In this document: positions 1 to 64,000 of the stretch, in pieces
How positions within the stretch are numbered: position 1 is the stretch's first letter
Layout: each line of letters opens with the position of its first letter
Assembly: GCA_944336125.1 (NCBI GenBank)
Contig: CALVLA010000001.1
Span: forward strand, 96,414-160,413
DNA: 64,000 nucleotides
DNA from: an uncultured Clostridia bacterium
GTDB taxonomy: Bacteria; Bacillota; Clostridia; Christensenellales; CAG-314
Direction of reading: 5' to 3'
The notes under the pieces: model-generated
What the model was told of the DNA's origin: nothing
The model's database searches: none
What the model saw: only the letters and a program-made list of their open reading frames with translations
Made by a program: the position numbers and the translations under genes

Positions 1-51
1 CTTGCTGAAAGCCCCTATCAACTTCGCTATAGGTTCGATAAAATTACTCAT
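1..51 (-). CDS. recR: Recombination protein RecR, first 17 codons only (gene runs off the left edge)
   Basis: Minus-strand ATG at 51..49 translates to MSNFIEPIAKLIGAFSK, which resembles the conserved RecR N-terminus (xEPIxKLIxxFxK). The start overlaps the ybaB stop (TAATG). dnaX-ybaB-recR is the conserved gene order. Confidence 0.7.
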   Translation of the reverse strand, partial: MSNFIEPIAKLIGAFSK

Positions 52-389
52 TAAAACATTCCGCCCATTCCGCCGGCAAGAGGTCCCATTTTGGCTTTTG
101 TTTCCTCGTCGGCCTGCGTGCTAGCATCGTTAAACGCCGCGACAATGAGGTCCTCCAACATTTCGAGGTCATCGGTGTCAACCGCTTCGGGTTTGATTGA
201 AACCGCAACCACTTCCTTTTTGCAAGTCATGGTGATTTCCACAAGACCGCCGCCCGCGCTTCCGGTAACTTCCGTTTCCGCGAGTTCTTCCTGTGCTTTT
301 TGCATTTGCTGCTGCATTTGCTGAGCCTGTTTGATGAGGTTTTGCATGTTTCCCATGCCGCCGCCGAAGCCGCCGCCGTATTTAGCCAT
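51..389 (-). CDS. ybaB: Nucleoid-associated protein YbaB/EbfC
   Basis: The 112-aa ORF has a Gly-rich N-terminus, a QQMQQQMQKAQEEL coiled segment and a GGGLVEITMT core typical of YbaB. It lies immediately downstream of dnaX. Confidence 0.9.
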   Translation of the reverse strand: MAKYGGGFGGGMGNMQNLIKQAQQMQQQMQKAQEELAETEVTGSAGGGLVEITMTCKKEVVAVSIKPEAVDTDDLEMLEDLIVAAFNDASTQADEETKAKMGPLAGGMGGMF

Positions 390-408
390 AAATTTTCTCC
401 TTAAAAAA

Positions 409-1929
409 TTATTCTACGATAAGCCTGTCTTTGCCTATCAGATGTTCAAGATTTTTTATGTCGTCCTCGATTGTCGACTTGTTCTCTTTAATTTCAAACT
501 TAAGGTTGAGTTTCGATTCATCGAACACGAGTTGATTTAAAATTTTAAAGTTGTTAGGTTGATTTAAAAGTGAGTTTTGACTTGCCGACACACTCAAAAC
601 AAAGTCATCGCCGTAAACGTACATTCCGTCTATTTCGGAGCAGCCGGCTTTAAGTATAGGGCTGTCGGTCTCTCTCACCCCTTTAAGCACTTTTGCCCAA
701 ATCATCTGCCCGCGCGAAAAATCCTTGTCGGCGGCAGGTTTTTTAACTTCCTCTTTTTCTACTTGTCGCCGGGGAGACACCGCCACGCCGTTTTTTTCGA
801 GGTAAGCTATGCGTTTTTCAAGTTGCGCGATTTTTTCGTCGTAATCGTCGTTTGCTACTTTGAGACAAACCGTCTCAAAAGTAACCCTCGGGTCAATGGC
901 ATATTTCAAGTCTGCCTCCACTTTGTTGAAAGCGTCAAGCGCGGCAAGCAATTTTTTGTTTGTTCTGCCCTGCGCCCTTGAAAAAAGGTTTTCAAAAATG
1001 TCGGCAGGCAGGTTGAGTATCTTTTGAGGCTCATTGCAGTTTTTGCAAATGAGCATGTCCCTTATGTGAACGGCAACGTCTTTTGCCAAAACCGAAATGC
1101 TTTTGCCTGTTTTTGCGATGTCGTCCACTTCCGAAAGAATTCCCGCCACGTCGCCGTCGAAAATGCTGTCAGAAAGCTTAAACACTTTGCTTTTGTCGGT
1201 AGCTCCCAAAATCTGCAAAACGTCGTCGTACTTTATGTTTCCGTCGGAAAAAGCGACGCATCTGTCCAAAACCGAAAGCGCGTCCCTGACGCTGCCCTCG
1301 CCTGCCGCGGCAACCGCCGCAAGCGCCTCACGGGTGTAACTTACCTTGCAGTCGTCGAGTATTTTTGACATAAGGTCGATAAGGTCGTTAATTCCCACCA
1401 GCTTAAAGTCAAAACGCATGCACCTCGACAAAATCGTGGCAGGCATTTTTTGCACTTCGGTGGTACAGAGAATAAACACCACGTGGCGCGGAGGCTCTTC
1501 CAAAGTTTTCAAAAGAGCGTTGTAAGCGCTGTCGGTAAGCATATGCACTTCGTCGATGATGTAAACTTTGTATTTACCGACAGAAGGCAGATAGTTTACC
1601 CTTTCACGCAAATCTCTGATTTCATCGACACGGTTGTTACTTGCGCCGTCGATTTCCACGATGTCCATGTTGGTAGGTTTCAACAGTTCGCGGCACACTT
1701 CGCACTCGTTGCAAGGATTGCCGTCAATCGGGTGAAGGCAGTTTATCGCCCTTGCGAAAATTCGCGCTGCGCTTGTTTTGCCCGTTCCGCGCGTACCGGT
1801 GAAAAGATAGGCGTGACTCACCTTGTCGTTTTTGATTTGGTTTGTGAGCGTCCTGACTATGTGCTGCTGACCTATGAGCTTGTCAAAATTGTCGGGACGG
1901 TATTTTCTGTAAATTGCAAGATACGCCAT
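409..1929 (-). CDS. dnaX: DNA polymerase III subunit gamma/tau
   Basis: 506 aa with N-terminal YRKYRPxxFxxLIGQ, Walker A GTRGTGKTS, a CNxCxxC zinc module, and DEVHML and SRC motifs. Confidence 0.95.
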   Translation of the reverse strand: MAYLAIYRKYRPDNFDKLIGQQHIVRTLTNQIKNDKVSHAYLFTGTRGTGKTSAARIFARAINCLHPIDGNPCNECEVCRELLKPTNMDIVEIDGASNNRVDEIRDLRERVNYLPSVGKYKVYIIDEVHMLTDSAYNALLKTLEEPPRHVVFILCTTEVQKMPATILSRCMRFDFKLVGINDLIDLMSKILDDCKVSYTREALAAVAAAGEGSVRDALSVLDRCVAFSDGNIKYDDVLQILGATDKSKVFKLSDSIFDGDVAGILSEVDDIAKTGKSISVLAKDVAVHIRDMLICKNCNEPQKILNLPADIFENLFSRAQGRTNKKLLAALDAFNKVEADLKYAIDPRVTFETVCLKVANDDYDEKIAQLEKRIAYLEKNGVAVSPRRQVEKEEVKKPAADKDFSRGQMIWAKVLKGVRETDSPILKAGCSEIDGMYVYGDDFVLSVSASQNSLLNQPNNFKILNQLVFDESKLNLKFEIKENKSTIEDDIKNLEHLIGKDRLIVE

Positions 1930-1931
1930 TT

Positions 1932-2483
1932 TTACCTCTGCAAAACTTTGTGAAGTTTGGTTTTTGCCCGCTGCAAAGCGTTGGAAGCGGAGCGAACCGA
2001 AATATTGAGTTCCTTTGAAATTTCGCCGTAATCAAACCCCTTGAAATACATCAAAACAACTTGTTTTTCAAGTTTGCTCAGGTGATTTTCGATGAGGTTA
2101 AGCAAAACGACGTTTTCCTCCCTGTCGATGACTATGTTGAGAGGTGATGCGTTTTTCAATGCGTTTTCGTTGAGACTGTCAAAAGGCACGGCATTGTTTA
2201 ACGCCTTGTTTTTGTCGGTGTTGTTTTTTTTGATGCAGTTTAAAATTTCGCGGTTGACGCACATCAGCGCAAAAGGCTTAAACTCCGCCGACTTTTCGGG
2301 GTCAAAACCGTTGATTGCCTTGAACAGACCTATCATGCCTTCCTGCATGAGGTCGTCGAGGTCGCCGCCGATAAGAAAATATCCGCGCGCTACGCTTTTG
2401 ATTAACGGTCTGAAAGCGTTGACTATTTCATCGACAGCCTGTTCGTCGCCGTTTTTTGCTTTTAAAACCTTTTCAAAATCCAT
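1932..2483 (-). CDS. sigH: Sigma-70 family RNA polymerase sigma factor, SigH-like
   Basis: 183 aa with a region 2 (DLMQEGMIGLFKAINGFD) and a C-terminal region 4 HTH (YGEISKELNISVRSASNALQRAK). It sits downstream of rlmB, as sigH does in Bacillus and Clostridium. Confidence 0.6.
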   Translation of the reverse strand: MDFEKVLKAKNGDEQAVDEIVNAFRPLIKSVARGYFLIGGDLDDLMQEGMIGLFKAINGFDPEKSAEFKPFALMCVNREILNCIKKNNTDKNKALNNAVPFDSLNENALKNASPLNIVIDREENVVLLNLIENHLSKLEKQVVLMYFKGFDYGEISKELNISVRSASNALQRAKTKLHKVLQR

Positions 2484-2484
2484 T

Positions 2485-3195
2485 TTACAATCTTTGACGC
2501 AAAGCTTCGTAAACTACTATGCCGCAAGCCACCGAAGCGTTGAGCGAATTGACTTTTCCGCGTATAGGAAGCGCTATACACTTGTCGCAAAGCTGTTTGG
2601 TAAGCTTTTTGACACCGCTTCCCTCACCTCCGATGACGAGAGCGACATTTCCTTTGAGGTCTGTTTTGTAAATATCCTCGCCGTCCATATCGGCGCAGAA
2701 CACCCATACACCTGCTTTTTGAAGTTCCTCGATAGCCGAGTTTATGTTTGTCACGCGAGCCACTCGCATGTGTTCGGTAGCACCGGCAGAAACCTTGACA
2801 ACGGTTTCGTTTACCGAAGCCGAGCGGTGTTTAGGAATAATAACTCCGTGTACTCCCGCACACTCGCAAACTCTTATCACGCTGCCCAGGTTGTGAGGGT
2901 CCTCAACGCCGTCAAGCAAAACGACAAACGCGTCCTCGTTTCTGCTTTTTGCATAGTCGAGTATGTCGCTTACGTCGCAGTACTCAAAATCCGAAGTTAC
3001 GGCAATAAAACCCTGGTGCCTTTTGGTCACGCTCATTTTGTCCATAGTGTTTTTGTCCAAAAAGCGAAGTTTAATGCCTTTGTCTCTCGCGATTGCTATG
3101 ATAGGGTGGTTAATCCCCTTTTCAACCATAATTACGTCAATGGTAGCGTCGCTTTTCAAAGCTTCCGCCACTGCGTTTTTTCCTTCAACGTTCAT
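2485..3195 (-). CDS. rlmB: 23S rRNA (guanosine-2'-O)-methyltransferase, SpoU/TrmH family (RlmB-like)
   Basis: 236 aa with SpoU motifs DGVEDPHNLGSVIR, LVIGGEGSG and SLNASVA. Confidence 0.85.
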   Translation of the reverse strand: MNVEGKNAVAEALKSDATIDVIMVEKGINHPIIAIARDKGIKLRFLDKNTMDKMSVTKRHQGFIAVTSDFEYCDVSDILDYAKSRNEDAFVVLLDGVEDPHNLGSVIRVCECAGVHGVIIPKHRSASVNETVVKVSAGATEHMRVARVTNINSAIEELQKAGVWVFCADMDGEDIYKTDLKGNVALVIGGEGSGVKKLTKQLCDKCIALPIRGKVNSLNASVACGIVVYEALRQRL

Positions 3196-3920
3196 TTGTT
3201 CAACCCGTCTTTCATTTTTCTTACTTCGGCTTGCCTGCCGCAGCTTTTAACGCCTTCGGTGCAACCCGAGCCTATGCAGTTAGGACCTGCTTTTTCAAAA
3301 AGGTTTGGCGCAACCTGCGAAACAAGTTTGAGCATTTGCCAAGCCACTTCCCTTATCTCCCACTGAGCGCGGTAGCAGCATCTCAATGAAAAAAAGTGCA
3401 AAAGTTCCCTCGCGTTCATTGTCATGACCATTTTCGTTTCGCTTGCGTTAGGGAGCACAAACCTTGCGTCCTCGTTGCTTTTTTCGTTTTTGCCGCCGAG
3501 AGCCTGCTGCCAGTCGGCATACCAACTACGCATAGTTTCCATTTGTTCTTCAAACTTTTTGACGGCGTCTTCCCCAAGTTCTTGGATTGCAGGAGGAATG
3601 ATGTAATTGAAGTTTTCCGCAGCCGAAACGTAACGCTGACTTTTTACCGAAAAACTTGCGATACGGTGCCTTGTCACCTGAGCAAGAAAAGCCCTGGAAA
3701 CACCCTCTATACCGAAAACGAAACTTACGTGTTCGATAGGCGACTGATGCCCCATGCTCATGAGCCTTTTGATAAATTTGGCGGTATTTTCCTCATTAAG
3801 TCCGCCGCCCAGGTCATCGATGGTAGCGTCGGAATAACAAAGCTTTGCGGCAAGCGCCACGGTTTGTTCGGGATTTGAAGTATATTGCAGCAGTTTTACG
3901 GAAGGTTTTACTCTTGGCAT
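3192..3920 (-). CDS. thyX: FAD-dependent thymidylate synthase ThyX
   Basis: 242 aa carrying the ThyX signature RHRIASFSVKSQRY (RHRxxSxxxxSxR). Confidence 0.9.
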   Translation of the reverse strand: MPRVKPSVKLLQYTSNPEQTVALAAKLCYSDATIDDLGGGLNEENTAKFIKRLMSMGHQSPIEHVSFVFGIEGVSRAFLAQVTRHRIASFSVKSQRYVSAAENFNYIIPPAIQELGEDAVKKFEEQMETMRSWYADWQQALGGKNEKSNEDARFVLPNASETKMVMTMNARELLHFFSLRCCYRAQWEIREVAWQMLKLVSQVAPNLFEKAGPNCIGSGCTEGVKSCGRQAEVRKMKDGLNK

Positions 3921-4312
3921 ATGTTGTCCCTCTCACTAAGTAAAAATTGAAGTCTGTCCTTTTGACCGGTAAGGTAAAGATAACCTACAAGCGCCTCGAA
4001 AGCCGTCGCCTTTTTGTAATCGGCAAGCGTCGCGTGTTTAGCCACTGTATGCGCCTTGCAGTTTTTTGCTCTGCGGAAAATATCTGCCTCGTCGCTTGTC
4101 AAAAGCGGCAAAATTTCATCAGCCTTGTCAGCTTGTCCGGCAGCTTTTACAAGAACGGTAGCCCTGCCATGCAAAACGTTGTTTTTTGCGTCACTGTGCT
4201 GAATAACCTTTTCGCGCGCGAAAAGCGTGTAAACCGCGTCACCCACAAAAGCCAGCGAAAGCGGATTTAACATTTTTGCCTGTTCAGGCGGCATATTTTC
4301 AAAAAAACTCAA
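3908..4312 (-). CDS. mrnC: Mini-ribonuclease III
   Basis: 134 aa. LAFVGDAVY and the EALVGYLYL RNase III-like motif are typical of Mini-III. Confidence 0.85.
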   Translation of the reverse strand: MSFFENMPPEQAKMLNPLSLAFVGDAVYTLFAREKVIQHSDAKNNVLHGRATVLVKAAGQADKADEILPLLTSDEADIFRRAKNCKAHTVAKHATLADYKKATAFEALVGYLYLTGQKDRLQFLLSERDNICQE

Positions 4313-4393
4313 TCTTCACCTCATATTGATTAAGTATTATTTTATCACAACAATTAAAGAAATACAATTATACGCCGACATAAACCGATAAAA

Positions 4394-4421
4394 TAAAAAA
4401 AGCGACGTCAAACGACGTCGC
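4394..4421 (-). terminator. Intrinsic terminator of the amidase gene
   Basis: Perfect 8-bp stem gcgacgtc/gacgtcgc (4402-4409 / 4414-4421) is followed on the minus strand by a T-run (plus-strand A-run 4395-4401). The stem overlaps the stop codon. Confidence 0.75.
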
Positions 4422-5151
4422 CGCTGTCAATTCCGCTGTAAGACATAAACAGCAATGCTCCCTCAAAAATTTTTCGCGCAAGTTTTTTTCGGTAAGTTTC
4501 GTCAAGCAGCTGCTGTTCTTCGTAAGGGTTTGACAAAAAACCGCATTCTACGATAACGCTAGGGCTTGTCGTACATTTAAGCATATAGTAATCGCCCTTA
4601 AGAGCCGCATGACTGTTTCCCGTAAAAGCGTTTAGCGAAGTCTGAATACGCGTGGCAAGTTTTTGACCCGCCTCGCTGTTTTGGTCAAAAAACACTTGCG
4701 GCCCGCTTCGCGAAGAAGAGGAAAATTTGTTCATATGGACGGAAATTACCATGTCGGCTTTTGCGTCCAGTATGATTTCTTTCCTTTTTGCCATGTCCCG
4801 TTTTTTAAAACCGTCGGTAGCCTCCCCGTAAAGACCGTTTTCGTCAGTTCGGGTAAGCACTACTTTAATGCCGCAGGTTTCAAATTCTTCCTTCAAAAGG
4901 TATGCCATTTTAAGGTTAAGTTCGCTTTCCTTAACACCCGAAGTTTTCCCTACCACGCCGCCGTCTATGCCGCCGTGCCCCGCGTCGATGACTACGACGT
5001 AATCAAAAAACTGCGTTTGCGAACTTGAAATAAAGTTTCCCAAAAAAATCAAAGCCAACGCCGAAACAAACACAAAAGCGGCAAGACAGACGCAAAAAAT
5101 TTTTATGCCTTTTCCGCCGTCATAACCCGCAATTTGACCCCTTTTTGCCAT
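4408..5151 (-). CDS. cwlD: N-acetylmuramoyl-L-alanine amidase (Amidase_3), CwlD-like with an N-terminal TM anchor
   Basis: DAGHGGIDGG, ISVHMN and ECGFLSN motifs. The start is taken at ATG 5151 (MAKRGQ...), preceded by a GAGGA RBS. The longer track ORF, extending to 5214, merely reads through the DnaA boxes. Confidence 0.7.
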   Translation of the reverse strand: MAKRGQIAGYDGGKGIKIFCVCLAAFVFVSALALIFLGNFISSSQTQFFDYVVVIDAGHGGIDGGVVGKTSGVKESELNLKMAYLLKEEFETCGIKVVLTRTDENGLYGEATDGFKKRDMAKRKEIILDAKADMVISVHMNKFSSSSRSGPQVFFDQNSEAGQKLATRIQTSLNAFTGNSHAALKGDYYMLKCTTSPSVIVECGFLSNPYEEQQLLDETYRKKLARKIFEGALLFMSYSGIDSGDVV

Positions 5152-5192
5152 AAAATCCTCAAAAAACACCAAAAAATAGTGAAGTAATCCAC

Positions 5193-5236
5193 TTATCCAC
5201 ATAGTTATCCACAAAAACGTTTGTTCGTGTGGACAA
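5193..5236. promoter_or_regulatory. Cluster of three DnaA boxes
   Basis: TTATCCACA at 5193-5201 and again at 5205-5213 are both perfect consensus. TGTGGACAA at 5228-5236 is TTGTCCACA on the other strand, with one mismatch. All three lie in the divergent amidase/bioY intergenic region. Confidence 0.7.
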
Positions 5237-5323
5237 CGTGTTTCACAAAACTCGTGAAAAATTTTTACAACAGCCGTCTATAAATTTTATTGCCCAAATG
5301 GCTCGAAAATACCTTTTCAGCCG

Positions 5324-5354
5324 TGTTGACAAAGGCATTTTTATCGGCTAACAT
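5324..5354 (+). promoter_or_regulatory. Sigma-A-type bioY promoter overlapped by a BirA-operator-like imperfect palindrome
   Basis: -35 TTGACA (5326-5331), a 17-nt spacer, then -10 TAACAT (5349-5354). The half sites TGTTGACA (5324-5331) and GGCTAACA (5346-5353), separated by 14 nt, resemble the Firmicute BirA signal TGTtAAC...GTTaACA as I recall it. Confidence 0.45.
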
Positions 5355-5361
5355 ATTTTTA

Positions 5362-5895
5362 ATGAACAATCAAAAATTAAAAAACATTTCCAAATGCGCT
5401 GTCATGGCGGCAGTTACGGCAGTGCTTTCGCAAATAATAATTCCCATAGGCCCCGTACCTATTAACCTTGCTGTTTTGGGTGCTTTTCTCGCGGGATTTT
5501 TGCTTTCCCCTTTGTGGGCGGCGGCTTCTCTCATCGTTTACATGGCGATGGGCGTTGTGGGAATTCCCGTATTCGCAGGTTTTCAAGGCGGAATTGCAGT
5601 CTTGTTAAACCAAACGGGTGGATACGTAGTAGGCTATGTTTTCACGGCACTGTTTACTTCATTGGGAAATAAAAGCGGAAAATTTTATCTTGCGGCTGCA
5701 GGAATGGCAGTGGGACTATTGATTTGCTACGCAATAGGCACAATATGGTTTATGACGGTGACAGGCAACGGACTTGCCGCAAGCCTTTCGGTTTGCGTGA
5801 TACCTTTCATCCCTTTCGACATTCTTAAAGGCGTTTGCGCCTACTTTGCAGGCAAAGCCGTGAACAGACAACTCAAACTTTCAAAACAAAACTAA
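5362..5895 (+). CDS. bioY: Biotin transporter BioY (ECF S-component)
   Basis: Multi-TM protein with the BioY-like pattern IPIGPVPINLAVLGAFLAG...GGYVVGY...FIPFDILK. The start is chosen at MNNQK (ATG 5362). No SD is visible and the -10 ends 8 nt upstream, so the mRNA may be leaderless. The start is uncertain; the track begins at TTG 5290. Confidence 0.75.
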   Translation: MNNQKLKNISKCAVMAAVTAVLSQIIIPIGPVPINLAVLGAFLAGFLLSPLWAAASLIVYMAMGVVGIPVFAGFQGGIAVLLNQTGGYVVGYVFTALFTSLGNKSGKFYLAAAGMAVGLLICYAIGTIWFMTVTGNGLAASLSVCVIPFIPFDILKGVCAYFAGKAVNRQLKLSKQN

Positions 5896-5926
5896 AAGCC
5901 CGAGTGTTTCGGGCTTTTTCTTTTTT
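5896..5926 (+). terminator. Intrinsic terminator after bioY
   Basis: Stem agcccga/tcgggct (5897-5903 / 5909-5915) followed by tttttctttttt. Confidence 0.75.
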
Positions 5927-6320
5927 AATCTATTTTGTTTACTCCGTCTTTGTCGCTGAGCTCTGCTTCGTCCACTTTGATTTTAAACACAGCCAAAAAC
6001 TCGCATTGGGGCGTACCGTAATGCTTTTCCAAAACGGGGCATGCTTCAAACATTTTTGTTTTTGTTTCAATATCCTGGCATTCCTCCGCTTTTCCGCTTA
6101 TCCTAATCCAATCGCGGCAGCAGTCCTTAATGGCGACAAGCTGAACGTTTGGGTTTTGCTTCATCTGGCCGTAAACTTCCTTTTTGTTTGAAGTTGCTAT
6201 GTAAAGGTCACTGCCAAACTCGGCAACCGCCCCGAAAGGACGTCCTATCGGACTGTCGTCTTTTACAGTCAAAACAAAAAATCTTTGGCATTGTTTCAAA
6301 AATTCAAATTTTTTACTCAT
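5925..6320 (-). CDS. Pyridoxamine 5'-phosphate oxidase-like (FMN-binding split-barrel) family protein
   Basis: 131 aa with the pattern FFVLTVKDDSPIGRPF...YIATSNKKEVYGQMKQNPNVQL, typical of the PNPOx-like / general stress protein 26 family. Confidence 0.55.
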   Translation of the reverse strand: MSKKFEFLKQCQRFFVLTVKDDSPIGRPFGAVAEFGSDLYIATSNKKEVYGQMKQNPNVQLVAIKDCCRDWIRISGKAEECQDIETKTKMFEACPVLEKHYGTPQCEFLAVFKIKVDEAELSDKDGVNKID

Positions 6321-7347
6321 TCGTATCCTCCTCTTTGTTTTGCTTCAAACTAAGCGTCGGGCATGCGTTAAGCGTCATGTCGGCAAAATCAATTCCTTCT
6401 CTCATAAGAAAATAACCTTGCGACGCTATCATTGCGGCATTGTCTCCGCAGTATTTCAATTCAGGCAAAAACAGGTTTATTCCCTGCTTGCGACATTGTT
6501 GGGAAGCGTATTCGCGCAAAAAACTGTTTGCGCCGACGCCTCCCGCAACACAAAGTTTTTTGTACTTTTGCGACGCGATTTTTACGGCTTCGTCAACAAC
6601 GCCTTTTACCGCGGCAACGGTAAAGCTTTTGGCCACGTCGTTTTGATTTACCTCTTCGCCTATCTGACTTTTGTTGTGAAGGTAATTTATGACGCCGGTT
6701 TTAAGGCCGCTGTAACTGAAGTTTCCGTCTTTCATGACAACCGATTTAAAGTTTATGTTGTCTTGTCCTTCCTTTGCCAGCCTGTCGATATGAACGCCGC
6801 CGGGATAAGGAAGACCCAAAGTCCTTGCGACCTTGTCAAAAGCTTCGCCGCACGCATCGTCGATTGTGGTGTTAAGCACGCGGTAATCGGTATAACTTTT
6901 TACGTCAACGATTGCCGTGTGTCCTCCGCTTGCCAAAAGACATATGAAAGGCGGTTCAAGTTCAGGATGAGTTATATAATTGGCGCAGATGTGTCCTTCG
7001 ATGTGGTTTACCTTGATGAGAGGAAGTCCCGTTGCCTGGCAAAAAGCCTTGGCGAAAGAAACGCCTACCAGCAAAGCTCCGACAAGTCCCGCGCCGTAAG
7101 TAACCGCCACGCAAGACAAATCGGCAGGAGAAACGCCTGCCGTTTTTAATGCCTCAGCTACAACGCCGTCAATATTTTTTACATGGTTTCTGCTTGCGAT
7201 TTCAGGCACAACGCCCCCGAAAGGACGGTGAATCTCAATTTGCGAGTTGACTACGCTTGACAAAACTTCCCTGCCGTTTTTGACTACGGCGGCGGCAGTT
7301 TCGTCGCATGACGACTCGATTCCCAAAATCAAAAAATCTTTTTCCAT
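6313..7347 (-). CDS. tsaD: tRNA N6-adenosine threonylcarbamoyltransferase
   Basis: 344 aa with ILGIESSCDETAAAVV, HIEGH and the conserved Kae1/TsaD core. Confidence 0.95.
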   Translation of the reverse strand: MEKDFLILGIESSCDETAAAVVKNGREVLSSVVNSQIEIHRPFGGVVPEIASRNHVKNIDGVVAEALKTAGVSPADLSCVAVTYGAGLVGALLVGVSFAKAFCQATGLPLIKVNHIEGHICANYITHPELEPPFICLLASGGHTAIVDVKSYTDYRVLNTTIDDACGEAFDKVARTLGLPYPGGVHIDRLAKEGQDNINFKSVVMKDGNFSYSGLKTGVINYLHNKSQIGEEVNQNDVAKSFTVAAVKGVVDEAVKIASQKYKKLCVAGGVGANSFLREYASQQCRKQGINLFLPELKYCGDNAAMIASQGYFLMREGIDFADMTLNACPTLSLKQNKEEDTNE

Positions 7348-8465
7348 TACAAAGCCTTTTGCAAATAATCTTCGATAAACGGCTGAATGTTGCCGTCCAT
7401 AACGTCTGTGATATTTGAGTTTTCAAAACCCGTTCTGTGGTCTTTTACAAGAGTGTAAGGGCAAAATACGTATGAGCGAATCTGGCTGCCCCACTCGATT
7501 TTTTTGATTTCGCCTTTAAGCGACATAGCCTCTTCCATCTGCTCGCGTTCTTTAAGCTCGATGAGCTTGCTTTTGAGCATTCTCATGGCCTGCTCACGGT
7601 TTTGAATTTGGCTGCGTTCGTTTTGACAAGCTACTACTATACCCGTAGGCAAGTGAGTGATACGAATAGCGCTTTCGGTTTTGTTGACGTGCTGACCGCC
7701 TGCGCCGCTGCTTCTGTAAGTGTCCACTTTAAGGTCTTTTTCCTCAATTACGATGTCTATGTCGCTGTCGATTTCAGGCATAACTTCAAGCGAAGCAAAG
7801 GAGGTGTGCCTGCGTTTGTTTGCGTCAAACGGCGAAATACGTACAAGACGGTGGACGCCTTTTTCGGCTTTGAGGTAGCCGTATGCGTTTATGCCGTTTA
7901 CCTGAAAAGTCACGCTTTTAATTCCTGCCTCGTCGCCCGGGAGCATATCGAGTTCCGCAACTTTGTAGCCGCGGCGTTCGCAGTAACGGGTGTACATTCT
8001 GTAAAGCATGCTTGCCCAGTCCTGAGCTTCGGTACCGCCTGCGCCCGCATGAAGGGTGAGAATAGCGTTGTTTCCGTCATATTTACCGCGAAGAAGAGTA
8101 GCGATGTAAAGCTCGCCTATTTCCTTTTTAAGTCTTTCACATTCGGCGGCGGTTTCTTCAAGCATTGCTTCGTCGTCACCGCACATTTCGAGAAGTTCCT
8201 CGCAGCTTGAAAGAGCTGAAGTGAGTTTTTCAAGCTCTTCCAATTTGTATTCTATATTTTTTGCCCTCTGCGCTACGCCCTGCGCTTTTTGAACGTCGTT
8301 CCAAAAGCCTTCCGCGTGCATCTGCGAATTAAGCTGTTCCAATTCACCTTTAAGGCTTTCCACGTCGAGCGACTCTGCTATGCCGCCGATTTTTCCCGAC
8401 AATTCCTTCAAATCCCTTTTGAGCTCGTCAATCTGAATCACTTTTTGCTCCTCACTAAAAATCAA
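7347..8465 (-). CDS. prfB: Peptide chain release factor 2, encoded in one continuous frame
   Basis: 372 aa with the SPF tripeptide (RISPFD), GGQ (SGAGGQHVN) and RF2-type N-terminal helices. No in-frame TGA or +1 shift site is needed. Confidence 0.93.
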   Translation of the reverse strand: MIFSEEQKVIQIDELKRDLKELSGKIGGIAESLDVESLKGELEQLNSQMHAEGFWNDVQKAQGVAQRAKNIEYKLEELEKLTSALSSCEELLEMCGDDEAMLEETAAECERLKKEIGELYIATLLRGKYDGNNAILTLHAGAGGTEAQDWASMLYRMYTRYCERRGYKVAELDMLPGDEAGIKSVTFQVNGINAYGYLKAEKGVHRLVRISPFDANKRRHTSFASLEVMPEIDSDIDIVIEEKDLKVDTYRSSGAGGQHVNKTESAIRITHLPTGIVVACQNERSQIQNREQAMRMLKSKLIELKEREQMEEAMSLKGEIKKIEWGSQIRSYVFCPYTLVKDHRTGFENSNITDVMDGNIQPFIEDYLQKAL

Positions 8466-8500
8466 TTATATTAAATTATCGCACACGTCACAAATAATTG

Positions 8501-8533
8501 TCAACAAACAAAAGCGGCGGTAACACCGCCGCT
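8501..8533 (-). terminator. Intrinsic terminator of the 787-aa lipoprotein gene
   Basis: Stem agcggcgg/ccgccgct (8513-8520 / 8526-8533), then tttgtttgttga on the minus strand. Confidence 0.7.
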
Positions 8534-8544
8534 TAAAATATTTT

Positions 8545-10908
8545 TCAGCAACCGCCTGCATCTGCCGCAGGTGCCGACACTGAACCGTGAGGGGCATAAT
8601 CGTCGTCATGCTCCCAAACCACATCGATGTTTTCCCAGCCGTAAGGGTTTTTGCCGAACAATTCGGTAACAGCATCATTCCAAGCGTTAAACTGAACGCT
8701 GTCTTCGTTTACCATATCGGCGTAATAATACTCAGCCTCGAAAGACCCAACCAACCGAGGGGCGTCTCCGCTTCCGTCAAACAGGAACAATCCCGGAGTA
8801 CAAAGTCTGGAATATGTCTTTTGAACACCGTTTGTGGTAATGTTGACAACCGAAGGACTCCATTTGGACTGATAATCAGGCATAAACGTATCGATAAAGT
8901 TAGCGTAAAGGTAATTAAAGTTGTAAGCACTTTCGGTCACGGCATCATTGTTTCTTGTAAGCATTGAATTTGCAAGATAGTTTCCGTTTTCGCTGACAAT
9001 TACATTTCCGCTTCCGTCAAGATAGTATGAGTCTGTTTTTGTTCCGCCGTCAAGCCTGAAATCGAACATATAAATTGCTTCGATTGAGTATTTTCTCGCG
9101 AGGTAATCGGAAAGTCTTGTCGCAGCCGTAGTGTTAGGGCACCACACGCCGCCAAACATCACTGCGAAATAACCTTTGTTATGTGTCATCAGATATTCAA
9201 GCTGTGCGTAATTTGCAACTGTTTGATAAACATCAATTTTTTCGTCAAAAAACTTATCCTCAGCCGACGAATAGATATGGAAGCGTTTGTCGCCATAAAT
9301 GTTGAAAGTATTTATGTTTGAAGTATCATAATCCACTGTACCTTCACCGACATCAGAACTACCGCTTACAACAGGCTTTTTAATCGCCAAAAGTTTGACC
9401 GCGTCGTCAAATGAAGCATAATTGACAACACTTGTCTGCGTGTTGTATTTAGGCTTGATAACAGGCGGCACTGCGCTTGAATCTATTATTTGCGGAGCAG
9501 CAGGCGCACCCTTTATGGCAAGAAGCATATGGTCAAGCCCCTGTTGAGCGACGTCGAAACCAAAAATTTTCGAAAGATGCGACTGAATTATCCCAAGGCC
9601 GCCGTTTGCCGTTCTGTTGTCCGAAAGAACCCGAAAAACATTGTTTTCAACTTCCGACGAATCGTCTGAAGCAAACCCACCGCTTAAAACAGGATTGAAG
9701 TGATGTACGGTAACACCCCACTCGTTTGCCTTTTGATTTACGAAAGCAAACCTTGCCGCCGCGCCGTAATCCTCGCTGTCAACATAAACAAGATACCTGC
9801 CGGTAGTTGTCAGCATGCTTTCAAGAGTGTTGTAAGTGATCGGCAAAATGTTGATTGGTCCTTCGATTGAGTATTTGTAAGAGTAATAGTTGTAATTTGC
9901 GGCAGGGTTGACAGGTATCTGCTCCCACTTAGCAAAAAGAGTAACGTCCTCGTAAGTAGAAAACTCTCCTTCGATCTTTTGACCCTCATTGTACCAGCCC
10001 AGGAAACGATGTCCGGCCCTGTAAGGCACGGGCATTTCCACGGCAGAGCCTCGCCTTATTGTCTGAGGCGCGACATCCCTTCCGCCTTCGGAGTCAAAAG
10101 TAACGGTGACGAACACCGACCGCCATTTAGCCGTTAAATGCGCATCGCCTGACACGGCAATAGTTACGCCGCCAACAGGCAAATCACCGACATACCAACC
10201 CAAAAATTCGTAATCGGTTCTTTTCGGTTCAGGCAGCGTCACAAATGAGCCGTAATCCGCCGTAATGTCCTGAATTTCGCTTCCGCCCGCCGAGTCAAAG
10301 GAAATTACTACTTTTTTGATTTGCCATTTCGCTTTGAGGGTAAGGTTTGATGTTACGGTATAATCGGAAAAAATCCACTTTTCTTCGCCGTTGTACCAAC
10401 CGACCAAATCGTAGCCTGTTTTTGTCGGAGTTTGCGGCTGCGGAATTTTTCCGCCTTTAATAACCTCGACACTTTCGCAATTACTGCCTCCGTCACTGTC
10501 GAAATTAACAACGAAAATCATTCCGTAATCAAGCCTTCCCGAAACCGCGGCAGAATACCAGTCTGCTTCCGTCCCCTGAAAACCGTATTTTTCTTTGTAA
10601 ATTTCAAAAACGGATTTTTTGTTAGGAGAACTAACTTCTCCCAAATTGATTTTGCTGCCGTCGGACAAAGTTAGCAAAATCTCGCCGTCTTTAAGTATAG
10701 CCCCGTCGATACCTTTGTTTGAAGATACGGAAAAGTAATCTTCTCCCTTTTCGTAAACTATTTTGTAAAAATCACTTCCGTTTTCAAAATGCGACTTTGC
10801 AACCGAAAGAGCTTTTCCGTTGTCGCCGCCGCATGCCGAAAGGGAAAACAACGCAGCAAAGCAGATTGCCACACAAAGCATAACCTTTAATAATCTGCGT
10901 CTATTCAT
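8545..10908 (-). CDS. Large surface lipoprotein with three Listeria-Bacteroides (Flg_new-type) repeats and a C-terminal region containing two thioredoxin-fold-like segments
   Basis: Signal peptide with lipobox LSACGG. Three ~65-aa repeats (FDSxGG...GYxxxGWY...LxAKW). The C-terminal half carries GGVWCPNT and TPGLFLFDG signatures. Confidence 0.6.
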   Translation of the reverse strand: MNRRRLLKVMLCVAICFAALFSLSACGGDNGKALSVAKSHFENGSDFYKIVYEKGEDYFSVSSNKGIDGAILKDGEILLTLSDGSKINLGEVSSPNKKSVFEIYKEKYGFQGTEADWYSAAVSGRLDYGMIFVVNFDSDGGSNCESVEVIKGGKIPQPQTPTKTGYDLVGWYNGEEKWIFSDYTVTSNLTLKAKWQIKKVVISFDSAGGSEIQDITADYGSFVTLPEPKRTDYEFLGWYVGDLPVGGVTIAVSGDAHLTAKWRSVFVTVTFDSEGGRDVAPQTIRRGSAVEMPVPYRAGHRFLGWYNEGQKIEGEFSTYEDVTLFAKWEQIPVNPAANYNYYSYKYSIEGPINILPITYNTLESMLTTTGRYLVYVDSEDYGAAARFAFVNQKANEWGVTVHHFNPVLSGGFASDDSSEVENNVFRVLSDNRTANGGLGIIQSHLSKIFGFDVAQQGLDHMLLAIKGAPAAPQIIDSSAVPPVIKPKYNTQTSVVNYASFDDAVKLLAIKKPVVSGSSDVGEGTVDYDTSNINTFNIYGDKRFHIYSSAEDKFFDEKIDVYQTVANYAQLEYLMTHNKGYFAVMFGGVWCPNTTAATRLSDYLARKYSIEAIYMFDFRLDGGTKTDSYYLDGSGNVIVSENGNYLANSMLTRNNDAVTESAYNFNYLYANFIDTFMPDYQSKWSPSVVNITTNGVQKTYSRLCTPGLFLFDGSGDAPRLVGSFEAEYYYADMVNEDSVQFNAWNDAVTELFGKNPYGWENIDVVWEHDDDYAPHGSVSAPAADAGGC

Positions 10909-10965
10909 ATTTACCTCCCCTGTCTGTAATAAAATAATATCAAACTAAAAAGTCATTTACAACAG

Positions 10966-11002
10966 GCAAAAGAAAAAAGTCCGCAAAGTTGCGGACTTTT
11001 TT
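10966..11002. terminator. Bidirectional intrinsic terminator downstream of secA
   Basis: Stem agtccgc/gcggact (10978-10984 / 10991-10997), flanked by an A-run upstream and a T-run downstream. Confidence 0.7.
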
Positions 11003-11009
11003 AACAATG

Positions 11010-13670
11010 TCATTTCAAATCCTTACCGCAGCAGTGTTTGAATTTTTTACCGCTGCCGCAAGGGCAAGGACCGTTGCGGTTAAGGTTAGGATTGATGTTA
11101 GGGTCTATTTTTTTAGGCTGGCCAGGCTGTTCGACAAGCACGCGTTTTACGTTTACCCTGAGGCAATATTTTACGGCGTCGTACTGAATTTCGTTGATCA
11201 TTTTGTCAAACATATCAAAACCTTCGCCTTTGTATGCCTGAACAGGGTCATGGTTGCCGTATGCCATAAGACCTATGCCTCGGCGAAGCTGATCCATTGC
11301 GTCGATGTGGTCCATCCACTTTTCGTCGACGATTTTGAGCATAACAAACCTTTCGACCTCTTTAAAGTCTATGCCGTTTTGCTCGTTAGTTTCAACCTTT
11401 TTGTCAAGAGCCGAAACAATGTCCTCGTGAAGTTTTTTTCTGAATTCGTCAACAGTGATTTTGGAAACCTGTTCGTTTGTTACGTAAACTTCGTTTGTGT
11501 TGAAAAAGTCTTCGCAAAGCACGCGGTTAAGTTCCTCAACATCCCAGTCCTGAGTGCTGCGGTGAATATCGACGCACCTTTCGAGCACTTTGTCGACGAC
11601 GGTTTTCGCCATTTCGATAAGGTCTCCGTGGATGTCCTCACCGTTCAAAACCTTTTGCCTTTCCTTGTAAATGAGCGTCCTCTGTTCGTTCATTACGTCG
11701 TCGTATTGCAAGACGTGTTTACGCGAGGAGAAGTTTCTGTCCTCAATGCGTTCCTGTGCCTTTTCGATTTGCCTTGTGATGATTTTGGCTTCGATAGGCA
11801 TGTCTTCCTCAACGTGAAGCATGTTGAACAGGCTCTTCATCTTGTCGCCGCCAAAAATCCTTGCGAGATCGTCTTCCAGCGAGATGAAAAATACGCTTGA
11901 ACCCGGGTCGCCCTGACGACCGGCACGGCCTCGGAGCTGATTGTCGATACGTCTGCTTTCGTGTCTTTCGGTACCGATAATGTGAAGTCCGCCGACTTCA
12001 AGCACCTTTTCCCTTTCGGCGTCTGTTTTTTGTTTGTGCTTTTCGTAAAAGTTTTTGTAAGTTTCGGTAGCGTGTTTTTCCTCATCGGTTTTGTTTGCTT
12101 TGTAGCTTATCGCGCTTTCGATAAGTTCGTCGCTGAAACCTTGGTTTGCCATGTCGCGTTTAGCCAAAAATTCAGGATTGCCGCCGAGAAGTATATCGGT
12201 ACCACGACCTGCCATGTTGGTAGCTATGGTAACTGAGTTAAGCCTGCCCGCTTGCGCTACGATTTCGGCTTCGCGTTCGTGGTTTTTAGCGTTCAAAACG
12301 TTGTGTCTTATGCCTTTGCCGTTGAGAAGCTTGCTGAGTTCTTCGGATTTTTCGACGGTAAGCGTACCGATAAGAATAGGCTGACCAGTCTGATGTCTGT
12401 CCGCGACGTCCTCGACGATTGCGAGAAGCTTGCCGTGTTCCGTTTTGAAAATAACGTCGTTGTAGTCTTTTCTGATGACAGGCTTGTTTGTAGGAACTTC
12501 AACTACGTCAAGGTTGTAAATCGAGTTAAACTCGCCTTCTTCCGTTTTAGCAGTACCCGTCATACCGCTGAGCTTTCTGTAAAGACGGAAAAGATTTTGG
12601 AAAGTGATGGTAGCGAGGGTTTTGTTTTCCTCTTTGATACGAACGTTTTCCTTTGCTTCGATTGCCTGATGCAAACCCGCGCTGTAACGTCTGCCTTCCA
12701 TTTTACGGCCGGTAAACTCGTCGACGATAACGATTTCGCCGTTTTCGACGATGTAGTCGTTGTCGCGTTTCATGATGTAGTTTGCTTTCAAAGCCTGCAA
12801 AATATAGTGGTTAAGCTCGGAGTTTTCGATATCCGACAAGTTGTCGACCTTAAAGAATTTTTCTGCTTTAAGTACGCCGTTGTCGTTGAGACGAACAGCT
12901 TTGTCTTTTTCGTCAATTTCAAAATCGTTGCCTTCGGACAAAGTTTTGGCAAACTTGTTGGCAGTCACGTACATTTCGCTCGAACGTGAGCCTCGTCCCG
13001 AAATAATGAGCGGAGTACGCGCTTCGTCGATGAGGATACTGTCCACTTCGTCGATGATACAGAAATCAAGGCTTCGCATAACAAGGTCGGCCTTGTTTGT
13101 AGCCATATTGTCTCTGAGGTAGTCAAAACCTATTTCGTTGTTGGTACCGTAAGTAATGTCGCAGTTGTAAGCCTCGCGTTTTTTGGCTCTGTTTTGGTTG
13201 TGAACGATGACGCCAACCGAAAGTCCCAAAAACTTGTAAATTTTACCCATCCACTCTGCGTCACGCTGAGCAAGGTAATCGTTTACCGTAACGATGTGAA
13301 CGCCTTTTCCCGCAAGTGCGTTAAGGTAAGCAGGAAGCGTTGCGACAAGCGTTTTACCTTCACCTGTTGCCATCTGAGCGATACGTCCTTGGTGCAGAAC
13401 TATGCCGCCGAGGATTTGCACGTGGAAGTGCCTCATGTTGAGAACCCTGTCGCCTGTTTCGCGCACTACCGCGAAGGCGTCGGGAAGAATGTCGTCAAGC
13501 GTTTCGCCGTCGGCAAGGCGTTTTTTAAGGACGTCGGTAGTTTCCCTCAGCTGGTCGTCCGACATAGCTTTGTACTTGTCGGAAAGAGCTTCAACCTTAG
13601 CCGCGATTTTTTCGAGAGCGGCGATTTCTTTTTCGTTTTGACTTTTAAACAAATTTCCAAAAATACCCAT
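11010..13670 (-). CDS. secA: Preprotein translocase ATPase SecA
   Basis: 886 aa with MATGEGKTL Walker A, DEVDSILIDEARTPLIISG, and the C-terminal zinc motif CPCGSGKKFKHCCG. Confidence 0.97.
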   Translation of the reverse strand: MGIFGNLFKSQNEKEIAALEKIAAKVEALSDKYKAMSDDQLRETTDVLKKRLADGETLDDILPDAFAVVRETGDRVLNMRHFHVQILGGIVLHQGRIAQMATGEGKTLVATLPAYLNALAGKGVHIVTVNDYLAQRDAEWMGKIYKFLGLSVGVIVHNQNRAKKREAYNCDITYGTNNEIGFDYLRDNMATNKADLVMRSLDFCIIDEVDSILIDEARTPLIISGRGSRSSEMYVTANKFAKTLSEGNDFEIDEKDKAVRLNDNGVLKAEKFFKVDNLSDIENSELNHYILQALKANYIMKRDNDYIVENGEIVIVDEFTGRKMEGRRYSAGLHQAIEAKENVRIKEENKTLATITFQNLFRLYRKLSGMTGTAKTEEGEFNSIYNLDVVEVPTNKPVIRKDYNDVIFKTEHGKLLAIVEDVADRHQTGQPILIGTLTVEKSEELSKLLNGKGIRHNVLNAKNHEREAEIVAQAGRLNSVTIATNMAGRGTDILLGGNPEFLAKRDMANQGFSDELIESAISYKANKTDEEKHATETYKNFYEKHKQKTDAEREKVLEVGGLHIIGTERHESRRIDNQLRGRAGRQGDPGSSVFFISLEDDLARIFGGDKMKSLFNMLHVEEDMPIEAKIITRQIEKAQERIEDRNFSSRKHVLQYDDVMNEQRTLIYKERQKVLNGEDIHGDLIEMAKTVVDKVLERCVDIHRSTQDWDVEELNRVLCEDFFNTNEVYVTNEQVSKITVDEFRKKLHEDIVSALDKKVETNEQNGIDFKEVERFVMLKIVDEKWMDHIDAMDQLRRGIGLMAYGNHDPVQAYKGEGFDMFDKMINEIQYDAVKYCLRVNVKRVLVEQPGQPKKIDPNINPNLNRNGPCPCGSGKKFKHCCGKDLK

Positions 13671-13813
13671 GTTTAACTCCGTGGATGAAACATCCGATAA
13701 GGAATAATTTAAAATAGTAGCAAGATAACTTTTACATTATCCCCGAAACAACCCATTTTATTAAGATATTATAACACAAAAGTAACAACCTATCAACAAA
13801 CTGAAAAGCAAAA

Positions 13814-16048
13814 TCAATCTGCGAAAAAGGTCTGATATTTGCGGTTTTCGTCGTTAAGGAAAAATTTAAGCAAAGTGTTGCGCAAAACGACGTAATTGTT
13901 TTTAACCATCATGGCGACGTATTTTTTTGAGCCTACAAGTACGACTGTTTTTTTCGCGCGGGTAATAGCCGTGTAAAGAAGGTTTTTGTTGAGTATGGTA
14001 GGCGAGCCGCCGTAAAGCGGGATGACCGCGACGTCAAACTCACACCCCTGACTTTTGTGTACGGTAATGGCGTAAGCAAGCATAAGGCTTGCAAGGTCAC
14101 CGTGCATGTACTGAACTTTGCGTCCGTCCTCAAAAGTAATTTCGATAAACCCTTCGTACTGATTTACCTCGGTGACGTAGCCTATGTCGCCGTTGAACAC
14201 TCCTTCGCCAAACTCGGTAAAGCCTTTTTCGGAAATTTTGACCCATTCCGCCTCATAGTTGTTTTGGGTCTGCATTACCTTGTCACCAAGCCTGAAAACC
14301 GTTTCGCCTATGCGGAACTCCCCTTTGCCTTTTGCTTTCGGGTTCAACTTTTCCTGCAAAAGCACGTTAAGTTTTTCAACTCCGGCAGGCCCCGATTTGA
14401 GAGGAGAAAGCACTTGTATGTCTTTCGGGTCGGCATGCGTAAAGGAAGGAAGACGAGTAGTTACCAACCCCACTATTTCCTCTGCGGTATGCGCCGCGTC
14501 TACAGTCGGCAAAAAGAAAAAGTCCTTGCTTTTGTTGTCGAAAACAGGCATTTTTCCCTCGTTGATAAGGTGAGCATTTGTTACTATCAGGCTGTCCGAA
14601 GCCTGCCTGTAAATGTAAGTGAGGTAATTTATATCAAACACTCCGCTTGAAATAACGTCGCCGAGAACGTTTCCTGCGCCAACCGACGGAAGCTGATCCT
14701 TGTCTCCCACAAGCACGAGCCTGCAGCCGGGTTTTAGGGCTTTGAGCAAACTGTTGAACAAAAGGCAGTCAACCATGGACATTTCGTCAATGATGACGGC
14801 GTCGCAGTCAAGCTGATTGCTTTCCTTAAAGCGAAACTGAGTTTTTCCGCCAACGCTTTCCACCCCCAAAAGACGGTGAATTGTTTTCGCTTCGTACCCA
14901 GTCGACTCGGAAAGTCTTTTTGCGGCGCGCCCCGTAGGAGCGACAAGTTCAGTTTTAAGCCTCATAGCGGCAAAAATTTTGCAAATGCATTTGACGAGAG
15001 TGGTTTTTCCCGTGCCGGGACCACCCGTAATTACCGTAACACCTTTGTTTGCCGCGCTCATTATAGCTTTTTTCTGGTCGGCGTGAAAGGCAAAATTGTT
15101 TTGTCTTTCAAATTCCGAAATGAAAAGTTCTACGTCGTCGACGCACTCGGCAGGCTGATAAACCATACGCACAAGCCTGCCCGCAATGCTTTTTTCCACA
15201 GACAGGTAGCGCGAAAGAGAAATCACCCTTTTTCCTTCCAACATCATGCTTCCCACAGCCGATTCAAGCTGCATGTCGGCAATGACGCTTTCCGTCTTGT
15301 CGGTAATGTCCTCCTGCAAATCAAGCAAAGCCGCAACCTTTTGTTTCAGCTCGTCAAAATACAAAAAGGTGTTGCCTGCCTTTTCCCCTGCTTCCTTCAA
15401 GGTAAAAACAACCCCTGCCCTGACGCGGAAAAGGCTGTTTTTTTCGATACCCACGCTTTCGGCGATTTTGTCTGCGGTGGAAAAGCCCACTCCGTCCACG
15501 TCGTCTATGAGTTTGTATGGGTTTGACGACACTACCTGCTCGGTACCGTCCTTGTAAACGTTGTAAATTTTAAGCGCAAGGTTTGTCGAAATGCCGTAGT
15601 TTTGCAAAGCCATAATCTGGTTTTGCATTTTTTTAAGGCCTATGCAGTTTTCGTAAATGGTAAGAGCCTTTGCTTTTGAAATACCCTTGACTTTTGACAA
15701 AGCGAGATAATCGTTTTCGATGACTTTAAAAGTATCCCTACCGAACTTGTCAACAATTGCCTTTGCCGTAATGGGTCCTATGCCCTTTATCAGTCCGCTG
15801 GAAAGATACTTGACTATTCCCTCGGGAGAGTCAGGTGTTTCGTACTTAAATGACGAAACGGAAAACTGCTGACCGAATTTTTGATGAACGACAAATTTGC
15901 CCTCACACGAGACGACTTCACCGTTAGTGAGGGCAGGCAATGAGCCGACAACGGTGATGTCCTCACCGTTGACGTTTAAAGTTGCTACGGTATAACCGTT
16001 TTCCGCATTGTAAAAAACGGTATTTTTTACGGTACCTTTAATTTGCAT
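13814..16048 (-). CDS. recD2: ATP-dependent RecD2-like DNA helicase (RecD/TraA family)
   Basis: 744 aa with ITGGPGTGKTT Walker A, IIDEMSMVD, LVLVGDKDQLPSVGAGN and a C-terminal ITVHKSQGCEF...YTAITRAK. Confidence 0.9.
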   Translation of the reverse strand: MQIKGTVKNTVFYNAENGYTVATLNVNGEDITVVGSLPALTNGEVVSCEGKFVVHQKFGQQFSVSSFKYETPDSPEGIVKYLSSGLIKGIGPITAKAIVDKFGRDTFKVIENDYLALSKVKGISKAKALTIYENCIGLKKMQNQIMALQNYGISTNLALKIYNVYKDGTEQVVSSNPYKLIDDVDGVGFSTADKIAESVGIEKNSLFRVRAGVVFTLKEAGEKAGNTFLYFDELKQKVAALLDLQEDITDKTESVIADMQLESAVGSMMLEGKRVISLSRYLSVEKSIAGRLVRMVYQPAECVDDVELFISEFERQNNFAFHADQKKAIMSAANKGVTVITGGPGTGKTTLVKCICKIFAAMRLKTELVAPTGRAAKRLSESTGYEAKTIHRLLGVESVGGKTQFRFKESNQLDCDAVIIDEMSMVDCLLFNSLLKALKPGCRLVLVGDKDQLPSVGAGNVLGDVISSGVFDINYLTYIYRQASDSLIVTNAHLINEGKMPVFDNKSKDFFFLPTVDAAHTAEEIVGLVTTRLPSFTHADPKDIQVLSPLKSGPAGVEKLNVLLQEKLNPKAKGKGEFRIGETVFRLGDKVMQTQNNYEAEWVKISEKGFTEFGEGVFNGDIGYVTEVNQYEGFIEITFEDGRKVQYMHGDLASLMLAYAITVHKSQGCEFDVAVIPLYGGSPTILNKNLLYTAITRAKKTVVLVGSKKYVAMMVKNNYVVLRNTLLKFFLNDENRKYQTFFAD

Positions 16049-16051
16049 TAC

Positions 16052-17248
16052 TTATTTCAAAAATTTTTGTGCATTGTTTAAGAGATCGTCCACCATGTCC
16101 ACTTTTTCCCAAGGCAAACCGTCTTTGCCAAAGTGTCCGTAAGCGGCGGTTTTTTTGTAAATCGGGTTCAACAGTCCCAGTTTGTCGATAATGGCTTTCG
16201 GACGCAGGTCAAAAGTTTCGCACACAAGCTGTTCGAGACAGTTGTCTGAAATTTTGCCCGTACCGAAAGTATCTATACAAACGGAAACAGGTTTAGCCAC
16301 GCCTATAGCGTATGAAACTTCCATACACACCTTGTCGGCAAGGCCTGCCGCCACGATGTTTTTGCAGATATAACGCGACATGTAAGCGGCGCTTCTGTCC
16401 ACTTTCGTAGGGTCCTTGCCGCTGAAAGCTCCGCCGCCGTGAGGGCAATATCCGCCGTAAGTGTCGACTATGATTTTTCTGCCTGTAAGTCCGCTGTCGC
16501 CGTGAGGGCCGCCCACTTCGAAACGTCCGGTAGGATTGATGAAAAATTTGGTGTTTTCGTCAATAAGTTCGCAAGGAATTACTTCGAGAATAACGTGTTT
16601 TTTAACTTCCTCGCGAAGTTTTTCGGTGCTTACGTCTTTTGTGTGCTGGGTGGAAATTACCACGGCGTCAACTCTTGCCGGCACGTCGTCGCGGTATTCT
16701 ACGGTAACCTGACTTTTTCCGTCAGGCAAAAGATAATCCAGCTTTCCGCTTTTTCTGACTTCGGAAAGTTTTTTGGTAAGTTTGTGGGCAAGCATTATAG
16801 GAAGCGGCATAAGTTCAGGCGTTTCGTTGCAGGCATAGCCGAACATCATACCTTGGTCACCCGCGCCTATTTTGTCCTCGATGTCGCTGCTGTCCTTTTT
16901 AAACTCCGAGCTGTTGTCGACGCCCAAAGCGATATCTGGCGACTGCTCGTTAATTGAAGTCAAAACCGCGCAGGTATCTGCGTCAAATCCGTATTTTGCT
17001 CTGGTGTAACCTATTTCCCTAACCGTGTCGCGTACAATCGTAGGTATGTCGACGTAACACGAAGTGGAAATTTCGCCCATAATGTGAACCATACCCGTAC
17101 ATGCGGTTGTTTCGCATGCGACGCGGGCGTCAGGGTCCTTTTCGATGATAGCGTCAAGGATAGCGTCCGAAATTTGGTCGCACATTTTGTCAGGATGTCC
17201 TTCAGTAACGCTTTCGGAAGTAAAAAATCTTACCTTTTGCTTAGCCAT
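16052..17248 (-). CDS. metK: S-adenosylmethionine synthetase
   Basis: [32 protein letters not shown] and [16 protein letters not shown]. The start is at ATG 17248 (MAKQK), preceded by GGAGGA. The longer track ORF reads into the riboswitch terminator. Confidence 0.96.
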
Positions 17249-17260
17249 AAAATCCTCCGT

Positions 17261-17410
17261 AAAAAAAATGTCCTGCCGAGCGCACAGGACAACAAAAAAC
17301 CTTAATTGTGCCATCTGTCAAGCTCGCTTGCGGAAATTAGCACCTTTTCATTGTCGAAAGGTTGCTGTGTCATCGACGGGTCCGTCCCTCCGACACTCTT
17401 GATGGTGAAA
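17261..17410 (-). promoter_or_regulatory. SAM-I (S-box) riboswitch with terminator, leader of metK
   Basis: The minus strand reads CCATCAAGAGTGTCGGAGGGACGGACCCGTCGATGACACAGCAACC...GGTGCTAATTTCCGCAAGC...GACAGATGG, with P1 formed by CCATC/GATGG at 17401-17405 / 17311-17315. It is followed by the hairpin GTCCTGTGCGCTCGGCAGGAC (17270-17290) and a U-run (17261-17268). Confidence 0.9.
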
Positions 17411-17497
17411 AGATTGTATATTTTTTTAAGAAAGGTGTCAAACGTTTGAGAGTAAAAAACAAAAAAGGCTTCGGTTTCCGAAGCCTCAAAAAAACAA

Positions 17498-17743
17498 TTA
17501 TTCGCCGACGTAAGGGAGCAAAGCCATGTATCTCGCGCGTTTGATTGCGGTAGCGAGCTCTCTTTGGTGTTTAGCGCAAACGCCGCTCATACGACGCGGA
17601 ACGATTTTGCCTTTTTCGGTGATGAATTTTTTAAGTTTGTTTACGTCTTTGTAGTCGATTTCAACAACTTTATCTACGCAGAAATTGCAGACCTTTTTGC
17701 GTGAAGGTCTTTTAATATTGCGTTTAACGACTTTTTCTTCCAT
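17498..17743 (-). CDS. rpsR: 30S ribosomal protein S18
   Basis: 81 aa with the S18 pattern IDYKDVxxLKKFITExGKIxPRRxSGxCAKHQRxLAxAIKRAR. Confidence 0.96.
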
Positions 17744-17778
17744 AATAATCTCCTTTTAAAAACGCACTTCACGTGCAA

Positions 17779-18192
17779 TCAGAACGGCAACTCCTCGTCC
17801 TCGATAGGCGAGAGGTCGTCCACGGCAGGTCTTGATTTAGGTTTCGAAACAGGTTCGGCGTCGTCATAGGAACTGTTAGCCTTGCCGAGAAATTCAACGT
17901 TGTCAGCGACGATTTCGGTGACGTAACGTTTAATACCGTTGTTGTCCTCGTAACTTCTTGTCTGAATTGAGCCGACGACAGCGCATTGGCTGCCCTTTTT
18001 CAAAAACTTGTGGCAGTTAGCGGCTGCAGCGCGCCAAACGACGATGTTGAGAAAATCGGTTTGAGTTTCCCCGCTTTGTGACTTAAATGGTCTGTTGATA
18101 GCGAGAGAAAAGCGGCAAACGTCAACGCCGGAATTAGTGGTAGTAAGTTCCGGGTCGGCGGTAAGACGACCAATCAAGATAGCCTTGTTCAT
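17779..18192 (-). CDS. ssb: Single-stranded DNA-binding protein
   Basis: MNKAILIGRLTADPEL OB-fold N-terminus and an acidic tail ending DEELPF. It sits between rpsF and rpsR. Confidence 0.95.
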   Translation of the reverse strand: MNKAILIGRLTADPELTTTNSGVDVCRFSLAINRPFKSQSGETQTDFLNIVVWRAAAANCHKFLKKGSQCAVVGSIQTRSYEDNNGIKRYVTEIVADNVEFLGKANSSYDDAEPVSKPKSRPAVDDLSPIEDEELPF

Positions 18193-18204
18193 AAAAACCA
18201 CTCC

Positions 18205-18486
18205 TTACTTTTTGATAACGATATGACGCATAGCCTGGTCATTGATACGAATTTGTCTTTCGATTTCAGCGACGAGTTCAGGTTTGCATTCGAAGTTCAT
18301 GAGAACATAAAAACCGTCGTTTTTGTAGTTGATAGGGTAAGCGAGTTTTTTAACCCCCCATTTGTCAACTTTTTCGACCTGACCGCCGTCATCGGTAACG
18401 ATTTGCGAAAGTTTAGCGATGAAAGCGTCTTTAGCTTCATCTGACGCAGCGCTGTCGATGATGAACAGAAGTTCGTACTTGTTCAT
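18205..18486 (-). CDS. rpsF: 30S ribosomal protein S6
   Basis: 93 aa, MNKYELLFII...WGVKKLAYPI. Confidence 0.95.
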   Translation of the reverse strand: MNKYELLFIIDSAASDEAKDAFIAKLSQIVTDDGGQVEKVDKWGVKKLAYPINYKNDGFYVLMNFECKPELVAEIERQIRINDQAMRHIVIKK

Positions 18487-18618
18487 ATTTTTTACCTCCT
18501 TTTGGTCTTTCCGGCCCGCGGACGGGCAAGGATAAAATTGGCAATAAAAATTGCCATAGTATTGTAGCAGACTACGGCAATAAAATCAAGCGAAAACGCG
18601 TTAAAAAACTCAATTAAG

Positions 18619-19287
18619 TCAAACGTTTTTGGAAAGTTTGACAAGGTCCTTTTTTTCACCGCAAAGCACGAGTTTGTCGTTCGCGTGAATAACGAACTCA
18701 CCTGCAGGCGAAGTGGTAATTTCTCCGTCGCGGTTAACCATAAGGACGTTGAGCTGATATTTTTGTCTGATTTTTAATTCGATGAGAGATTTTTCCGCCC
18801 AGTATTCCGGAGCCTCAACCTCAATGATTTTAAAGTCGGGAGCGATTTCGGCAAGCTCTTTCATAGTAGGCGAAGCGAGAAGAGTGCCAAGTTTGTATCC
18901 CGATTCCGCCTCAGGAAAAACAACCATGTCGGCGCCGATTTTTTGCAAAACTTTTGCATGCTGTTCGCTCTGCGCTTTGGAAACTACGTATTTGACGCCT
19001 ATTTCCTTGCAGATGAGAGTAGCCAAAATGTTTGCCTGCATATTGTTGCCGATAGCAACCACGACAACGTCCAAAGTGTCAAGTCCGAGCTGACTTACCG
19101 CGTGTTCGTCAAGGCAGTCCGCCACTACCGAGTGAGTAACGTATTCAGCTATGTCTTCGACGCGTTGCTGGTCGATATCCACTGCCAGAACCTCTTTTCC
19201 CCAAGAATAAAGCTGTTTCGCCACCGCGCTGCCGAATCTGCCGACTCCGAGTACGGCGAATTGTTTTCCGTTAGGAATGTTGTTCAT
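18619..19287 (-). CDS. ktrA: K+ uptake system regulatory subunit (TrkA/KtrA, RCK domains)
   Basis: GVGRFG Rossmann motif plus a C-terminal RCK_C domain. The start is taken at MNNIPNGK. Confidence 0.85.
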   Translation of the reverse strand: MNNIPNGKQFAVLGVGRFGSAVAKQLYSWGKEVLAVDIDQQRVEDIAEYVTHSVVADCLDEHAVSQLGLDTLDVVVVAIGNNMQANILATLICKEIGVKYVVSKAQSEQHAKVLQKIGADMVVFPEAESGYKLGTLLASPTMKELAEIAPDFKIIEVEAPEYWAEKSLIELKIRQKYQLNVLMVNRDGEITTSPAGEFVIHANDKLVLCGEKKDLVKLSKNV

Positions 19288-19298
19288 AAATCTTCTCC

Positions 19299-20651
19299 TC
19301 AACCGATAATAATTTTGCTGTCTGGATATTTGATGTTAAGTTTGTTTGCGCCTATTACCGAGTAAACGACGCAAAGGAAGCCCGCTCTGCCGAGATACAT
19401 AAGCAGGATAAGAACTATGCGACCTACTTCCGAAAGGTCATAAGTAATGCCGGTAGTAAGTCCGACGTTTGACAAAGCCGAAATACACTCAAAAAGCAAA
19501 GCGTGAATTTCGACGCCGCTTTCCGAAATGCAGAGCACCGCGAGAGCGACAATAATCGCCAAAATGTAAAAGACGAAAATAGCCACCGCTTTGTTGAAAG
19601 CTTTTTTGGAAATGCTTTTTTGCGCCATGTGGTAGTCGTCCCTGCCGCCGAAGCAGCTACGAAGGCTTGCCAGAATAACCAAAAAGGTAGCGATTTTAAT
19701 ACCGCCGCCTGTGGAAGCAGGCGAAACGCCTATGACCATAAGCAAGTCGCTGACAAGGTAACCGCCGGAAGTCAAAGCCCCCTGATCGACGGTGTTGAAG
19801 CCTGCCGAACGTGTAGTCATCGACTGAAACAGCGAAGCCAAAACCTTTTGTCCGAAAGTCAGGTTGCCGATTGTATCGGGATTGTTGTATTCCGCGATGA
19901 GAAAATAAAGCGCTCCGCCGAAAAGCAAACCGAAGCTTGCAAAGACAATCATTTTTGTATTGAAAGTGATTTTGTCTTTTTTAACCACTCTGCCGATAAT
20001 GTTCATGATTACCGAAGCGCCTATACCGCCACAGAAAATTACCGATATGGTAACTATGTTAAAAAGCGGATTATCGACAAACGGCGTCATACCCGTTCCG
20101 CCCATGAGGTCAAAGCCCGCGTTGCAAAAAGCCGCAACGGAATGGAATAACGAACGCCATATCGCAAGCCCTACTCCGCCTTCCATAGTGAGAAAGACAG
20201 GCAAAACGGCAGCGGCTCCGATAAGCTCAATGATAACGGTGACAATAAAAATGACCTTTGTGATTTTTGTGGACATTTTAATGTCGTCGTTGCCGAAACT
20301 TTCGGAAATAGAGAGTTTGTCTTTAAGGGAAATTCGTTTTCTCAAAGCCATCATCATGAGCGAAGCCAAGGTCATAAAGCCAAGGCCGCCGAACTGAATG
20401 AGCAAAAACACAACCAACTGCCCGAAAAAGTTGAAGGTAGTATAAGTGTCTACCACCACAAGACCGGTAACGCACACCGCGCTTGTCGAAGTAAACAACG
20501 CGTCGACAAGTCCTACCGAGACGCCTTCCCGTGCCGAAAAAGGCATTACGAGAAGAAAGGCTCCTATCGAAATAAGCAGGATATAACCCAGCGCGATTTT
20601 AATTGTAGGAGAAAACGGCTTGTGTTTTCTTATTATGCCACTTGCTTCCAT
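19299..20651 (-). CDS. ktrB: K+ transporter membrane subunit (TrkH/KtrB family)
   Basis: 450-aa polytopic protein with repeated selectivity-filter-like segments (TSAVCVTGL, FCNAGF, TRSAGF, SNVGLTTG). Confidence 0.85.
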   Translation of the reverse strand: MEASGIIRKHKPFSPTIKIALGYILLISIGAFLLVMPFSAREGVSVGLVDALFTSTSAVCVTGLVVVDTYTTFNFFGQLVVFLLIQFGGLGFMTLASLMMMALRKRISLKDKLSISESFGNDDIKMSTKITKVIFIVTVIIELIGAAAVLPVFLTMEGGVGLAIWRSLFHSVAAFCNAGFDLMGGTGMTPFVDNPLFNIVTISVIFCGGIGASVIMNIIGRVVKKDKITFNTKMIVFASFGLLFGGALYFLIAEYNNPDTIGNLTFGQKVLASLFQSMTTRSAGFNTVDQGALTSGGYLVSDLLMVIGVSPASTGGGIKIATFLVILASLRSCFGGRDDYHMAQKSISKKAFNKAVAIFVFYILAIIVALAVLCISESGVEIHALLFECISALSNVGLTTGITYDLSEVGRIVLILLMYLGRAGFLCVVYSVIGANKLNIKYPDSKIIIG

Positions 20652-20739
20652 GATAAAGGATTATAACAAAATAAAAAGCAAATTGCAACAAATTACGAAA
20701 CAGAATTTTCGCCCCGCTTGATAAAAACGAAGCGAAAAA

Positions 20740-21900
20740 TCAGTCAGAAACTTTAATTTTTGGTTCAAAAACCACTTTGTTGAGGTAATCGGGATTGTTT
20801 TTTGCGTATTGAGTCCACGAATTGCCGAATTTTTTAAAAAACAAATCGGCAATGTTCATATAGTCGCAGTTTCTTTCCTTGCAGCCGTTTAAAGCCGCCA
20901 AAATAAGCTTTTGAGTTTCAGCGGAAATTTGCGACACCGCATCTTTACTTATTTCCCCGTCGCTTTCTGGGAGGAAATTCACCACGTCCCCCGAAGCGTC
21001 GGTACGCTGCCTTTTGAGTTTTGCTTCAAACTCTACTTTAAAAACAGGAACTCCGTCTTCAAAAAGCGTTTCGAAAGATATTTTTTTGGAAGCTATGCCT
21101 ACCGTAATTTCACTTTCGACCCCAAACTCATTGGAAGAAGAATTAACGACAAAGGAAGCGTACGCCGACGGATTTGAAAGCAGAGCAAACCCTTTTGACT
21201 GCATTTCGTCAAGTTCCCCCGCGTATTGTCCTTTGTTAAATACGCATACCGACGAACAGTCGTAAAGCGAGGGTTTTTTCCCGTCTCCCTTTTCGTCCTG
21301 CGAAGCCGATTCTTCCTTTTTCTTTACTACGCTTAAATAGGAAGCGGAAGAAGGAGAAATTTGATTTTCGGCAAACTTTTGCAGATAATTGTTTACCCCT
21401 CCCGTTTTGTCGGAAGCGGTTTTTATTATATCCTGAAGCGCGAAAGACACAATTTGCTCAACAGGCGACGCCGATTCGAAAACGTCTTTGGCCTTTCCCT
21501 CGCAAAACGCCACAACTACGTCGTCCTTAAAGGCGTCGGAAAAAGTGAAGTAACCCAAAAAGCTCAACACGTTTACCTCCTTTATTCCCTCACCCATAAG
21601 GATAATTCCCGTCTGAGCAAGCGACGGGTCTTTGCCCGAAACTCGGTGTATATCGCCCACCGCTTCTTCGATGGTTTTTCCCTTTCCCGAAAGAAGTTTC
21701 GTGTCAGCACCGCCGCTTTGGTCCTGTCCCGAAGGCGCTACAACCTCAGCCGTTACTTCAAAGCCGCTTTGGTCTTTGTCTATGGCAAGCCCCAAAACAA
21801 CTGCTCTGTCGGCAAGTTCGTTTCGCGTATAGCTGTTGGCAAGCCACAAAGAAAGGCAAACCGCCAAAAACAACAAAATTTTTCCTGCGAATTTTTTCAT
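20740..21900 (-). CDS. Spore germinant receptor subunit C (Ger(x)C lipoprotein)
   Basis: 386 aa with a signal peptide and the GerAC-like start NELADRAVVLGLAIDK. It is the third gene of an A-B-C operon with overlapping stop/start codons. Confidence 0.8.
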   Translation of the reverse strand: MKKFAGKILLFLAVCLSLWLANSYTRNELADRAVVLGLAIDKDQSGFEVTAEVVAPSGQDQSGGADTKLLSGKGKTIEEAVGDIHRVSGKDPSLAQTGIILMGEGIKEVNVLSFLGYFTFSDAFKDDVVVAFCEGKAKDVFESASPVEQIVSFALQDIIKTASDKTGGVNNYLQKFAENQISPSSASYLSVVKKKEESASQDEKGDGKKPSLYDCSSVCVFNKGQYAGELDEMQSKGFALLSNPSAYASFVVNSSSNEFGVESEITVGIASKKISFETLFEDGVPVFKVEFEAKLKRQRTDASGDVVNFLPESDGEISKDAVSQISAETQKLILAALNGCKERNCDYMNIADLFFKKFGNSWTQYAKNNPDYLNKVVFEPKIKVSD

Positions 21901-23030
21901 TGTTCTTTCACCTCCGAAACGCGTCGGATGCTTTTTTCACCGCCGTGTTTTTTGTTTGCCGCAAAAACCAGCAAAGGCGAAAGGATAGGCACCGCATACT
22001 GCAAAAACATAGTGACGTATTTTCCTGCTCCCAAAATAAACAAATCGGAAATCATCTGCTGCACCGGCAAAATCAAAGGCGCTACAAGAACTAGCAAAGC
22101 CACCGCGGCAAAACATATGACATGCCCTTTGTTGCTGTTTATCGAAAAAGCTTTGTCAAGCGCCACCGTTGCCGCCCAAAAGTAAAGCGTTGATTTTAAA
22201 ATTATCGAGCTTAACCAAATGATTACGAAAATCCAGTCAAGTCTTCCGTAACTTGTGCCTGCGATGTTAAACCCCGAAACTTTGACCAATGCGTTTTGAG
22301 CATAAGGCGCAAGTTCTCCGAAAAGGCATAAAAATGTGATTTCAAGCATTACGGTAAGCACCGCGCCTACTAAAAAGGACACTATGAACGGAGTAAAAAA
22401 TCTTTTGCCTACCGAAACGTTTCCGAAGCAGAAAAACAAAAACAGGCAGTCCGAAAACCAAAAGGACATGTTTACGCTTCCGTCCAAAGCAGGCTTAAAC
22501 CCTTCCGACAAAAAAGGATTCAGTTCGGTAAGGTCGGTGTATTTTACCGACAGCAAAATTATGAGCAAAACCGAAATCAAAATGAACACGAAAAAAATCT
22601 GAGTAACCCTCACCGTGTTTTTAAGTCCTTTTGCCACGTTGTAGCCTATTACCAAAAGCACTGGCAAAATAAAGGCAGCCCAGTTTGTAACGACGCTAAG
22701 CGATGTGGACATAAGGTCAACGGTATCCACAAGGCCGCCTGTTATACGCAAGGTAAAAAACAAGGCGTAAAGCGTCATCAAAACTTTTGCAACGGGAGTT
22801 GAGACCGTCATGCAAAGTATTTCGTAAAAACTTTTGCCGCCGCAGTTTTTCATTGCGAAAAGAATTGCCACAAAACACAAAAAATCAACGGCAAACAGGA
22901 GCGACATACTTATCCAGCTGTCACGCCCCGCGAAGCTTGCGAGAATACCGGGAAGCGAAAGATATTTGCCGCCCGACATAACTATGACTATGAGCAGGCA
23001 AAGCTGCGTTTGTTTTACACAATTGTTCAT
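21897..23030 (-). CDS. Spore germinant receptor subunit B (GerAB/spore permease family)
   Basis: 377-aa protein with about 10 TM segments, located between the A and C subunits. Confidence 0.8.
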   Translation of the reverse strand: MNNCVKQTQLCLLIVIVMSGGKYLSLPGILASFAGRDSWISMSLLFAVDFLCFVAILFAMKNCGGKSFYEILCMTVSTPVAKVLMTLYALFFTLRITGGLVDTVDLMSTSLSVVTNWAAFILPVLLVIGYNVAKGLKNTVRVTQIFFVFILISVLLIILLSVKYTDLTELNPFLSEGFKPALDGSVNMSFWFSDCLFLFFCFGNVSVGKRFFTPFIVSFLVGAVLTVMLEITFLCLFGELAPYAQNALVKVSGFNIAGTSYGRLDWIFVIIWLSSIILKSTLYFWAATVALDKAFSINSNKGHVICFAAVALLVLVAPLILPVQQMISDLFILGAGKYVTMFLQYAVPILSPLLVFAANKKHGGEKSIRRVSEVKEQ

Positions 23031-24490
23031 TGTTTTGTCTCCTTTCCTCTGAGGGACAAATCGGCATTTCTTTTTTGGTTAAGGTCGATGAGCGACTTTC
23101 GCAAAATGGCGTCCTTTTTATCCTTTTTCACCGACGGCGAAAGAGGCGAAAGATAAGGAGTGCCGAAGTCGTCGATAGAAACGACGTAACTTACCACAAA
23201 CATAACGCCAAGTAAAATTCCCAAAATTCCGACAAGTCCGCCTATCAAAACAAAACAAAGCCTCAAAAATGAAAACAGCATCGTATTGTCAGGCATTGAG
23301 TAAAGCCCTATTCCCGACATCGCTCCGATCATAACGGCAGGCGCGCCGAGAAGCCCTGCTTTTACCGCAGCGTCGCCCAAGATAATTGCTCCCACGATAC
23401 TAAGCGACAGCCCCGCTATCTGCGGCATACGCGCGTTTGCCTCGCGCAAAATGTCAAACAAAATTATCACCACAATCATTTCCACCAAAGGGGTGAAAGG
23501 AATGCCCTGCACCGACGACAATACGGTAATCAAAAATTTGCTTGGCAAAATCTGATAATGAAAAAGCTGCAAAGCAACGTACACCGCAGGCAAAAGCACG
23601 GCGATAATCATTGAAATAAGCCTCAGCACCCTTCCGAGCGAAGCCGTGTAAGGTGTGTAGTAATAGTAGTCGTCGGGTGACTGAACGTCCTCCAAAAAAG
23701 TGTAAGGCAGAGTAAGCACGATAGGACTGCCGTCGACGATTACGGCGACTTTGCCTTCAAGCAGTTTTGACGCCACCACGTCGGGTTTTTCAAAACTTCC
23801 GACAAGCTTAAAAAGCGTTGTTTTGTCCGCGTCAAGGTAAACAGCCACGAAACTGCTGTCAAGCACCCCGTCTGTTTTGATTGTTTTTATTTTTTCGGTT
23901 ATGCTTTTGACTATTTTGTCGCTTGCCGTACCTTTGATATAGCACACAGCCACCATGGTGTTTGTTTTGTCCCCGACGGTAAAACTGTCCGCCTTGAAGT
24001 TTTCGGTTTTAAGTCTTTTTCGCAAAAGAGTGAGGTTTGTTTTTATGTTTTCGTTAAACCCCTCTCTCGGTCCTTTTGTGGAACGCGAAGTAGGCGGTTC
24101 GGCAACCGCCCTGTATTCTATTGTCTTTGTGTCGACGATTACCGCGTCATTTTCCTTTTCCACAAAAACTATTGTCTTGCCGTCCAAAAACTCGTCGCAC
24201 ACCTTGTCAAAATCGCTTTCGGTCTTGCAATCCGCGCCGAAAATAATTTTTTCCACAAGGCTCTCGGCGGAAAGCGGCTCCTTCATTTCGATGAGCGGTC
24301 TTACCACAAACTGCGTCACCTTGTCTGATGAACACATTGTATCGAGAAAAAACACGTCTACGTTCTTTCCGTTTAGCGAAAGCGTTCTGTGTTTAAGGTC
24401 GAAAAATTGCGAAAATTTTTGCAAAAAGCTGTTGGTATCCATAGCGGTAGTGTGTGAAATAAAATTAAAATAATGCGGCGGTGTTGACAC
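23027..24490 (-). CDS. Spore germinant receptor subunit A (GerAA family)
   Basis: 487 aa with a soluble N-domain followed by a TM bundle, and the pattern EPPTSRSTKGPREGFNENIKTNLTLLRKRL typical of GerA. The start is uncertain (GTG 24490 or ATG 24442), and neither has a clear SD. Confidence 0.85.
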   Translation of the reverse strand: MSTPPHYFNFISHTTAMDTNSFLQKFSQFFDLKHRTLSLNGKNVDVFFLDTMCSSDKVTQFVVRPLIEMKEPLSAESLVEKIIFGADCKTESDFDKVCDEFLDGKTIVFVEKENDAVIVDTKTIEYRAVAEPPTSRSTKGPREGFNENIKTNLTLLRKRLKTENFKADSFTVGDKTNTMVAVCYIKGTASDKIVKSITEKIKTIKTDGVLDSSFVAVYLDADKTTLFKLVGSFEKPDVVASKLLEGKVAVIVDGSPIVLTLPYTFLEDVQSPDDYYYYTPYTASLGRVLRLISMIIAVLLPAVYVALQLFHYQILPSKFLITVLSSVQGIPFTPLVEMIVVIILFDILREANARMPQIAGLSLSIVGAIILGDAAVKAGLLGAPAVMIGAMSGIGLYSMPDNTMLFSFLRLCFVLIGGLVGILGILLGVMFVVSYVVSIDDFGTPYLSPLSPSVKKDKKDAILRKSLIDLNQKRNADLSLRGKETKQ

Positions 24491-24543
24491 TTGCGAGTTT
24501 ATAAACTAAACTAAATACATAACCACACTATACGGAGAAAATT

Positions 24544-26268
24544 ATGAAGTGCATGATTTCAGCCGAAAAAAAGCGCAAACTCAAACAGACATCTCAACTC
24601 ATGGAAAACGGCGGAATGGCGGACATCGAAGTGGCTCATCTTTTCAAATACGAACCGATAGACAAAATTGCCGCCAAACTGGGAATTAAAAAGGATGAAA
24701 TCGAGCATTACGGCGACAACAAGGCAAAAATTAAACCTCGCGACGACGGCAAGCAATCCAAACTGGTGCTTGTCACCGCGGTAAACCCTACTCCTGCGGG
24801 AGAAGGAAAAACCACGGCGTCGATAGGACTTGTGGACGCGCTCGCACTTAAAGGCGTGAAAGTATGCGCCGCGCTTCGCGAACCTTCGTTGGGACCGGTA
24901 TTCGGGCTTAAAGGAGGCGCCACGGGAGGCGGTTTGTCGCAAATCATACCGATGGAAGACATAAACCTGCACTTTACGGGTGACCTGCACGCGATAACGG
25001 CAGCAAACAACCTGCTGTCGGCTTTGATAGACAACCATATTTACCAAGGCAACGAACTGAGGCTTGACAAAGACAGGATCATGTGGCGCAGAGCCACCGA
25101 CACAAACGACAGAGCGCTAAGACGCATAGGCGTAGCACTCGGCGGAACAGACGGACAGCCTCGTGAAGACGGATTTAACATCACTGCCGCAAGCGAAATT
25201 ATGGCGATGCTTTGCCTTGCGGCTGACTTACAGGACCTCAAACACAGGCTGGGAGAAATTTCCATAGGCTACGACCTTGACGGAAGGCTTGTGCACGCGA
25301 AGGAACTGGGCGGTACCGACGCCATGGCTATTTTGATGAAAGACGCCATAAAGCCTAACTTGGTACAAACGCTTGCTGGCACCCCCGTCATTGTTCACGG
25401 CGGACCTTTTGCCAACATAGCCCACGGCTGCAACAGCCTCATCGCGACAAAAACGGCGTTGAGCTACGCCGACGTGATAGTTACCGAAGCAGGCTTCGGC
25501 GCGGACCTCGGCGCGGAAAAATTTTTGAACGTAAAATGCAGGATAGGCGGTATAAGCCCCGACGCGGTAGTTATCGTAGCCACGGCAAGAGCTCTTAAAA
25601 TGCACGGCGGAGCCAAAAAGAGCGAGCTGAAAAACGAGGACCTCACCGCTTTGAAAAACGGTTTGCCTAACCTTGAAAAGCACATCGAAAACGTCACAAA
25701 ACACTTCAATCTGCCTGCAGTAGTCGCAATAAACAAATTTACCGGCGACACGAAGGCCGAAATTGACCTCATCAAAAAAGTCTGCGCTTATCACGGCGTA
25801 AAGGCAATAGAAACCGAAGTATGGGCAAAAGGCGGATACGGCGCGAAAAAACTTGCCGACGAAGTCATTAAAATTTTGGAAGGACCTAAGCAGCAGCTCA
25901 GCTTCACCTATGACGACAGCGATGAAATCGAAGTAAAAATCGAAAAAATCTGCAAAAACGTATATGGCGGAAAAGGCGTTTACTTCACCAAACAAGCGCA
26001 AAAACAAATCAACGACATCAAAAATCTCGGCTTCGGCAAACTTCCGGTAATAATTGCCAAAACCCAGTACTCACTTAGCGACGACCCGTTAAAGACCGGA
26101 CGTCCCGAAGAGTTTTACCTCACCGTGCGTGAAGTACAACTGAGGAGCGGCAGCGGCTTTATCGTCGCCGTAGCGGGAAACATCATGCTTATGCCGGGAC
26201 TTCCTAAGGTACCTGCGGCGTGCAACATGACGATTACGCAGGAAGGCGTAATTCACGGACTGTTTTAA
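24544..26268 (+). CDS. fhs: Formate-tetrahydrofolate ligase
   Basis: TPTPAGEGKTT, EPSLGPVFGLKGGATGGG, MEDINLHFTGD and the C-terminal PGLPKVPAA. ATG 24544 has a GGAG RBS. An alternative start at 24616 (MADIEVA) would match the canonical N-terminus. Confidence 0.95.
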   Translation: MKCMISAEKKRKLKQTSQLMENGGMADIEVAHLFKYEPIDKIAAKLGIKKDEIEHYGDNKAKIKPRDDGKQSKLVLVTAVNPTPAGEGKTTASIGLVDALALKGVKVCAALREPSLGPVFGLKGGATGGGLSQIIPMEDINLHFTGDLHAITAANNLLSALIDNHIYQGNELRLDKDRIMWRRATDTNDRALRRIGVALGGTDGQPREDGFNITAASEIMAMLCLAADLQDLKHRLGEISIGYDLDGRLVHAKELGGTDAMAILMKDAIKPNLVQTLAGTPVIVHGGPFANIAHGCNSLIATKTALSYADVIVTEAGFGADLGAEKFLNVKCRIGGISPDAVVIVATARALKMHGGAKKSELKNEDLTALKNGLPNLEKHIENVTKHFNLPAVVAINKFTGDTKAEIDLIKKVCAYHGVKAIETEVWAKGGYGAKKLADEVIKILEGPKQQLSFTYDDSDEIEVKIEKICKNVYGGKGVYFTKQAQKQINDIKNLGFGKLPVIIAKTQYSLSDDPLKTGRPEEFYLTVREVQLRSGSGFIVAVAGNIMLMPGLPKVPAACNMTITQEGVIHGLF

Positions 26269-26283
26269 AAGGAGGAGAAAGAT

Positions 26284-26715
26284 ATGTTTAACGAAGTTTT
26301 GGCGATACTTGCCGAATACTGGTATCTGGTTTTAATCTCGCTTGCCGTCATTGTCGCTTTTGTCGTGCTGATTGTCAAAAAAAGCAAAAAATCCGCCAGA
26401 GAAAAGCAGACGGAAGTCAAGGAAAACAGAGAAGTAAGATATTCCTCCGACCACACTCCTTTTGACGGCGATGGAGAAGAAAAAGCCACATTCACCAAAG
26501 GCGACATAGTGTTGAAAAGAGGCGTAACGCTGATTGCGGGAAGCAACGGCGACATAAAAGCGGGAAAATACACGGTACTCACCTCTATTGACGGAGTTGA
26601 GGCGTTTAACGTCAGGATCAACGGTTTCGTCAGAGAAGTCGAGCACAACGCCACGGTTATTTTGGCGGACGGCGATACGATATGTCCAGTTTCGCACACT
26701 ATAGTACTAAGATAA
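26284..26715 (+). CDS. Hypothetical membrane-anchored protein (one N-terminal TM segment plus a beta-rich domain)
   Basis: 143-aa ORF with a strong RBS (AAGGAGGAG). No family is recognisable to me. Confidence 0.5.
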   Translation: MFNEVLAILAEYWYLVLISLAVIVAFVVLIVKKSKKSAREKQTEVKENREVRYSSDHTPFDGDGEEKATFTKGDIVLKRGVTLIAGSNGDIKAGKYTVLTSIDGVEAFNVRINGFVREVEHNATVILADGDTICPVSHTIVLR

Positions 26716-26716
26716 C

Positions 26717-27385
26717 ATGTTTAAACTTCACAACAGCTGGGACGATGTGATAGGCAGCGAATTCGAAAAGCCCTATTTTTTGAAATTGTCGGAGTTTTTG
26801 CGTGAGGAATACGCAACAAAAACAATTTTTCCTCCGAAAAACTTGGTATTCTCATCGCTGAAAGCGACTCCGTACGATGAGGTGAAGGCAGTGATATTGG
26901 GACAAGACCCCTATCACGGCGTAGGTCAGGCGCACGGGCTTGCCTTTTCGGTCATGCCGGGAGTACAGCCGCCGCCAAGCCTCATGAACATTTTCAAGGA
27001 AATAAATCAAGAATACGGCACCCATCTGGGGAAAAACGGCTGTCTCATAAGCTGGGCAAAACAAGGCGTATTGCTTTTGAACGCGGCACTCACCGTAAGA
27101 CAGGGACAGGCAAACAGCCACAAAGGACAAGGCTGGGAAATTTTTACCGACGAAATAATAAAAGCCCTCAACAAGTCTGAAAAACCTATAGTATTTATGC
27201 TGTGGGGCTCAAACGCGAGGAGCAAAAAAAGTCTGATTACCAACCCGAAGCACCTTGTGCTTGAAACGGTACATCCTAGTCCCCTTTCGGCATACAACGG
27301 ATTTTTCGGCTGCGGACACTTCAAAAAGGCAAACGAGTTTTTACAAAAATTCACTCAGCCCATTGACTGGTCCTCTGCACAATGA
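26717..27385 (+). CDS. ung: Uracil-DNA glycosylase (family 1)
   Basis: VILGQDPYHG, GVLLLN and HPSPLS motifs. Confidence 0.95.
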   Translation: MFKLHNSWDDVIGSEFEKPYFLKLSEFLREEYATKTIFPPKNLVFSSLKATPYDEVKAVILGQDPYHGVGQAHGLAFSVMPGVQPPPSLMNIFKEINQEYGTHLGKNGCLISWAKQGVLLLNAALTVRQGQANSHKGQGWEIFTDEIIKALNKSEKPIVFMLWGSNARSKKSLITNPKHLVLETVHPSPLSAYNGFFGCGHFKKANEFLQKFTQPIDWSSAQ

Positions 27386-27426
27386 CAAACAAAAAAAGCG
27401 GTCTTTTGACCGCTTTTATTTTTTGT

Positions 27427-28356
27427 TTATTTGTTTTTGACAAGGTCTTTTGCTTTTGCAACGATGTCGTTTACAGTCATGTTGTACCTTGCTTTAAGCT
27501 GCGGAATTTTTCCTACTTCGCCGAACTGGTCGTAAATACCTATGCAGTCGCATTTGACAGGACAGTTTTTGGCAAGAACCTCGGTTACCGCCGAATAAAG
27601 TCCGCCGATAACGTTGTGGTTTTCAACGGTAAGCACAGCCTTTGTCTTTTTTGCAGATTTGACGATTGCTTCCTCGTCGATAGGTTTGATTGTGTGAATG
27701 TTGATTACCTCAACCGAAATGCCCTCTGCTTTAAGCATGTCCTTTGCCTGAATGGCGTCAGCCGTGCAAAGACCCGAAACAAAAATCGTGAGGTCTTTTC
27801 CGTCGCATATTTTGTCTGCCTTAAACAGGTTGAATTTGTATTTTCCGTCGGTGAACACGTCAGGAGTTTCCTTGCGGAACATTCTGATGTAACAAGGTTT
27901 TTCGCATTTTACGATTTGAGGGAGCGCTTGTCTCAATTGTTCGGCGTCGACAGGCTCGAAAATTACCATGTCGGGAATGCTTCTCAAAACCGCGATGTCC
28001 TCAAAGCTCATGTGCGAACCGCCGTTAAGTTCGGCAGCGATGCCGGGGTCTGTACCTACTATTTTAACGTTTTGCTGCGCATAAGCCACAGAAACTGCAA
28101 TCTGGTCACAAACTCTTCTGGTAGCAAAAGGAGTGAAGGTGGTTACGAAAGGAATAAATCCGTAAGCCGAAAGACCTGCGGCAACGCCTACCATGTTAGC
28201 CTCGGCGATACCTGCTTCAAATGTCCTCGAAGGGAACGCATTGTGCAAAGGCACTGTTCCGTCAGCTTTGGCGAGGTCGGCATCAATCAAAACGATTTTT
28301 TTGTTTTTGTTCATCAACCGCTCCATTTCGGCGGCAAAAACTTTTCTCATTTCCAT
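27427..28356 (-). CDS. Transketolase, C-terminal (pyrimidine-binding) subunit
   Basis: 309 aa with FEAGIAEANMVGVAAGL. It is paired with the N-terminal subunit encoded upstream. Confidence 0.88.
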   Translation of the reverse strand: MEMRKVFAAEMERLMNKNKKIVLIDADLAKADGTVPLHNAFPSRTFEAGIAEANMVGVAAGLSAYGFIPFVTTFTPFATRRVCDQIAVSVAYAQQNVKIVGTDPGIAAELNGGSHMSFEDIAVLRSIPDMVIFEPVDAEQLRQALPQIVKCEKPCYIRMFRKETPDVFTDGKYKFNLFKADKICDGKDLTIFVSGLCTADAIQAKDMLKAEGISVEVINIHTIKPIDEEAIVKSAKKTKAVLTVENHNVIGGLYSAVTEVLAKNCPVKCDCIGIYDQFGEVGKIPQLKARYNMTVNDIVAKAKDLVKNK

Positions 28357-28364
28357 AAGTCACC

Positions 28365-29168
28365 TCACTTCAACTCAGCCAAAGCCCTTTCGTAATCGGC
28401 TACGGTAAACGGCATGCTGTGGTTGCCAACCCCTACTTCCTCGATAAATTTGACGCCTTTTCCTTTGACTGTGTCGAGAATAATGGCGGTAGGTCTGGTT
28501 TTGCATTTTTTGGCTTTTTCGACAGCGGCGTCTATGGCGTCGATATCGTGTCCGTCAATGCGGATAGCGTTGAAACCGAAAGACTTGAATTTCTTTTCAT
28601 AGTCTTCCATGTTGATTATGTTTTTGGTATAGTCGTCAATTTGCATGCCGTTGTTGTCGACAAACAAAGTGAAGTTGTTGAGTTTGTTTTGTGCGGCAAA
28701 CATTACTGCTTCCCAAACCTGGCCTTCCTGGCTTTCGCCGTCGCCAATTACGCAGTAAATCCTCGCTTTTTCACGCGCCAGCTTTGCGCCGAGTGCCATA
28801 CCGACGGCACAGGAAATACCCTGTCCCAAAGAACCCGTCGTCATGTCCACGCCTGTTGTGAGGTTCATGTTGCAGTGGCTGGGAAGTTTTGTTCCTATTT
28901 TGTTGAGGGTGTTGAGTTCCTCTTTCGGAAAGTACCCGAAACTTGCCAGCGTAGCATAAAGCGCCGGTCCCGCATGCCCCTTCGAAAGCACAAGCCTGTC
29001 CCTTCCCTTCATGTGAGGGTTTTTAGGGTCGATGTTCATGTGCTTGGTGTACAGCACCGCAAGCAAGTCGGCGAGCGAAAGGCATCCGCCGATATGTCCG
29101 ACGCCGATGGAAGCAATGCATTGCATGGTGAGACTTCTGATTTCCTTACTTCTTTCGATGCAATCCAT
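28365..29168 (-). CDS. Transketolase, N-terminal (TPP-binding) subunit
   Basis: GHIGGCLS, VLSKGHAGPALY and GDGESQEGQVWEA motifs. The start is at ATG 29168, preceded by AAGGAG. Confidence 0.88.
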   Translation of the reverse strand: MDCIERSKEIRSLTMQCIASIGVGHIGGCLSLADLLAVLYTKHMNIDPKNPHMKGRDRLVLSKGHAGPALYATLASFGYFPKEELNTLNKIGTKLPSHCNMNLTTGVDMTTGSLGQGISCAVGMALGAKLAREKARIYCVIGDGESQEGQVWEAVMFAAQNKLNNFTLFVDNNGMQIDDYTKNIINMEDYEKKFKSFGFNAIRIDGHDIDAIDAAVEKAKKCKTRPTAIILDTVKGKGVKFIEEVGVGNHSMPFTVADYERALAELK

Positions 29169-29313
29169 ACTGACTCCTTTGTAAAACGCGTATTCACGCT
29201 TAATCGTCATAAAAAGTATAACATACCGAAGGTAATAAACAAACAAAATCCATAAAAAAACAGCAATGAAATTTTTTCCTTTTTAAAAAGCGGAACAAAT
29301 CGTTCCGCTTTTT

Positions 29314-29823
29314 TCACGCCTTCCAAAAATCAAGTTCTTCAAGCAGTTTTTGCTGAACGTCGGCATGAATCTGTTCGTCCTCCGCTATACGCAAAAGCAA
29401 AAGTTTCAGGCTTTCGTTTTTTACCTTTTCCGCTGCGGCGCGGTATTGCCTTACCGCATCCTTTTCGTCGTTGATGTTAGTCATAAGCATCTGAAACAAA
29501 TTTTTGGAGTAGTTTACCCAACTGCCGCTTAGCGGCGCGTCGAAATAGAAAAACACAGGGTCGCCGCCGAACTTAATCATTGCTTCCCCCAAAAGGTCCA
29601 TGTGCTTCATTTCGACCTTACCTATTTCGGCAAAAATTTTTGCGGCGTGCTTTGCATACTTGTTTGCCACAAGATGCTGATAGACGTACTGCAATACGGC
29701 AGTTGTCTCACTCTTTTTAGAGCAGTAAAGTTTTTTGAGAATTGCCACGGTAAATTCGCAGCGGGACGCGTTTTCGATTTCAGGGTACTCGCCTGCGGCG
29801 GCATACATTTCGGGAAGTGTCAT
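29314..29823 (-). CDS. Ferritin-like di-iron family protein
   Basis: About 169 aa with two ExxH motifs (EMKH, EQIH) in predicted helices. The start is at ATG 29823, preceded by AAGGAG. Confidence 0.5.
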   Translation of the reverse strand: MTLPEMYAAAGEYPEIENASRCEFTVAILKKLYCSKKSETTAVLQYVYQHLVANKYAKHAAKIFAEIGKVEMKHMDLLGEAMIKFGGDPVFFYFDAPLSGSWVNYSKNLFQMLMTNINDEKDAVRQYRAAAEKVKNESLKLLLLRIAEDEQIHADVQQKLLEELDFWKA

Positions 29824-29965
29824 CAAAAAAATCTCCTTTAAAATTTGTTGTATGATATGAAAAAAAAGCAAAAAGTGTTAAAAAATCGTCTTTACAAAGG
29901 TTTTTTGCAGGTGTATAATAAATAAAGCAGAAATGCAAATTAAGGAAAAAATCAAGGAGACAGTT

Positions 29966-30970
29966 ATGGACAAGGTTATTCAACAAAAACTGGATGCATT
30001 GCAAAACGTAGTTGGCAACACTCCGCTTGCCAAAATCAATTTGAAATACAAAGGCAAGGAAACCTCTGTATATGCTAAACTCGAATACTTCAACTTTTCG
30101 GGAAGTATTAAAGACAGAATGGCATATTACATTTTGAAAAACGCATACGAAAAAGGCGACATCAAACCGGGCGACGAAATCAGCGAAGCAACAAGCGGCA
30201 ACACTGGTATCGCATTTTCGGCACAAGGCGCTTATCTCGGACATAAAGTCAACATTTTTATGCCTGAATGGATGAGCGTTGAAAGAATCAACCTTATCAA
30301 GTCTCTCGGCGCAAACGTAGTTTTGGTTTCACACGAACAAGGCGGATTTACCGGTTCGGTAGCCATGGCTAAGGAATACGCAATAAAGAACAACGGATTT
30401 ATGCCGGGACAATTTGAAAACGAAGCAAACGTAATGGCACACTACACCACTACCGGTCCTGAAATTTTGAAACAGATGGAAAAATTCGGCGTAAAACCTG
30501 ACGCTTTCACCGCAGGCGTAGGCACAGGCGGCACAATGATGGGTACGGGACTTTTCCTGAAGAGCCAAATTCCTGACATCAAGCTTTACCCTATGGAACC
30601 TGCAAGCTGCTCGACTTTGCTTAACGGTTCGGTTGGTCCTCACCGTATCCAGGGTATCGGCGACGAATTCGTACCTCCTATCGTAAAACTCGAAAAACTC
30701 GATGACATCATCGAAATCGACGACGGTGACGCAATCATCATGGCTCAGAAAATCGCAAAAGTTCTCGGTATGGGCGTTGGTATTTCTTCGGGCGCAAACC
30801 TCTTGTCGGCACTTTACGTACAGGAACACTTCGGCAAAAAGAACGTTGTTACCGTATTCGCAGACGACAACAAAAAATATCTGTCCACCGACTACTCGAA
30901 GGTTGAACCTGTTAAACCGGGCTTCATTTCCAGCGACGTCGAAGTCATCAGCTTTGACTCTGTCAGATAA
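29966..30970 (+). CDS. cysK: Cysteine synthase / O-acetylserine sulfhydrylase family PLP enzyme
   Basis: GNTPL, FSGSIKDR (PLP lysine), TSGNTG and GVGTGGT motifs. The start is at ATG 29966, preceded by AAGGAG. Confidence 0.85.
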   Translation: MDKVIQQKLDALQNVVGNTPLAKINLKYKGKETSVYAKLEYFNFSGSIKDRMAYYILKNAYEKGDIKPGDEISEATSGNTGIAFSAQGAYLGHKVNIFMPEWMSVERINLIKSLGANVVLVSHEQGGFTGSVAMAKEYAIKNNGFMPGQFENEANVMAHYTTTGPEILKQMEKFGVKPDAFTAGVGTGGTMMGTGLFLKSQIPDIKLYPMEPASCSTLLNGSVGPHRIQGIGDEFVPPIVKLEKLDDIIEIDDGDAIIMAQKIAKVLGMGVGISSGANLLSALYVQEHFGKKNVVTVFADDNKKYLSTDYSKVEPVKPGFISSDVEVISFDSVR

Positions 30971-30986
30971 CCTTAAGTTAAAAAAT

Positions 30987-31014
30987 ACGACCCCTTTGCG
31001 GGTCGTTTTTTTTA
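30987..31014 (+). terminator. Intrinsic terminator after cysK
   Basis: Stem acgaccc/gggtcgt (30987-30993 / 31000-31006) followed by a T-run. Confidence 0.8.
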
Positions 31015-31091
31015 TTTCGTATTTACATTTTGTTTTTAAGTGATATAATTATAATATAAATAATAAATTTCTTGCATCACGGAGGTTGACC

Positions 31092-31721
31092 ATGAAATTT
31101 GACGATACGATTATCACCATAAGCAGGGAATACGGAAGCGGCGGAAGGATTATCGGGCAAAAACTTGCCGAAAGACTGGGGATTCCTTTTTATGACCACG
31201 AACTCATCACCCTTGCCGCAAAGGAAACGGGTATGAGCGAAGAATTTTTGAAAAACACCGAGGAAAGAGCCAACCATTCTCTGCGCTTTTCACTTTCATA
31301 CCTTGGCAATCTGAGCTACACAATGCCGCTCAACGACCAGGTTTTCATCGCGCAAAGCAAAATTATTCACGACATCGCAGACAAAGGTCCGTGCGTTATC
31401 GTAGGCCGCTGCGCAGACTACGTTCTTAAAGATCACAAACACTGCCTCAACGTATTCGTCCACGCAAACCTCGACTACCGTATGTACAGAGCAATCAAAC
31501 ACTACGATTTCCCTGAACAAAAAACGGTTGAAAAGACCAAGGAAATGATTTTGAAAATCGACAAGCAAAGGGAAACTTACTACAACTATTACACCGACCA
31601 CGTCTGGGGCAAGGCAAGCAACTACCACATCTGCCTTGACAGCAGCCAGCTGCATATAGACGGAACGGTTGACGTCCTCATGAAATTTGTCGAAGAGTTT
31701 GAAAACAAACGCGAAGACTGA
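31092..31721 (+). CDS. Cytidylate kinase-like family protein (P-loop NTPase)
   Basis: ITISREYGSGGRIIGQKLAERLGIPFYD is typical of the cytidylate-kinase-like 2 family. ATG 31092 follows a GGAGG RBS. Confidence 0.6.
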   Translation: MKFDDTIITISREYGSGGRIIGQKLAERLGIPFYDHELITLAAKETGMSEEFLKNTEERANHSLRFSLSYLGNLSYTMPLNDQVFIAQSKIIHDIADKGPCVIVGRCADYVLKDHKHCLNVFVHANLDYRMYRAIKHYDFPEQKTVEKTKEMILKIDKQRETYYNYYTDHVWGKASNYHICLDSSQLHIDGTVDVLMKFVEEFENKRED

Positions 31722-31733
31722 AAAATCAAAACA

Positions 31734-31772
31734 AAAAAATAAACCGCTTTGCAAACGCAAAGCGGTTTTTGT
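31734..31772. terminator. Bidirectional terminator between the kinase-like gene and leuS
   Basis: Perfect 12-bp stem aaaccgctttgc/gcaaagcggttt (31741-31752 / 31757-31768), flanked by an A-run and a T-run. Confidence 0.85.
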
Positions 31773-34202
31773 TTAGCCTACTATAATGTTTACCAGCTTG
31801 TTAGGAATTGCAATTACTTTTTTGATTTGCTTTCCTTCGACAGCCTGCTTGATTTTTTCGTCGGCAAGAGCTGCTTCCTCCATGTCTTTCGGAGACGCTC
31901 CGTGAGCCACTACTATTTTGCTTCTGATTTTTGCGTTAATCTGAACGACTATTTCCACTTCGTCCTTGACCAAAGCTTTTTCGTTTAATACAGGGAATTT
32001 TTGATTGAACACCGAGTACTCGTTACCTGTCTGTTCCCAAAGTTCCTCTGCAAAGTGAGGTGCCAAAGGAGCCATAAGTTTGATAAGGTCGAGGCAAATG
32101 TCGCGGTAAAGTTTTGCGTTTACCTTTTCCCCGTCGGAGTACTTCGACAAAGCGTTGGTAAGCTCCATCATTCTGGCGATTGCCGTGTTGAAGCTGAAGG
32201 TCGAATAGTTGTCGGTAATGTTTTTGATTGCGTAGTTTCTAGCATAGTCGAGGTCTTTTTCGGCACTTCCGAACACGTCTTCGTTGCCCTCGAAAGAGTT
32301 TGCTTTAAGAACGATACGCTCTACCCTGTCCATCCATTTTGCGATAGCCTTGATACCGTCGTCGCTCCAAGGTCCGCCCTCTACGTAGTTGAAGCCGAAA
32401 CCGAGATACATCCTGAATACGTCACTGCCGTAAACCGAAATATAGTCGTCAGGGCTTACCACGTTGCCGCGTGACTTGCTCATTTTGTTTCCGTCTGTTC
32501 CCAAAATTACGCCTTGGTGAACGAGGGAAGTAAACGGCTCGTCAAAGTCAAGGTATCCCATATCGCGCAAAGCTTTAGTGAAAAATCTCGCGTAAAGCAA
32601 GTGCATGCAGGCATGTTCCGCGCCGCCGATGTATTTGTCGACAGGCAGCATTTTATTGATCCACTCTCTGTTGAAAGCTTCCTTGTCGTTTTTGCTGTCA
32701 GGGTATCTCAGGAAGTACCAGCTGCTGCAAACGAAGGTGTCGAGAGTGTCAGGGTCACGCAAAGCGTCGGCACCGCACTTAGGACATTTGGTGTGCATAA
32801 ATCCTTCGTGTTTTGCCAAAGGACTTGTTCCGTCAGGCGTAAAGTTTACGTCGTAAGGAAGTTCTACCGGAAGTTGATCCTCAGGAACAGCAACAGCTCC
32901 GCAATGAGGACAATGTATGACAGGAATAGGCGCGCCCCAGTATCTTTGACGCGATACCAGCCAGTCACGCAGACGATAGTTTGTTTTGAGCTCACCCTTG
33001 CCGCTTTCAGCAAGTTTTTCGATGATTTTGACTTTTGCCTCTTCGGTGGTCATTCCGTCAAATTCACCGGAATTTACGAGAATTCCGTATTCAACGAAAG
33101 GCAGGTCGTCGTTTCCGTTTTTGCCTTTGATGACACGCGTGATAGGAAGACCGAATTTGTGAGCAAACTCGAAGTCCCTTTCATCGTGCGCAGGAACGCC
33201 CATGACCGCGCCGGTACCGTAAGAATAAATTACGTAGTCGGCAATCCAGATAGGCACTTTTTTGTTGTTTATCGGGTTGATGGCATATGCCCCAGTGAAC
33301 ACACCGGATTTTTCCTTGGTGGTCGAAAGCCTTTCGATTTCGTTTGTTTTAGCAACGTCGTCAACGTATTTTTCCACCGCGGCTTTTTGTTCTGCGGTAG
33401 TGATTTCTTTTACCAACGGATGTTCAGGCGCAAGCACCACGTAGCTTACTCCGAACAGCGTGTCGGCACGCGTAGTAAAGGCGCGGAAGCTTTTGCCGTG
33501 TCCGTCAATTTCAAACTCGATTTCGCCGCCCGTGGATTTGCCTATCCAGTTTTTCTGCATAAGCTTTGTCTTTTCAGGCCAGTCAAGCTTGTCAAGGTCA
33601 CGGAGAAGTTCTTCCGCATAGTCGGTTATTTTAAAGAACCATTGAGTAAGGTTTTTTCTGATAACTTCGGTTCCGCATCTTTCGCAGCAGCCTTCCTGTA
33701 CCTGCTCGTTTGCAAGTACGGTGTTGCACGAAGGACACCAGTTGACAGGCGCTTCCTTGCGGTATGCCAAACCGTGTTTGAACAACTGCACGAAAATCCA
33801 CTGCGTCCACTTGTAGTAGTCAGGCATGCAGGTTTTGACTTCGCTGTCCCAGTCGAACATAGCCCCCATGTTTCTGAGCTGTTCTTCCATGATGGAAATG
33901 TTTTTCAATGTGCTGTCTTTAGGATGAATGCCGGTTTTGATTGCATAGTTTTCCGCAGGCAGACCGAAAGCGTCAAATCCCATCGGCTGGTAAACGTTGT
34001 AACCTTGCATACGCAAAAATCTGGCATAGCTGTCGGACAAACCGAAGTTGTACCAGTGACCTATGTGAAGCTTTGCGGCGCTAGGGTATGAAAACATTTC
34101 AAGGACATATTTTTTGTCTTTGATGTTGTTTTTGTCAAATTTGTAAAGATTTGTTTCTTCCCATTTTTTGCGCCATTTTTTTTCGATTTCCACGTTGTTC
34201 AT
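31773..34202 (-). CDS. leuS: Leucyl-tRNA synthetase
   Basis: 809 aa with a HIGH-type motif (LHIGHWYN), KMSKS, and the CxxC...CxxC zinc module. Confidence 0.97.
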
Positions 34203-34255
34203 AACTTTTTTACCCGTATGAAAATTATTTTTGTGTGATTGTTAAATTACTGAAT

Positions 34256-34284
34256 ATGATATCGCAATGCCAAAAAAAAGTCAA
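34256..34284 (-). promoter_or_regulatory. Candidate sigma-A promoter of leuS
   Basis: On the minus strand: TTGACT (34284-34279), a 17-nt spacer, then TATCAT (34261-34256). This leaves a leader of only about 50 nt. Confidence 0.5.
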
Positions 34285-34373
34285 CAAAACAACGTTTTTT
34301 GCATTGTTTCAGGCAAAAAACATAGCAAAACAACATGCATAAGACCACCTTCCAAAAAGGTGGCCCTTTCCGC

Positions 34374-34402
34374 TTGCAAAATTCCGCTTTTTTTTGTATA
34401 CT
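34374..34402 (+). promoter_or_regulatory. Candidate sigma-A promoter for the tRNA-Arg region
   Basis: TTGCAA (34374-34379), a 17-nt spacer, then TATACT (34397-34402). Confidence 0.55.
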
Positions 34403-34439
34403 GTGTATGCTTTTGAAAAAAACTTTGCTTTCAGGCGCA

Positions 34440-34475
34440 AAAAGTCATTTATGCTTCCGTAGTTAAATGGATATA
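34440..34475 (+). repeat. Partial copy of the tRNA-Arg 5' flank plus tRNA positions 1-23
   Basis: aaaagtcatttatgcttccgtagttaaatggatata is identical to 34569-34604. Similarity with a few substitutions and a 1-nt indel extends about 15 nt further upstream. Confidence 0.9.
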
Positions 34476-34581
34476 CTTCGCTTCCGCTCCGTGGCGTTCG
34501 CCGCAGCAGCGGCTCGGCTTAACAGCCCCGGGCTGTCCGTTTTTCAAACAAGCAAGTTTTTCAAGCACAAAAGTCATTTAT

Positions 34582-34656
34582 GCTTCCGTAGTTAAATGGA
34601 TATAACAGCCCCCTCCTAAGGGGCCGTTGTGGGTTCGATTCCCGCCGGGAGTACCA
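34582..34656 (+). tRNA. tRNA-Arg (anticodon CCT), CCA encoded
   Basis: Hand-folded cloverleaf. The acceptor stem is GCTTCCG/CGGGAGT, the D arm GTTA-AATGGATA-TAAC, the anticodon arm GCCCC-CTCCTAA-GGGGC (anticodon CCT), and the T arm GTGGG-TTCGATT-CCCGC. The discriminator is A, followed by CCA. Confidence 0.85.
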
Positions 34657-34685
34657 CCGCCGTCCTTTCGGACGGCTTTTTGTTT
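34657..34685 (+). terminator. Intrinsic terminator after tRNA-Arg
   Basis: Stem ccgtcc/ggacgg with loop tttc, followed by ctttttgttt. Confidence 0.75.
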
Positions 34686-34758
34686 CGTTTGGGAATCTCA
34701 CCATGTGACGCGATTGACGCAATGCGTAACAATCGCTATTCCGTCGCTTCGCTCCTTA

Positions 34759-34808
34759 CGATTCCCGCCGGGAGTACCACCGCCGTCCTTTCGGACGGCT
34801 TTTTGTTT
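34759..34808 (+). repeat. Direct repeat of the tRNA-Arg 3' end plus its terminator (att-like scar)
   Basis: The 50 nt cgattcccgccgggagtaccaccgccgtcctttcggacggctttttgttt are identical to 34636-34685. Confidence 0.9.
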
Positions 34809-34835
34809 TAAAAAAGCGGCGTTGTTACGCCGCTT
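34809..34835 (-). terminator. Intrinsic terminator at the end of the island transcription units
   Basis: Stem aagcggcg/cgccgctt (34814-34821 / 34828-34835) followed on the minus strand by a T-run (plus-strand A-run 34809-34815). Confidence 0.75.
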
Positions 34836-35965
34836 TAATCATTATATCCTTCCGGGTCATTTGAATAACCAAAAATCTCCGCTCTGTACTCCGCGTTTTC
34901 ATCAAGTGCCCCTTTAAACAAACAGTTTTTTATCGAATGTTTGCCGTTAACATAACCTGTTATTCCACCCGCACAACCGGGTGAATTTATTTTGGCATTT
35001 GCTTCGCAACCAAAAATTCCGCCTTTCCTCGATATCAGCCAGTCAGGATTTCCGCTGTAACCGGCAATTCCGCCTGCACACATTTCGTAGTATTCTTTTT
35101 CTTCTGAATATACACAGGAAACTTCGCCGTTAAAAACACAATTTTCGACTGTTCCCCACGAATTCGAGCCTACTATTCCGCCGGCAGTTCCCGTCGCCGT
35201 AATATTTCCGCTTACGGTACAGTCTTTTATCACAGAATCTAGCATACTTGAAGCAATTCCGCCGGCGGAGCTTGAATTTATTCCGTCAAAATCGCTCACG
35301 TCAATATGTACGTTTTCCATTTTCACACCATAAACAAGCGCATTTTTTAGTGAGCCGAACAGTCCACCCGCGCAGCCACCGTAAGGTCCGTTGAAAATTT
35401 CTTTCGAAGTCGAAATTGTAAGATTTTTTATCGTATATCCGTCAGGGTTTACAAACATACCGGAAAACTCGTTTCCTGCGGGATAATTTCCCAACGGCTC
35501 CCAGTTTTTGACGGATGCCAAATCTATGTCGGCTTTCAAAACATAAACTCCGTCCTTTTTGTTGTTTATGTTTTGCAGGTCTGAAACAGTGCGTATTGGC
35601 ATCATTTGGCTTTGGTCAAAGGAATACAACCTGCATAGATTTGTTTGAAAAACCGTCGAAGAATAATTGTTGTACAAATTAACTTTTATGTCGGAAACTC
35701 CGCATTTGACTGCGGTCACCGTGTTTCCTTCTGCCTTGTATATTCCGTTAGGCGATTGTACTATTTCGAATTTGTCAATTTTAAAGCCGCAGTTTTTAAA
35801 AATTTCGTATATATCAAATTCTTTTTTTTGACCGCTTTCCAAAACAACGGAATAAACCTCATAATTGTTAACGTCATTGGAAAAATATCGATATGTATCG
35901 GTACAGCCGCACAACAAAAATACAGTGGCAACGGAAAGTATTAAGCTTAAAAATTTTTTCATCAA
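34835..35965 (-). CDS. GLUG-motif surface lipoprotein (paralog 1)
   Basis: Signal peptide MMKKFLSLILSVATVFLLCGC. An Ig-like N-domain is followed by the pattern RTVSDLQNI...YVLKADIDLASVKNWEPLG...FSGMF...GYTIKNLTI. Repeated AGG(I/L)(A/V/F/T)G turns are typical of GLUG-motif proteins. Confidence 0.65.
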   Translation of the reverse strand: MMKKFLSLILSVATVFLLCGCTDTYRYFSNDVNNYEVYSVVLESGQKKEFDIYEIFKNCGFKIDKFEIVQSPNGIYKAEGNTVTAVKCGVSDIKVNLYNNYSSTVFQTNLCRLYSFDQSQMMPIRTVSDLQNINNKKDGVYVLKADIDLASVKNWEPLGNYPAGNEFSGMFVNPDGYTIKNLTISTSKEIFNGPYGGCAGGLFGSLKNALVYGVKMENVHIDVSDFDGINSSSAGGIASSMLDSVIKDCTVSGNITATGTAGGIVGSNSWGTVENCVFNGEVSCVYSEEKEYYEMCAGGIAGYSGNPDWLISRKGGIFGCEANAKINSPGCAGGITGYVNGKHSIKNCLFKGALDENAEYRAEIFGYSNDPEGYND

Positions 35966-36066
35966 AACACCTCCTACTTACCGACAGACAAAACAACAAA
36001 ATTTGTAAAATAATTAAATCAAATGTTTAATTAATTGGCTTTTTTAACGTCCTTTCTTCGACAAAG

Positions 36067-37151
36067 CTACTTCTGGGAATCTTCGAAAGCAAATCCGTAA
36101 TACTCGCCTTTGTACAAAGCAGTCTCACTAAACTGACCTGAAAACGAACAATTTTGTATGCACCTTTTGCCCCAGACGTAAGCAGAAATTCCCCCGACGC
36201 TTCCCTCCGCCGTAAGATTTGCATTGACGCGACAATTAACTATTCTTGCTTGGAGGGGGTCTTTGCTGTCAGCCATCGTGTATCCGACAATACCTCCTGC
36301 CACGTTAGAAGTGTGATCAATTTTTTCATCTCTGCTTATATTTGCCACGTTTCCTTCAAACGTACAGTTTTCGATTGTGGCAAACGAGAACGCGCCCGCA
36401 ATTCCTCCGGCATAACTTGCCGCAGTAACATTGCCTTTTACACTGCAATCAAGCAAATATCCGTTATAAAGAGAGCCAACGATAGCACCGGCCGAAGCCG
36501 TCCAGCCCACAGAAGTATAGGCGTTAACGTTTACGTTTTCCAACTTTATGTTGTAAAGAAAGCCGCCGGAAATCATATCAAACAATCCGCCGCGATTTTC
36601 CGGCTCGCAGGAAGTCTCGTTTTCGATATTCAAGTTTTTAATTACGTAGCCGTTTGGATTTATAAACATACCGCTGTATCTATCAATAGGCTTCCAATTT
36701 TCAACAGACGACAAATCCAAATCGTTCATTAAGAGGTAATTGTTTTTACCTTTTACTGCCTGCAAATCCTCCACTGTGCGGATTTTAAAAAAATCCTTTT
36801 CGTCGTATGCAAAAAGCATACCCAGACTCACTTCGTAAACCATCATCGTTTCGTTGTTATAGAGCTTTGCCGATACATCGATGACACCCGTATTCTTGGC
36901 AGTAATGGTATTTCCCTTTACCGAATAAATTTTGGGAGAATTGTTTATTTCGATTCGGTCTGCTTTAACTGAACAGTTAGCAAAAATTTCGTCAAAGTCA
37001 AACTCCTTGGACTCACCCACTTTTAACGCAAAGCGATAAACTGAATAATTTTGTGGCTTTTCGTATGAAAGTTTGTAATTGTTGCATGAGCATAATGAAA
37101 AAAACAAGCGCAACAAAAATTATGAAGCATAAAAGTTTTGACTTTTTTCAT
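36067..37151 (-). pseudogene. GLUG-motif surface lipoprotein (paralog 2), with the reading frame broken in a T5 tract within the signal peptide
   Basis: ATG 37151 has a GGAGGA RBS and encodes MKKVKTFMLHNF. The frame then drifts to a stop, while the 349-aa body (36067-37116, LLRLFFSLCSC...) is in another frame. One extra T in the run at 37115-37119 would give MKKVKTFMLHNFLLRLFFSLCSC. Confidence 0.6.
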
Positions 37152-37197
37152 AAATGTTTCCTCCATACAAAAATTTTAAAACGTTACCTTCGTTAAC

Positions 37198-37226
37198 ATT
37201 ATAACAACGTCAATTTTTCAAGTCAA
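37198..37226 (-). promoter_or_regulatory. Near-consensus sigma-A promoter for the GLUG lipoprotein genes
   Basis: On the minus strand: TTGACT (37226-37221), a 17-nt spacer, then TATAAT (37203-37198). Confidence 0.65.
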
Positions 37227-37254
37227 TATCCCTATATTTTTAACTTGTGTCTTT

Positions 37255-39495
37255 TTATTCATTGTACTGAGAAATTTCTGCAATGTTCAAGCTTTTTGAT
37301 TTTGAACTGTAAACGTTATTGTATCCCTTAAATTTCAAAGTGTTGTTTTCCGAAATTTCCAATTTCGCACCGACAACGTTGGAACTACTACACAAACCGA
37401 TAGTTTTATTTTCCGTCAAAATATAGACACCGGAATTCACAGATTCGCTGTTTGAAAAATATTGTGTGCAATCCTGTCCTTCAAACACATTCGAACCATC
37501 CGGACAATAGCAATAACACCCGTCGCAACTTGTAGGAGGTACGGTTCGTGTTTCTGAAGAATAATAATTGCCCGAAGAAACTTTGATTTTTGTCGGTTTG
37601 TCTTTGACCAATCCGTTGACGGTTTTTACCACATCGGTTGTACCGTTTCCGGACAAAGTCAATGAAGAAGCTACAACCTGCCACTTGTCTGACACAACGT
37701 AAGCAGATATATTCAATTCATTACCGGCCAATACCGTAACAGAGCGAATGCCGTCGTAAGCTTTACCGTTGACAACAAAATAGTCAAAAGTATAACCTGC
37801 ATCTACAGAAGGTATTATTTTAATCACATAATTCGGGAAAATCGGTGTTGTTTCTATTGAAATAGGTTCATACTCGGCAGGACATTTATCTCCGGGATTA
37901 ACAAGCATGTTGTTTTCACACCAGCAATAGCACCCTCCGTCGCATTCCGGCTCATATTCTCCGTGAATTTGTTTTTGATAACTTATATGTATACCTTGGT
38001 CAATTTGCAAATTTAGTATTGTGCGAACGACAGCCGTAGTCGTTATGTTTACGTTGCCCGATACCTCACAAGTAACGGTTTTGTCTCCGCTGTATGCCTG
38101 CGAATTTACTTTAAACAAGTCTATCCAATATCCGTGGGCTGCCGAAGCGGTAACTGTCAACACATCCCCTGTCAAAATTTCAGCCCCGTCAGTCAAAGGG
38201 GTGCCATTTTTTGAAACCGTAACAGTTGTATTTGCCCCTTGTGAAACAGAAAGAGTAAATCTGCCCACGCTAGTAGTTGCAAGCGTTAAGTTACCCGAAA
38301 CCTCAATGGTTTTTGTAAATGATTGTTCAGGATTGCCGTTTACCAAAAGACCCGTCACGTCATAATTTGAAAGAGACGGCACGGCTGAAATCGTAAGAGT
38401 TTCGCCGTGAATAATCGTTGCGCCGTTCGATAATGATTGTCCCGACGAATTAGTGACGTTAATTGTTGTGCCTACAGCCGGGTTTAATGTCAAGGTATAA
38501 CCTGATACCGTTGAGATAACCAGCGGCTGTTTAACAGTAATCCCCGTATCAACCCCGCCTTCGGAAGTCATTCCGTTAATTGTCGTTGAAACGATTTTAT
38601 TGTCACTCAAAGCATATGTCCTAATTTGCAGATATCTACCGTGTCTTACGGTATTCGCGCTGTATTTGTTTTCTACATACCTGGTACAATACTGGCTGTT
38701 TTGAATTTCCGTGCCGTCCTCACAATAGCAATAACACGTATCGCACAAATCGCCGTAAATTTCATAGTCAGAATTATAAAGATAAATTTCCGTATTAGGC
38801 GCGGCATTGAGAGTAATAGGATGTTGCACCAAACCGTTTGCCTGAACTACAGCCGTAACGTTTCCCGTGACGGAAGCAACAGAATTCGTTCCGCTTTGGT
38901 TGAGATAAAACGTAGGATCCGCATAATTCTCGTCGGCATTTGCCGATATAGATACACTGTCGCCGTAATAAAGTTTCAAACTGCCCGCCGATGAAGGATT
39001 TGCAATAAGCTGCCCCGTATTCCCGACAAGGCTGAAACTTCTGGAAATCGAGTAAGACACGTGATCCGGAGCGGCAGGATAAGACAATGTGAATTCCTGA
39101 ACTTCCATTTTGACGCCGGTAATTTTTACATCGCTTTGGACGCTTGCCACTGAAAAGGTCTGCCCTTGTTTCTCGTAAGTAATTTCACAAGCAAGCTTAA
39201 ACTGCGTTGACGAGTGTTCCGAAAGCGTGAGATTAAACGTTCCGTCAACTCTCGAACATTTGTTGACGAAAGAAAAATTTTTCGTCATTTTGTTTGTTTG
39301 ATTAGAAATTTCAAAAGTGCCGTTTAAAGGAACGGTTGTACTGACGTCACCGGTACACAAGCCGTTGAGATGTACCGTCAAATTTCCCTCAAGCGTCACT
39401 TTTTTTGTAAAATCGTATTGCGGCTTGTCGAACAGCACATAACTGCCGTTTGACAAAACCGTGTTGCTAAAAGTTGCAATTTGTATATCTGCCAT
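37255..39495 (-). CDS. Leaderless 746-aa beta-rich protein with three CxxCYC(Y/W)C cysteine clusters and InlB-B-repeat-like modules; unknown function
   Basis: The start is at ATG 39495 (MADIQIATF), preceded by AGGAG, and there is no signal peptide. Cys clusters are encoded near 38722-38745, 37921-37944 and 37504-37527. It is a paralog of the 46511-47959 gene. Confidence 0.6.
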   Translation of the reverse strand: MADIQIATFSNTVLSNGSYVLFDKPQYDFTKKVTLEGNLTVHLNGLCTGDVSTTVPLNGTFEISNQTNKMTKNFSFVNKCSRVDGTFNLTLSEHSSTQFKLACEITYEKQGQTFSVASVQSDVKITGVKMEVQEFTLSYPAAPDHVSYSISRSFSLVGNTGQLIANPSSAGSLKLYYGDSVSISANADENYADPTFYLNQSGTNSVASVTGNVTAVVQANGLVQHPITLNAAPNTEIYLYNSDYEIYGDLCDTCYCYCEDGTEIQNSQYCTRYVENKYSANTVRHGRYLQIRTYALSDNKIVSTTINGMTSEGGVDTGITVKQPLVISTVSGYTLTLNPAVGTTINVTNSSGQSLSNGATIIHGETLTISAVPSLSNYDVTGLLVNGNPEQSFTKTIEVSGNLTLATTSVGRFTLSVSQGANTTVTVSKNGTPLTDGAEILTGDVLTVTASAAHGYWIDLFKVNSQAYSGDKTVTCEVSGNVNITTTAVVRTILNLQIDQGIHISYQKQIHGEYEPECDGGCYCWCENNMLVNPGDKCPAEYEPISIETTPIFPNYVIKIIPSVDAGYTFDYFVVNGKAYDGIRSVTVLAGNELNISAYVVSDKWQVVASSLTLSGNGTTDVVKTVNGLVKDKPTKIKVSSGNYYSSETRTVPPTSCDGCYCYCPDGSNVFEGQDCTQYFSNSESVNSGVYILTENKTIGLCSSSNVVGAKLEISENNTLKFKGYNNVYSSKSKSLNIAEISQYNE

Positions 39496-39575
39496 AAAAT
39501 CTCCTGTAACTAACAAAAAATCAACCACCTAAAAGATGATTGATTTTAGTTAAAATAAAATTTTTAGTAATTTTT

Positions 39576-39604
39576 GCCGCTTGCGTTTTCTAAGCGCAAG
39601 CGGC
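39576..39604. terminator. Strong 10-bp GC-rich hairpin between the second TM gene and the 746-aa gene (terminator or processing site)
   Basis: gccgcttgcg / cgcaagcggc with a 9-nt loop. There is no U-run on the minus strand and only a weak T-rich tail on the plus strand. Confidence 0.3.
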
Positions 39605-39646
39605 TTAATTAATATTATTGTTTGTTTCGCAAAGATTTACCACATA

Positions 39647-39988
39647 TCAAAGGAAAAACAATTCAACAAGCATAAATGCCATCACGCCCAAAAGCAAAAC
39701 ATCGAGCGTAAAAACAAATTCCCAAGAGGTGTATCCCACTGTAGGTTTTTTTGGATAAGCAATTCTATAAATCTTGTAATAAACAATAATCCAAAACGTT
39801 GCCCACGCAATCGTCGCGCTTATCAGGCAATATTTGTCTATTGTTCCGCTGATAAGAAACGAAACAACAAAACAAACGCCCGAAAGGACAAACTGTCCCA
39901 ACACTGCAAGGAACCAATGTTCCAAAAAAAATGTTTCCATGTAGGCTTTTATGGATTCGCCTTTTTGTCTTTTTCTTAATTTTTTCAT
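39647..39988 (-). CDS. Small polytopic membrane protein, candidate (orphan) immunity protein, paralog of 40040-40438
   Basis: 113 aa with 3-4 hydrophobic helices. It shares the (Y/L)EH(L/W)FL...LI(E/S)G(K/T)I..(F/Y)C pattern with its neighbour. No obvious SD is present. Confidence 0.45.
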   Translation of the reverse strand: MKKLRKRQKGESIKAYMETFFLEHWFLAVLGQFVLSGVCFVVSFLISGTIDKYCLISATIAWATFWIIVYYKIYRIAYPKKPTVGYTSWEFVFTLDVLLLGVMAFMLVELFFL

Positions 39989-40039
39989 GATTTTTTAAAA
40001 TTTAACATCACTTGTCATCAAGCCAATTTTTGTTACCTG

Positions 40040-40438
40040 TCAAGTGAAAATTTTTGTTACCAATCCCACAACAACAATGGCTATTATAATGCCAACTAAA
40101 AATACAGCTGTCATCACCCATCTACCGTATAAAACCATGGACCAAGAAATATCGTTTTCAATATTTATATTTTTCTTTTTTAAAATCTCAAACAAGCATT
40201 TTCGTAAAATTTGCGTGGCTATTACAACGCCTGTTATAAAGACAACACCAAAACAAAATTCGCCGATTTTTCCTTCGATAAGCCACATAAGCAAAAATGT
40301 CGAAACTGACAAACAAAGCTCAAAAAAAATGTAAAGGAATAAATGTTCATACATTAAATAAAACTGATAATCATAAAACATTTCTTTGTCATACGGCATT
40401 CTGACGTTTTTAACTAATTTTTTTAACAACCTTTTCAT
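40040..40438 (-). CDS. Small polytopic membrane protein, candidate cognate immunity protein for the RHS C-terminal domain
   Basis: 132 aa with 3-4 hydrophobic helices and a GAGGA RBS. It lies 61 nt downstream of the RHS stop, the classical toxin-immunity position. Confidence 0.5.
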   Translation of the reverse strand: MKRLLKKLVKNVRMPYDKEMFYDYQFYLMYEHLFLYIFFELCLSVSTFLLMWLIEGKIGEFCFGVVFITGVVIATQILRKCLFEILKKKNINIENDISWSMVLYGRWVMTAVFLVGIIIAIVVVGLVTKIFT

Positions 40439-40499
40439 TTTTCCTCAATTTTTAAAAATTAACTTGTACTATTGTTTTGGTTTTTTATCTGACAATCAA

Positions 40500-43400
40500 T
40501 TATGCCAAGTCTTCCAATAAGTCTTCAAGAACCAATGATATGATTATGATTAATATTACCGTAATTATCGCTCCGGGCAATCCGCCAACAATAGAACCCA
40601 GTTTTATTATTAAGAAAGATATACCTTCTGACAAGAAAAATACTTTGGCGTTTTTTTCCAAACTATACAAGAAGTCGCCTGTTTCCGCAACATCACTAAA
40701 AAATGAAATGAAAAAATTAGTAAGAGATAATGCTATTGTAAATGATTTGTATTCTATTTTTTTTAAAATTTCAACAAAATCGAAGGATGCATTTGTAAAA
40801 TCTAATATGTTGCCGATAACCGCGGCTCCGACAAACAAAGCCTGCCCCACACTGATTTGAGTGTTGTTGAACAGATAGTCTGTTGGCGAAATAACGGCTT
40901 TTGCTTCCTTAACGTTGAGAGGTCTGTTGGCACAGTAAGCAAAGAGATTCAGCCCGTCTTTTTCAAACGACAAATTCGACATGTCTCTCATAGCCAAGTA
41001 TCTGCCTGTTTCAGGGTTATAATATTCTTTACCGGTGTAATACAAGCCACTTTCCGCATCATAATAATAACCTTTGTAACCGATGCGGAACAATGTTGAA
41101 GACGAAATATTTGTTCCTTCCAATGTTTTAGGGTAATGAGGTTTTCCGTATGCGTCATAATTTATCGCAAGAACACGTCCGCTGTCTCCGTAAATTCCGA
41201 CTACACTTCCGAAGATATCTCTGTCAAAACTGAAAACAACAAAATTATTTCCGTCTTTCATGAAAGTATCATCATCCTCAAAGTCAGGACGATAAAGTTT
41301 GACAGCGCAAACTCCAATTTCATCATATATGTAATGAATCATATATAACTCTTGCACTGTATCCTGTCTTACATTATAACATCTTTCTGCAATGAGCTTG
41401 TCACCGTCATAATAGTAGCATCGGTTTTCACTTACATTATTTGAAATAACATTTCCGTTTGTGCGTATGACAGTTGATGTTTCCCTGAACGTCCTTTTAC
41501 CGTACAAATCGTAATCAAATTTATAAGTGTCTGTCGTTTCAGTTGTATTGATGCCATGAATAATCTCCGTATTGGAAAATTGTTTTAAAAGACCTCTTTC
41601 CCAGCTAACATTTTTTCCGTTAATTTTTGAAGGACAACCCTCATTATAACTGACGTTATCGTCTATTATTGTACTTCCAAATGTATGTTTTTTCAATAGG
41701 TACGGGTTATTTTGATGATACTCAAATGAATTGTTTCCCGAATTTGTACCTGTTACGTTTTTTGCTGTAATATTTCCGTACGAATCATAATTATATGTTA
41801 TCGACTGACCTGTCAAGCCGTTGCTTTCAGTCTTTAATCTACCGTTTTCATATGTGTACGAAATTAATTCGACACCGTTTGAGGAAACTTTAGTTATGTT
41901 TCCCGCCGTATCGTATTCATACTCTCTAACAACTTCTATTCCTTGCCCCACATCGTTAAAAGGTGTGTGATTAGTGATTTCCTTACTTACGAGATTTGTT
42001 TCGACTCCGTTTTTGATTAGGTATTGATATGTTTTTTGCAAACTGCTTCTGTTTGAAAATATACCGACCGGAGAAGAGCAGTATGTTTTTTTCAATCGGT
42101 TAATATCATCTACCTCACGCTGCAAAACAATGTTATTTGCTTCCATATTAGAATTAGACACATCACCGTTGTGGTTAGGCGAAACATAAGTCACGTTTAC
42201 GGTTTTGCCGTCACGGTCAAATTGATTTTTAAAATACATTATTCCTGCCGCTTCGTTGTTTATCGCATAACCCCTGTATGCCTTTCCGTCTTTTACAAAA
42301 GATTTTTTCTTCCATACCAACTTTCCGGTACAGTTAAACACTTCTTCTTTAAACTCGTCGGTAGAATACGTTTTTTTCGTACCTGCCAAATCATCGATAA
42401 TCTTGCTGATTTGTGGTTTCGATGTTCCGTTTACGTAACTGATAGAAGCCGACTTGTCTCCTACCGAAACAGCAGTCATCCTACCGTACTTGTCAAAAGT
42501 AGTTGTCTGTGAAGAATTACCGAATGTTTTTGTAATTGTTTTTCCGCTACCGGAATTTATGACGCTGCTTGCAAAAATTTGCTCATCGTTAATTTTTACA
42601 CTAGTTAAATCACCAAGAGCAGAATAACCGAATTCATACTCGGCATTACCTTGAGATATGCTTTCTATATTACCTTTATTGTAGGTTAAAGCAGTATCAT
42701 TCACATTAACAATTTTTTCCTTGAAATTGTCGTAAATATATGTAATATTTCCTGTCGGTGAAAAAACTTTGTTCACAATGTTATGCGGCATTAAATACTC
42801 ATAACGCGTAATAAAACCGTTTGCGTCTGTTTCGAAATTTTTATGACCTGTCTGAACGTCATACGATGATGACATCACAAGACTTTTATCACTTGCAGAA
42901 GCATTATATTTGCTTACTTTTGTTTCAGTAAGATTACCGAAAGAATCATAAGTATATTCGGTAACAACATTATTTTCCAAAACATATTTGACTGTTCCGT
43001 CATAATTTGTTCGTACAATTTTGCCGTAACTACCGTAAGTTTTATTTGACAAAAGATCTTTAACCGATGTAACAGACTCAATATAATTGGGCAAGAATGT
43101 TTCCTCAACATCTATACATGCTCTAAACTGATTTCCTGCACCTTTATCTTGAGACGAGTCGTCAATCAATTTAGTTCTGTAAATTAATGATACAATTTTA
43201 TCTTGACCTTGCTCTGCAGGCTGTATCATATTTAAATTTATAAAGTTTGAGTTAACCGTATCAATTTTAAAAGAGCATTTGCTTGCAGCAACATTGCAAA
43301 TTCTTTTTTTACCGTTGCAATAAATTATATCGAATGAATTTCTGCTTTTTGCCGCATTTCCAAGAGTTTTCCTCAAATCATTAGTGGTAAATTCATTTGC

Positions 43401-44939
43401 GCCGAAAGCAGTAAGTATTCCATCAATACTTATGCCACTGATTGCTTTTACGCTATATTCGGTATCTTGTACTTCGGTTCCTGTTTTTTCTTTAACAATA
43501 AGTATTTCTGAATTAGCCAAACTTGAAGTTGCGCTTTCTTGAGAATACAATTCTTCATTGCTATTATCTGTAATATTAAATATACTTTCAATTTCACCGT
43601 CATTTTTGAAGTTATATTTCTTTTTTGCACCCAACTCGTCAGTAACAACGGTATTGTCATTGTTGTAAGCAAAAGAAGTGAACATGACGGCATCGGCAAG
43701 ACGAGCAACCTTGATTACACGGCCCAATTCATCATAAGTCATGTTTAATTCTTTGTAGTCGTCGCCGAAAATTTTAGTAAGTCTGCCGTTTAAGTATCCG
43801 AACTGCGCCTGAATACTTTCAACGGTGCTTCCGTCCACTTGCGCTTCTTTGTGAATTTTTGTCAGACGACCGTCGATGTAAGTAAACTTCAACACTTCGT
43901 CCGCGCTATGCTCGCTTCCCGTGTAAGAAATGCTTGAAAGCAAGTCGTTTTGGTATGAAAACGTCGCTTTGTAATTTCCGTTTTGAATGTAAGCTATGCG
44001 TGTGTTCGCCAAAGAATCGCCGATGTCCGAAGCGTTAACGTTGGACGAGTTATTCAAACCGCTTGCCTCATATCCGATGAAAAGGTCATTGCCCAAAGCT
44101 GAATTTATGCAACAAAGTTTGCCTTGCGGCGAAAAATGCATTTCGTTTCCGTTGACGTCGGAAAGTTTTTTGCAACTTGCAACTGTTCCCAAAAACAAGC
44201 CCAGGCCGCTCGTATCGTAAATTTTTCCGTTGCTTATATCAAAAAAGTGCGCTTTGCCGCTTGCGTCCACGTAAGAAGCATTTTGATTGTTTCCCGCAAG
44301 ATATTGATGAAAATTGGTTTTCCACCCTTTGCCTGCCTGTGTGTGAATATCCGAAAAAATCTCATCGCTGTCATAGCTTGCGCCTTTGTAAATGTGCATA
44401 AGGTTAAAAGCCGTAGCCCCGCCGCCAAACGACCAGTCGTTTCTTGAAAAATTCAAGCTGCCGTCTCGAAGGTTTACGCTTGCCGTACCTATCGAGCCGA
44501 TGTCAAAGGTTTGATAAGCGTCGGTATTTAATTCACGGTTTACGAAATCGCATTCCCTATCAGCGGTAAGTTTTACGGTAAATGACGCAGAAGCGGAAAA
44601 AGACGCCGCCGTTTTTGGAATGATTTTTACAAAAATCGTCCCTCCGCCGTTCATTTTACTTTTAGTCAAATCCAGCAAGTTTGCGGTAAAAGTGTTTTCT
44701 CCTGCCGAAAAAGTTTTTTCAAACAAAAAATGGCAAGTTTCGCAAGGCGGAGTCACCTCCGCCTCAGGCAACGCGAAAATATTTGCGGAAAACGAAGCCG
44801 ATGCGTTTACGGCAATATTTAAATTCGCTTCCGTAATTGAGTTTTCCGAAGCAGACGGATTGACCTTGTTAAAATCCGGAACAGTAATTTCAAATATTCC
44901 GTTTGCCGCAGTAAAATTTTTAATATATGTACTCTGCAT
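40500..44939 (-). CDS. RHS/YD-repeat protein (1479 aa) with no signal peptide and a hydrophobic 136-aa C-terminal domain
   Basis: Many YD repeats (YTYDSFGNLTE, YEYDTAGNITK, YNYDSYGNITA, FDYDLYGKRT, INYDAYGKP). The RHS core end is YYDAESGLYYTGKEYYNPETGRYL...DGLNLFAYCANRPLN. The start has an AAGGAGGG RBS. Confidence 0.85.
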   Translation of the reverse strand: MQSTYIKNFTAANGIFEITVPDFNKVNPSASENSITEANLNIAVNASASFSANIFALPEAEVTPPCETCHFLFEKTFSAGENTFTANLLDLTKSKMNGGGTIFVKIIPKTAASFSASASFTVKLTADRECDFVNRELNTDAYQTFDIGSIGTASVNLRDGSLNFSRNDWSFGGGATAFNLMHIYKGASYDSDEIFSDIHTQAGKGWKTNFHQYLAGNNQNASYVDASGKAHFFDISNGKIYDTSGLGLFLGTVASCKKLSDVNGNEMHFSPQGKLCCINSALGNDLFIGYEASGLNNSSNVNASDIGDSLANTRIAYIQNGNYKATFSYQNDLLSSISYTGSEHSADEVLKFTYIDGRLTKIHKEAQVDGSTVESIQAQFGYLNGRLTKIFGDDYKELNMTYDELGRVIKVARLADAVMFTSFAYNNDNTVVTDELGAKKKYNFKNDGEIESIFNITDNSNEELYSQESATSSLANSEILIVKEKTGTEVQDTEYSVKAISGISIDGILTAFGANEFTTNDLRKTLGNAAKSRNSFDIIYCNGKKRICNVAASKCSFKIDTVNSNFINLNMIQPAEQGQDKIVSLIYRTKLIDDSSQDKGAGNQFRACIDVEETFLPNYIESVTSVKDLLSNKTYGSYGKIVRTNYDGTVKYVLENNVVTEYTYDSFGNLTETKVSKYNASASDKSLVMSSSYDVQTGHKNFETDANGFITRYEYLMPHNIVNKVFSPTGNITYIYDNFKEKIVNVNDTALTYNKGNIESISQGNAEYEFGYSALGDLTSVKINDEQIFASSVINSGSGKTITKTFGNSSQTTTFDKYGRMTAVSVGDKSASISYVNGTSKPQISKIIDDLAGTKKTYSTDEFKEEVFNCTGKLVWKKKSFVKDGKAYRGYAINNEAAGIMYFKNQFDRDGKTVNVTYVSPNHNGDVSNSNMEANNIVLQREVDDINRLKKTYCSSPVGIFSNRSSLQKTYQYLIKNGVETNLVSKEITNHTPFNDVGQGIEVVREYEYDTAGNITKVSSNGVELISYTYENGRLKTESNGLTGQSITYNYDSYGNITAKNVTGTNSGNNSFEYHQNNPYLLKKHTFGSTIIDDNVSYNEGCPSKINGKNVSWERGLLKQFSNTEIIHGINTTETTDTYKFDYDLYGKRTFRETSTVIRTNGNVISNNVSENRCYYYDGDKLIAERCYNVRQDTVQELYMIHYIYDEIGVCAVKLYRPDFEDDDTFMKDGNNFVVFSFDRDIFGSVVGIYGDSGRVLAINYDAYGKPHYPKTLEGTNISSSTLFRIGYKGYYYDAESGLYYTGKEYYNPETGRYLAMRDMSNLSFEKDGLNLFAYCANRPLNVKEAKAVISPTDYLFNNTQISVGQALFVGAAVIGNILDFTNASFDFVEILKKIEYKSFTIALSLTNFFISFFSDVAETGDFLYSLEKNAKVFFLSEGISFLIIKLGSIVGGLPGAIITVILIIIISLVLEDLLEDLA

Positions 44940-44948
44940 TTTCCCTCC

Positions 44949-45725
44949 TTAATCACCTATAAACACAAACGCGTTTTTTCGAGGATTGTTTTTCATCCAC
45001 TCTACTGCGCAAAACAGCGAAAGTTTTGCGTAATTCAATTCAGAAAGCCGCTCGGTATCCCACAGTACTTTTTCAAAATTATTTTTGTACTCTGCTTTGT
45101 CATGCGGCCATACAAATCCGACGTCGGCGGCGGAAAAAATCAGATGGTGTGTTTGAATTTTCCTTTCATCCGGTTTTGCCACAAAACAATCGGCAAAACA
45201 ACCGTTTTCCTCCAGTTTTTCCCTGACTGCCCTCAAAGTAGCGCCCGTGCCCACTTTTTCAAAAACGGCGTCTATTTTTATGCCGTCAAAGACATCGCCC
45301 AACAAGTTTTTGTAAAAATCTATTTGTTTGGTGTTTCCGAATTGTCTGAAACTGTATGCGTTGTGCTCAGAAATTGTTTGTTCGAGTTTTTCTTTTAACA
45401 CTGAAAAGTCAAAACTGTTTTTGGTCTCGACAATTTCGACATTATCGAATGATTTTAGCTTTTCCTCTGTTTTTTTACTAAAAATACCTATCGGTATCAC
45501 AAACAGCTTGCTGCCTGTTTTTCGGCACTGCTCGGCAAGAGCAATGCCGAAATTTCCCGCAGTAATCTCTGCCACTGCTTGTCCGTGTTTAAGTTCGCCG
45601 CTTTTCAAGGCACTATTTATCACCCACTCCGCAAGCAACTCTTTTTTGCTTTTAACTGGACGAAAAACGTAAAGCTTCCCTTGAAGTCGGTAAAAATCAC
45701 AAAGGTTTTCCAAACTCCAAAACAT
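44949..45725 (-). CDS. Divergent CysK-fold (PLP fold type II) protein, paralog B
   Basis: 258 aa. Segments align by eye with the cysK of this window. GELKHGQAVAEITAGNFGIALA matches GDIKPGDEISEATSGNTGIAFS. AVFEKVGTGATLRAV matches AFTAGVGTGGTMMGT. NAFVFIGD matches NVVTVFADD. The start overlaps the paralog A stop (TGATG). Confidence 0.5.
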   Translation of the reverse strand: MFWSLENLCDFYRLQGKLYVFRPVKSKKELLAEWVINSALKSGELKHGQAVAEITAGNFGIALAEQCRKTGSKLFVIPIGIFSKKTEEKLKSFDNVEIVETKNSFDFSVLKEKLEQTISEHNAYSFRQFGNTKQIDFYKNLLGDVFDGIKIDAVFEKVGTGATLRAVREKLEENGCFADCFVAKPDERKIQTHHLIFSAADVGFVWPHDKAEYKNNFEKVLWDTERLSELNYAKLSLFCAVEWMKNNPRKNAFVFIGD

Positions 45726-46492
45726 CAGTCCTCCCAGTAAAGAAGTACAGTTTTACCCGGGTTCATTTGCAGCCAGTTAATAGCACCTTGTACGCTTGTG
45801 AAAAAAGTTCTTGCAGCGTTGCCCATTACGCCGAAATCACCGTTTTGATACCTGAACGCAAGATGTCCCGCCATGCTGCCCTGTACGTCAATCAGCTGAA
45901 TATTCTGATTTTTTACCAAATCGCGTATGAAAGGTTTCTTTTCATACTTTTTGTCGTCCCTGTAACATGAGTTGGAAAAACCGAATTGACACGAATTTTT
46001 CAAAATCTCGTAAAAGCCTCTCATTGTCGCGCCGCTTCCCATAAAGTCAATGAAAACATCGGGAACACGACCGAATTCGGAAACTGCCTTTTGCGCCTCT
46101 TGTTTGTAATATTCAATCATTGCCAAATCGGAAAACTGATCAAAATAGTACCAGCCCTCATTTCTCAGACGAGCAATAGCGTCTTCTTTTTCCTGCGCAG
46201 GAGTCCTGTCAATCGAAAAGCCCAAGGCGGTAATTTGATTAAACGAAACGGGATCCTCAAACTTGCCCAAAATAGGCAAAAAGTTAATGCCCCTCTGCTT
46301 GCAGACTTTTGCCACTTCTACGGCAAACCTACCTGACGAAGCGATGGAAAGCTTGTTGTTGAAAAGCCTGCCCTGCCTTTGACACGTATCAACGATATAT
46401 TCTGCCAAAGCGGCATTTTTCCCTTTAGGATTTTTGTATGCGTAAATATTACCGTTGCAGTTTTCCATAAAAATATTAAGATTTTTAATCAT
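45725..46492 (-). CDS. Divergent CysK-fold (PLP fold type II) protein, paralog A
   Basis: 255 aa with NPKGKNAALAEYIV (candidate PLP-lysine region), IASSGRFAVEVA and DFMGSGATMRGF. The same architecture as paralog B. AAGGAGAA RBS. Confidence 0.45.
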   Translation of the reverse strand: MIKNLNIFMENCNGNIYAYKNPKGKNAALAEYIVDTCQRQGRLFNNKLSIASSGRFAVEVAKVCKQRGINFLPILGKFEDPVSFNQITALGFSIDRTPAQEKEDAIARLRNEGWYYFDQFSDLAMIEYYKQEAQKAVSEFGRVPDVFIDFMGSGATMRGFYEILKNSCQFGFSNSCYRDDKKYEKKPFIRDLVKNQNIQLIDVQGSMAGHLAFRYQNGDFGVMGNAARTFFTSVQGAINWLQMNPGKTVLLYWED

Positions 46493-46510
46493 TGTTTTCT
46501 CCTTAAAAAA

Positions 46511-47959
46511 TTAAAAATATTGTTCGACCTTAGTAATAGTCAATGTTTTTTGAGGCGTATCTCCACCTTTGTAACCGTTGAATGTAAGTTGGTTTGTACT
46601 TATGCTTACAGTCGTATCATGCAAAGACGATGAACTAGACGACATTGAAAGCGAAATGCTTGTACCGGCATTGTTAGAAGTATGCAGACCTTCGTTTATG
46701 TAAATGTAATCTCTCCTCCACTCTCCGCACAAACTTCCGTAATCCACCTGACCGCCGTCGGCACAGTAGCAATAGCAGCCGCCGTCGCACCACTCTGGCT
46801 CCGTCGAGCCGGGCGCATAGTAGCGCGTGCTGTAGGATCCGCTTGAAACAGTGATACGCGTTTTTCTTCCTGCAACTATACCCGGCACGGATTTTGTTAT
46901 ATTATCCGTTGTTCCGCTAAACGTATAGGTATTTGAATTTACCGTTCTCCATGCGACAGATTGCAGTTTTGTCTCAATAGTCATTTTTCCGTTCACTATT
47001 GTATTACTGTTTGCCATAACACTGAAAAATGTACTTTGAAATGTTTTGTTTCCCACCTTAACGTAATCCAAAAATTTCCCGTTCGGAATGCTTGTTTGGA
47101 TATAAATCACATCGCCGTAAGTAATATAATCAAGGTTGTAATCACCGTAAATTGTAGGACAATCTTCTCCCCATGGTACCGAGGAGCCGTCCTGACAATA
47201 GCAATAGCATCCTCCGTCACAGTCAAATGACGGATGAGGCGGATACAAAAATTTTTTCAAACTTATCGTAGTCCCAGTATAAGGTTGCAAAACTATTGGA
47301 TAATGAATTTTGCCAGACGTATTGAAAACTAACGAAACGTTTCCGGATATGTTGGTTTTAGATGTAACTCCGGCCGTATCAAAGCCGAAAGACGGTGCGT
47401 AGTACCCGTTCTCGGCAGATGCAGATACCGTTAGGGAATCGCCGTTGTAAACATGCACGGATCCGCTATAATTAGGACTGTTTATCAACACTCCTGTTTC
47501 CGCAACTTCACTTGCCGTTCTTGTCACCGTGTAAGTGTAGCCTTCAGGACAAGCCGGATAACTAAGTACATAACCCGGAATTTCCTGATAAATTTTCGTA
47601 ACGGAAATCTGCCCCGACACATCCCACGCCATAAATGACTGACCTTGAAAAGTGTAATCCACCGTGCAATAAAGAGCCCCGTTAGAAACTGTCAGGCTCA
47701 ATGTCGCATCAATCGACGAGCACTTATTTGTGAGCTTGGCCGAAAAATTTTTACTGTTTTGTCCGGCCGGAATTTCGTAAACACCTGCAGTAAAAATATC
47801 CCCTGTCACGTTTTCGCCGCAGCTTCCCGATATACTACCCGACCAATTTCCCGATATATTTACGGAAATAGGATAGTTGGAATAGATTTCGTCAAGAGCA
47901 AACGAAACCTGCGTACCTTTACTTAAAACTTTGTTTTCGGAATTTAATATTTGTTCCAT
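46511..47959 (-). CDS. Leaderless 482-aa beta-rich protein with two CDGGCYCYC clusters; paralog of 37255-39495
   Basis: The start is at ATG 47959 (MEQILNSE), preceded by GGAGG. The shared N-terminal ~240 aa includes LSYPA(A/C)P and GDS(L/V)(T/S)(V/I)SA(S/N)A(E/D)(N/E)(G/N)Y(Y/A)(A/D)P. Cys clusters are encoded near 47198-47221 and 46766-46789. Confidence 0.6.
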   Translation of the reverse strand: MEQILNSENKVLSKGTQVSFALDEIYSNYPISVNISGNWSGSISGSCGENVTGDIFTAGVYEIPAGQNSKNFSAKLTNKCSSIDATLSLTVSNGALYCTVDYTFQGQSFMAWDVSGQISVTKIYQEIPGYVLSYPACPEGYTYTVTRTASEVAETGVLINSPNYSGSVHVYNGDSLTVSASAENGYYAPSFGFDTAGVTSKTNISGNVSLVFNTSGKIHYPIVLQPYTGTTISLKKFLYPPHPSFDCDGGCYCYCQDGSSVPWGEDCPTIYGDYNLDYITYGDVIYIQTSIPNGKFLDYVKVGNKTFQSTFFSVMANSNTIVNGKMTIETKLQSVAWRTVNSNTYTFSGTTDNITKSVPGIVAGRKTRITVSSGSYSTRYYAPGSTEPEWCDGGCYCYCADGGQVDYGSLCGEWRRDYIYINEGLHTSNNAGTSISLSMSSSSSSLHDTTVSISTNQLTFNGYKGGDTPQKTLTITKVEQYF

Positions 47960-47970
47960 AAAACCTCCAG

Positions 47971-48372
47971 TCATAAAATTCGATTGATAACGACATTTCC
48001 GATTTTTTCCGTACACGTTTTTGACTTTGTGTTTTCCTCTCCGACAAATGTTTTTACGTTTACGTTTTTAGTAAAATCCACCAAATCATCGATTTTTTCA
48101 TCCAGCATGCCAAAATCAAAGGAAATACCGTTATCCAAAGCGTATTTTCTCATAAGAGTCATTACGTATTCTTTTTTCTCCTGTCCGCTGAAATTTACAA
48201 ATTGTTCCGCTTGTTTGATAAGCGGCAAAATTTCATCGCAGATTTGAACGATGTTTTCCGCCGTTGTTTTTGCTTTTTCACTTTTCAAAAACTTTGCGAT
48301 AAATGTGATAACCGCAATTATCAGGCTAATTACAGTGCCTGCCAACGAAATGATAATTTCCGCATTTTCCAC
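47971..48372 (-). CDS. Holin-like small membrane protein (resembles the LL-H phage holin family)
   Basis: 133 aa with a GTG start preceded by AGGAGG. It has a single N-terminal TM (IIISLAGTVISLIIAVITFIAKFL), then a helical domain with AEQ...GQEKKEYV...D..ID pattern as in Holin_LLH proteins. This is recognised from memory only. Confidence 0.4.
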   Translation of the reverse strand: MENAEIIISLAGTVISLIIAVITFIAKFLKSEKAKTTAENIVQICDEILPLIKQAEQFVNFSGQEKKEYVMTLMRKYALDNGISFDFGMLDEKIDDLVDFTKNVNVKTFVGEENTKSKTCTEKIGNVVINRIL

Positions 48373-48462
48373 AACTTTTTCCTCCTTTGCAAAATCAAGT
48401 ATAGTTATCGCTAAAAACAGAATTCAATAGTAGCTGTCAATATAAAATTTTTTATAAAAAAC

Positions 48463-48492
48463 AAAAAACCGACGATGAGACGTCGGTTTTTT
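48463..48492. terminator. Bidirectional intrinsic terminator separating the polysaccharide locus from the island
   Basis: Stem ccgacg/cgtcgg (48469-48474 / 48481-48486), flanked by A6 and T6. Confidence 0.75.
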
Positions 48493-48534
48493 ATGTTAAT
48501 TTTAGTTTTTTTACGTTGTATAAAAAAAGCGCCG

Positions 48535-49173
48535 TCAGGCGCTTTTTGTGTTTTCGTATTCTTGCTTGAGTTTTTCTATCTCTTCTTCAGGTACGTGCCG
48601 CGTAAGTTTTTTCTCTCCGAAAAAAATTACGCCAAGTGTCTGAAAAAGTATTTTTATGTCCAACAAAAACGAAGCTTTCTTTGTATAAGTAACGTCGTAG
48701 TAACTGCGCTCCCTAGGCGAAAGGTATCCGTTTCCTTTTACCTGAGCCAGTCCGCTTATCCCGGGCTTTACGTTAAACTTCTGTTTTTCCCACTCTTCGT
48801 AGTGGTCGAGATAAACTCCCAAAAGCGGGCGAGGTCCGACAAGGCTCATGTCCCCTTTTAAAACGTTCAAAAGCTGCAAAAATTCATCGAATTTGATTTT
48901 TCGTATGACTCTGCCCACTTTTGTGAGGTTTTTGTTTGTGTCCTCGATTACCGGATGGTTTATATCGAAAGGCACGTCTGTACTCTTCATAGTACGGAAT
49001 TTAAAAACCTTGAAAGGTTTTTGGTCTTTGCCTATACGTTCCTGACGGAAAATAGCAGGACCTTTGCTTTCGATTTTTACTGCGATGGCTATTATGAGAA
49101 GCGGTAAGGCTAAAACGATAAGTCCCAAAACCGCAACCAGTTTGTCGCCCACAAATTTAATAAATTTATACAT
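48535..49173 (-). CDS. Polyprenyl-phosphate sugar phosphotransferase (bacterial sugar transferase family; priming enzyme)
   Basis: 212 aa with one N-terminal TM segment, then GPAIFRQERIGKDQKPFKVFKFRTM and SLVGPRP motifs. Confidence 0.88.
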   Translation of the reverse strand: MYKFIKFVGDKLVAVLGLIVLALPLLIIAIAVKIESKGPAIFRQERIGKDQKPFKVFKFRTMKSTDVPFDINHPVIEDTNKNLTKVGRVIRKIKFDEFLQLLNVLKGDMSLVGPRPLLGVYLDHYEEWEKQKFNVKPGISGLAQVKGNGYLSPRERSYYDVTYTKKASFLLDIKILFQTLGVIFFGEKKLTRHVPEEEIEKLKQEYENTKSA

Positions 49174-49330
49174 GAGAAAATTAAAGGCAAAATAAAATTT
49201 TGCCGCCTTTTACTTAATTATTTACTTCGGACAGTTTAACATACGCATAATGTGAAAAAGAAAAATATAGGCAATGTCGATTTTTGTCATTGCGGTTGCC
49301 AAATGATATTTAATGGGGTAAAATGTTTTT

Positions 49331-50215
49331 ATGAAAAAGTGCGTAATTATCGTAAACAAGATGTCGGGAAACAGTTCGCACGCCGACGAAAATAAGCTGA
49401 CGGCAGTATTCGGCAAAGACTATGACGTAAAGGTAATACGCATGAACAAGTCCACCGTTTTGTACGACTTGTCGGAGTATGACAGAGTGGTAGTATGCGG
49501 CGGAGACGGAACTCTGCACAACGCGATAAACTGCAAGTTCAAAAAAAAGGTAGATTGGATATATTGTCCTTACGGCACGTTGAACGAGCTTGCGACGGGA
49601 AGCGGTAACGGTCAGGAATACGTTTTACGCGACGTCGGAACAGCCAACGACAGAAAATTTGCTTACGTATGCGCATGCGGAATTTTTACTCCGCTGGGGT
49701 ACGTGGTAAAGGACAAATACAAAAAACGCTTTAAAGCCTTGGCATATCTGAGCAAAGTGGTAAGCCAATACAAGGTTCACCGCATTGACGCGGAAATAAC
49801 CGCCGACGGAAAAACTCAAAACGGGCAGTACACTTTAATCATGCTGATAGACTCGCCCAAATGTTTCGGGTTCAGGTTTAACAAAATGTTCAGGCTGGAT
49901 GACGGCAAGCTGCACATGCTTACGATAAAGTCGCCTAAACACAATGGATTTTTTGGCGGATTTAAACTGTTCTTCCCCCTTTTCCGCACGTTTTTCATAG
50001 GGTTTAAAAAGGAATATCACTCAAAAAACATCGATTTTTCCGAAGTAACGGAAGTTACTCTTAAATTGCAAAAGGAAACGGACTTTTGCATGGACGGCGA
50101 AAAAGTCACTTTAAACGGCGACATAAACCTGAAAGCGGTAAAATTTCAGGTTCCGATAAAAATCATCGCTTTGTCTAAAATCGAAAAATGCTTCAAAAAC
50201 GGTGAAACGCTTTAA
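49331..50215 (+). CDS. Diacylglycerol kinase catalytic-domain family lipid kinase (YegS-like)
   Basis: IIVNKMSG start and the GGDGT motif (VVVCGGDGTLHN). Confidence 0.7.
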   Translation: MKKCVIIVNKMSGNSSHADENKLTAVFGKDYDVKVIRMNKSTVLYDLSEYDRVVVCGGDGTLHNAINCKFKKKVDWIYCPYGTLNELATGSGNGQEYVLRDVGTANDRKFAYVCACGIFTPLGYVVKDKYKKRFKALAYLSKVVSQYKVHRIDAEITADGKTQNGQYTLIMLIDSPKCFGFRFNKMFRLDDGKLHMLTIKSPKHNGFFGGFKLFFPLFRTFFIGFKKEYHSKNIDFSEVTEVTLKLQKETDFCMDGEKVTLNGDINLKAVKFQVPIKIIALSKIEKCFKNGETL

Positions 50216-50220
50216 TTTAG

Positions 50221-50247
50221 TGCCGCTTTAAAGCGGCATCGTTTTTG
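50221..50247 (+). terminator. Intrinsic terminator after the lipid kinase gene
   Basis: Perfect palindrome tgccgcttt/aaagcggca followed by tcgtttttg. Confidence 0.7.
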
Positions 50248-50321
50248 TCTGCCTAAGCTTGACGGTTTTTTTAATTGGTGATAAAATGCGTTAGTATTTT
50301 TTCGTCGATAAGGATTAAAAA

Positions 50322-51143
50322 ATGGAAAAAATTAAAAAAAGCAAAATGAAAGCAAACGCCTTGCAGCTTAAAAAATCAATGGTCGTGCTTTCGTCAATGG
50401 TCGAGAAGAATATAAAAAATCAATACCGCCGCTCTGTGCTTGGCATTGTGTGGACGGTTTTGAACCCTCTTCTCAACATGATAGTAATGGCGTTTGTCTT
50501 TTCCAGCATATTCGGAAGAGCCGACATCGAAATGGACTACCCCGTTTACGTTTTGTCAGGCACGATAGTGTTTACTTTGATGAGGGTATCCACTTCGGAA
50601 TCTCTCACATGCATGGTTGACAACTACGACCTGCTTACAAAAACACGTGTGCCTTATGCAGTATTTCCTGTTTCGCACACTTTCTCGTCTACGGTAAACT
50701 TTGGTTTTTCACTGATTGCGCTCATTATCGTAATGCTGGTGAGAATACCAAACGGCGCGGAATTCCACTGGACTCTTTTCATGATAGTTTTCCCTTGGCT
50801 TCCTTCGCTTATGCTTTTCTCACTGGGACTTTCTTTCATATTGAGTTCAATATACGTGCGTTTCAGGGACATAAAACACATTTATTCGGTATTTTTGACG
50901 TTGTGGACATACCTCACCCCTATTTTTTACACACTGTCCACACTTAACCTCAGCGAAACCTCGCTGAAAATAATGAATCTCAATCCTATGCTTCATTATC
51001 TCAACTACTTCCGTTCGTTGATTATGGGCGTAGTACCTTCTTTGACGGAACACCTCATCTGCTACGGCGTAGGCATTTTTGTGTTCGCAATAGGATTGTT
51101 GATTTTCAACCTCAGCAAAAAGAAATTTATTTTGTATATCTGA
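50322..51143 (+). CDS. ABC-2 type polysaccharide/teichoic acid export permease (Wzm/TagG-like)
   Basis: 273 aa with 6 TM segments and the N-terminal KNQYRRSVLGIVWTVLNPLL signature of ABC-2 exporters. Confidence 0.85.
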   Translation: MEKIKKSKMKANALQLKKSMVVLSSMVEKNIKNQYRRSVLGIVWTVLNPLLNMIVMAFVFSSIFGRADIEMDYPVYVLSGTIVFTLMRVSTSESLTCMVDNYDLLTKTRVPYAVFPVSHTFSSTVNFGFSLIALIIVMLVRIPNGAEFHWTLFMIVFPWLPSLMLFSLGLSFILSSIYVRFRDIKHIYSVFLTLWTYLTPIFYTLSTLNLSETSLKIMNLNPMLHYLNYFRSLIMGVVPSLTEHLICYGVGIFVFAIGLLIFNLSKKKFILYI

Positions 51144-51147
51144 AATT

Positions 51148-51975
51148 ATGGCAGACCTTATTCATTTGACAGACAGTGCCGACGACAAATCGCAAGCGGC
51201 GCAATACGTTAAAACAGGCGATTTTGAGCTTGACGAAGACATACTCATCGACGTAAACGACGTGGGTATGAGGTTTCGTATGCCTACCGAAAAAATCGAC
51301 AACATGAAGGAGTATTTCATAAAGCTTATCAAAGGCAAATTGAAATACCGCAACTTTCACGTACTTGACGGAATAAACCTGCAAGTCCGCCGCGGCGAAA
51401 GCCTTGCGCTCATCGGAAGAAACGGCGCGGGAAAATCCACTCTTTTGAGGATTATCGCAGGTATCATCGAGCCAACGGCAGGTTTTGTCAGGACGCGCGG
51501 AAACATGGCTCCTCTTTTGAAACTGGGAGCAGGCTTTGACAGCAACGCCACGGGAAAGGAAAACATCTTTTTGAACGGAGCGATGCTTGGTTTTTCCAAA
51601 CGCGAAATGCAAAAAAAATACGACAGTATCGTAGAGTTTTCCGAACTCAAAGACTTCATGAACGTGCCTATCAAAAATTATTCTTCGGGTATGCTTACGC
51701 GCCTCGGCTTTTCCATTGCCGTCGATATTCACCCCGACATACTGCTCATTGACGAAATCCTCGCGGTAGGCGACGCTCCTTTCCAAAAAAAGTGCGCCGA
51801 AAAAATCGACAGCCTCAGGAAGGAAGGTACCACTTTCATAGTCGTATCCCACAGTATGGAACAAGTCAAAAGGCTTTGCCAACGCGCCGTTTACCTTAAA
51901 AACGGAAAGATAATTCAGTACGGAACGGCGCAGGAAGTAGCTGACAGATACCTCAAAGAATGTAACGAAGTATAA
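51148..51975 (+). CDS. Polysaccharide/teichoic acid export ABC ATP-binding protein (Wzt/TagH-like)
   Basis: Walker A GRNGAGKST, signature YSSGM, and Walker B LLIDE. Confidence 0.88.
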   Translation: MADLIHLTDSADDKSQAAQYVKTGDFELDEDILIDVNDVGMRFRMPTEKIDNMKEYFIKLIKGKLKYRNFHVLDGINLQVRRGESLALIGRNGAGKSTLLRIIAGIIEPTAGFVRTRGNMAPLLKLGAGFDSNATGKENIFLNGAMLGFSKREMQKKYDSIVEFSELKDFMNVPIKNYSSGMLTRLGFSIAVDIHPDILLIDEILAVGDAPFQKKCAEKIDSLRKEGTTFIVVSHSMEQVKRLCQRAVYLKNGKIIQYGTAQEVADRYLKECNEV

Positions 51976-51999
51976 CAAAAAAACGGTCGTAAGACCGTT

Positions 52000-52794
52000 T
52001 TATTTTTTCCATTTTTTGTTGTGCATTTTTTCGTAAAGCTTTTCGGGCAAAAACCAAAGCAGGATGGGCTTAAGCGAATATAAAAAGCCTTTAAAGCCCA
52101 GTTTCAGTTTTTTAGCCCCCTGCCTTTTCACGAAAAACTCGTTTTTTCTCGTTTTGAAAGAGTGCCTTTTTCCGCTGTTTTCGCTTTCGTAGTAATCGAT
52201 AAGCAGTTCGTTTAAATTTGCGCCGACAAACCCCTCGGCGTAAAGCCTGAAAACAAGGTCATAGTCCTCACACCTTAATGTTTGTTTTATGTCGCGGTAG
52301 CCCTTTACCTTTTCCAATGCCTCTTTTTTGAAAACAAGGGTAGGGTGAATGAAAGGGTTATATTTTATGATGACGTTTTTGTCGGGTCTTTCGGGAAACA
52401 TCCTTTCGCCCCACTTTTCCCCTTTTTCGTTGACCAAAACCGCACCGCTTCCGACAAAACTTATTTGGGGATTTTCCTCAAAAAACCTCATTTGTTTTTC
52501 AAGCCTGTCGGAATGCGAAAAATCGTCGCCGTCCATGCGCGCCACAAACTCGCCGCTCGCGTTTTTAAGTCCCTCGTTAAGCGCGTGCGCCAAACCGTAA
52601 TTTTTGTCGGAAACAAAAACCTTCACCCGCTTGTCAGATTGGGCAAGCTTTTGCAACTCGGCAAGGCTTTTGTCGGTAGAGCCGTCGTCCACGCAAATCA
52701 CTTCGATGTCCGAGTAGCTTCCGTCAAGCAGGGATTTTACTGCGCGCGACACTGTTTTTTCGTTGTTGTAAACTCCCATTATTACGGAAATCAC
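52000..52794 (-). CDS. Glycosyltransferase family 2
   Basis: ISVIMGVYN, VDDGSTD and RMDGDD motifs. Confidence 0.85.
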   Translation of the reverse strand: MISVIMGVYNNEKTVSRAVKSLLDGSYSDIEVICVDDGSTDKSLAELQKLAQSDKRVKVFVSDKNYGLAHALNEGLKNASGEFVARMDGDDFSHSDRLEKQMRFFEENPQISFVGSGAVLVNEKGEKWGERMFPERPDKNVIIKYNPFIHPTLVFKKEALEKVKGYRDIKQTLRCEDYDLVFRLYAEGFVGANLNELLIDYYESENSGKRHSFKTRKNEFFVKRQGAKKLKLGFKGFLYSLKPILLWFLPEKLYEKMHNKKWKK

Positions 52795-53891
52795 TTTTCA
52801 TCCTCCAAAGAAAGGTAAAATTTTTCCAGCAGCATTGCTTCCTGCGTTATGTCGTAACCGGCCTCCGCCACGGCGGTTTTACCTTGATATTTCCCCGTTT
52901 CCAAACACTTTTTTATTTCCTTTTCCCACATAACAGGGTCTTTAATAGGAAGGAAAAGGCATTTGCCCGTAATGTCGGTTTCACGAGTGATTTTTTCCGA
53001 CAGAAGGCACGGGATTCCCGATGCCTGCGCTTCCACCGCCACCAAAGGCAGTCCCTCAAACTTTGAAGGAAGCACAAACACGTCGAACATTTTGTAGTAA
53101 TCCTCGACTTTTTTTGTTTCGTTAAGCATAAACACCCTGTCCTCTATGCCGTAACTTTTTATTTTTTGCCTGAATTTTTCCGCAAGGCTTCCGTCGCCCA
53201 CGGTTACGCATACTGTGTCGGAATTTTTTTCGACGACTTGTTTAAATATTTTTGCCAAAAACAACGGGTTTTTTTGAAATTCGGTACGACCTATATGTCC
53301 CACCACTTTTTTGCCCTCAAAGCCAAACGTCTTTTTGATTTCTTCACCCCTGCCGTCGTCGGAGGAAAACCTGTCGAGGTCAATGGCGTTGTGAAGCACA
53401 AAGGCTTTTTCGCCCTGCTTTTTGCCGTAAAGCCATTTGCAGGCATACCTGCTGCACCCCGCAAGCCTTGTCGGGTAAACTTTGGATATTTTTTTCAGCG
53501 TGGCTTTTACTATCCAGCGTTTTTCGCTGATATGCGCCGTGGAGTGCGCGTGGCATATTCTGTTTTTTATGCCGGCTTTTTTTGCGGCTTTTAACGGCAC
53601 AAAACTCAAAGTAGTCAAATGAGCGTGTACGGCGTCGTAACCGTTTTCGCGAAACAGCTTTGTCATAGCTTTTACGCTTTTGAAGTAATTTAACACACTG
53701 GGAATATAAAAAACATTTCCGCCGAGGCTTTTAATTTCCTCGTCGAAAGGCGAAACTCCGTACGTAAAAAAATCAAAGGAAAACTTGTCCCTGTCGATGT
53801 TTCGGTAAAAATTCAAAACGCAGCTTATCACTCCGCCGCAGGAAGCGTTTCCCACAACCTGAGCGATTTTGATTTTTTTGTTGTCAGTCAT
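52791..53891 (-). CDS. GT-B fold glycosyltransferase (GT4-like)
   Basis: 366 aa with a C-terminal FVLPSKFEGLPLVAVEAQASGIP (EX7E-type) motif. Confidence 0.82.
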   Translation of the reverse strand: MTDNKKIKIAQVVGNASCGGVISCVLNFYRNIDRDKFSFDFFTYGVSPFDEEIKSLGGNVFYIPSVLNYFKSVKAMTKLFRENGYDAVHAHLTTLSFVPLKAAKKAGIKNRICHAHSTAHISEKRWIVKATLKKISKVYPTRLAGCSRYACKWLYGKKQGEKAFVLHNAIDLDRFSSDDGRGEEIKKTFGFEGKKVVGHIGRTEFQKNPLFLAKIFKQVVEKNSDTVCVTVGDGSLAEKFRQKIKSYGIEDRVFMLNETKKVEDYYKMFDVFVLPSKFEGLPLVAVEAQASGIPCLLSEKITRETDITGKCLFLPIKDPVMWEKEIKKCLETGKYQGKTAVAEAGYDITQEAMLLEKFYLSLEDEK

Positions 53892-53986
53892 AACTTTCTC
53901 CGTTTTTTAATTATACAACCTAACTTAACAACTAGCAACACCCGAGCGTTGAAACAAACGGACATTTGTGATATAATCAGTTTAAT

Positions 53987-55747
53987 ATGAAACTTTTTGA
54001 TTTGACTTTCAGCGGCCCCGTACAAAACACTAAGGATTTGTTTTTCAGGGGAAACGCCCATTTAAACGAAAAAAATCAACTTGAAATAAAATGCGGAGAC
54101 GAAGTTTCCTTCGACACTTATTTCAATTTGTTTTCCCACTCAAAGTATTTTGAATACTGTGAGATAGAAAAAATTTCGCTTTTTCTCCGAGCAAGCGGCA
54201 GTTACTCGGTAAATTTTTACCACAAAAACGTCGACGGCTCCGAAAGCCTTATTTTGCAAACGCAATGCGAAAAGGATGCCGAAATAAATTTGGATTTGAC
54301 GGACACTCCGAAAAACGGATTTGTGTTTTTTAAATTAACGGCTCGAAGCGACGTCGTTTTGAAATTCGGCGGCTACTATGCGGAGCCGAAGTTTTTCCGC
54401 GACGACGTGAAAATAGGCGGCGTCATCTGCACTTTCAAAAGGGAGGAATTTGTCAGACGAAACCTTTCGGGCGTTGAAAAATTCATGGCGGAAAACCCCG
54501 AGTGGAAAGACAAAATTCACTTTTTCGTTTCGGACAACGCAAAGACGCTTGACCTCAAATCAAACGACATTTATACGATAATTCCAAACAAAAACTTGGG
54601 CGGCTCGGGCGGTTTCACGCGAGGCATGACGGAAGTGATGAAGGACAAAACTTTCACGCACTTTTTGCTTACCGACGACGACATTTCTTTCGACTGCCGC
54701 ACTTTGGTAAAAACCTACAACCTCATCTGCGCCCTTTCGCCCAAATACCGCGACGCGACGGTGGGCGGAAGCATGCTCGTTTTGGAAAAACCGTATATTC
54801 AGCATGAAATGGGCGGATTTTTCAACGGGCTTAAAATAAGCGCGGGAAACACCGGCGCGGATTTGAGCGACGTGAAAAACCTCATCAAAAACGAAACGCC
54901 GTTGAAAGCCGACTACAACGCATGGTGGTACTGCTGCATGCCTGTGGAATACGCGTTTAAAAACGGACTTCCGCTTCCCCTTTTCATCAAATGCGACGAC
55001 GTGGAATACGGCATAAGGTGCATAACAAACCTGATTTTGATGAACGGCATAGGCATTTGGCATCAGGATTTTTCGGCGAAATACAACCCTACGCTGGAAT
55101 ACTACATCACGCGAAACGAACTGTTGGTAAACGCGCTTCACTTCAAAGGACATTTTAAAGCAAGCCTCAAATTTTTGTTTTTCTTTTTAAGGCAGCTGAC
55201 GCTGAAAAGGTATTTTTGCGCAAAGCTCATTTTGCAGGCGCACGAGGATTTTTTCAAGGGCCCCGACTTTTTCAACGACACAGATATGGAAGAACTTAAC
55301 TTAAAAATCTTAAAGTGTCACCCGCAGTTTGAGGATTTGAAAATGCTTGCCGAAAAGTTTGGCTTCACCGAGGCAGACATTGCCGAGTACCAAAGCAAAA
55401 GAGCAATCCCCGAAAGCACGGTCAAAAAGTATTTTTCCTCTGCCGAAAACTTTATGCCTAAATGCTTTTTCAAAAAACAACTTGCTTTTACCGACGCAAA
55501 CCGCATACGGCCTACCGACGCGTTTTTACAAAAAACGGTGATAAACGTCGACTTTAACAACAGCCGAGGATACGTCACAAGTTTTGACAAAAAACTGCGG
55601 CGCAGCCTCAGGCGACAAGGCATAAAGATGTTTTTCAAACTTCTTTTCCGCTACGGCAAAACCAAAAAACAATATATAAAAAGACAGGCGGAAATTTGCT
55701 CCGCCACGCAATGGGACAAAAAATTTTTTGAAAAAAGTCAGGGTTAA
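53987..55747 (+). CDS. GlfT2-like galactofuranosyltransferase (GT2 with an N-terminal beta-sandwich domain)
   Basis: VICTFKREEF, NLGGSGGFTRG, LTDDDI, NAWWYCCMP and FIKCDDVEYGIRC match the motif order I recall for mycobacterial GlfT2. It is adjacent to glf. Confidence 0.7.
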   Translation: MKLFDLTFSGPVQNTKDLFFRGNAHLNEKNQLEIKCGDEVSFDTYFNLFSHSKYFEYCEIEKISLFLRASGSYSVNFYHKNVDGSESLILQTQCEKDAEINLDLTDTPKNGFVFFKLTARSDVVLKFGGYYAEPKFFRDDVKIGGVICTFKREEFVRRNLSGVEKFMAENPEWKDKIHFFVSDNAKTLDLKSNDIYTIIPNKNLGGSGGFTRGMTEVMKDKTFTHFLLTDDDISFDCRTLVKTYNLICALSPKYRDATVGGSMLVLEKPYIQHEMGGFFNGLKISAGNTGADLSDVKNLIKNETPLKADYNAWWYCCMPVEYAFKNGLPLPLFIKCDDVEYGIRCITNLILMNGIGIWHQDFSAKYNPTLEYYITRNELLVNALHFKGHFKASLKFLFFFLRQLTLKRYFCAKLILQAHEDFFKGPDFFNDTDMEELNLKILKCHPQFEDLKMLAEKFGFTEADIAEYQSKRAIPESTVKKYFSSAENFMPKCFFKKQLAFTDANRIRPTDAFLQKTVINVDFNNSRGYVTSFDKKLRRSLRRQGIKMFFKLLFRYGKTKKQYIKRQAEICSATQWDKKFFEKSQG

Positions 55748-55762
55748 ACCCTGACTTTTGTT

Positions 55763-56875
55763 TTAATCTTTAAGTTCTGTTTGAGCCAAATCCCAAGCCG
55801 CCAAAATGACCTTGTCCATATCGTAATACTTGTAAGCCCCAAGCCTGCCGCCGAAAATGACGTCTGGCATTGTTTTTGCCTTTTCGAGATATTTTTCGTA
55901 AAGAGCGTTGTTTTTGTCGTCGTTTACGGGGTAATACGGTTCAACCCCCTCTTTCCACTCTTCCGAGTATTCACGACTTATAACGGTTTTAGGTTGCTTG
56001 CCAAACTCAAAATGCTTGTGCTCGATAATGCGGGTGTAAGGCACGTCCGCCGAAGTGTAATTTACCACGGCGTTGCCCTGAAAGTTTTCCTCGTCGAGTA
56101 TTTCGGTTTCAAAGCGTACCGAACGATACTGCAAAGCGCCGAAGCAATAGTCGAAAAACCTGTCAATTTGTCCAGTAAACAAAGTTTTTTCGGCGACATT
56201 TTTGTTTTCGGACTTTTTGACAAAGTCAAAGTAATCGGTGTCAAGCAAAACGTCGGTGCCCTCGAGCATTTTTTCGACGATTTGAGTGTAGCCGCCCACA
56301 GGGATACCCTGATATCTGTCGTTGAAGTAGTTGTTGTCGTAAACAAACCTCAAAGGCAGCCTTTTGATGATGAAAGCAGGCAGTTCGCTGCACTTTCTTC
56401 CCCACTGTTTTTGGGTGTAACCTTTGACTAGTTTTTCATAAACGTCTTTGCCCACAAGACTGATTGCCTGTTCCTCGAGGTTTTTCGGATTTTCGACGCC
56501 GTACTCCTTGCGTTGCTTTTCGATAATGCCTTTTGCTTCCGCAGGAGTTTTGATGCCCCACATTTTGCTGAAAGTGTTCATATTGAAAGGCATGTTGTAA
56601 AGCTCGTCGTTAAAAACGGCAATAGGCGAATTTACGTAATTGTTGAAATCGGCAAATTCGTTTACGTAATCCCACACTTTTTTGTCGGAAGTGTGAAAAA
56701 TGTGCGCGCCGTATTTATGGACGTTGATGTCCTCGATTTTTTCGGTGTACACATTGCCTGCTATATGCGGGCGTTTTTCGATTACAAGACACTTTTTGCC
56801 TTTTTTGACTGCCTCGTGAGCGAAAACCGCGCCGAACAGTCCCGCCCCGACAATAAGATAATCATATTTTTTCAT
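55763..56875 (-). CDS. glf: UDP-galactopyranose mutase
   Basis: YDYLIVGAGLFGAVFA FAD motif, HKYGAHIFHT and GRLGAYKYYDMD. Confidence 0.93.
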   Translation of the reverse strand: MKKYDYLIVGAGLFGAVFAHEAVKKGKKCLVIEKRPHIAGNVYTEKIEDINVHKYGAHIFHTSDKKVWDYVNEFADFNNYVNSPIAVFNDELYNMPFNMNTFSKMWGIKTPAEAKGIIEKQRKEYGVENPKNLEEQAISLVGKDVYEKLVKGYTQKQWGRKCSELPAFIIKRLPLRFVYDNNYFNDRYQGIPVGGYTQIVEKMLEGTDVLLDTDYFDFVKKSENKNVAEKTLFTGQIDRFFDYCFGALQYRSVRFETEILDEENFQGNAVVNYTSADVPYTRIIEHKHFEFGKQPKTVISREYSEEWKEGVEPYYPVNDDKNNALYEKYLEKAKTMPDVIFGGRLGAYKYYDMDKVILAAWDLAQTELKD

Positions 56876-56942
56876 AAGCGGATTATATCAAATAATTTGT
56901 TTCAGGTCAAACCCGAGACATTGTGAAAAACAAGGTTTACGT

Positions 56943-56970
56943 TTTACAAAAAATTTACAAAATCATTACA
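56943..56970 (+). promoter_or_regulatory. Pho boxes (PhoP binding repeats) upstream of pstS
   Basis: TTTACA (56943), TTTACA (56954) and ATTACA (56965) are spaced exactly 11 bp apart, matching the B. subtilis TT(A/T/C)ACA repeat rule. A TATAAT -10 lies at 57003-57008. Confidence 0.65.
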
Positions 56971-57040
56971 AAAAAGTGATATCGCGATTTTTTGTAAAAA
57001 ATTATAATAACGGCGAACTTTCAAGGAGGAATAAATAAAA

Positions 57041-57928
57041 ATGAAAAAAGCAAAAAAACTCATCGTTGCTCTTCTCGTATGCGTAATGGCATTTGCGACA
57101 TTTGCATTTGCGGGATGCGGCGAAAAAGAAATTTCGGTAATTACGCGTAACGAAGGCAGCGGTACAAGAGACGCCTTTGAATCAATCGTAAAAAGCGACG
57201 CGGGCGTAAAACTCGGCGACGCCGAACTTAAAGACGGTGTTTTGCAATATGACAGCACTTCCACGGTAATCACTCAGGTTTCAAGCGTCGAAACGGCAAT
57301 CGGCTACGTATCATTGGGCTCGGTTGACGACACAATCAAAGTTTTGAAAGTAAACGGCGTAGAAGCAACTGCGGCAAACGTACTCAACGGCACATACAAA
57401 CTCCAGCGTCCTTTCGTAATCATGACAAACAAAACCGTCGAACTTCAGGACGCAACAGCCGACTTCATCAGATTTTTGAAAAGCACTCAGGCACAGGAAA
57501 TCGTTGCAGGCGACTACGTAAAACAGGAAGAAGGAGCTGTCCAATATACATCCCCTTCGACCGCGCTCAGCGGAACAGTAGTAATCAGAGGTTCCACGTC
57601 GGTTGACCCTCTCATGGACGTCCTTATCGGCAAGTATAAAGAAATTAACGGCAACAAGGTCGCGAACGTAGAGTTCCAAAAAGACTGTCAGGGTTCGTCC
57701 GCAGGTATCAGCGCAGTTAAAGGCGACACTGCAGGCAACGTAATAGGTCTTAGCTCATCTGCAATCAAAGACGCGGACGCTCCATCGATGAACTACTTCC
57801 ACATCGCGCTTGACGCAATCGCAGTCATCGTAAACAAAAACAACGAACTCAGCGATATCACAATTTCACAGTTGTTTGATATCTACACCGGTGCAATCAC
57901 CAAATTCAGCGAATTGTCCTCTAAATAA
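57041..57928 (+). CDS. pstS: Phosphate ABC transporter substrate-binding lipoprotein
   Basis: Lipobox FAFAGCG. SGTRDAF and GSTSV motifs of the PstS/PBP family. Confidence 0.88.
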   Translation: MKKAKKLIVALLVCVMAFATFAFAGCGEKEISVITRNEGSGTRDAFESIVKSDAGVKLGDAELKDGVLQYDSTSTVITQVSSVETAIGYVSLGSVDDTIKVLKVNGVEATAANVLNGTYKLQRPFVIMTNKTVELQDATADFIRFLKSTQAQEIVAGDYVKQEEGAVQYTSPSTALSGTVVIRGSTSVDPLMDVLIGKYKEINGNKVANVEFQKDCQGSSAGISAVKGDTAGNVIGLSSSAIKDADAPSMNYFHIALDAIAVIVNKNNELSDITISQLFDIYTGAITKFSELSSK

Positions 57929-57933
57929 AAATT

Positions 57934-59736
57934 ATGAACAGCTCTAAAATTAAAGAGCAGGGCGGCAAAGCAATATTTGCAGGTACGGCGGGGATATGTA
58001 TCCTCGCCGTAATTGCGATATTCGTATTTATCATTCTGCAAAGCATACCTGCCCTGTCAAAAATCGGATTTACGGACTTTTTGTTCGGCACGAAATGGAA
58101 CCCTGACGCAAACGACATTTACGCAAACGACTTAGTGGGGAAATACGGCATACTCAACATGATAGTAGGCACGGTATTTTCCACTATAGGCGCTCTCGCC
58201 GTAGGCGGAACGCTGGGGTATTTCACAGCCGTTTACCTTGCTTTTTTCTGTAAAGGAAAACTTAAAAAAATCATAAACACGATGGTAAACCTGCTTGCGG
58301 GCATTCCGTCGGTAATATACGGCTTTTTTGCCATCAAAGCGGTAATGAAGCTTTTCAACTGGATGTCCCCTACGGGAAACGCCACGGGACTTTTCATGAC
58401 GTCGTTAATACTCGGCATAATGATTTTGCCTACGGTGACGTCGCTTACCAAAACATCTCTCGAAGCGGTGCCAAAAAGCTATTACGAAGGCGCTTTGGCT
58501 CTCGGGGCAACGCACGAGCACGCGGTATTTAAAACAATGGTACCCGCAGCCAAATCGGGCATAAAAGCGGCGTTGATTTTGGGTATAGGCAGAGCGCTTG
58601 GCGAAACAATGGCGGTAGTCATGGTTGCGGGCAACAGCCCTCAGATTCCCGACGGACTTTTCGAAAGCTTCCGCACGCTGACCGCCAACATCGTTTTGGA
58701 AATGAGCTACGCCGGCGAAGTGCAGATGGGCGCCTTGTTCTCGACAGGCGCGGTGCTTCTCGTTTTCGTAGCCGTGATAAACATTTTGATGGGTTTTGTC
58801 AAAACAGGCGGACAAAAAACCAAATCCAAAAAGAGTTTGCCTCTTTGGGACAAAATCACTTCAAAAATCAATTTCGGCAAAATCGGAAAAATCGCATGCT
58901 TCGTTTCAGCCGTTTTCGCGGGCATATTCCTCGTGTCGCTTGTAGTGTACATTTTGATAATGGGATTGCCTCACATCACGGGGCAGCTGCTTTTCGGCGA
59001 ATTTGAGTACGGCGGCGAAATAAGTATTCTTCCGTCAATCGTAGCCACCCTTATGACGATACTTTTGAGCATAGTGATAGCGATACCTTTGGGAATTGCC
59101 ACCGCAATTTTTCTCAACGAGTATACCAAAAAAGGCAGCAGATTCATTTCAATCATACGAAGCGCCGTTGACATTTTGAGCGGCGTACCTTCGATAGTTT
59201 ACGGCTTGTTCGGCGCAATCACATTCGTAGTGCTTCTCGGCGGCAGCTACTCGATACTCGCGGGCAGCCTGACGATAAGCATAATGCTTTTACCTACCGT
59301 AATACGTTCTACCGAAGAAAGCCTCAAATCGGTACCCGACTCCTTCCGCGAAGGCTCCCTTGCCCTCGGTGCGGGAAAGCTCAGGACAATTTTTAAGGTT
59401 GTGCTTCCGAGCGCCATGCCGGGTATCATCGCCGCGGTAATCCTATCGATAGGCAGGGTGGTAAGCGAATCTGCCCCGTTCATGTTCACCATGGGCGCAA
59501 GCATAAAGCCTATGCCTGACGGATACATGTCCAGCGGAACGACGCTTGCCGTAGCCCTTTACAAACTTTCAAGCGAAAACCTCCACACAAATGAGGCATA
59601 CGCGACGGCATGCATCCTTATCGTAATCGTTTTGGCGCTCAACCTTCTTGCGGAGTGGGTAGGCAAAAAACTGGAAAAGAAACTTAACGGAGAAACAAAT
59701 GGAATACGGACAAAACATAAGCGTAAAGCAAGCTGA
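57934..59736 (+). CDS. Fused phosphate ABC transporter permease PstC-PstA
   Basis: 600 aa with two permease halves, each carrying its own EAA-type loop ([25 protein letters not shown] and [25 protein letters not shown]). Confidence 0.85.
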
Positions 59737-60457
59737 CTTATACTACGGCGACTTTCACGCGCTCAAAAACATCAACATCGAAATTCCCGCGAAAAAAATC
59801 ACGGCTTTCATAGGACCGTCGGGGTGCGGCAAATCCACTTTGCTCAAATGTTTCAACAGAATGAACGATTTGGTGGAAGGCTGCAAAATCACGGGAGAAT
59901 TTAAAATAGGCGAAGTAGATATTTACAAAACAAACGACGTAAACGCGTTGAGAAAAAACGTGGGCATGGTATTTCAAAAGCCCAATCCCTTCCCGATGAG
60001 CGTGTACGACAACATTGCCTACGGACCAAGGACATTCGGCATCAAAAAGCGCGCGCAGCTTGACGAAATCGTGGAAAGAAGCCTCAAACAGGCGGCAATG
60101 TGGGACGAGCTTAAAGACAGGCTCAACAAATCGGCACTGGGTCTTTCCGGCGGACAGCAGCAAAGGCTTTGCATAGCCCGCGCCCTTTCGATAAGCCCCA
60201 AAATAATCCTTATGGACGAACCGACAAGCGCCCTCGACCCTATTTCCACGGGAAAAATCGAGGAACTGTGCGGCGAACTTAAAGAACAGGCAACGATAGT
60301 CATCGTTACCCACAACATGCAGCAAGCAACGCGTATATCTGACAAAACGGGATTTTTTCTTTTGGGCGACCTTGTGGAATTCGGCGATACCGACCAGATA
60401 TTCACAAACCCTAAAAACGAAAAAACCGAAAACTACATTACCGGCCGATTTGGTTGA
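59699..60457 (+). CDS. pstB: Phosphate ABC transporter ATP-binding protein
   Basis: [32 protein letters not shown] and [11 protein letters not shown]. The start overlaps the pstCA 3' end by 38 nt. Confidence 0.93.
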
Positions 60458-60492
60458 TAAACGGCTTTTTGTAAATTATAATGGAGGAAAAT

Positions 60493-61146
60493 ATGACGGT
60501 AAGAAAAATTTTCGACGAAGAGCTTTCCGAACTGAAACTTCAGTTGGTTAAGATGTGTCGTGTTACCGAAGAAATGATGGCAGACAGCATAACCGCGTTG
60601 ACGCAGCGCGATTACGAACTGGCGCAAAGCGTGGTCTACCTTGACAAAAAGGTAGACGAATACGAAATGAACATCGAAAAGCAATGTCTGCGTCTTTTAA
60701 TCAAACAGCAGCCGGTAGCCCGTGATTTCCGCACCGTATCGTCGGCACTCAAAATCATCACCGACGTTGAGCGTATCGGAGACCAGGCCGCCGACATAAG
60801 CGCGCTGACATCGTCCTTCAAGGAAGAAAAAAGTTTCGACTGTCCCGACCTTATTCCGAAAATGGGCGAACTCGCAATAAAAATGGTAAAGGAAGCGATA
60901 AACTCCTTTGTAAACGAAAATCCTTTTGCCGCCGACGACGTAATAAAAGCCGACGACGAAATGGACGATATGTTTGACGAGTTCAAAAAGCAGACGGTTG
61001 AAAAAATCAAGCAAAACAGCCAATGCGCAGATACTGCGATACTTTTCATGATGATAGCCAAGTATCTTGAACGCATAGGCGACCACGCTGTAAACATCTG
61101 CGAATGGACGAAATACAACGAAAGCGGCGTACACGTAAAGGTATGA
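60493..61146 (+). CDS. phoU: Phosphate signalling regulator PhoU
   Basis: Two PhoU repeats (RIGDQAADI and RIGDHAVNI). ATG 60493 is preceded by GGAGGA; the track starts 4 codons earlier. Confidence 0.9.
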   Translation: MTVRKIFDEELSELKLQLVKMCRVTEEMMADSITALTQRDYELAQSVVYLDKKVDEYEMNIEKQCLRLLIKQQPVARDFRTVSSALKIITDVERIGDQAADISALTSSFKEEKSFDCPDLIPKMGELAIKMVKEAINSFVNENPFAADDVIKADDEMDDMFDEFKKQTVEKIKQNSQCADTAILFMMIAKYLERIGDHAVNICEWTKYNESGVHVKV

Positions 61147-61147
61147 T

Positions 61148-61807
61148 ATGAAAAGGAAAATTTGCATAGTCGAAGACGACGAAGGAATAGTCGAAGTTTA
61201 TACGGGAGCGCTGGAAGACCAGTACGACCTTGAGTTTTTCGATAACGGGAAAGATTTTCTCAAAAGGATGTCCTCGCACGTCCCCGACCTCATTTTGCTT
61301 GACATAATGCTTCCCGATATGGACGGATTTGAAATTCTGTCCGCTTTAAGGAGCATAAACGAAAAAGTACCCGTCATCATAGTGAGCGCGAAAGGCGACG
61401 AGATAAGCTCCGTCAAAGGACTCAACAAAGGCGCCGACGACTATATTGCAAAACCGTTTTCCGTGTTGCAGCTCATCGCCAGGATAAAAGCGGCGTTGAG
61501 GCGTTCGGAAATGCATATTTCGAGGCTCAACGGTTTTGAAGTTGACAACAACCTTTACCGCATCACTTACAACTCGACTGAGCTGCCGCTTACTTTGAAA
61601 GAATTTTATTTGTTGAAATATTTTATCTCGTATCCCGGCAAAACCATTGACCGCGACACTTTGTTCAAGGAAGTGTGGGGAGAAGATTTTGTGGGAGAAA
61701 CCCGCACTTTGGACATGCACATATCCTCATTGCGGGAAAAACTTAAAAACGCCGGAATCGACTGCATAAAGACGGTGCGCGGCGTAGGATACAGACTTGA
61801 ATTATGA
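61148..61807 (+). CDS. phoP: OmpR-family response regulator (PhoP/PhoB-like)
   Basis: Receiver domain (DLILLDIMLPDMDG) plus a winged-helix domain (TVRGVGYRL). Confidence 0.85.
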   Translation: MKRKICIVEDDEGIVEVYTGALEDQYDLEFFDNGKDFLKRMSSHVPDLILLDIMLPDMDGFEILSALRSINEKVPVIIVSAKGDEISSVKGLNKGADDYIAKPFSVLQLIARIKAALRRSEMHISRLNGFEVDNNLYRITYNSTELPLTLKEFYLLKYFISYPGKTIDRDTLFKEVWGEDFVGETRTLDMHISSLREKLKNAGIDCIKTVRGVGYRLEL

Positions 61808-63477
61808 AAAAGAACTTTCTTTTTATCTTTTTAACGGTGCTGCTTTCGCTTTTGATAACCGCGGTTGCCGCCATGGTAACCCTTTACGGCGCGCAAAGCC
61901 AAAGCACTGCCGAAAGTCTTAAATCGGACACCGCCATATACGCCGACCTTGTTAAAAACGAAGGATACGAGGTACTCGACTCAATCAAAAGTTTCGGCAC
62001 AACACGCGTAACGGTAATAGACAACGACGGCGACGTTTTGTTTGAAAGCGACAAGTACAGCGATATGAAAAATCACCTTTACCGCGAGGAAGTTCAGGCT
62101 GCGCTTAACGGAAAACCAAGCGTAACATCAAGATATTCCGAAACGGCAAAAAGACAAATGTTTTACTACGCGCTGGCGGTTAACGTGGGCGGAGAAACTT
62201 TCGTTGTTCGCACTGCCGCGCCTGTCAGCGAAACGACCCAATACCTGATGTCGTCGGAAATTGCCTTAGGCATAGCACTTGTAATTTCGCTTGTCGCGGC
62301 ATACCTGCTTTGCCGTGTGATGGTAAACAGAATAAACTCCAAACTCGGTGAAATTCAGGCAAGCATAAACAGTATATCCGAAGGAAATTACGTTCCTTTG
62401 CGCGCCGACATGAAAGACGGCTACCTCTACCCTATGATGACGGGAATTACCGAAGTCTTTGAAAAAACAAAAAGGCAGATGGACGAAATAAAAAGCGAAA
62501 AAAACAAATCGCAGCTTTTGCTTGACAACATAACCGACGGAATAGTAGCCGTAGACGGGGCAGACCGCATAGCTTTCATCAACAAAAGCGGAATGGAACT
62601 TTTCGGATGCGACGAGCAGGTAGCGGGCAAACCTCTCATTTACCTGTTTGACAAAAACTCTTTAGAGTGTCACGAAAAAACCGACGGCAAAAGCGAGTAC
62701 CAGTACGAAACAGAGGACAGGTACTACAAGGTAACCGAAGTCAATTCGGACAGCGACATAAAATCGGTTTACATCTTCACCGACGTAACCAAGGAAAAAC
62801 TTTTGATTAAACAAAAAAGCGAGTTTTTCGCAAACGCGTCGCACGAACTTAAAACTCCTCTCACGTCTATACACGGCATGGCGGAACTTTTGTTAAACAA
62901 GGACGCCGACGAACAAACTCACAAATACGCCGCGAGAATTTTCAAGGAAAGCGACAGGCTCAACCTTCTCATCATGGATATGTTGAAGCTTAGCAGGCTT
63001 GAAAACAAAAACGGCGAGTTTACCGACGAATGGTGCGACGTCAGGGGCGTTGCGGAGGAAGTCGCAGACGAACTTAAAGAAAAAGCGGAAGAAAAACAGC
63101 TTGACGTAAAAATCAACGGACAGGCGATGCTGTTTATCGACAAAAAGAAGCTTTACGAAGTGATTTCCAACATATGCTCCAACGCGGTACACTACAACAA
63201 AAACGGCGGAAGCATAAAAATCGACATTATCGACAGACCGTCAAGCGTAACTCTTTCGGTTGCCGACACCGGTATCGGTATCGAGCAAAAGCACATCCCT
63301 CGCCTTTGCGAAAGGTTTTACCGAGTGGACAAAAGCCACTCCAAAAGTACGGGTGGCACGGGACTTGGTCTTGCAATCGTAAAACACATCTGCTCCCTTT
63401 ACGACGCAAAACTCGACATCCAAAGCAAACCCGACAAGGGAACAACGGTAACGGTTGTTTTCAAAAAACAAAAATAA
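61804..63477 (+). CDS. phoR: Sensor histidine kinase (PhoR-like)
   Basis: Two TM segments, a PAS-like segment, the H-box FFANASHELKTPLTSI, N-box SNAVHYNKNGG and G-box GGTGLGLAIV. Confidence 0.85.
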   Translation: MKKNFLFIFLTVLLSLLITAVAAMVTLYGAQSQSTAESLKSDTAIYADLVKNEGYEVLDSIKSFGTTRVTVIDNDGDVLFESDKYSDMKNHLYREEVQAALNGKPSVTSRYSETAKRQMFYYALAVNVGGETFVVRTAAPVSETTQYLMSSEIALGIALVISLVAAYLLCRVMVNRINSKLGEIQASINSISEGNYVPLRADMKDGYLYPMMTGITEVFEKTKRQMDEIKSEKNKSQLLLDNITDGIVAVDGADRIAFINKSGMELFGCDEQVAGKPLIYLFDKNSLECHEKTDGKSEYQYETEDRYYKVTEVNSDSDIKSVYIFTDVTKEKLLIKQKSEFFANASHELKTPLTSIHGMAELLLNKDADEQTHKYAARIFKESDRLNLLIMDMLKLSRLENKNGEFTDEWCDVRGVAEEVADELKEKAEEKQLDVKINGQAMLFIDKKKLYEVISNICSNAVHYNKNGGSIKIDIIDRPSSVTLSVADTGIGIEQKHIPRLCERFYRVDKSHSKSTGGTGLGLAIVKHICSLYDAKLDIQSKPDKGTTVTVVFKKQK

Positions 63478-63509
63478 AAAAACGGCTTCTGTTTGAAGCC
63501 GTTTTTTTT
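63474..63509. terminator. Bidirectional terminator between phoR and cat
   Basis: Stem aacggcttc/gaagccgtt (63481-63489 / 63495-63503), flanked by an A-run and a T-run. Confidence 0.8.
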
Positions 63510-63510
63510 G

Positions 63511-64000
63511 TCAAAATTGATTTAGTTTTTCTTGCAGTTCCTTAACCAGCCTGCACACGTGAAAAGCGTCGCATACCGCGTGATGAACTTGCACCGCTAA
63601 CGGCATCAGGTATTTTCCGTCTGTTTCCGTAATTTTTCCGAAGGTAAAAATCGGAAGAAGATAATCGAAACCTTTTTGCAAATTGAGGTTAAACCCCTCA
63701 AATTTTTCCCAAGGTACCGCCGAAATGTTAAAACAGTTTTCCGGCATATCGGGTTTTGGAAAAAGCACTTCTCTCCCTCCGTAATTTTCGGCGTCTTTTA
63801 CGTAGTCGCTCAAAAACTTTTCATAGTCCCCGTCGGCGTTCGTCCACAAAACCGAAAAAGTTTCAGTCTTTTTGCTGAAAACCGTGTATGCCGGAACCAT
63901 AACGTCGAAAAACCCCAAACGTCCCTCTTTATCAAAACAAGTTTTAAATTCCTCATGACTGTTTACCGCTTTCGTAAGCGAATAAATAAGCGAAGGATAA
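63511..64000 (-). CDS. cat: Type-A chloramphenicol O-acetyltransferase, C-terminal ~160 aa (gene continues past the right edge)
   Basis: NISAVPWEKFEGFNLNLQKGFDYLLPIFTFGK and LAVQVHHAVCDAFHVCR match the CAT catalytic-His region. The frame stays open upstream of the track start (…SLTKAVNSHEEFKTCFDKEGRLGFFD…) to position 64000. Confidence 0.85.
   Translation of the reverse strand, partial: YPSLIYSLTKAVNSHEEFKTCFDKEGRLGFFDVMVPAYTVFSKKTETFSVLWTNADGDYEKFLSDYVKDAENYGGREVLFPKPDMPENCFNISAVPWEKFEGFNLNLQKGFDYLLPIFTFGKITETDGKYLMPLAVQVHHAVCDAFHVCRLVKELQEKLNQF

Follow-up and report, generated by a model that had tools for sequence, protein, structure and literature searches.

A putative RHS toxin-immunity operon as the core of a probable mosaic gene block beside tRNA-Arg(CCT) in an uncultured clostridial genome

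Analysis of a 64,000-nt stretch of clostridial DNA (hereafter the window) indicates, with a probability of roughly 70%, that the gene block next to tRNA-Arg(CCT) is real flexible genome, that is, a patchwork around a portable RHS operon, in which three transcription units form a mosaic at a tRNA hot spot. The block would have arrived through old recombination at this hot spot rather than as a single island brought in by an integrase, and its paralog pairs would be older than its arrival at the site. The original prediction had instead described a single, horizontally acquired and now immobilised island that had grown by internal duplication.

The basic layout agrees with that description. The ten ORFs between 34835 and 48372 all lie on the minus strand, and the borders are formed by tRNA-Arg(CCT) with its duplicated pieces on the left and by a bidirectional terminator (48461-48494, both strands) on the right. 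Searches against Pfam, NCBIfam, PHROGs and PADLOC returned no integrase, transposase or phage structural gene in the block, as the predicted lack of a recombinase implies, and a holin as its sole phage-like gene; the two PF00589 matches and the one large serine recombinase of the host genome are all located outside the block. The ORFs are arranged in three transcription units: an 8.7-kb operon, a second Cys-cluster gene and two GLUG lipoprotein genes. The first unit (48372 to 39647) contains seven genes, encoding the holin-like protein, Cys501, PALPb, PALPa, RHS, TM132 and TM113, and can be regarded as one operon because the gaps between its genes measure 1-61 nt and the only terminator follows TM113. 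The four predicted paralog pairs were recovered as well, namely GLUG1/GLUG2 (E 1e-84, 41% identity), Cys757/Cys501 (E 3e-46, 30-32%), PALPa/PALPb (E 2e-13, 24%) and, as a weak match, TM113/TM132 (E 4e-5, 30% over 53 aa).

Profile matches identify the largest operon gene (40500-44939, minus strand) as encoding a leaderless RHS/YD-repeat protein of 1479 aa (PF05593, E 3.4e-12, 46.9 bits, cut-off 22; TIGR01643, E 2e-10). An RHS-associated core (TIGR03696, 44.4 bits, cut-off 32.5) occupies residues 1261-1344, immediately ahead of the variable C-terminus. The N-terminal ~395 aa (43756-44939) are common to the species, whereas core and tail (40500-43755) are strain-specific, and ~40500-40910 encodes a hydrophobic, glycine-rich tail, which is the putative toxin. 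Residues 1-130 contain no hydrophobic segment and gave no Pfam or NCBIfam match of any kind, and thus no recognisable export or trafficking domain. The canonical DPxGL autocleavage motif is absent at the end of the core, where the window copy reads ...NRPLNVKEAKAV..., whereas orphan RHS copies of a sister strain do have VDPSGH and YDPSGT. Two genes for small multi-pass membrane proteins, as judged from hydropathy, follow on the minus strand: TM132 (40040-40438), which travels with the toxin tail and is the candidate cognate immunity gene, and TM113 (39647-39988), likewise a candidate immunity gene, a homologue of which follows the related RHS gene in genome G002.

This part of the operon is exchanged between strains. 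In three conspecific contigs the RHS sequence departs from that of the window at one shared breakpoint, 43755, and the segment 39647-43755 is swapped between strains whose flanks are 97% identical. On scaffold_67 of the sister strain, the window tail together with TM132/TM113 (40840-39545) is found as an orphan behind a different RHS gene, with 91-95% identity, and further orphan tails on this scaffold carry DPSG motifs and putative membrane immunity genes. Judging from these alignments, a polymorphic putative toxin C-terminus and the candidate immunity genes downstream of it are exchanged as a module. In the Rhs loci of Enterobacteria (E. coli, Salmonella, Dickeya), displaced orphan toxin-immunity modules are retained downstream. 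The window gene resembles these loci in its YD-repeat shell, RHS-associated core and variable C-terminal toxin region with an immunity gene behind it, in the AT-richness of the variable part, in the retention of displaced C-terminal and immunity modules downstream and in the exchange of core plus C-terminal part among strains. It differs in that its host is a monoderm member of the Clostridia with a 1.2-Mb genome, in that PAAR, VgrG, a type VI system, a signal peptide and an LXG domain are all missing, in that holin, Cys-cluster and two CysK-fold genes precede it in its operon, and in having no visible DPxGL. Bacillus subtilis WapA is a Gram-positive RHS-type contact-dependent toxin. Similar to WapA, the window gene encodes an RHS-repeat, here putative, antibacterial toxin of the Bacillota with a polymorphic C-terminus and an immunity gene downstream, but it has neither the Sec signal peptide nor the wall-binding repeats of WapA.

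The first operon gene (47971-48372, minus strand) encodes a holin-like protein of the LL-H family with one N-terminal TM segment (PF09682, 28.4 bits, cut-off 24.9; PHROG holin, E 7e-9). No peptidoglycan hydrolase is encoded within 34424-48534, so that the holin lacks the endolysin needed for a full secretion pair. In four further genomes a holin homologue directly precedes an RHS-like ORF; nine of the 13 family holin homologues have no RHS neighbour and could be holins of ordinary prophages. The second gene (46511-47959, minus strand) encodes Cys501, an all-beta multidomain protein of 482 aa (from the ATG at 47959) with two CDGGCYCYC clusters, the Cys columns of which are invariant in the alignment. 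Its AF2 model (mean pLDDT 92) has the B. anthracis TIE adhesin 6fwv as top PDB match (E 4e-5), with a low TM-score. PALPb (45725-46492) and PALPa (44949-45725), both on the minus strand, are shortened CysK-fold proteins (PF00291, 45.4 and 53.7 bits, cut-off 35), each lacking ~25-35 residues including the SSGA segment. In PALPa, which matches cysteine synthases in the PDB at E 1e-11, Schiff-base Lys, Asn loop (TAGNFG) and Gly loop are all retained; PALPb has kept the Lys, while its Asn loop is degenerate (SSGRFA). The Schiff-base Lys is aligned in all eight PALP family members. The level of the cysteine synthase equivalogs is not reached, the PALPs scoring 61 and 33 bits as compared to cut-offs of ~350.

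In related uncultured Clostridia the operon is found again as a unit, in five or more further chromosomal settings. The gene order is Cys, holin, PALPb, PALPa and RHS at L076, holin, Cys, two PALP genes and RHS at L091, and holin, Cys, three PALP genes and RHS at L093. At L072, where tRNA-Thr comes next, the order is amidase, Cys, PALPb, PALPa and RHS, an Amidase_3/PG_binding gene standing at the cassette head in place of the holin. None of these copies is accompanied by Cys757 or GLUG genes. Both Cys-protein architectures are found elsewhere too. The triad Cys-PALPb-PALPa also occurs without RHS, both in G002 and at a second locus of the host genome, beside a serine recombinase. PALPa and PALPb have separate orthologues at this second locus and in other genomes; the split between PALPa and PALPb is older than the spread of the cassette. 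With paralogs of 24-41% identity and independent orthologues of PALPa and PALPb, growth of the block by internal duplication finds no support. The cassette family amounts to 14-16 clusters among 5.8 billion proteins, is confined to a family-level clade and was absent from 399 genomes of the class.

The shift in composition that had been proposed from two sampled lines was borne out by windowed GC, GC3 and dinucleotide signature, with the exception of one part. The block has a GC content of 0.389, which is at about the 3rd percentile among 13.5-kb windows of the genome (GC 0.4356; 1.24 Mb; Candidatus Heteroclostridium-like Clostridia, chicken gut). GC3 lies at the 2.6th-33.5th percentile for the eight block ORFs of at least 150 aa, as compared to the 55th-98th for flanking genes. 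The dinucleotide signature of the whole block (delta*) reaches the 99.4th percentile, but unevenly so: 39647-43755 is at the 99th and 34835-39528 at the 97th percentile, whereas 43756-48372 is only at the 39th-46th and native-like. Only the strain-variable part (RHS core, toxin and immunity genes) and the GLUG/Cys757 part look foreign. Low GC3 can also arise where accessory or surface genes are weakly selected. Homologous cassettes have a GC of 0.48-0.52 in a host of 0.51-0.55 and of 0.35-0.40 in a host of 0.40, and this tracking of host GC argues for a long stay in the lineage rather than recent import.

The two remaining units lie between the operon and the tRNA gene. A terminator (39547-39517) divides the operon from Cys757 (37255-39528, minus strand), a second Cys-cluster beta-repeat protein with its own transcription unit and a weak Flg_new_2 match. 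GLUG1 (34835-35965, minus strand; PF07581, 32.2 bits) is a lipoprotein with GLUG motifs, in which an N-terminal hydrophobic segment is followed by LCGC, and its gene is kept in sister strains. Its paralog GLUG2 (36067-37151, minus strand) is preceded by a near-consensus promoter (37226-37198), and its start codon (ATG, 37151) and its body are in different reading frames; in sister strains this body is deleted, 37120 being joined to 35994 at TTTTGTTG microhomology. GLUG2 is the decaying member of the pair.

The duplicated tRNA pieces at the left border stem from events other than arrival of the block. The intact tRNA-Arg(CCT) occupies 34582-34656 on the plus strand (ARAGORN; Rfam tRNA model, 59.9 bits). 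It is preceded on the same strand by a pseudo 5' part (34440-34529), which begins with an exact 36-nt repeat (34440-34475, identical to 34569-34604) made up of 13 upstream nt and tRNA positions 1-23, and continues with a 45-nt insert (34476-34520), AACAGCCCC and a terminator-like hairpin. This interrupted 5' half corresponds to the attL side of a 4.2-kb tyrosine integrase element in a conspecific sister strain, which splits tRNA-Arg, carries its own attL and attR and excludes the block; tRNA-Arg is thus a proven integration site. A 50-nt repeat running from the tRNA T loop to the CCA and including the terminator (34636-34685, plus strand) recurs as an exact copy (34759-34808, plus strand), which lies directly next to GLUG1, as does its counterpart in the sister strain, the tRNA 3' half. 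The genome search for further copies of this presumed att sequence revealed that it is not locus-unique: tRNA-Glu on contig C9 is also trailed by the repeat (94%) and an identical 73-nt spacer. Pattern search, blastn-short and nhmmer detected no att copy at the right end of the block (48373-48534), and beyond the left-side pair the repeat occurs at tRNA-Glu only, leaving no bracketing copy.

Between the two 50-nt repeats lies the other source of duplication, a repeat element of 70 nt found behind tRNA genes (34686-34758, plus strand). It has a conserved hairpin core, with one compensatory change kept, and a 5' end that equals the tRNA T arm in inverted copy, and it matches no Rfam family. The element is present at four tRNA loci of this genome, namely tRNA-Arg, tRNA-Val (two tandem copies), tRNA-Gln and tRNA-Glu, and in G002 three tandem copies trail tRNA-Arg. 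The element copies the T arm of the host tRNA in both orientations and, as a tentative and rather doubtful idea, may mark a novel type of small insertion site for low-GC cargo.

In three congeneric species the block is absent from the tRNA-Arg site. In G003 the site is taken up by 12.4 kb of unrelated metabolic genes, with tRNA-Arg beside the sugar-transferase gene, and in G002 by an ABC-transporter/GLUG570 block, synteny returning only at ROK-GNAT-AddA. Within the species the block appears fixed at the site, since each of the nine conspecific samples extending beyond the sugar transferase carries it. The comparison with relatives that had been suggested thus gives a divided answer. Since none of the nine samples has an empty site, acquisition at the site is deduced from other species only (LeuRS 87-90% identical). 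Of the proposed acquisition, deviant composition, location at the tRNA 3' side and absence in congeners stand, while uniform presence in conspecifics and the tracking of host GC lend it no support.

An unlikely alternative is that a single island integrated at tRNA-Arg, lost its integrase, grew by tandem duplication and is now immobile. The block does adjoin a tRNA with repeated 3' ends, GC3 is low in each of its large genes, G002 and G003 lack it at the site, and the sister strain's integrase element uses the same tRNA-Arg. However, the two 50-nt repeats are found on the left side of the block only, the attL and attR of that element enclose 4.2 kb without the block, the paralogs are 24-41% identical and have separate orthologues, the operon exists elsewhere without Cys757 or GLUG genes, and the 5' third of the block is native in dinucleotide signature. 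Three units of differing composition without a bracketing att copy do not make one island. Islands and cis-mobilisable elements linked to tRNA genes are flanked by attL/attR, with or without an integrase. The block resembles them in its position at the tRNA 3' side, the repeated 3' ends, deviant composition and accessory cargo, but it is not flanked by repeats, lacks an integrase, is uneven in composition and has between its repeats a 70-nt element of a family found at four tRNA loci.

Slightly less probable still is vertical inheritance of a lineage-specific region that became AT-rich by weak codon selection and was rearranged or lost in other species. The same junctions in nine of nine conspecific samples, the agreement of cassette and host GC in other lineages and the narrow distribution of the family are consistent with it. 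The context of the cassette differs by lineage, however, 39647-43755 was replaced between strains nearly identical in their flanks, delta* is at the 97th-99th percentile in two of three parts, and insertion at the tRNA flank has been demonstrated. That the block is what remains of a prophage or phage-derived particle, with its lysis genes reduced to the holin and its tail fibres to the beta-repeat Cys proteins, is very improbable: the LL-H family holin, weak matches of the Cys501 model to phage repeat and tail-fibre-like proteins and the Amidase_3 gene heading the L072 cassette are outweighed by the lack of capsid, portal, terminase, tail tube and endolysin genes in the window, the conserved order of holin, RHS and CysK-fold genes in six lineages, fold matches at TM-scores <0.25 and the steady occurrence of the cassette without phage genes.

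In the favoured reading of the block as a mosaic around a portable operon, the RHS protein would enclose a membrane-depolarising toxin aimed at competing bacteria, and TM132/TM113 would protect the producer cell. Having no signal, the RHS protein would exit by a holin-dependent, type 10-like route, perhaps shared by the likewise signal-less Cys proteins. Type 10 secretion by holin and endolysin operates in release of the Yersinia Tc toxin (PMC10847048) and in C. difficile with TcdE/TcdL (PMC12485765), and such release is thought to use a derivative of a lysis cassette (PMC10847048, PMC12485765). The common feature is a large signal-less toxin, here putative and in the case of Tc including an RHS-repeat cocoon, encoded beside a phage-type holin; in contrast, the window block has no endolysin gene, Amidase_3 appearing in the L072 version only, other bacteria are the likely target and the holin family (LL-H) differs.

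The Cys-cluster protein, possibly a surface-binding partner, would be what the CysK-fold pair acts on or acts together with. CdiA-CT of E. coli 536 uses CysK as toxin partner, and CysM works with the sulfur-carrier protein CysO. As in these cases, a CysK-fold protein would be functionally tied to a toxin system or act on a protein-borne sulfur group; in contrast to them, the genes are dedicated, shortened, paired (a and b) and placed in the toxin operon, and they also occur with the Cys-cluster protein and no RHS. It is a tentative idea, doubtful as yet, that monoderm bacteria have in this cassette a toxin-delivery module not described before, in which the holin serves as gate, the adhesin-like Cys protein targets or carries the RHS cocoon and a PLP heterodimer modifies the CDGGCYCYC clusters. 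The remodelled PLP-fold heterodimer would then chemically modify the invariant CDGGCYCYC, analogous to the action of CysM on CysO, and the Cys-PALPb-PALPa triad would also work alone at the second locus.

The block comprises ten minus-strand genes at window positions 34835–48372 of a genome of 1.24 Mb (20 contigs, GC 0.4356), and is flanked on the left by leuS (31773–34202, minus strand) and tRNA-Arg(cct) (34582–34656) and on the right by a sugar-transferase gene (48535–49173). From left to right, it contains GLUG1 (34835–35965) and GLUG2 (body 36067–37116, 349 aa), both with GLUG motifs; Cys757 (37255–39528), encoding a Cys-cluster protein; TM113 (39647–39988) and TM132 (40040–40438), encoding small membrane proteins that are candidate immunity proteins; a gene for a 1479-aa RHS protein (40500–44939) with RHS repeats and an RHS-associated core at residues 1261–1344; PALPa (44949–45725) and PALPb (45725–46492), whose shortened CysK-fold products carry a PALP domain; Cys501 (46511–48016, called start 47959), encoding a second Cys-cluster protein; and an LL-H-type holin-like gene (47971–48372), matching Phage_holin_6_1 above cut-off as well as a PHROG holin. 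The original prediction regarded this block as a single horizontally acquired island, immobilized at tRNA-Arg and expanded by internal duplication. Much of the underlying description stands: the four paralog pairs are confirmed, the TM113/TM132 pair being weak, the tRNA pieces at the left border are exact repeats, and a terminator for both strands is present at the right border (48461–48494). Domain, PHROG and PADLOC searches detected no recombinase, transposase, phage structural or known defence protein among the block's proteins, bearing out the expected absence of integrase, transposase and phage structural ORFs. Since PADLOC matched none of the ten proteins, a reading as a defence island was dropped.

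The proposed shift in composition is real but uneven. In GC content (0.389) the block ranks near the 3rd percentile when compared with 13.5-kb windows across the genome, with a minimum of 0.325–0.36 at 40–44 kb, and GC3 of all eight block ORFs of at least 150 aa lies between the 2.6th and the 33.5th percentile. The neighbours on both sides range from the 55th to the 98th percentile, with the sugar-transferase gene being intermediate. The dinucleotide signature also deviates for the block as a whole (99.4th percentile), for the segment encoding the RHS core, toxin and immunity proteins (39647–43755, 99th percentile) and for 34835–39528 (97th percentile), but is native-like at 43756–48372 (39th–46th percentile). 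By composition, the block is foreign only in part. Among long stretches of the genome, the lowest GC content is found elsewhere, at C2:15000–35000 (0.368 in 13.5-kb windows); this region holds one of the two tyrosine recombinase genes of the genome (C2:27412–27960) and is probably a prophage or an integrative element.

The block is also not one transcription unit. The genes from the holin gene to TM113 form an operon with spacings of 1–61 nt and a single terminator at 39547–39517, Cys757 follows as a separate unit, and GLUG2 has its own near-consensus promoter at 37226–37198. This division into three units speaks against a single island. In GLUG2 (36067–37151), a frame shift at a T run separates the ATG (37151) and the beginning of the signal peptide from the reading frame of the 349-aa body. 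Two conspecific samples have lost the body through a deletion from 37120 to 35994, with TTTTGTTG microhomology at the joint, but retain the promoter and first codons. The frameshift and the loss of the body from behind a preserved promoter and first codons argue that GLUG2 is ancestral in the species and decaying rather than a recent duplicate. A look-up of GLUG1 returned only a 2.6-kb contig.

The tRNA repeats had been taken for att-like marks of the block; both lie on one side of it and do not bracket it, so a reading as attL and attR was rejected. No further copy of the 50-mer was found within 3 mismatches. The 73-nt spacer between the two 50-mers (34686–34758) represents one copy of a ~70-nt element present at four or more tRNA loci; it also follows tRNA-Val(tac), with two tandem copies, tRNA-Gln(ctg) and tRNA-Glu(ctc), and further copies are located at C1:201768–202000, C9:50976–51070 and C9:36079–36172. 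Weak copies are present at C12:25655–25743, C11:39492–39563 and C10:151–207, and three tandem copies occur on the reverse strand of locus L045 in the congener G002, Candidatus Heteroclostridium caecigallinarum, a chicken-caecum MAG. Searching with an nhmmer model of the element yielded nothing near 48.4 kb, and Rfam contained no matching family. At its 5' end, each copy repeats the T arm of the local tRNA in inverted orientation, and it is followed by a repeat of the tRNA from T loop to CCA and a terminator; its conserved hairpin core shows one compensatory change between our genome and G002. The tRNA-Glu(ctc) copy is identical to the Arg copy and bears an Arg-type 3' end. Low-GC cargo directly follows each of the four tRNA loci, consisting of the block at tRNA-Arg and, at the others, of genes for a 1199-aa protein, a PDDEXK_4 nuclease and a Schlafen-type helicase.

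In one conspecific strain, represented by ERZ16268218 scaffold_67, a low-GC element of 4.2 kb (L086 14560–19060) interrupts tRNA-Arg within its anticodon loop and has CTCCTAAGGG at the joints on both sides, so this tRNA is an active integration site. The element encodes its own tRNA-Arg(cct), sharing 78% identity with the host tRNA-Arg, a 252-aa gene product, an AAA_21 ATPase and a 469-aa tyrosine integrase, and lies between the interrupted 5' half of the tRNA and a 3' half abutting GLUG1. As the host 5' half bears the 45-nt insert also seen at 34476–34520, the strain probably depends on the element's tRNA-Arg. A composite island uniting this element and the block was considered but rejected, since the element is bounded on both sides by crossover sites of its own; it sits beside the block and does not belong to it.

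Comparison with two related species supports a site of changing content, as the 3' side of tRNA-Arg carries variable cargo in all three. In G002, whose LeuRS is 90% identical, leuS and tRNA-Arg are followed by three tandem 70-nt elements, ABC/FtsX/ABC-F genes, a 570-aa GLUG protein gene and two small genes, and further on by ROK, GNAT, a 391-aa gene and AddA. The ROK-to-AddA genes are located just right of the window in our genome (C1:160556–168108), so the stretch that varies relative to G002 comprises the block plus the 15.6-kb polysaccharide locus. The latter (48535 to ~64000) has native-like GC3 and is common to the third species, G003 (LeuRS 88% identical). In G003, leuS is followed by 12.4 kb of normal GC content (M60 peptidase, PPDK-like, LysR, acetyltransferase, FMN-reductase and Fe-ADH genes) and then by tRNA-Arg in opposite orientation. 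The anticipated junction of tRNA-Arg with the sugar-transferase gene in relatives without the island was thus found in G003, where that gene and the polysaccharide genes come directly next, but with the tRNA inverted and the 12.4 kb of other genes present; it was not found in G002.

To examine variation within the species, contigs were chosen by an identical sugar-transferase protein; every relative considered is a MAG or a contig from a metagenome. Each contig reaching past the sugar transferase (nine samples, 97–100% nucleotide identity) contains the holin side of the block, and no empty site was seen in these samples. In three contigs the match to the window ends at 43755 (RHS residue ~395) and a different RHS core continues. 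Following the sugar transferase, scaffold_67 encodes the holin, Cys482, PALPb, PALPa and a different RHS protein of 1486 aa, whose tail is glycine-rich and hydrophobic. Next come a 129-aa gene product; an orphan of 223 aa comprising the core end, YDPSGT and a glycine-zipper tail, accompanied by small membrane proteins; the toxin tail of our window as a 124-aa orphan starting at ...VDPSGH; sequence matching TM132 and TM113, in which the TM132 homologue is truncated; and finally Cys753 and GLUG1. Displaced toxin-immunity modules are classical for Rhs loci, and scaffold_67 has that pattern, which explains why, within the window, AT content and deviation in composition peak at 39647–43755. In two short contigs (L062 and L064, samples ERZ16268279 and ERR10610663), holin residues 1–67 continue in frame into the middle of the alternative RHS protein, with an identical joint (window 48170) in both. 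This is either a real deletion variant, which would drop Cys501, PALPa, PALPb and the RHS N-terminus, or an assembly chimera formed at a short word that the sequences have in common.

The distribution of the operon genes is narrow. Among 5.8 billion proteins clustered at 90%, just 14 relatives of PALPa were found; none was detected outside our genome in a class-wide search of 399 genomes, and within the family PALPa is limited to G002 and a second site in our genome. For the Cys protein 16 relatives were found; its profile recovered a handful of full-length matches among 1.84 billion representatives, the others sharing the repeat domain alone, and in a scan of genome contigs it matched a contig of G002 alone. 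Where the cassette occurs, its gene order is the same at differing chromosomal places: holin, Cys, PALPb, PALPa and RHS in L091; holin, Cys, three PALP genes, RHS and a small gene in L093; Cys, holin, PALPb, PALPa and RHS in L076, from a host with a GC content of about 0.5 and a DAHP synthase 81% identical to ours; and Amidase_3, Cys (747 aa), PALPb, PALPa and RHS, then tRNA-Thr, in L072–L075. An RHS-like ORF directly follows the holin homologue in G001, G473, G457 and G456, and further RHS loci of the family adjoin tRNA-Ser in G002, together with a Cys protein, and have a TM113-like gene after RHS. On these comparisons, the operon is best regarded as a portable, lineage-restricted cassette.

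Cys-cluster protein, PALPb and PALPa also occur as a triad without RHS upstream of valS in our genome and in G002 (C3 in both; L068 in the latter). In our genome (L003 7371–9897 = C3:17370–19896) the triad includes a 342-aa Cys-cluster protein and adjoins a large serine recombinase gene (L003 5908–7185). PALPa and PALPb have separate orthologues throughout, so their split is older than the spread of the cassette; this contradicts growth by internal duplication. Their fixed pairing is suggestive of a heterodimer. When aligned with the CysK encoded in the window, both proteins show the Schiff-base Lys and the Gly loop, the Asn loop is retained in PALPa (TAGNFG) and lost in PALPb (SSGRFA), and a segment of ~25–35 residues including GxSSGA is missing from both. 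They are not ordinary cysteine synthases. The Cys clusters are invariant across the Cys-protein family. The AF2 model of Cys501 is confidently all-beta (mean pLDDT 92), a sequence search of the PDB gave no match, and the sole significant PDB fold match was the B. anthracis TIE adhesin 6fwv at low TM-score, the viral matches being repeat or tail-fibre-like. As these beta-sandwich, adhesin and tail-fibre matches are generic, with TM-scores below 0.25, no function was drawn from them. The strict co-occurrence of Cys-cluster protein and CysK-fold pair, whether or not RHS is present, suggests that they are related as substrate and enzyme or as partners in a complex.

Taken together, the best-supported reading of the block is one of mosaic flexible genome, situated at a tRNA hot spot and centred on a portable RHS toxin operon. 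In Gram-negative bacteria, RHS toxins have been studied in detail and are delivered by type VI secretion or by Tc complexes. An antibacterial toxin-immunity role here would rest on family knowledge and on the behaviour of the modules in these strains, and the hydrophobic glycine-rich tail and predicted membrane immunity proteins suggest a membrane-depolarizing toxin. Signal peptides are absent from the RHS and Cys proteins. Given this absence, the recurrent holin-RHS adjacency and the precedents of Tc toxins (PMC10847048) and TcdA/B (PMC12485765), RHS may be released in a holin-dependent manner; our literature search found no paper tying a holin to a Gram-positive YD-repeat toxin. For annotation, an AT-rich stretch at a tRNA without integrase should not be equated with one dead island, because this block is foreign only in parts and the tRNA repeats stem from other events. 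One uncultured species displays displacement of toxin-immunity modules, and its tRNA site captures different cargo in each species. The locus provides a compact, recurrently conserved set, consisting of holin, Cys-cluster protein and CysK-fold pair, that bears on the export and action of signal-less RHS proteins in monoderm gut anaerobes.

Follow-up and report, generated by a model that had tools for sequence, protein, structure and literature searches.

What a tight cluster of five cysteines, repeated within a leaderless all-beta protein, contributes to that protein is the question raised by the gene at 37255..39495 (minus strand) of the window, the stretch of 64,000 nucleotides from an uncultured gut Clostridia bacterium that was analyzed here. 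The initial annotation had picked out the cluster as unrecognized and offered a metal site, a disulfide knot, or post-translational chemistry for it; it did not have the phage-fiber ancestry, the RHS toxin, or the holin context described below. Throughout, X denotes the leaderless protein family to which the product of this gene (protein A) and that of a paralogous gene (protein B) belong. A and B are two paralogous phage-fiber-like proteins in a toxin island of this bacterium.

Two paralogs carry five copies of the cluster

Protein A (746 aa), supported by the open reading frame call and by its homologs P0001 and P0002, is an all-beta multi-module protein with three cysteine clusters. Its open reading frame runs from a GTG start (37255..39528, minus strand), and an ATG at 39495, with AGGAG 6-7 nt upstream as a ribosome-binding site, gives the 746-aa product. 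By inspection, its N-terminus, MADIQIATFSNTVLSNGSYVLFDKPQ, has no signal-peptide features, in agreement with the initial annotation. Paralog B (482 aa; 46511..47959, minus strand) carries two clusters and is the first gene of a cassette that continues with two PALP-like genes and an RHS gene. The two proteins align over A residues 5-350 and B residues 3-357 (32% identity) and again over A residues 414-744 and B residues 146-481 (30% identity). Downstream of A lie genes for two GLUG-motif proteins (PF07581; 34835..37116, minus strand), and the order A/GLUG/GLUG is seen in a second locus, L013, too.

All of the copies reported initially, three in A and two in B, were found with the regular expression C.{2,3}CYC[YW]C.{8,14}C, and they follow the pattern C-D-x(1,2)-C-Y-C-[YW]-C-x(11)-C. 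The coordinates first given for them spanned only the C1-C4 part of each copy. In full, the clusters of A occupy residues 251-270 (38686..38745; CDTCYCYCEDGTEIQNSQYC), 518-538 (37882..37944; CDGGCYCWCENNMLVNPGDKC), and 657-676 (37468..37527; CDGCYCYCPDGSNVFEGQDC), and those of B occupy residues 247-267 (47159..47221) and 391-411 (46727..46789), all on the minus strand. The looser pattern C.{1,4}C[YFW]C[YFW]C matched the six-frame translation of the window five times, always within the clusters of A and B; the chance expectation is 0.008, and 200 codon shuffles gave 0 matches. At the nucleotide level, the coding DNA of the five clusters makes up a 36-nt DNA repeat family (D1).

A rare motif with nearly invariant cysteines

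The motif lies outside every described family that was searched, as had been proposed, the searches comprising Pfam, NCBIfam, PHROG, PADLOC, Pfam on isolated segments, and a PDB-sequence profile. Specifically, Pfam, NCBIfam, PHROGs, and PADLOC, run on the whole of A and B, gave no match covering the clusters; 35 cluster segments of 45 aa, searched in isolation against Pfam at E<=10, gave three single-member chance matches only, with no zinc finger or metallothionein even at that threshold; and the cluster profile A2 returned 0 matches to PDB sequences at E<=10. A weak likeness of the N-terminal domain of the B family to the Qbeta coat protein in a PDB profile search (E ~0.1 per single copy) was rejected as probably due to chance, the value of 4e-5 coming from a tandem fusion chain. 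A tblastn search of B against 50,697 GenBank phage records gave no match, and no relative was found in IMG/VR scanned with A1. One locus each came from scans of the GTDB representative genomes (a fragmentary one, in Ca. Heteroclostridium caecigallinarum) and of the JGI metagenomes. The cluster profile A3 yielded 10 candidates only from an index of 5.8 billion proteins, a search that did not recover the known members themselves. Nothing relevant was found in the literature on CXCXC, CYCYC, or cysteine synthase together with tail fibers.

Homologs of X from a search of 5.8 billion proteins fell into ~25 clusters and supplied 40 distinct copies of the cysteine motif. Conservation of the cysteines, the property on which the initial annotation had made its metal or knot idea depend, is high: all five are intact in 39 of these 40 copies, among homologs that are 31-45% identical overall. 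No variation across the 40 copies is seen in the Asp that follows C1 or in the Tyr that follows C2. C1 and C2 are separated by 2 or 3 residues and C4 and C5 mostly by 11 (x9-13), and a Pro directly follows C5 in some copies only. In full-length alignments with 22-45% overall identity among their members, cluster 3 of A contains 8 of the 20 invariant columns (alignment A6) and cluster 2 of B contains 10 of 35 (alignment A1). Each X protein carries one to three clusters. Judged from these sequences, the predicted five-cysteine hairpin is very rare, undescribed, and almost invariant.

Predicted structure of the cluster

The AF2 models of A (m682aaf41291e; pLDDT 88.1) and B (m4969ca6ff487; pLDDT 91.8) are all-beta, and four of the five cluster copies are modeled as a small beta-hairpin within an all-beta module. 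The paired strands are residues 255-257 and 263-265 in cluster 1 of A, 661-663 and 669-671 in cluster 3 of A, 252-254 and 260-262 in cluster 1 of B, and 396-398 and 404-406 in cluster 2 of B; cluster 3 of A and cluster 2 of B belong to the C-terminal domains. The fifth, copy 2 of A, is less regular (strands 517-519 and 523-526, pLDDT down to ~74). In both models, local pLDDT dips, to 74-84, at the clusters only, as is expected where a site is modeled without its ligand. Over ~21 residues, the cluster begins with a C1-D-G-(G)-C2 turn and continues into the strand C2-Y-C3-[YW]-C4, the CYCYC run being strand 1 of the two-stranded hairpin; an x-D-G turn and a return strand follow, with C5 at the base. 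The clusters had been described as lying at junctions between modules, a placement that the models show to be imprecise: in the AF2 predictions, the first long strand of a module is followed by a loop, and each cluster lies in such a loop. As modeled, each cluster is a self-contained mini-element that elaborates a loop of an all-beta module.

Foldseek comparison of both full-length models with the PDB returned just generic strings of Ig-like domains, the best matches being 6fwv, 7vcn/7vcr, and SdrD (TM 0.12-0.21, rmsd 21-45 Å). Thioester or isopeptide adhesins (TIE, pilins), for which a fold match at TM >0.5 was required along with the Cys-Gln or Lys-Asn bond motifs, were rejected on these values.

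Descent from phage fiber-like proteins

The wider X family consists of leaderless phage fiber-like proteins with a common repeat module. Specifically, the X-family profile matched ~45 fiber-like proteins through one module (profile positions ~110-220), relatives in the profile search have 3-16 matched stretches of the module per protein, and a C-terminal domain ending ...ITKIEQYY is common to many of them. Genes for the phage relatives neighbor those for capsid, portal, terminase, and baseplate proteins, and the relatives are, on that account, presumably assembled in the cytoplasm; the gene for P0040 occupies the tail-fiber position after the baseplate genes, and other relatives adjoin head-fiber-domain genes. 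The tandem beta modules of X, ~70-100 aa each, also occur in proteins that carry the annotation Flg_new or "bacterial repeat". Two relatives (P0029 and P0040) carry PF09479 (Flg_new), and Foldseek against BFVD gave "Bacterial repeat domain-containing" proteins and a tail collar fiber protein. The InlB B-repeat likeness seen initially stands only in part: the Flg_new and Flg_new_2 matches in relatives speak for it indirectly, but PF18998 (Flg_new_2) stays below its gathering score in A (residues 423-486, 16.6 versus 23.6 bits), has no Pfam HMM match in B, and gives only "faint" precomputed matches in P0012 and P0014. X descends from phage fiber-like (tail or head fiber) proteins.

Like X, the "bacterial repeat"/InlB B-repeat fiber proteins of phages are leaderless, all-beta, and built as beads on a string. 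They differ in the cluster, which is present in none of the phage relatives and was found in chromosomal copies of X only; the copies in the window are chromosomal and belong to an RHS island rather than a prophage. The C-terminal domain also aligns in the cysteine-less phage relatives, where a short D-G-x-Y loop takes the place of the cluster. In this alignment, the cluster appears as an elaboration that was added to the module.

Metal coordination or disulfides

As the best, though still tentative, explanation, we propose that the cluster is a metal-thiolate structural staple. The five thiolates, possibly together with the invariant Asp, would most likely hold a metal center, with Zn(II) as the default candidate and Fe or a small Fe-S center as alternatives. 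Metal is favored over disulfides by the odd number of cysteines, by the CxxC/CxxxC knuckle-like spacing of the first pair, by the synthesis of a leaderless protein in the cytoplasm of an anaerobe, by the presumed cytoplasmic assembly of the phage relatives, and by the precedent of a cysteine-ligated center in a phage tail protein, lambda gpL.

The main rival, which we consider doubtful, is a disulfide knot in which, after release, four of the cysteines would form two disulfides that lock the hairpin, for example C1-C3 plus C2 or C4 with C5, with the fifth thiol left free. The sole degenerate copy (P0026, aa 231, FDGCYFYCHG...C) has lost C1 and C3 together, both to Phe, and a C1-C3 disulfide would explain this loss equally well. 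Further, C1 and C5 both sit at the hairpin base in the model of B, where C5 (residue 267 in its cluster 1) takes part in a beta-bridge, and X is presumably extracellular once released, given the holin and endolysin-like genes. The N-terminal domain of X also has two invariant cysteines in the full-length alignments, C47 and C80, a possible disulfide pair whose formation would imply oxidizing conditions after release. Besides the odd cysteine count, it speaks against the knot that a leaderless protein folds in the cytoplasm of anaerobic gut Clostridia, with the gut lumen reducing too, and that the cysteine-less relatives fold without the cluster, which is hence not needed for the fold.

A metal site in this hairpin would not be of a standard type. 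The cysteines of a CxCxC run (i, i+2, i+4 in a regular strand) are ~6.5-7 Å apart and therefore not ideal for one tetrahedral Zn, which hints at a polynuclear or different arrangement. The C1-x(2,3)-C2 turn resembles a zinc knuckle, and the CxCxC run resembles the cluster ligands of metallothioneins and CXC domains; the X cluster differs from zinc knuckles and ribbons and from metallothioneins in having no second CxxC knuckle. With its single knuckle-like pair, it departs from classical zinc ribbons and rubredoxin sites, and Zn(Fe)Cys4 sites of that type, which need two CxxC knuckles on two hairpins, were rejected. A ferredoxin-type [4Fe-4S] motif (CxxCxxCxxxCP) was likewise discarded, the spacing here being C-x2-3-C-x-C-x-C-x9-13-C. 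The phage tail protein gpL of lambda holds a [4Fe-4S] cluster on conserved cysteines (C173, C182, C205, and C212; spacings 8, 22, and 6) in a surface-located domain, a metal center whose function is still unclear (PMC10721106). These four cysteines are widely spaced, whereas X packs five within ~21 residues, one to three times per protein, and no search gave a sequence or fold match between the two; a gpL-type Fe-S tail-tip domain was rejected on the lack of a PHROG, Pfam, or PDB-sequence match to gpL.

The toxin cassette and its PLP-fold partners

Directly upstream of B is a gene for a holin-like protein (133 aa; 47971..48372, minus strand; PF09682, 28.4 bits against a cutoff of 24.9; phrog_6918, holin, at 7e-9). 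Downstream of B, the two PLP-fold genes noted initially were confirmed at a PF00291 cutoff of 35 bits. PALP-like protein 1 (255 aa; 45725..46492, minus strand; 45.4 bits; TIGR03945; alignment A4) has a short, degenerate CysK/SbnA-like fold; the protein encoded after the phage relatives of X is its ortholog. When aligned to cysteine synthase 4il5, PALP-like protein 2 (258 aa; 44949..45725, minus strand; 53.7 bits; alignment A4) retains a Lys at the position of the CysK PLP lysine, as well as the TAGNFG and GTGAT loops. The RHS-repeat protein that follows (1479 aa; 40500..44939, minus strand; PF05593, 46.9 bits, cutoff 22; TIGR03696, 44.4 bits, cutoff 32.5) has no leader, an RHS core (TIGR03696 at residues 1261-1344), and a hydrophobic C-terminal domain, with a 135-aa hydrophobic tail after the TIGR03696 match. 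Its N-terminal domain contains an invariant CxxC (C66 and C69; alignment A5) and showed no homology to the X family in hhalign (probability 0.3%). After it come two small multi-TM ORFs (132 and 113 aa; 39647..40438, minus strand), candidate immunity proteins by inference, and arrays of small ORFs occupy the same position in L001 and L013. RHS repeats, core domain, C-terminal tail, and following small ORFs together characterize an RHS polymorphic toxin cassette.

Genes for X, one or more PALP-like proteins, and an RHS protein are found together again in L001, L003/L004, L005/L006, and L013; of six loci with chromosomal, cluster-bearing X, five place it in a cassette with an RHS toxin and one or more CysK-like proteins. 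In the three loci with readable upstream sequence, the cassette has a holin or endolysin-like gene nearby; L003 has an upstream Amidase_3/PG_binding gene, and an ORF in L011 resembles, by inspection, a nearby amidase/PG-binding endolysin. This holin context would account for the missing leader of X. YenTc-type Tc toxins are released by a holin/endolysin system, and their RHS/Tc cassettes, like that in the window, combine a leaderless RHS-repeat toxin with accessory proteins and phage lysis-type genes. The window differs in that TcA and TcB homologs are absent, the accessories are the fiber-like X and one or two CysK-like proteins, and the host belongs to a Gram-positive Clostridia lineage in which holin-mediated, type 10-like release would be the predicted route. 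Tc toxin release in Yersinia entomophaga is the stated subject of PMC10847046.

The link to the toxin brings in an unlikely alternative, in which the cluster docks chains or proteins, a shared metal ion or mixed disulfide tethering X to itself or to the toxin, either through the CxCxC strands of three fiber chains or through the cluster and the CxxC of the RHS N-terminal domain. The restriction of the cluster to chromosomal X copies, five of six of them RHS-linked, the invariance of C66-x-x-C69, and the spare ligand left by an odd cysteine count fit such docking, as do the axial metal ions of trimeric phage fibers (HxH-Fe in T4 gp37) and the zinc hook of Rad50. The confident AF2 monomer models, however, pack each hairpin within its own module, and one to three clusters per X face a single CxxC in the RHS protein. 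P0014, a three-cluster protein from a contig (8.5 kb only) that lacks an RHS gene, also speaks against docking; the same protein was counted against the metal-staple reading. We regard as quite improbable an extended version in which the hairpins are metal or redox docking modules by which X, a domesticated phage fiber protein, attaches to the RHS CxxC, the CysK fold clamps the EQYY tail, and holin release serves fiber-targeted RHS delivery, a system that would be new for Gram-positive anaerobes of the gut.

The PLP-fold genes prompt a further, highly improbable reading, that the cluster is a substrate for these CysK/SbnA-like proteins, for example by beta-replacement or thioether formation on cysteine. 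Two PALP genes directly downstream of B, the catalytic features kept by the second of them, and the one extra PALP copy that the RHS-linked cassettes (window, L001, L003/L004, and L013) have relative to phages would suit it. However, a PALP-like gene also follows the cysteine-less relatives in four phage-like contigs (L007, L009, L010, and L015); the partnership thus exists without the cysteines, which argues against their modification and weakens the post-translational chemistry first proposed. Further, the three-cluster X of L005 (a frameshifted, split gene) is accompanied only by the degenerate PALP1 type, A, its L013 ortholog, and P0014 have no adjacent PALP gene, and the island holds no radical-SAM, lanthipeptide, or other maturase gene. 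RiPP precursors (SCIFF, ranthipeptides, and lanthipeptides) were rejected: the clusters lie within folded proteins of 482 and 746 aa, and Pfam on the main ORFs of the island gave no maturase.

In seven of seven loci, a CysK-fold gene adjoins a gene whose product has a strictly conserved ...EQYY-COOH end, with a 5-residue extension beyond EQYY in P0016. CysK binds C-terminal tails in its active site, namely the C-terminus of CysE and CdiA-CT of E. coli 536. The cassette is similar in that a CysK-fold gene stands beside the gene for a protein whose extreme C-terminus is strictly conserved, and it differs in having Tyr or Phe, rather than Ile, as the last residue of the X tail; binding here would be predicted by analogy. 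A further difference is that the PALP-like proteins are mostly degenerate and truncated.

Implications

In the metal-thiolate explanation that we prefer, metal loaded in the cytoplasm would make the exposed hairpins rigid, rigid hairpins would keep the elongated X stable after release, and both X and the RHS toxin would leave the cell by way of the cassette's holin/endolysin-type lysis genes; we infer metal binding, the staple function, co-release with the toxin, and any targeting role. The five-cysteine cluster is new as a motif; the general kind to which it belongs is known. Should it bind metal, the ~21-residue hairpin would represent a new staple for beta-sandwich modules, both compact and transplantable, and another case of metal centers in phage-type fiber proteins.

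The cassette context may matter more than the motif. The set of X, CysK-like protein, and leaderless RHS protein looks like an undescribed, phage-derived toxin system of uncultured gut Clostridia. Within it, a PLP-fold protein is the obligatory neighbor of EQYY-ending phage fiber genes, which suggests an unrecognized role for the CysK-like fold as a fiber chaperone or adhesin.

Results

A regular-expression scan recovered three copies of the cysteine cluster in protein A (746 aa, 37255-39495, minus strand) and two in its paralog B (482 aa, 46511-47959, minus strand), in agreement with the initial annotation. The minus-strand ORF 37255..39528 begins with a GTG codon, and the ATG at 39495, preceded by AGGAG, gives the 746-aa A annotated before. 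The clusters of A lie at aa 251-270 (CDTCYCYCEDGTEIQNSQYC), aa 518-538 (CDGGCYCWCENNMLVNPGDKC), and aa 657-676 (CDGCYCYCPDGSNVFEGQDC), and those of B at aa 247-267 and aa 391-411. The six-frame translation of the window contains these five copies of the core pattern and no others, against a chance expectation of 0.008 from amino-acid composition, and 200 codon shuffles yielded no match. The DNA encoding the five clusters constitutes a 36-nt repeat family, and A corresponds to B plus extra internal modules (A aa 5-350 resembling B aa 3-357, and A aa 414-744 resembling B aa 146-481).

The description of the motif as unrecognised held within Pfam, NCBIfam, PHROGs, PADLOC, PDB sequences, and the full-text literature. 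Specifically, whole A and B had no match over the clusters in the first four of these collections, isolated 45-aa cluster segments were left uncovered by Pfam at E<=10, a sequence profile of the cluster had no PDB match at E<=10, and the motif was not found described in a full-text literature search. Judged by sequence, the cluster is outside every family that could be compared; its general kind, that of short cysteine-rich staples within beta modules, is already known, and this form of it is new.

A and B belong to a family of leaderless, phage-fibre-like proteins, here termed X. Among 5.8 billion protein clusters, a word-indexed search returned only four proteins related to A and 16 related to B; a family profile, run exhaustively as an HMM against 1.84 billion representatives, matched 61 proteins. 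The motif is present in all proteins whose alignment spans the cluster positions, and 39 of the 40 distinct cluster sequences keep all five cysteines (C1-C5). The Asp following C1 and the Tyr following C2 never vary, and the second aromatic position holds Y in 35 copies, W in four, and H in one; the C1-C2 gap is three residues in 30 copies and two in 10, and the C4-C5 gap spans 9-13 residues (mostly 11). Full-length alignments of members that are only 22-45% identical contain 20 and 35 invariant columns, of which 8 and 10, respectively, fall in the cluster. Related loci numbered one in a GTDB scan of one genome per species (185,579 species; Ca. Heteroclostridium caecigallinarum, from chicken caecum), one in a JGI metagenome scan, and zero in an IMG/VR scan. 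The X family with its cluster is real, strongly constrained, and very rare. The lone degenerate copy (relative P0026, FDGCYFYCHG...C) has lost both C1 and C3, a joint loss that fits a C1-C3 disulfide and hence a disulfide knot, which we regard as rather unlikely; it fits such a bond as well as it fits the metal site favoured below, and in that respect weighs against the latter.

AlphaFold2 models of both proteins were all-beta and confident despite shallow alignments (mean pLDDT 91.8 for B and 88.1 for A), with pLDDT decreasing to 74-84 at the clusters only. For four of the five copies, the models place C2-Y-C3-Y-C4 as the opening strand of a small hairpin that turns through x-D-G residues into a short return strand (252-254 with 260-262 and 396-398 with 404-406 in B; 255-257 with 263-265 and 661-663 with 669-671 in A), cluster 2 of A being less regular than the other copies. 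C5 is modeled at the hairpin base, in B at a beta-bridge position. The clusters had been placed at junctions between modules; in the models, the hairpin instead sits within a module, in the loop following its first long strand. Foldseek retrieved only generic strings of Ig-like domains from the PDB (TIE protein, PitA, and SdrD; TM <=0.21) and, from BFVD, uncharacterised phage proteins, "Bacterial repeat domain-containing" proteins, and one tail collar fibre protein. Picornavirus jelly-roll capsid proteins also appeared in the Foldseek output at low probability. Separately, the X N-terminal domain (residues 12-68 of B) weakly resembled the Qbeta (Levivirus) coat protein in sequence, with "GSC" aligned (E ~0.1 per single chain, and 4e-5 from a tandem-fusion PDB chain alone), probably by chance.

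Some ~45 distant profile matches have the repeat module alone in common (profile positions ~110-220), many also sharing the C-terminal domain ending ...ITKIEQYY. Their N-termini are all leaderless ("MA..."), and the Cys cluster is absent from every one of them. Their genes are located on phage contigs: P0024 follows TerL, portal, protease (Peptidase_S78 match), and tail-assembly-chaperone genes and precedes a head-fibre-domain protein, P0034 follows a head-fibre-like protein, and P0040, in the position of a tail fibre, follows genes matching baseplate V and W in Pfam and three unannotated ORFs. X is therefore a chromosomal protein descended from fibre proteins of phages, a descent that accounts for its lack of a signal peptide. 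The cluster site in the phage relatives aligns, in the C-terminal domain, as a short D-G-x-Y loop, and on sequence comparison the cluster is an elaboration gained in the chromosomal branch of X.

On the minus strand, the gene order is a Holin_LLH phage-type holin (47971-48372) directly upstream of the cassette, B, two short CysK/SbnA-fold (PLP-fold) proteins, PALP-like 1 (45725-46492) and PALP-like 2 (44949-45725), a leaderless RHS-repeat toxin (RHS; 1479 aa, 40500-44939), two small multi-TM ORFs that are candidate immunity genes (40040-40438 and 39647-39988), A, and two GLUG proteins (34835-37116), one of which matches phrog_30905, a PHROG of unknown function. GC is 34-42% in this island and 45-48% in its flanks. 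A tRNA-Arg and the LeuRS gene border the island at one end, and genes for cell-wall polysaccharide border it at the other. The host belongs to an uncultured Clostridia lineage, and the LeuRS groups with proteins named "MAG: Clostridia bacterium". Loci L001/L002, L003/L004, L005/L006, L011, and L013 likewise contain the cassette of X, PALP-like gene(s), and RHS. At L003/L004, X (P0012) is 34% identical to B, and an endolysin-like Amidase_3/PG_binding gene (L003 8657-9721) lies upstream; by inspection, an amidase/PG-binding ORF resembling an endolysin lies near the L011 cassette (10611-11678). The 67%-identical L013 repeats the A/GLUG/GLUG tail (GLUG pair at 12351-14668), and the three-cluster P0014 is on an 8.5-kb contig that carries no RHS gene.

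Three further observations concern these loci and the window. P0020 (437 aa) and an overlapping 221-aa ORF (L005 3392-5361; L006 498-2467) together correspond to one P0016-like X of 656 aa, an apparent frameshift or split gene in two independent assemblies. The tRNA-Arg(CCT) (34582-34656; region 34440-34808, plus strand) that borders the low-GC island (~34.8-48.4 kb) has exact duplications of its 5' part (34440-34475 = 34569-34604) and of its 3' end and terminator (34636-34685 = 34759-34808), spaced 123-129 nt apart, which may be an integration scar or a tandem partial tRNA copy. A SAM riboswitch (RF00162, 17308-17408, minus strand, 72.8 bits) upstream of ORF 16052-17314 bears no relation to the clusters.

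Discussion

The PLP-fold neighbours had been suggested to modify the cysteines. Their adjacency stands, and PALP-like 2 retains the TAGNFG and GTGAT loops and a Lys aligned with the CysK PLP lysine, while PALP-like 1 and the phage versions are degenerate. The better-preserved extra copy occurs in the RHS-linked cassettes of the window, L001, L003/L004, and L013 (L005 having the degenerate type only), and a role for it in modification would be compatible with the evidence. However, a PALP-like gene (product ~255-264 aa) directly follows X-type genes ending ...EQY[YF] or ...EQWY at seven of seven loci (window B, L003, L005, L007, L009, L010, and L015, where the protein matches the family at 100% hhalign probability), four of them phage-like contigs, and four of these seven X-type proteins lack the cluster. 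The partnership therefore concerns the fibre protein rather than its cysteines, which weakens the modification idea, one that we consider very improbable. No PALP-like gene follows two relatives lacking this ending (L016 and L017) or three orphan A-type proteins, whose diverged C-termini read ISQYNE, ISQYNG, and LDQYIE. The partnership possibly centres on the C-terminal tail of X, with PALP possibly binding that conserved tail, and the pattern suggests recruitment of a PLP-fold protein as partner, chaperone, or adhesin of the fibre.

For the cluster itself, we tentatively favour a metal-thiolate staple, in which the five thiolates would hold a metal, Zn by default and Fe or Fe-S possibly. This preference follows from the odd number of cysteines, the knuckle-like spacing of the first pair, the invariant Asp adjoining C1, folding in the cytoplasm of an anaerobe, kinship with phage proteins whose genes lie next to those for capsid, portal, terminase, and baseplate, and the local pLDDT dip, as expected of a site modeled without its ligand. 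Lambda gpL, a phage tail protein with a cysteine-ligated Fe-S centre (PMC10721106), provides a precedent. Against the metal staple, strand thiols at i, i+2, and i+4 are ill placed for a single tetrahedral site. Docking between chains or proteins would give the cysteines another purpose, and the N-terminal domain of RHS does contain a CxxC (C66, C69) that is invariant across loci 37-48% identical; we consider this improbable.

RHS lacks a signal peptide, as X does, and its C-terminal 135 aa beyond the RHS core are strongly hydrophobic, a tail that may be membrane-active. Leaderless cargo beside holin or endolysin genes resembles holin-dependent clostridial toxin release (TcdE papers) and the release of Tc toxins by Yersinia (PMC10847046), and the arrangement hints that the lysis genes may mediate release of X and RHS. 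In gut Clostridia, a phage-fibre-derived X protein is thus encoded with one or more partners of the CysK fold, a leaderless RHS, and lysis genes; this is apparently an undescribed system and a more interesting lead than the cluster motif.

Follow-up and report, generated by a model that had tools for sequence, protein, structure and literature searches.

The minus strand of the window, a 64,000-nucleotide stretch of DNA from an uncultured Clostridia bacterium, carries a leaderless RHS toxin gene together with genes for a phage-type holin homologue, a Cys-knot fibre protein and CysK-like enzymes, a combination that is undescribed. We interpret the locus as a polymorphic-toxin island that an uncultured, spore-forming lineage of gut Clostridia gained by horizontal transfer, and whose RHS and Cys-knot proteins are folded, leaderless and released via an LL-H-type holin; taken as a whole, this explanation has in our estimate about an even chance of being right. 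Release would most likely depend on the holin in a way for which other clostridial toxins already provide precedents.

Seven tightly packed, co-directional genes run from 48372 to 39647, in the order holin-like gene, Cys-knot gene, two CysK-fold (PALP) paralogues (PALP-A and PALP-B), RHS gene and two genes for multi-TM proteins. The PALP-A stop and PALP-B start overlap by 1 nt (TGATG, 45723-45727), the remaining intergenic gaps measure 11, 18, 9, 61 and 51 nt, and a Shine-Dalgarno sequence (GGAGG, AAGGAG or GAGG) precedes every gene but the last. ORF layout and spacing thus reproduce the operon described in the first-pass annotation, except that the module does not end at 39647 as stated there, because a paralogue of the Cys-knot gene follows at 37255-39495. 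At the other end, a bidirectional intrinsic terminator (48461-48494, minus strand; a 14-bp stem and then a T-run) closes the upstream Bac_transf gene and forms the 5' boundary of the operon. A candidate sigma-A-like promoter, proposed by consensus match only, lies upstream of the holin-like gene (TTGAAT-18-TATACT, 48398-48427, minus strand), and a TTGAAT box is also found upstream of the holin gene in the related lineages L004 and L018.

The GC content of the island is lower (0.34-0.42 vs 0.44-0.48). In the window's own species it sits within a locus for cell-wall polysaccharide, in a position that the sister strains L008 and L009 share, and polysaccharide and phosphate-transport genes, identified by Pfam matches of the sister-strain copies, lie upstream of the operon; the flanking genes are not the same in other lineages. 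Elsewhere the window encodes SecA as well as GerA, GerB and GerC, the latter three indicating that the host is a spore-former. As had been claimed, no T7SS or T6SS family was found among the 30 further ORFs of the window that were scanned (all at least 154 aa).

The RHS gene (40500-44939, minus strand) encodes a 1479-aa protein that starts MQSTYIKNFTAANGIFEITV. Its repeats match PF05593 (RHS_repeat, E = 3.4e-12) and TIGR01643 (YD_repeat_2x, E = 2e-10), the sister-strain RHS protein is annotated with PF25023 (TEN_YD-shell), and the Rhs_assc_core (TIGR03696) at aa 1261-1344 (40908-41159) exceeds its cut-off of 32.5 bits with a score of 44.4. The C-terminal toxin tip that follows (CT, aa 1345-1479, 40503-40907) is hydrophobic and glycine-zipper-like, with two TM-like segments at aa 1433-1471, and is probably a membrane-depolarising peptide. 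The window protein reads ...EKDGLNLFAYCANRPLNVKEAK and has no DPxG[LH] after NRPLN; DPTGH and DPSGH are present in the main RHS protein of L008 and in the orphan copy of the window CT. Downstream, a 132-aa protein with three TM segments by hydropathy (imm132, 40040-40438, minus strand) accompanies the CT in L008 as well and is the putative cognate immunity protein that would neutralise it. It is followed by a second multi-TM protein of 113 aa (39647-39988, minus strand), probably a spare or orphan immunity gene. The paralogy proposed for these last two genes was recovered, although weakly (E = 5e-5).

Shell, C-terminal toxin and immunity gene of this RHS cocoon protein are swapped as cassettes. 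The start of the shell (aa 136-395, 43755-44534, minus strand) is conserved, and the window and L008 proteins are 97% identical up to about aa 395, the recombination break-point, and about 25% identical beyond it; the variable part of the shell and the toxin tip occupy 40500-43754 (minus strand), and the downstream genes differ. The window CT with imm132 appears in L008 as a silent orphan cassette (91% nucleotide identity), and that strain carries another orphan Rhs-core+CT fragment. At 90% identity the window RHS protein forms a cluster with a single member, against 13-30 for the clusters of its neighbours. Among lineages the CTs vary in type (Gly-zipper, HExxH, beta-rich), and CTs and immunity genes differ in L004, L016, L100 and L103.

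The N-terminus of the RHS protein (aa 1-135, 44535-44939, minus strand) was modelled by AF2 as an eight-stranded jelly-roll beta-sandwich, confidently folded over aa 1-127 (block-mean pLDDT 66-96 over aa 1-130, mostly >80, and 30-40 beyond), so that the distinct domain measures about 127-135 aa and not the ~190 aa first given. It carries a CxxC at aa 66-69. Foldseek returned the TGF-beta LAP arm, viral capsid jelly-rolls and Bacillus Ena fibres, the Ena likeness being generic jelly-roll similarity (TM-score ~0.34), and only three true relatives were found among 1.84e9 representatives, each of them an RHS N-terminus. The RHS ORF is already maximal, its N-terminal segment does not exceed a Kyte-Doolittle value of 0.37, and residues 2-10 are a beta-strand within the jelly-roll; likewise, no N-terminal hydrophobic segment was found in the RHS protein, the two Cys-knot proteins or the two PALP proteins (maximum 19-residue Kyte-Doolittle window in the first 45 aa, ≤0.86). 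Assignment to the Sec-dependent WapA type was rejected on the lack of a cleavable signal peptide in the maximal ORF (hydropathy, AF2), and assignment to T7SSb LXG/WXG toxins on the jelly-roll fold, which is not a helical LXG/WXG bundle, and on the lack of LXG, WXG or FtsK-type matches among the scanned ORFs of the window.

The first-pass annotation was therefore right that the RHS protein has neither a Sec or lipoprotein signal nor a helical LXG/WXG N-terminus, and no known targeting domain was recognised there in Pfam, NCBIfam or PHROGs. Its further proposal, that the N-terminus is a new trafficking domain for the holin route, now appears unlikely: in L103/L104 a second leaderless RHS protein starts directly at the shell, without the N-domain, yet is encoded behind a Cys-knot/holin pair.

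The Cys-knot beta-fibre protein (482 aa, 46511-47959, minus strand, ATG at 47959) has no signal peptide even in its longest possible ORF. It contains two five-Cys knots of the form CDGGCYCYCxDG...C (aa 247-267 and 391-411) and, by alignment, a conserved C-terminus, TKVEQYF. Its AF2 model is all-beta and multi-domain (mean pLDDT 92), and Foldseek found weak matches only, to Gram-positive adhesin/pilus and phage fibre proteins, with no match to a TcA-like fold. The paralogue that follows the operon (746 aa, 37255-39495, minus strand; 32% identity, E = 6e-45) is likewise leaderless, has its own Shine-Dalgarno sequence and combines three Cys knots with InlB-B-repeat-like inserts. The family comprises 16 members among 5.8e9 proteins, and its leaderless members show no similarity to the RHS N-domain.

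The first gene of the operon (47971-48372, minus strand, GTG start) encodes a 133-aa protein, and its description as holin-like holds: it matches PF09682 (Holin_LLH) at E = 2.3e-6 and 28.4 bits, above the gathering score of 24.9, and PHROG 6918 'holin' at E = 7e-9, although it stays below the cut-off of the NCBIfam equivalog holin_LLH (TIGR01673; 16.7 bits vs 34.75). The holin activity of the LL-H family is itself assigned by annotation. Behind a single TM segment (aa 6-24, Kyte-Doolittle 2.66) come an amphipathic helix (about aa 31-60) and a helical cytoplasmic domain, the predicted topology being N-out/C-in from an acidic N-terminus and a basic C-flank; VINRIL forms a C-terminal tail conserved among the orthologues. 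Phage homologues lie in lysis cassettes beside endolysin-like genes (L012, L014). In the window no phage genes flank the holin gene, no peptidoglycan hydrolase adjoins it, and the sole Amidase_3 lies ~35 kb from the operon. In L010 alone, where a 747-type Cys-knot protein takes first position in the module, an amidase is adjacent, namely a leaderless Amidase_3 with two PG_binding_1 domains directly upstream. Of the holin and dedicated hydrolase (joined by spanins in diderms) that define type 10 secretion when found outside a prophage, the window thus has the holin only, and the hydrolase is found in the L010 relative only.

The PALP-A (255 aa, 45725-46492) and PALP-B (258 aa, 44949-45725) genes, both on the minus strand, encode paralogous CysK-fold proteins, as first described: both match PF00291, and they share 24% identity (E = 2e-13). 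In PALP-B the phosphate-binding Gly loop, the motifs TAGNFG and GTGAT and the Schiff-base Lys (SKK aligned to SVK) are all retained. PALP-A has an invariant G-K25 dipeptide, an Asn-loop changed to SSGRFA and a Lys one residue out of register; it is nonetheless the most conserved protein of the module, at 69-80% identity across lineages, and it strictly co-occurs with the jelly-roll N-domain, being missing only from the N-domain-less second RHS module. Scores of 21-61 bits against the CysK/CysM equivalogs, whose cut-offs are ~350, place the two proteins, from sequence, in the PALP superfamily and no closer. A simple model of release by the holin does not account for these two conserved PLP-type enzymes.

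The same gene order is kept in at least eight diverged metagenomic lineages, at 27-80% amino-acid identity, a recurrence beyond chance, and the gene set was found nowhere else (0 in GTDB species representatives, 0 in IMG/VR). Cys-knot, PALP-A and RHS genes are invariant, occurring in 8/8 lineages. The co-conservation that the first-pass annotation had set as a test held for gene order but only partly for the holin, which is present in five of the eight lineages, with two copies in one of them. A Cys-knot gene adjoins each of the six holin copies, whereas neither the complete locus of L016 nor the region upstream in L106 showed an LL-H holin, and the holin must therefore be dispensable there or supplied elsewhere.

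We find holin-dependent release plausible. Because their N-termini are structural beta-strands and not signal peptides, the RHS and Cys-knot proteins would fold in the cytoplasm and would therefore be released already folded, with the phage-derived LL-H-type holin encoded by the first gene as the most likely exit route. An endolysin-like amidase, as at that position in L010, would aid release, which could be non-lytic and local, through the membrane, in the way suggested for TcdE/TpeE, or could come about as part of the producing population lyses, as in T10SS/Tc toxins and colicins. It is improbable that the N-domain serves as the export signal, since the second RHS protein that lacks it still follows a Cys-knot/holin pair and the leaderless Cys-knot proteins do not resemble it. 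The Cys-knot proteins, being always beside the holin and adhesin- or phage-fibre-like, would most likely be co-released as binding or targeting components, and they and the holin were probably recruited jointly from the tail-fibre/lysis region of a phage. In the most tentative step of the scheme, the CysK-fold enzymes might modify or escort the jelly-roll N-domain or make a small molecule that is needed.

It is possible, though we consider it rather unlikely, that the holin is instead an accessory passenger and that release does not depend on it. Cys-knot protein, PALP-A and RHS N-domain would then form a cytoplasmic complex, leaving the cell by general autolysis, by lysis of the sporulation mother cell, by deposition on the spore surface, as for other leaderless Cys-rich spore proteins, or by an unknown dedicated route. 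Such a complex is consistent with the three-gene core shared by every lineage, with the L016/L106 loci that do without the holin, and with the strong conservation of PALP-A and its tie to the N-domain; the holin, however, is retained in most lineages, duplicated in one and always placed directly beside the Cys-knot gene. The spore-related exits would suit a spore-forming host and an N-domain whose fold resembles, among other jelly-rolls, the subunits of Bacillus Ena endospore appendages, but that resemblance is generic, the candidate promoters are sigma-A-like and not sigma-E- or sigma-K-like (weak evidence), and a polymorphic toxin/immunity architecture implies delivery to other cells rather than a structural role in the spore.

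We consider it quite improbable that the module acts inside the producer, as abortive infection or programmed death in which the RHS tip and the holin-like protein kill the infected cell. The leaderless state of all components, a toxin tip that is probably membrane-active, the phage origin of the holin and a mobile-looking island of low GC would fit this, but no PADLOC defence family matches any of the eight proteins, the architecture of the Cys-knot proteins is that of adhesins or fibres, and cassette swapping with cognate and orphan immunity genes is the hallmark of polymorphic toxins used between bacteria. Moreover, a lipoprotein immunity protein and an HExxH-bearing toxin in one relative suggest that the toxin acts outside the membrane.

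Although Sec or T7SS is the usual route of characterised Gram-positive RHS/WapA and LXG toxins, the window covers only 64 kb of the genome and SecA is encoded within it, export by a T7SSb or Sec system encoded outside the window, with the holin-like gene unrelated to it, is very improbable, because maximal ORFs with N-termini that are beta-strands inside folded domains leave no place for a signal peptide. The N-domain is a jelly-roll rather than a helical LXG/WXG domain, and Lap-, WXG- and EssC-like genes are missing from every neighbourhood examined (~10-20 kb each). Sec would also be ill suited to a folded, hydrophobic-tipped RHS cocoon of ~165 kDa.

Release of folded, leaderless toxins through a holin is less new than first suggested, as both Tc toxins (PMC10847048) and clostridial toxins with Bcn5 (PMC9527704) have already been linked to holins. 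Clostridia lack Tat, and holins serve their leaderless large toxins and Bcn5, whose hydrophobic C-terminus has been argued to preclude Sec transport (PMC9527704). The pairs concerned are TcdE with TcdA/B, TpeE with TpeL, TcsE with TcsL and UviB with Bcn5, the last in a locus that also has the sigma factor UviA and an amidase. The window locus shares with them a Tat-less host and a large leaderless toxin beside a small phage-derived holin; like Bcn5, its toxin has a hydrophobic C-terminus, like TpeE (PMC9527704), its holin consists of one short TM segment and then an amphipathic helix, and UviA and the amidase are paralleled by a divergent ECF-type sigma factor in L018 and the adjacent amidase in L010. 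It differs in that the holin belongs to another family (Holin_LLH, PF09682) and is not in every lineage, that what is carried is not a glucosyltransferase toxin or Bcn5-type amidase but a polymorphic RHS toxin accompanied by immunity and orphan cassettes, and that the conserved Cys-knot fibre and CysK-fold genes have no counterpart there.

The Tc system of Yersinia entomophaga (YenTc/YenLC) likewise has a leaderless RHS cocoon with a C-terminal toxic moiety. T10SS lysis cassettes release the Tc toxins, whose TcC subunit is of the RHS type, and some of these cassettes lie inside Tc operons (PMC10847048), as the holin gene lies inside the operon here; release by a repurposed phage lysis function may be common to both. 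Tc systems, however, are Gram-negative, combine a holin with an endolysin and spanins, depend on TcA and TcB as partners and target animal cells, whereas the window operon has inter-bacterial-type immunity and orphan cassettes and no TcA, TcB or SpvB domain (Pfam, NCBIfam). In colicin operons, too, a leaderless toxin is encoded together with a cognate immunity protein and a small release protein that acts on the membrane, with release at the expense of, or through, the producer envelope (PMC3482391). These operons, however, lie on plasmids of Gram-negative bacteria and are under SOS control, lysis relies on a lipoprotein rather than a holin, and the toxin has no RHS shell. With RHS/WapA and LXG toxins the window protein shares the YD/RHS shell, Rhs core, variable CT, downstream immunity and orphan cassettes; unlike them, it has no signal peptide, LXG/WXG domain or nearby T7SS genes, its N-terminus is a family-specific jelly-roll, and the exchanged cassette spans about three quarters of the shell rather than the CT alone.

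CysK is already known as the partner of a bacterial toxin (PMC5562914). PALP-A and PALP-B share the fold-type II PLP-enzyme core of CysK/CysM, as found in the CysE-CysK, CdiA-CT(EC536)-CysK and CysM-CysO complexes, and in PALP-B the catalytic Lys and Gly loop as well. They are, however, ~50 aa shorter, far under the equivalog cut-offs, altered in the Asn-loop and Lys register in PALP-A, and encoded by the toxin producer within the operon of the toxin itself. For neither was a partner found that ends in a conserved Ile.

A more far-reaching interpretation, which we regard as doubtful, is that the locus encodes a dedicated, unrecognised Gram-positive delivery system. In it, the jelly-roll N-domain would be recognised, or covalently modified, by one CysK-family PLP enzyme or by both, the TatA/TpeE-like LL-H holin would offer its cytoplasmic domain as a docking site for the Cys-knot fibre, and the toxin-fibre complex would cross the membrane of the Tat-less Clostridia non-lytically, the fibre then binding target cells. 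If this is true, the module would represent a Gram-positive route dedicated to folded RHS cocoons.

The operon comprises seven minus-strand genes, all co-directional in the ORF map (48372 to 39647), in the order holin-like, Cys482 (Cys-knot, or Cys-cluster, proteins are named by their length in aa), PALP-A and PALP-B (CysK-fold, PLP-enzyme-like paralogues), RHS and two small transmembrane (TM) proteins. The genes are spaced by 11, 18, −1 (TGATG at 45723–45727), 9, 61 and 51 nt, and a Shine-Dalgarno sequence lies 5′ of all but the last. The ORF map, the upstream sequence and the start-site/RBS check thus bore out the gene order, packing and RBS pattern of the first-pass annotation. The extent it gave the module was too short, since a leaderless 746-aa paralogue of the Cys-cluster protein (Cys746; 37255–39495, minus strand; 32% identity, E 6e-45; three CDGGCYCYC-type knots) lies directly downstream as part of the island, with a weak terminator-like hairpin (39517–39547) between it and the immunity genes. 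Upstream of the first gene are a bidirectional terminator (48461–48494) and a moderate sigma-A-like box (TTGAAT-18-TATACT); inspection of the aligned upstream regions by eye revealed only sigma-A-like boxes and no sporulation-specific or TcdR-type promoters. The GC content of the island is below that of its surroundings.

Hydropathy analysis detected no hydrophobic N-terminal segment in RHS, Cys482, Cys746 or either PALP, and the ORFs are maximal, which leaves no room for a signal peptide further upstream; the earlier statement that RHS and Cys482 have none therefore stands. Likewise in agreement with that annotation, the 30 further window ORFs scanned (all ≥154 aa) gave no match to T7SS or T6SS families and are housekeeping, sporulation or transport genes, among them those for SecA, GerA/B/C, LeuRS, FTHFS and a phosphate-transport ATPase. 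Polysaccharide-synthesis genes beside the operon were recognised from their sister-strain copies.

Several neighbouring features deserve mention in their own right. Two tandem paralogous GLUG-motif proteins are encoded at 34835–37116 (minus strand), the 376-aa one with a lipoprotein-type signal (LSVATVFLLCGC). These genes have their own strong promoter-like site (TTGACT-17-TGnTATAAT, 37198–37226) and are missing from the relatives' loci; they were thus rejected as members and probably lie outside the module. An 18-nt terminator hairpin (GCCGTCCTTTCGGACGGC) with a T-run occurs twice on the plus strand (34659–34676 and 34782–34799, 123 nt apart), suggesting that a short stretch is directly repeated in the interval from leuS to the GLUG genes. 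Adjoining secA, a 787-aa protein with three Listeria-Bacteroides repeat (Flg_new) domains (8545–10908, minus strand) is another surface-type repeat protein of the same genome. Two plus-strand ORFs (27382–28395 and 28419–29255) have no Pfam match and overlap opposite-strand transketolase genes (27427–28356 and 28365–29246); they were discarded as shadow ORFs.

The loci of diverged family members, whose genes were annotated with HMMs of the window proteins, represent at least eight lineages. The window order, holin–Cys482–A–B–RHS, recurs in L001 and in the sister strains L008 and L009, which carry the island at the same site. Other loci read holin–Cys491–A–B–RHS–immunity–Cys285–holin2 (L004, L005, L006), Cys478–holin–A–B–RHS (L003), holin–Cys393–A–B–A′–RHS with ECF-type sigma factor genes divergent and upstream (L018, L019), holin–Cys486–A–B–A′–RHS–immunity (L100), and, up to a contig end, Cys483–A–RHS (L002). 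In L010 and L011, a leaderless Amidase_3 protein with two PG_binding_1 domains heads the series Cys747–A–B–RHS (contig ends), and L016, L017, L007 and L106 carry Cys656–A–RHS–immunity, a complete locus with no LL-H holin. The invariant partners of an RHS bearing the jelly-roll N-terminus (N-domain) are a Cys-knot protein and PALP-A. Relative to the window copy, identity across lineages is 27–36% for the N-domain, 38–56% for the Cys-knot protein, 50–54% for the holin-like protein, 55–58% for PALP-B and 69–80% for PALP-A.

The family is rare. In a set of 5.8 billion clustered proteins, the Cys-cluster protein has only 16 relatives, each of metagenomic origin or from a Clostridia MAG; the PALP-A profile matched nothing in contigs of 185,579 GTDB species representatives and a single locus in JGI metagenomes. 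The ecological reach of the island is therefore probably narrow. The FTHFS of the host is at most 68% identical to that of any GTDB representative, the best being Ca. Heteroclostridium (Clostridia incertae sedis). A phage-borne origin of the whole module was rejected, because IMG/VR contained no match to the Cys-knot or PALP-A profile.

Rare as it is, the island is a conserved, mobile and polymorphic RHS toxin island. RHS_repeat, YD_repeat and the Rhs-associated core (aa 1261–1344) were all recognised in the 1479-aa protein, and two TM-like segments occupy its extreme C-terminus. Sister strain L008 is 97% identical in nucleotide sequence up to RHS codon ~395; beyond it, the two RHS proteins are only ~25% identical to the end and different small genes follow. 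Downstream in L008 are two orphan fragments, each beginning within the Rhs core or immediately past it; one corresponds, at 91% nucleotide identity, to the window's own C-terminal toxin tip (CT) plus the 132-aa TM protein. This is the classic architecture of RHS displacement and orphan cassettes. Clustering at 90% identity left RHS with 1 member, versus 13–30 for its neighbours. CTs are hydrophobic or Gly-zipper in the window, L008, L016 and P0093, and beta-rich in L100. The two small TM proteins of the operon (3 and 2 TM segments by hydropathy) had no match in family scans.

The distinct N-terminal domain of RHS spans ~130 aa, less than the ~190 aa first proposed. Residues 1–127 were modelled as a confident 8-stranded jelly-roll (block-mean pLDDT mostly above 80). 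In Foldseek it resembles Bacillus Ena fibre subunits, viral capsid jelly-rolls and the arm domain of TGF-beta LAP, a generic fold similarity that does not point to any secretion-targeting domain. A word-index protein search returned 0 hits for aa 1–180 and 2 fragments for aa 1–395, apparently a limit of the index; exhaustive HMMER was run against 1.84 billion representatives. It found three true relatives, all RHS N-termini of the same family, while two further matches were dismissed as spurious PKD-like repeat proteins. BLASTP and hhalign, used to seek a shared export domain, detected no similarity between the N-domain and the Cys-knot proteins.

A second RHS (RHS2), in L103 (3097–7179) and L104 (2403–6485), bears on the earlier proposal that the N-terminus is a trafficking signal for the holin. 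RHS2 is leaderless, has 1360 aa and starts at the shell, without a jelly-roll N-domain; its module, which contains no PALP, reads Cys283–holin2 (118 aa)–RHS2–lipoprotein immunity candidate, and its CT contains HExxH. Its lineage is one of those sampled, the first-module RHS tip being nearest to the P0093 and L100 tips. Since RHS2 keeps the Cys-knot/holin pair without the domain, the Cys-knot proteins are themselves leaderless and lack it, and the domain co-varies with PALP-A, a role as holin signal is not favoured.

Family scans gave no match for the 482-aa protein. Its model (mean pLDDT 92) is an all-beta chain of sandwich domains, with the N-terminal residues within a strand, and its weak Foldseek matches are to Gram-positive adhesin/pilus proteins (B. 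anthracis TIE, PitA) and phage fibre/‘bacterial repeat’ proteins. Multi-domain matches in PDB and BFVD had TM-scores ≤0.41 under either normalisation, and no family was assigned by fold. Long paralogues match the InlB-B-repeat weakly, and two or three five-Cys knots (CDGGCYCYCxDG...C) per protein are invariant throughout the alignment. In L016, a single-base deletion just 5′ of the second knot (~4640–4705) splits the gene into 437 + 221 aa, as in L017 and L007 (three assemblies in all); the gene is intact (656 aa) in P0012 and L106, and the split copies are either strain-level pseudogenes or assembly errors.

The designation of the first gene as holin-like held up: its product, which has a single TM at aa 6–24 and then an amphipathic helix, scores 28.4 bits with Holin_LLH (PF09682; gathering score, 24.9) and also matches PHROG 6918 ‘holin’ (E 7e-9), its score against the NCBIfam Holin_LLH equivalog being below the cut-off. 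An acidic N-terminus and basic C-flank predict an N-out/C-in topology. Homologues occur on four IMG/VR phage contigs (32–36% identity), and in the two inspected (L012 and L014) they directly adjoin endolysin-like genes, so called from CHAP/NlpC-P60-type and SH3-type features judged in translations, not by HMM scan. This is consistent with a lysis-cassette origin. The first gene of the toxin loci is often a bona fide phage-holin homologue, and all holin copies (6/6) directly adjoin a Cys-knot gene. Endolysin-like in architecture, the L010 amidase (8657–9721; L011 171–791) lies directly upstream of the Cys747–PALP–PALP–RHS operon, at the position held by the holin in other lineages.

In the toxin loci, the primary holins end in V(V/I)N(R/Q)(I/L)L, a conserved tail preceded by a variable linker of low complexity (window 47971–47990, shared with the L003, L004, L018 and L100 orthologues); second-copy holins lack it and end in CDC(D/T)C. 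The conservation suggests a short docking motif. The idea that the tail might dock into a CysK-like active site, as CysE and CdiA-CT tails do, is weakened because PALP-A is found in loci without a holin.

Both PALPs match PF00291 at superfamily level only, and their best NCBIfam matches (SbnA, CysK, CysM) reach 21–61 bits versus cut-offs of ~350. PALP-B retains the Schiff-base lysine (SKK aligned to SVK), TAGNFG and GTGAT; in PALP-A, an invariant G-K dipeptide is one residue out of the CysK-lysine register and the Asn-loop is altered to SSGRFA. In L018 (12687–13523) and L100 (3924–4691), PALP-B and RHS are separated by a third copy, A′, which shares 60% identity with PALP-A. The window also encodes a canonical full-length PALP enzyme (29933–30970, plus strand; 345 aa, E 1.6e-66), which makes the truncated PALP-A and PALP-B additional copies rather than the housekeeping enzyme. 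The very high conservation of PALP-A speaks for an enzymatic function or for binding under tight constraint. CysM uses the CysO thiocarboxylate. CysK activates CdiA-CT(EC536) (PMC5562914). Such precedents of CysK-family proteins that act on a protein or together with one could, speculatively and by analogy, be relevant here; none of our results accounts for the presence of CysK-fold enzymes in a toxin operon.

By sequence, the locus belongs to the RHS polymorphic toxins and its first gene to Holin_LLH of Pfam. The locus does not qualify as a T10SS, T7SS/LXG, WapA-type or Tc toxin locus, since features that define each of these were looked for and not seen. Its closest analogues are the clostridial holin-linked leaderless toxins and Bcn5 bacteriocin (PMC9527704), the Tc toxins, with an RHS cocoon that depends for its release on T10SS lysis cassettes, some of these lying within Tc operons (PMC10847048), and colicin operons with a lysis gene (PMC3482391). 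A short TM plus amphipathic helix, the layout of the holin-like protein, is singled out for TpeE and TatA in a review on non-lytic transport by holins in clostridia that lack Tat (PMC9527704). Literature searches turned up no RHS toxin described as linked to an LL-H holin, Cys-knot proteins or CysK-like enzymes. The class of mechanism was already anticipated; what is new, and open to test, is the set of accessory proteins and the reach into Gram-positive RHS toxins.

How, then, do the toxins leave the cell? The large module proteins are leaderless and cytoplasmically folded, have an extracellular-type architecture and carry no known trafficking domain, and one relative encodes an endolysin-like amidase. 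With roughly even confidence, we infer that the holin would provide the exit of the toxin, lytically or non-lytically, that the Cys-knot fibres would leave with it as binding components, and that these and the holin would derive together from a phage fibre/lysis region. Against this route, one complete locus (L016/L106 type) has no holin, and no hydrolase adjoins the operon in the window, the genome being seen only as this 64-kb stretch. Release independent of the holin, or association with spores, is an alternative that we consider less likely. An intracellular or abortive-infection role is improbable, PADLOC having returned no defence-system match, and a Sec or T7SS route encoded elsewhere in the genome is slightly more improbable.

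For large toxins that fold before export and carry no Sec, Tat or T7SS signal, a Gram-positive export route is known in only a few pathogen examples (TcdA/B, TpeL, TcsL and Bcn5). With this island, the pairing of holins with leaderless toxins reaches RHS polymorphic toxins of gut or rumen Clostridia, and new testable parts are added: a family-specific jelly-roll N-domain, a high-confidence, unmatched Cys-knot fibre beside the holin, and highly conserved CysK-fold enzymes, among which PALP-A tracks the N-domain. If the holin route is true, the repurposing of phage lysis genes for toxin release would span RHS toxins of both Gram-negative (Tc with T10SS) and Gram-positive bacteria, and should the PLP enzymes prove to work on the toxin, this would represent a new kind of toxin maturation.
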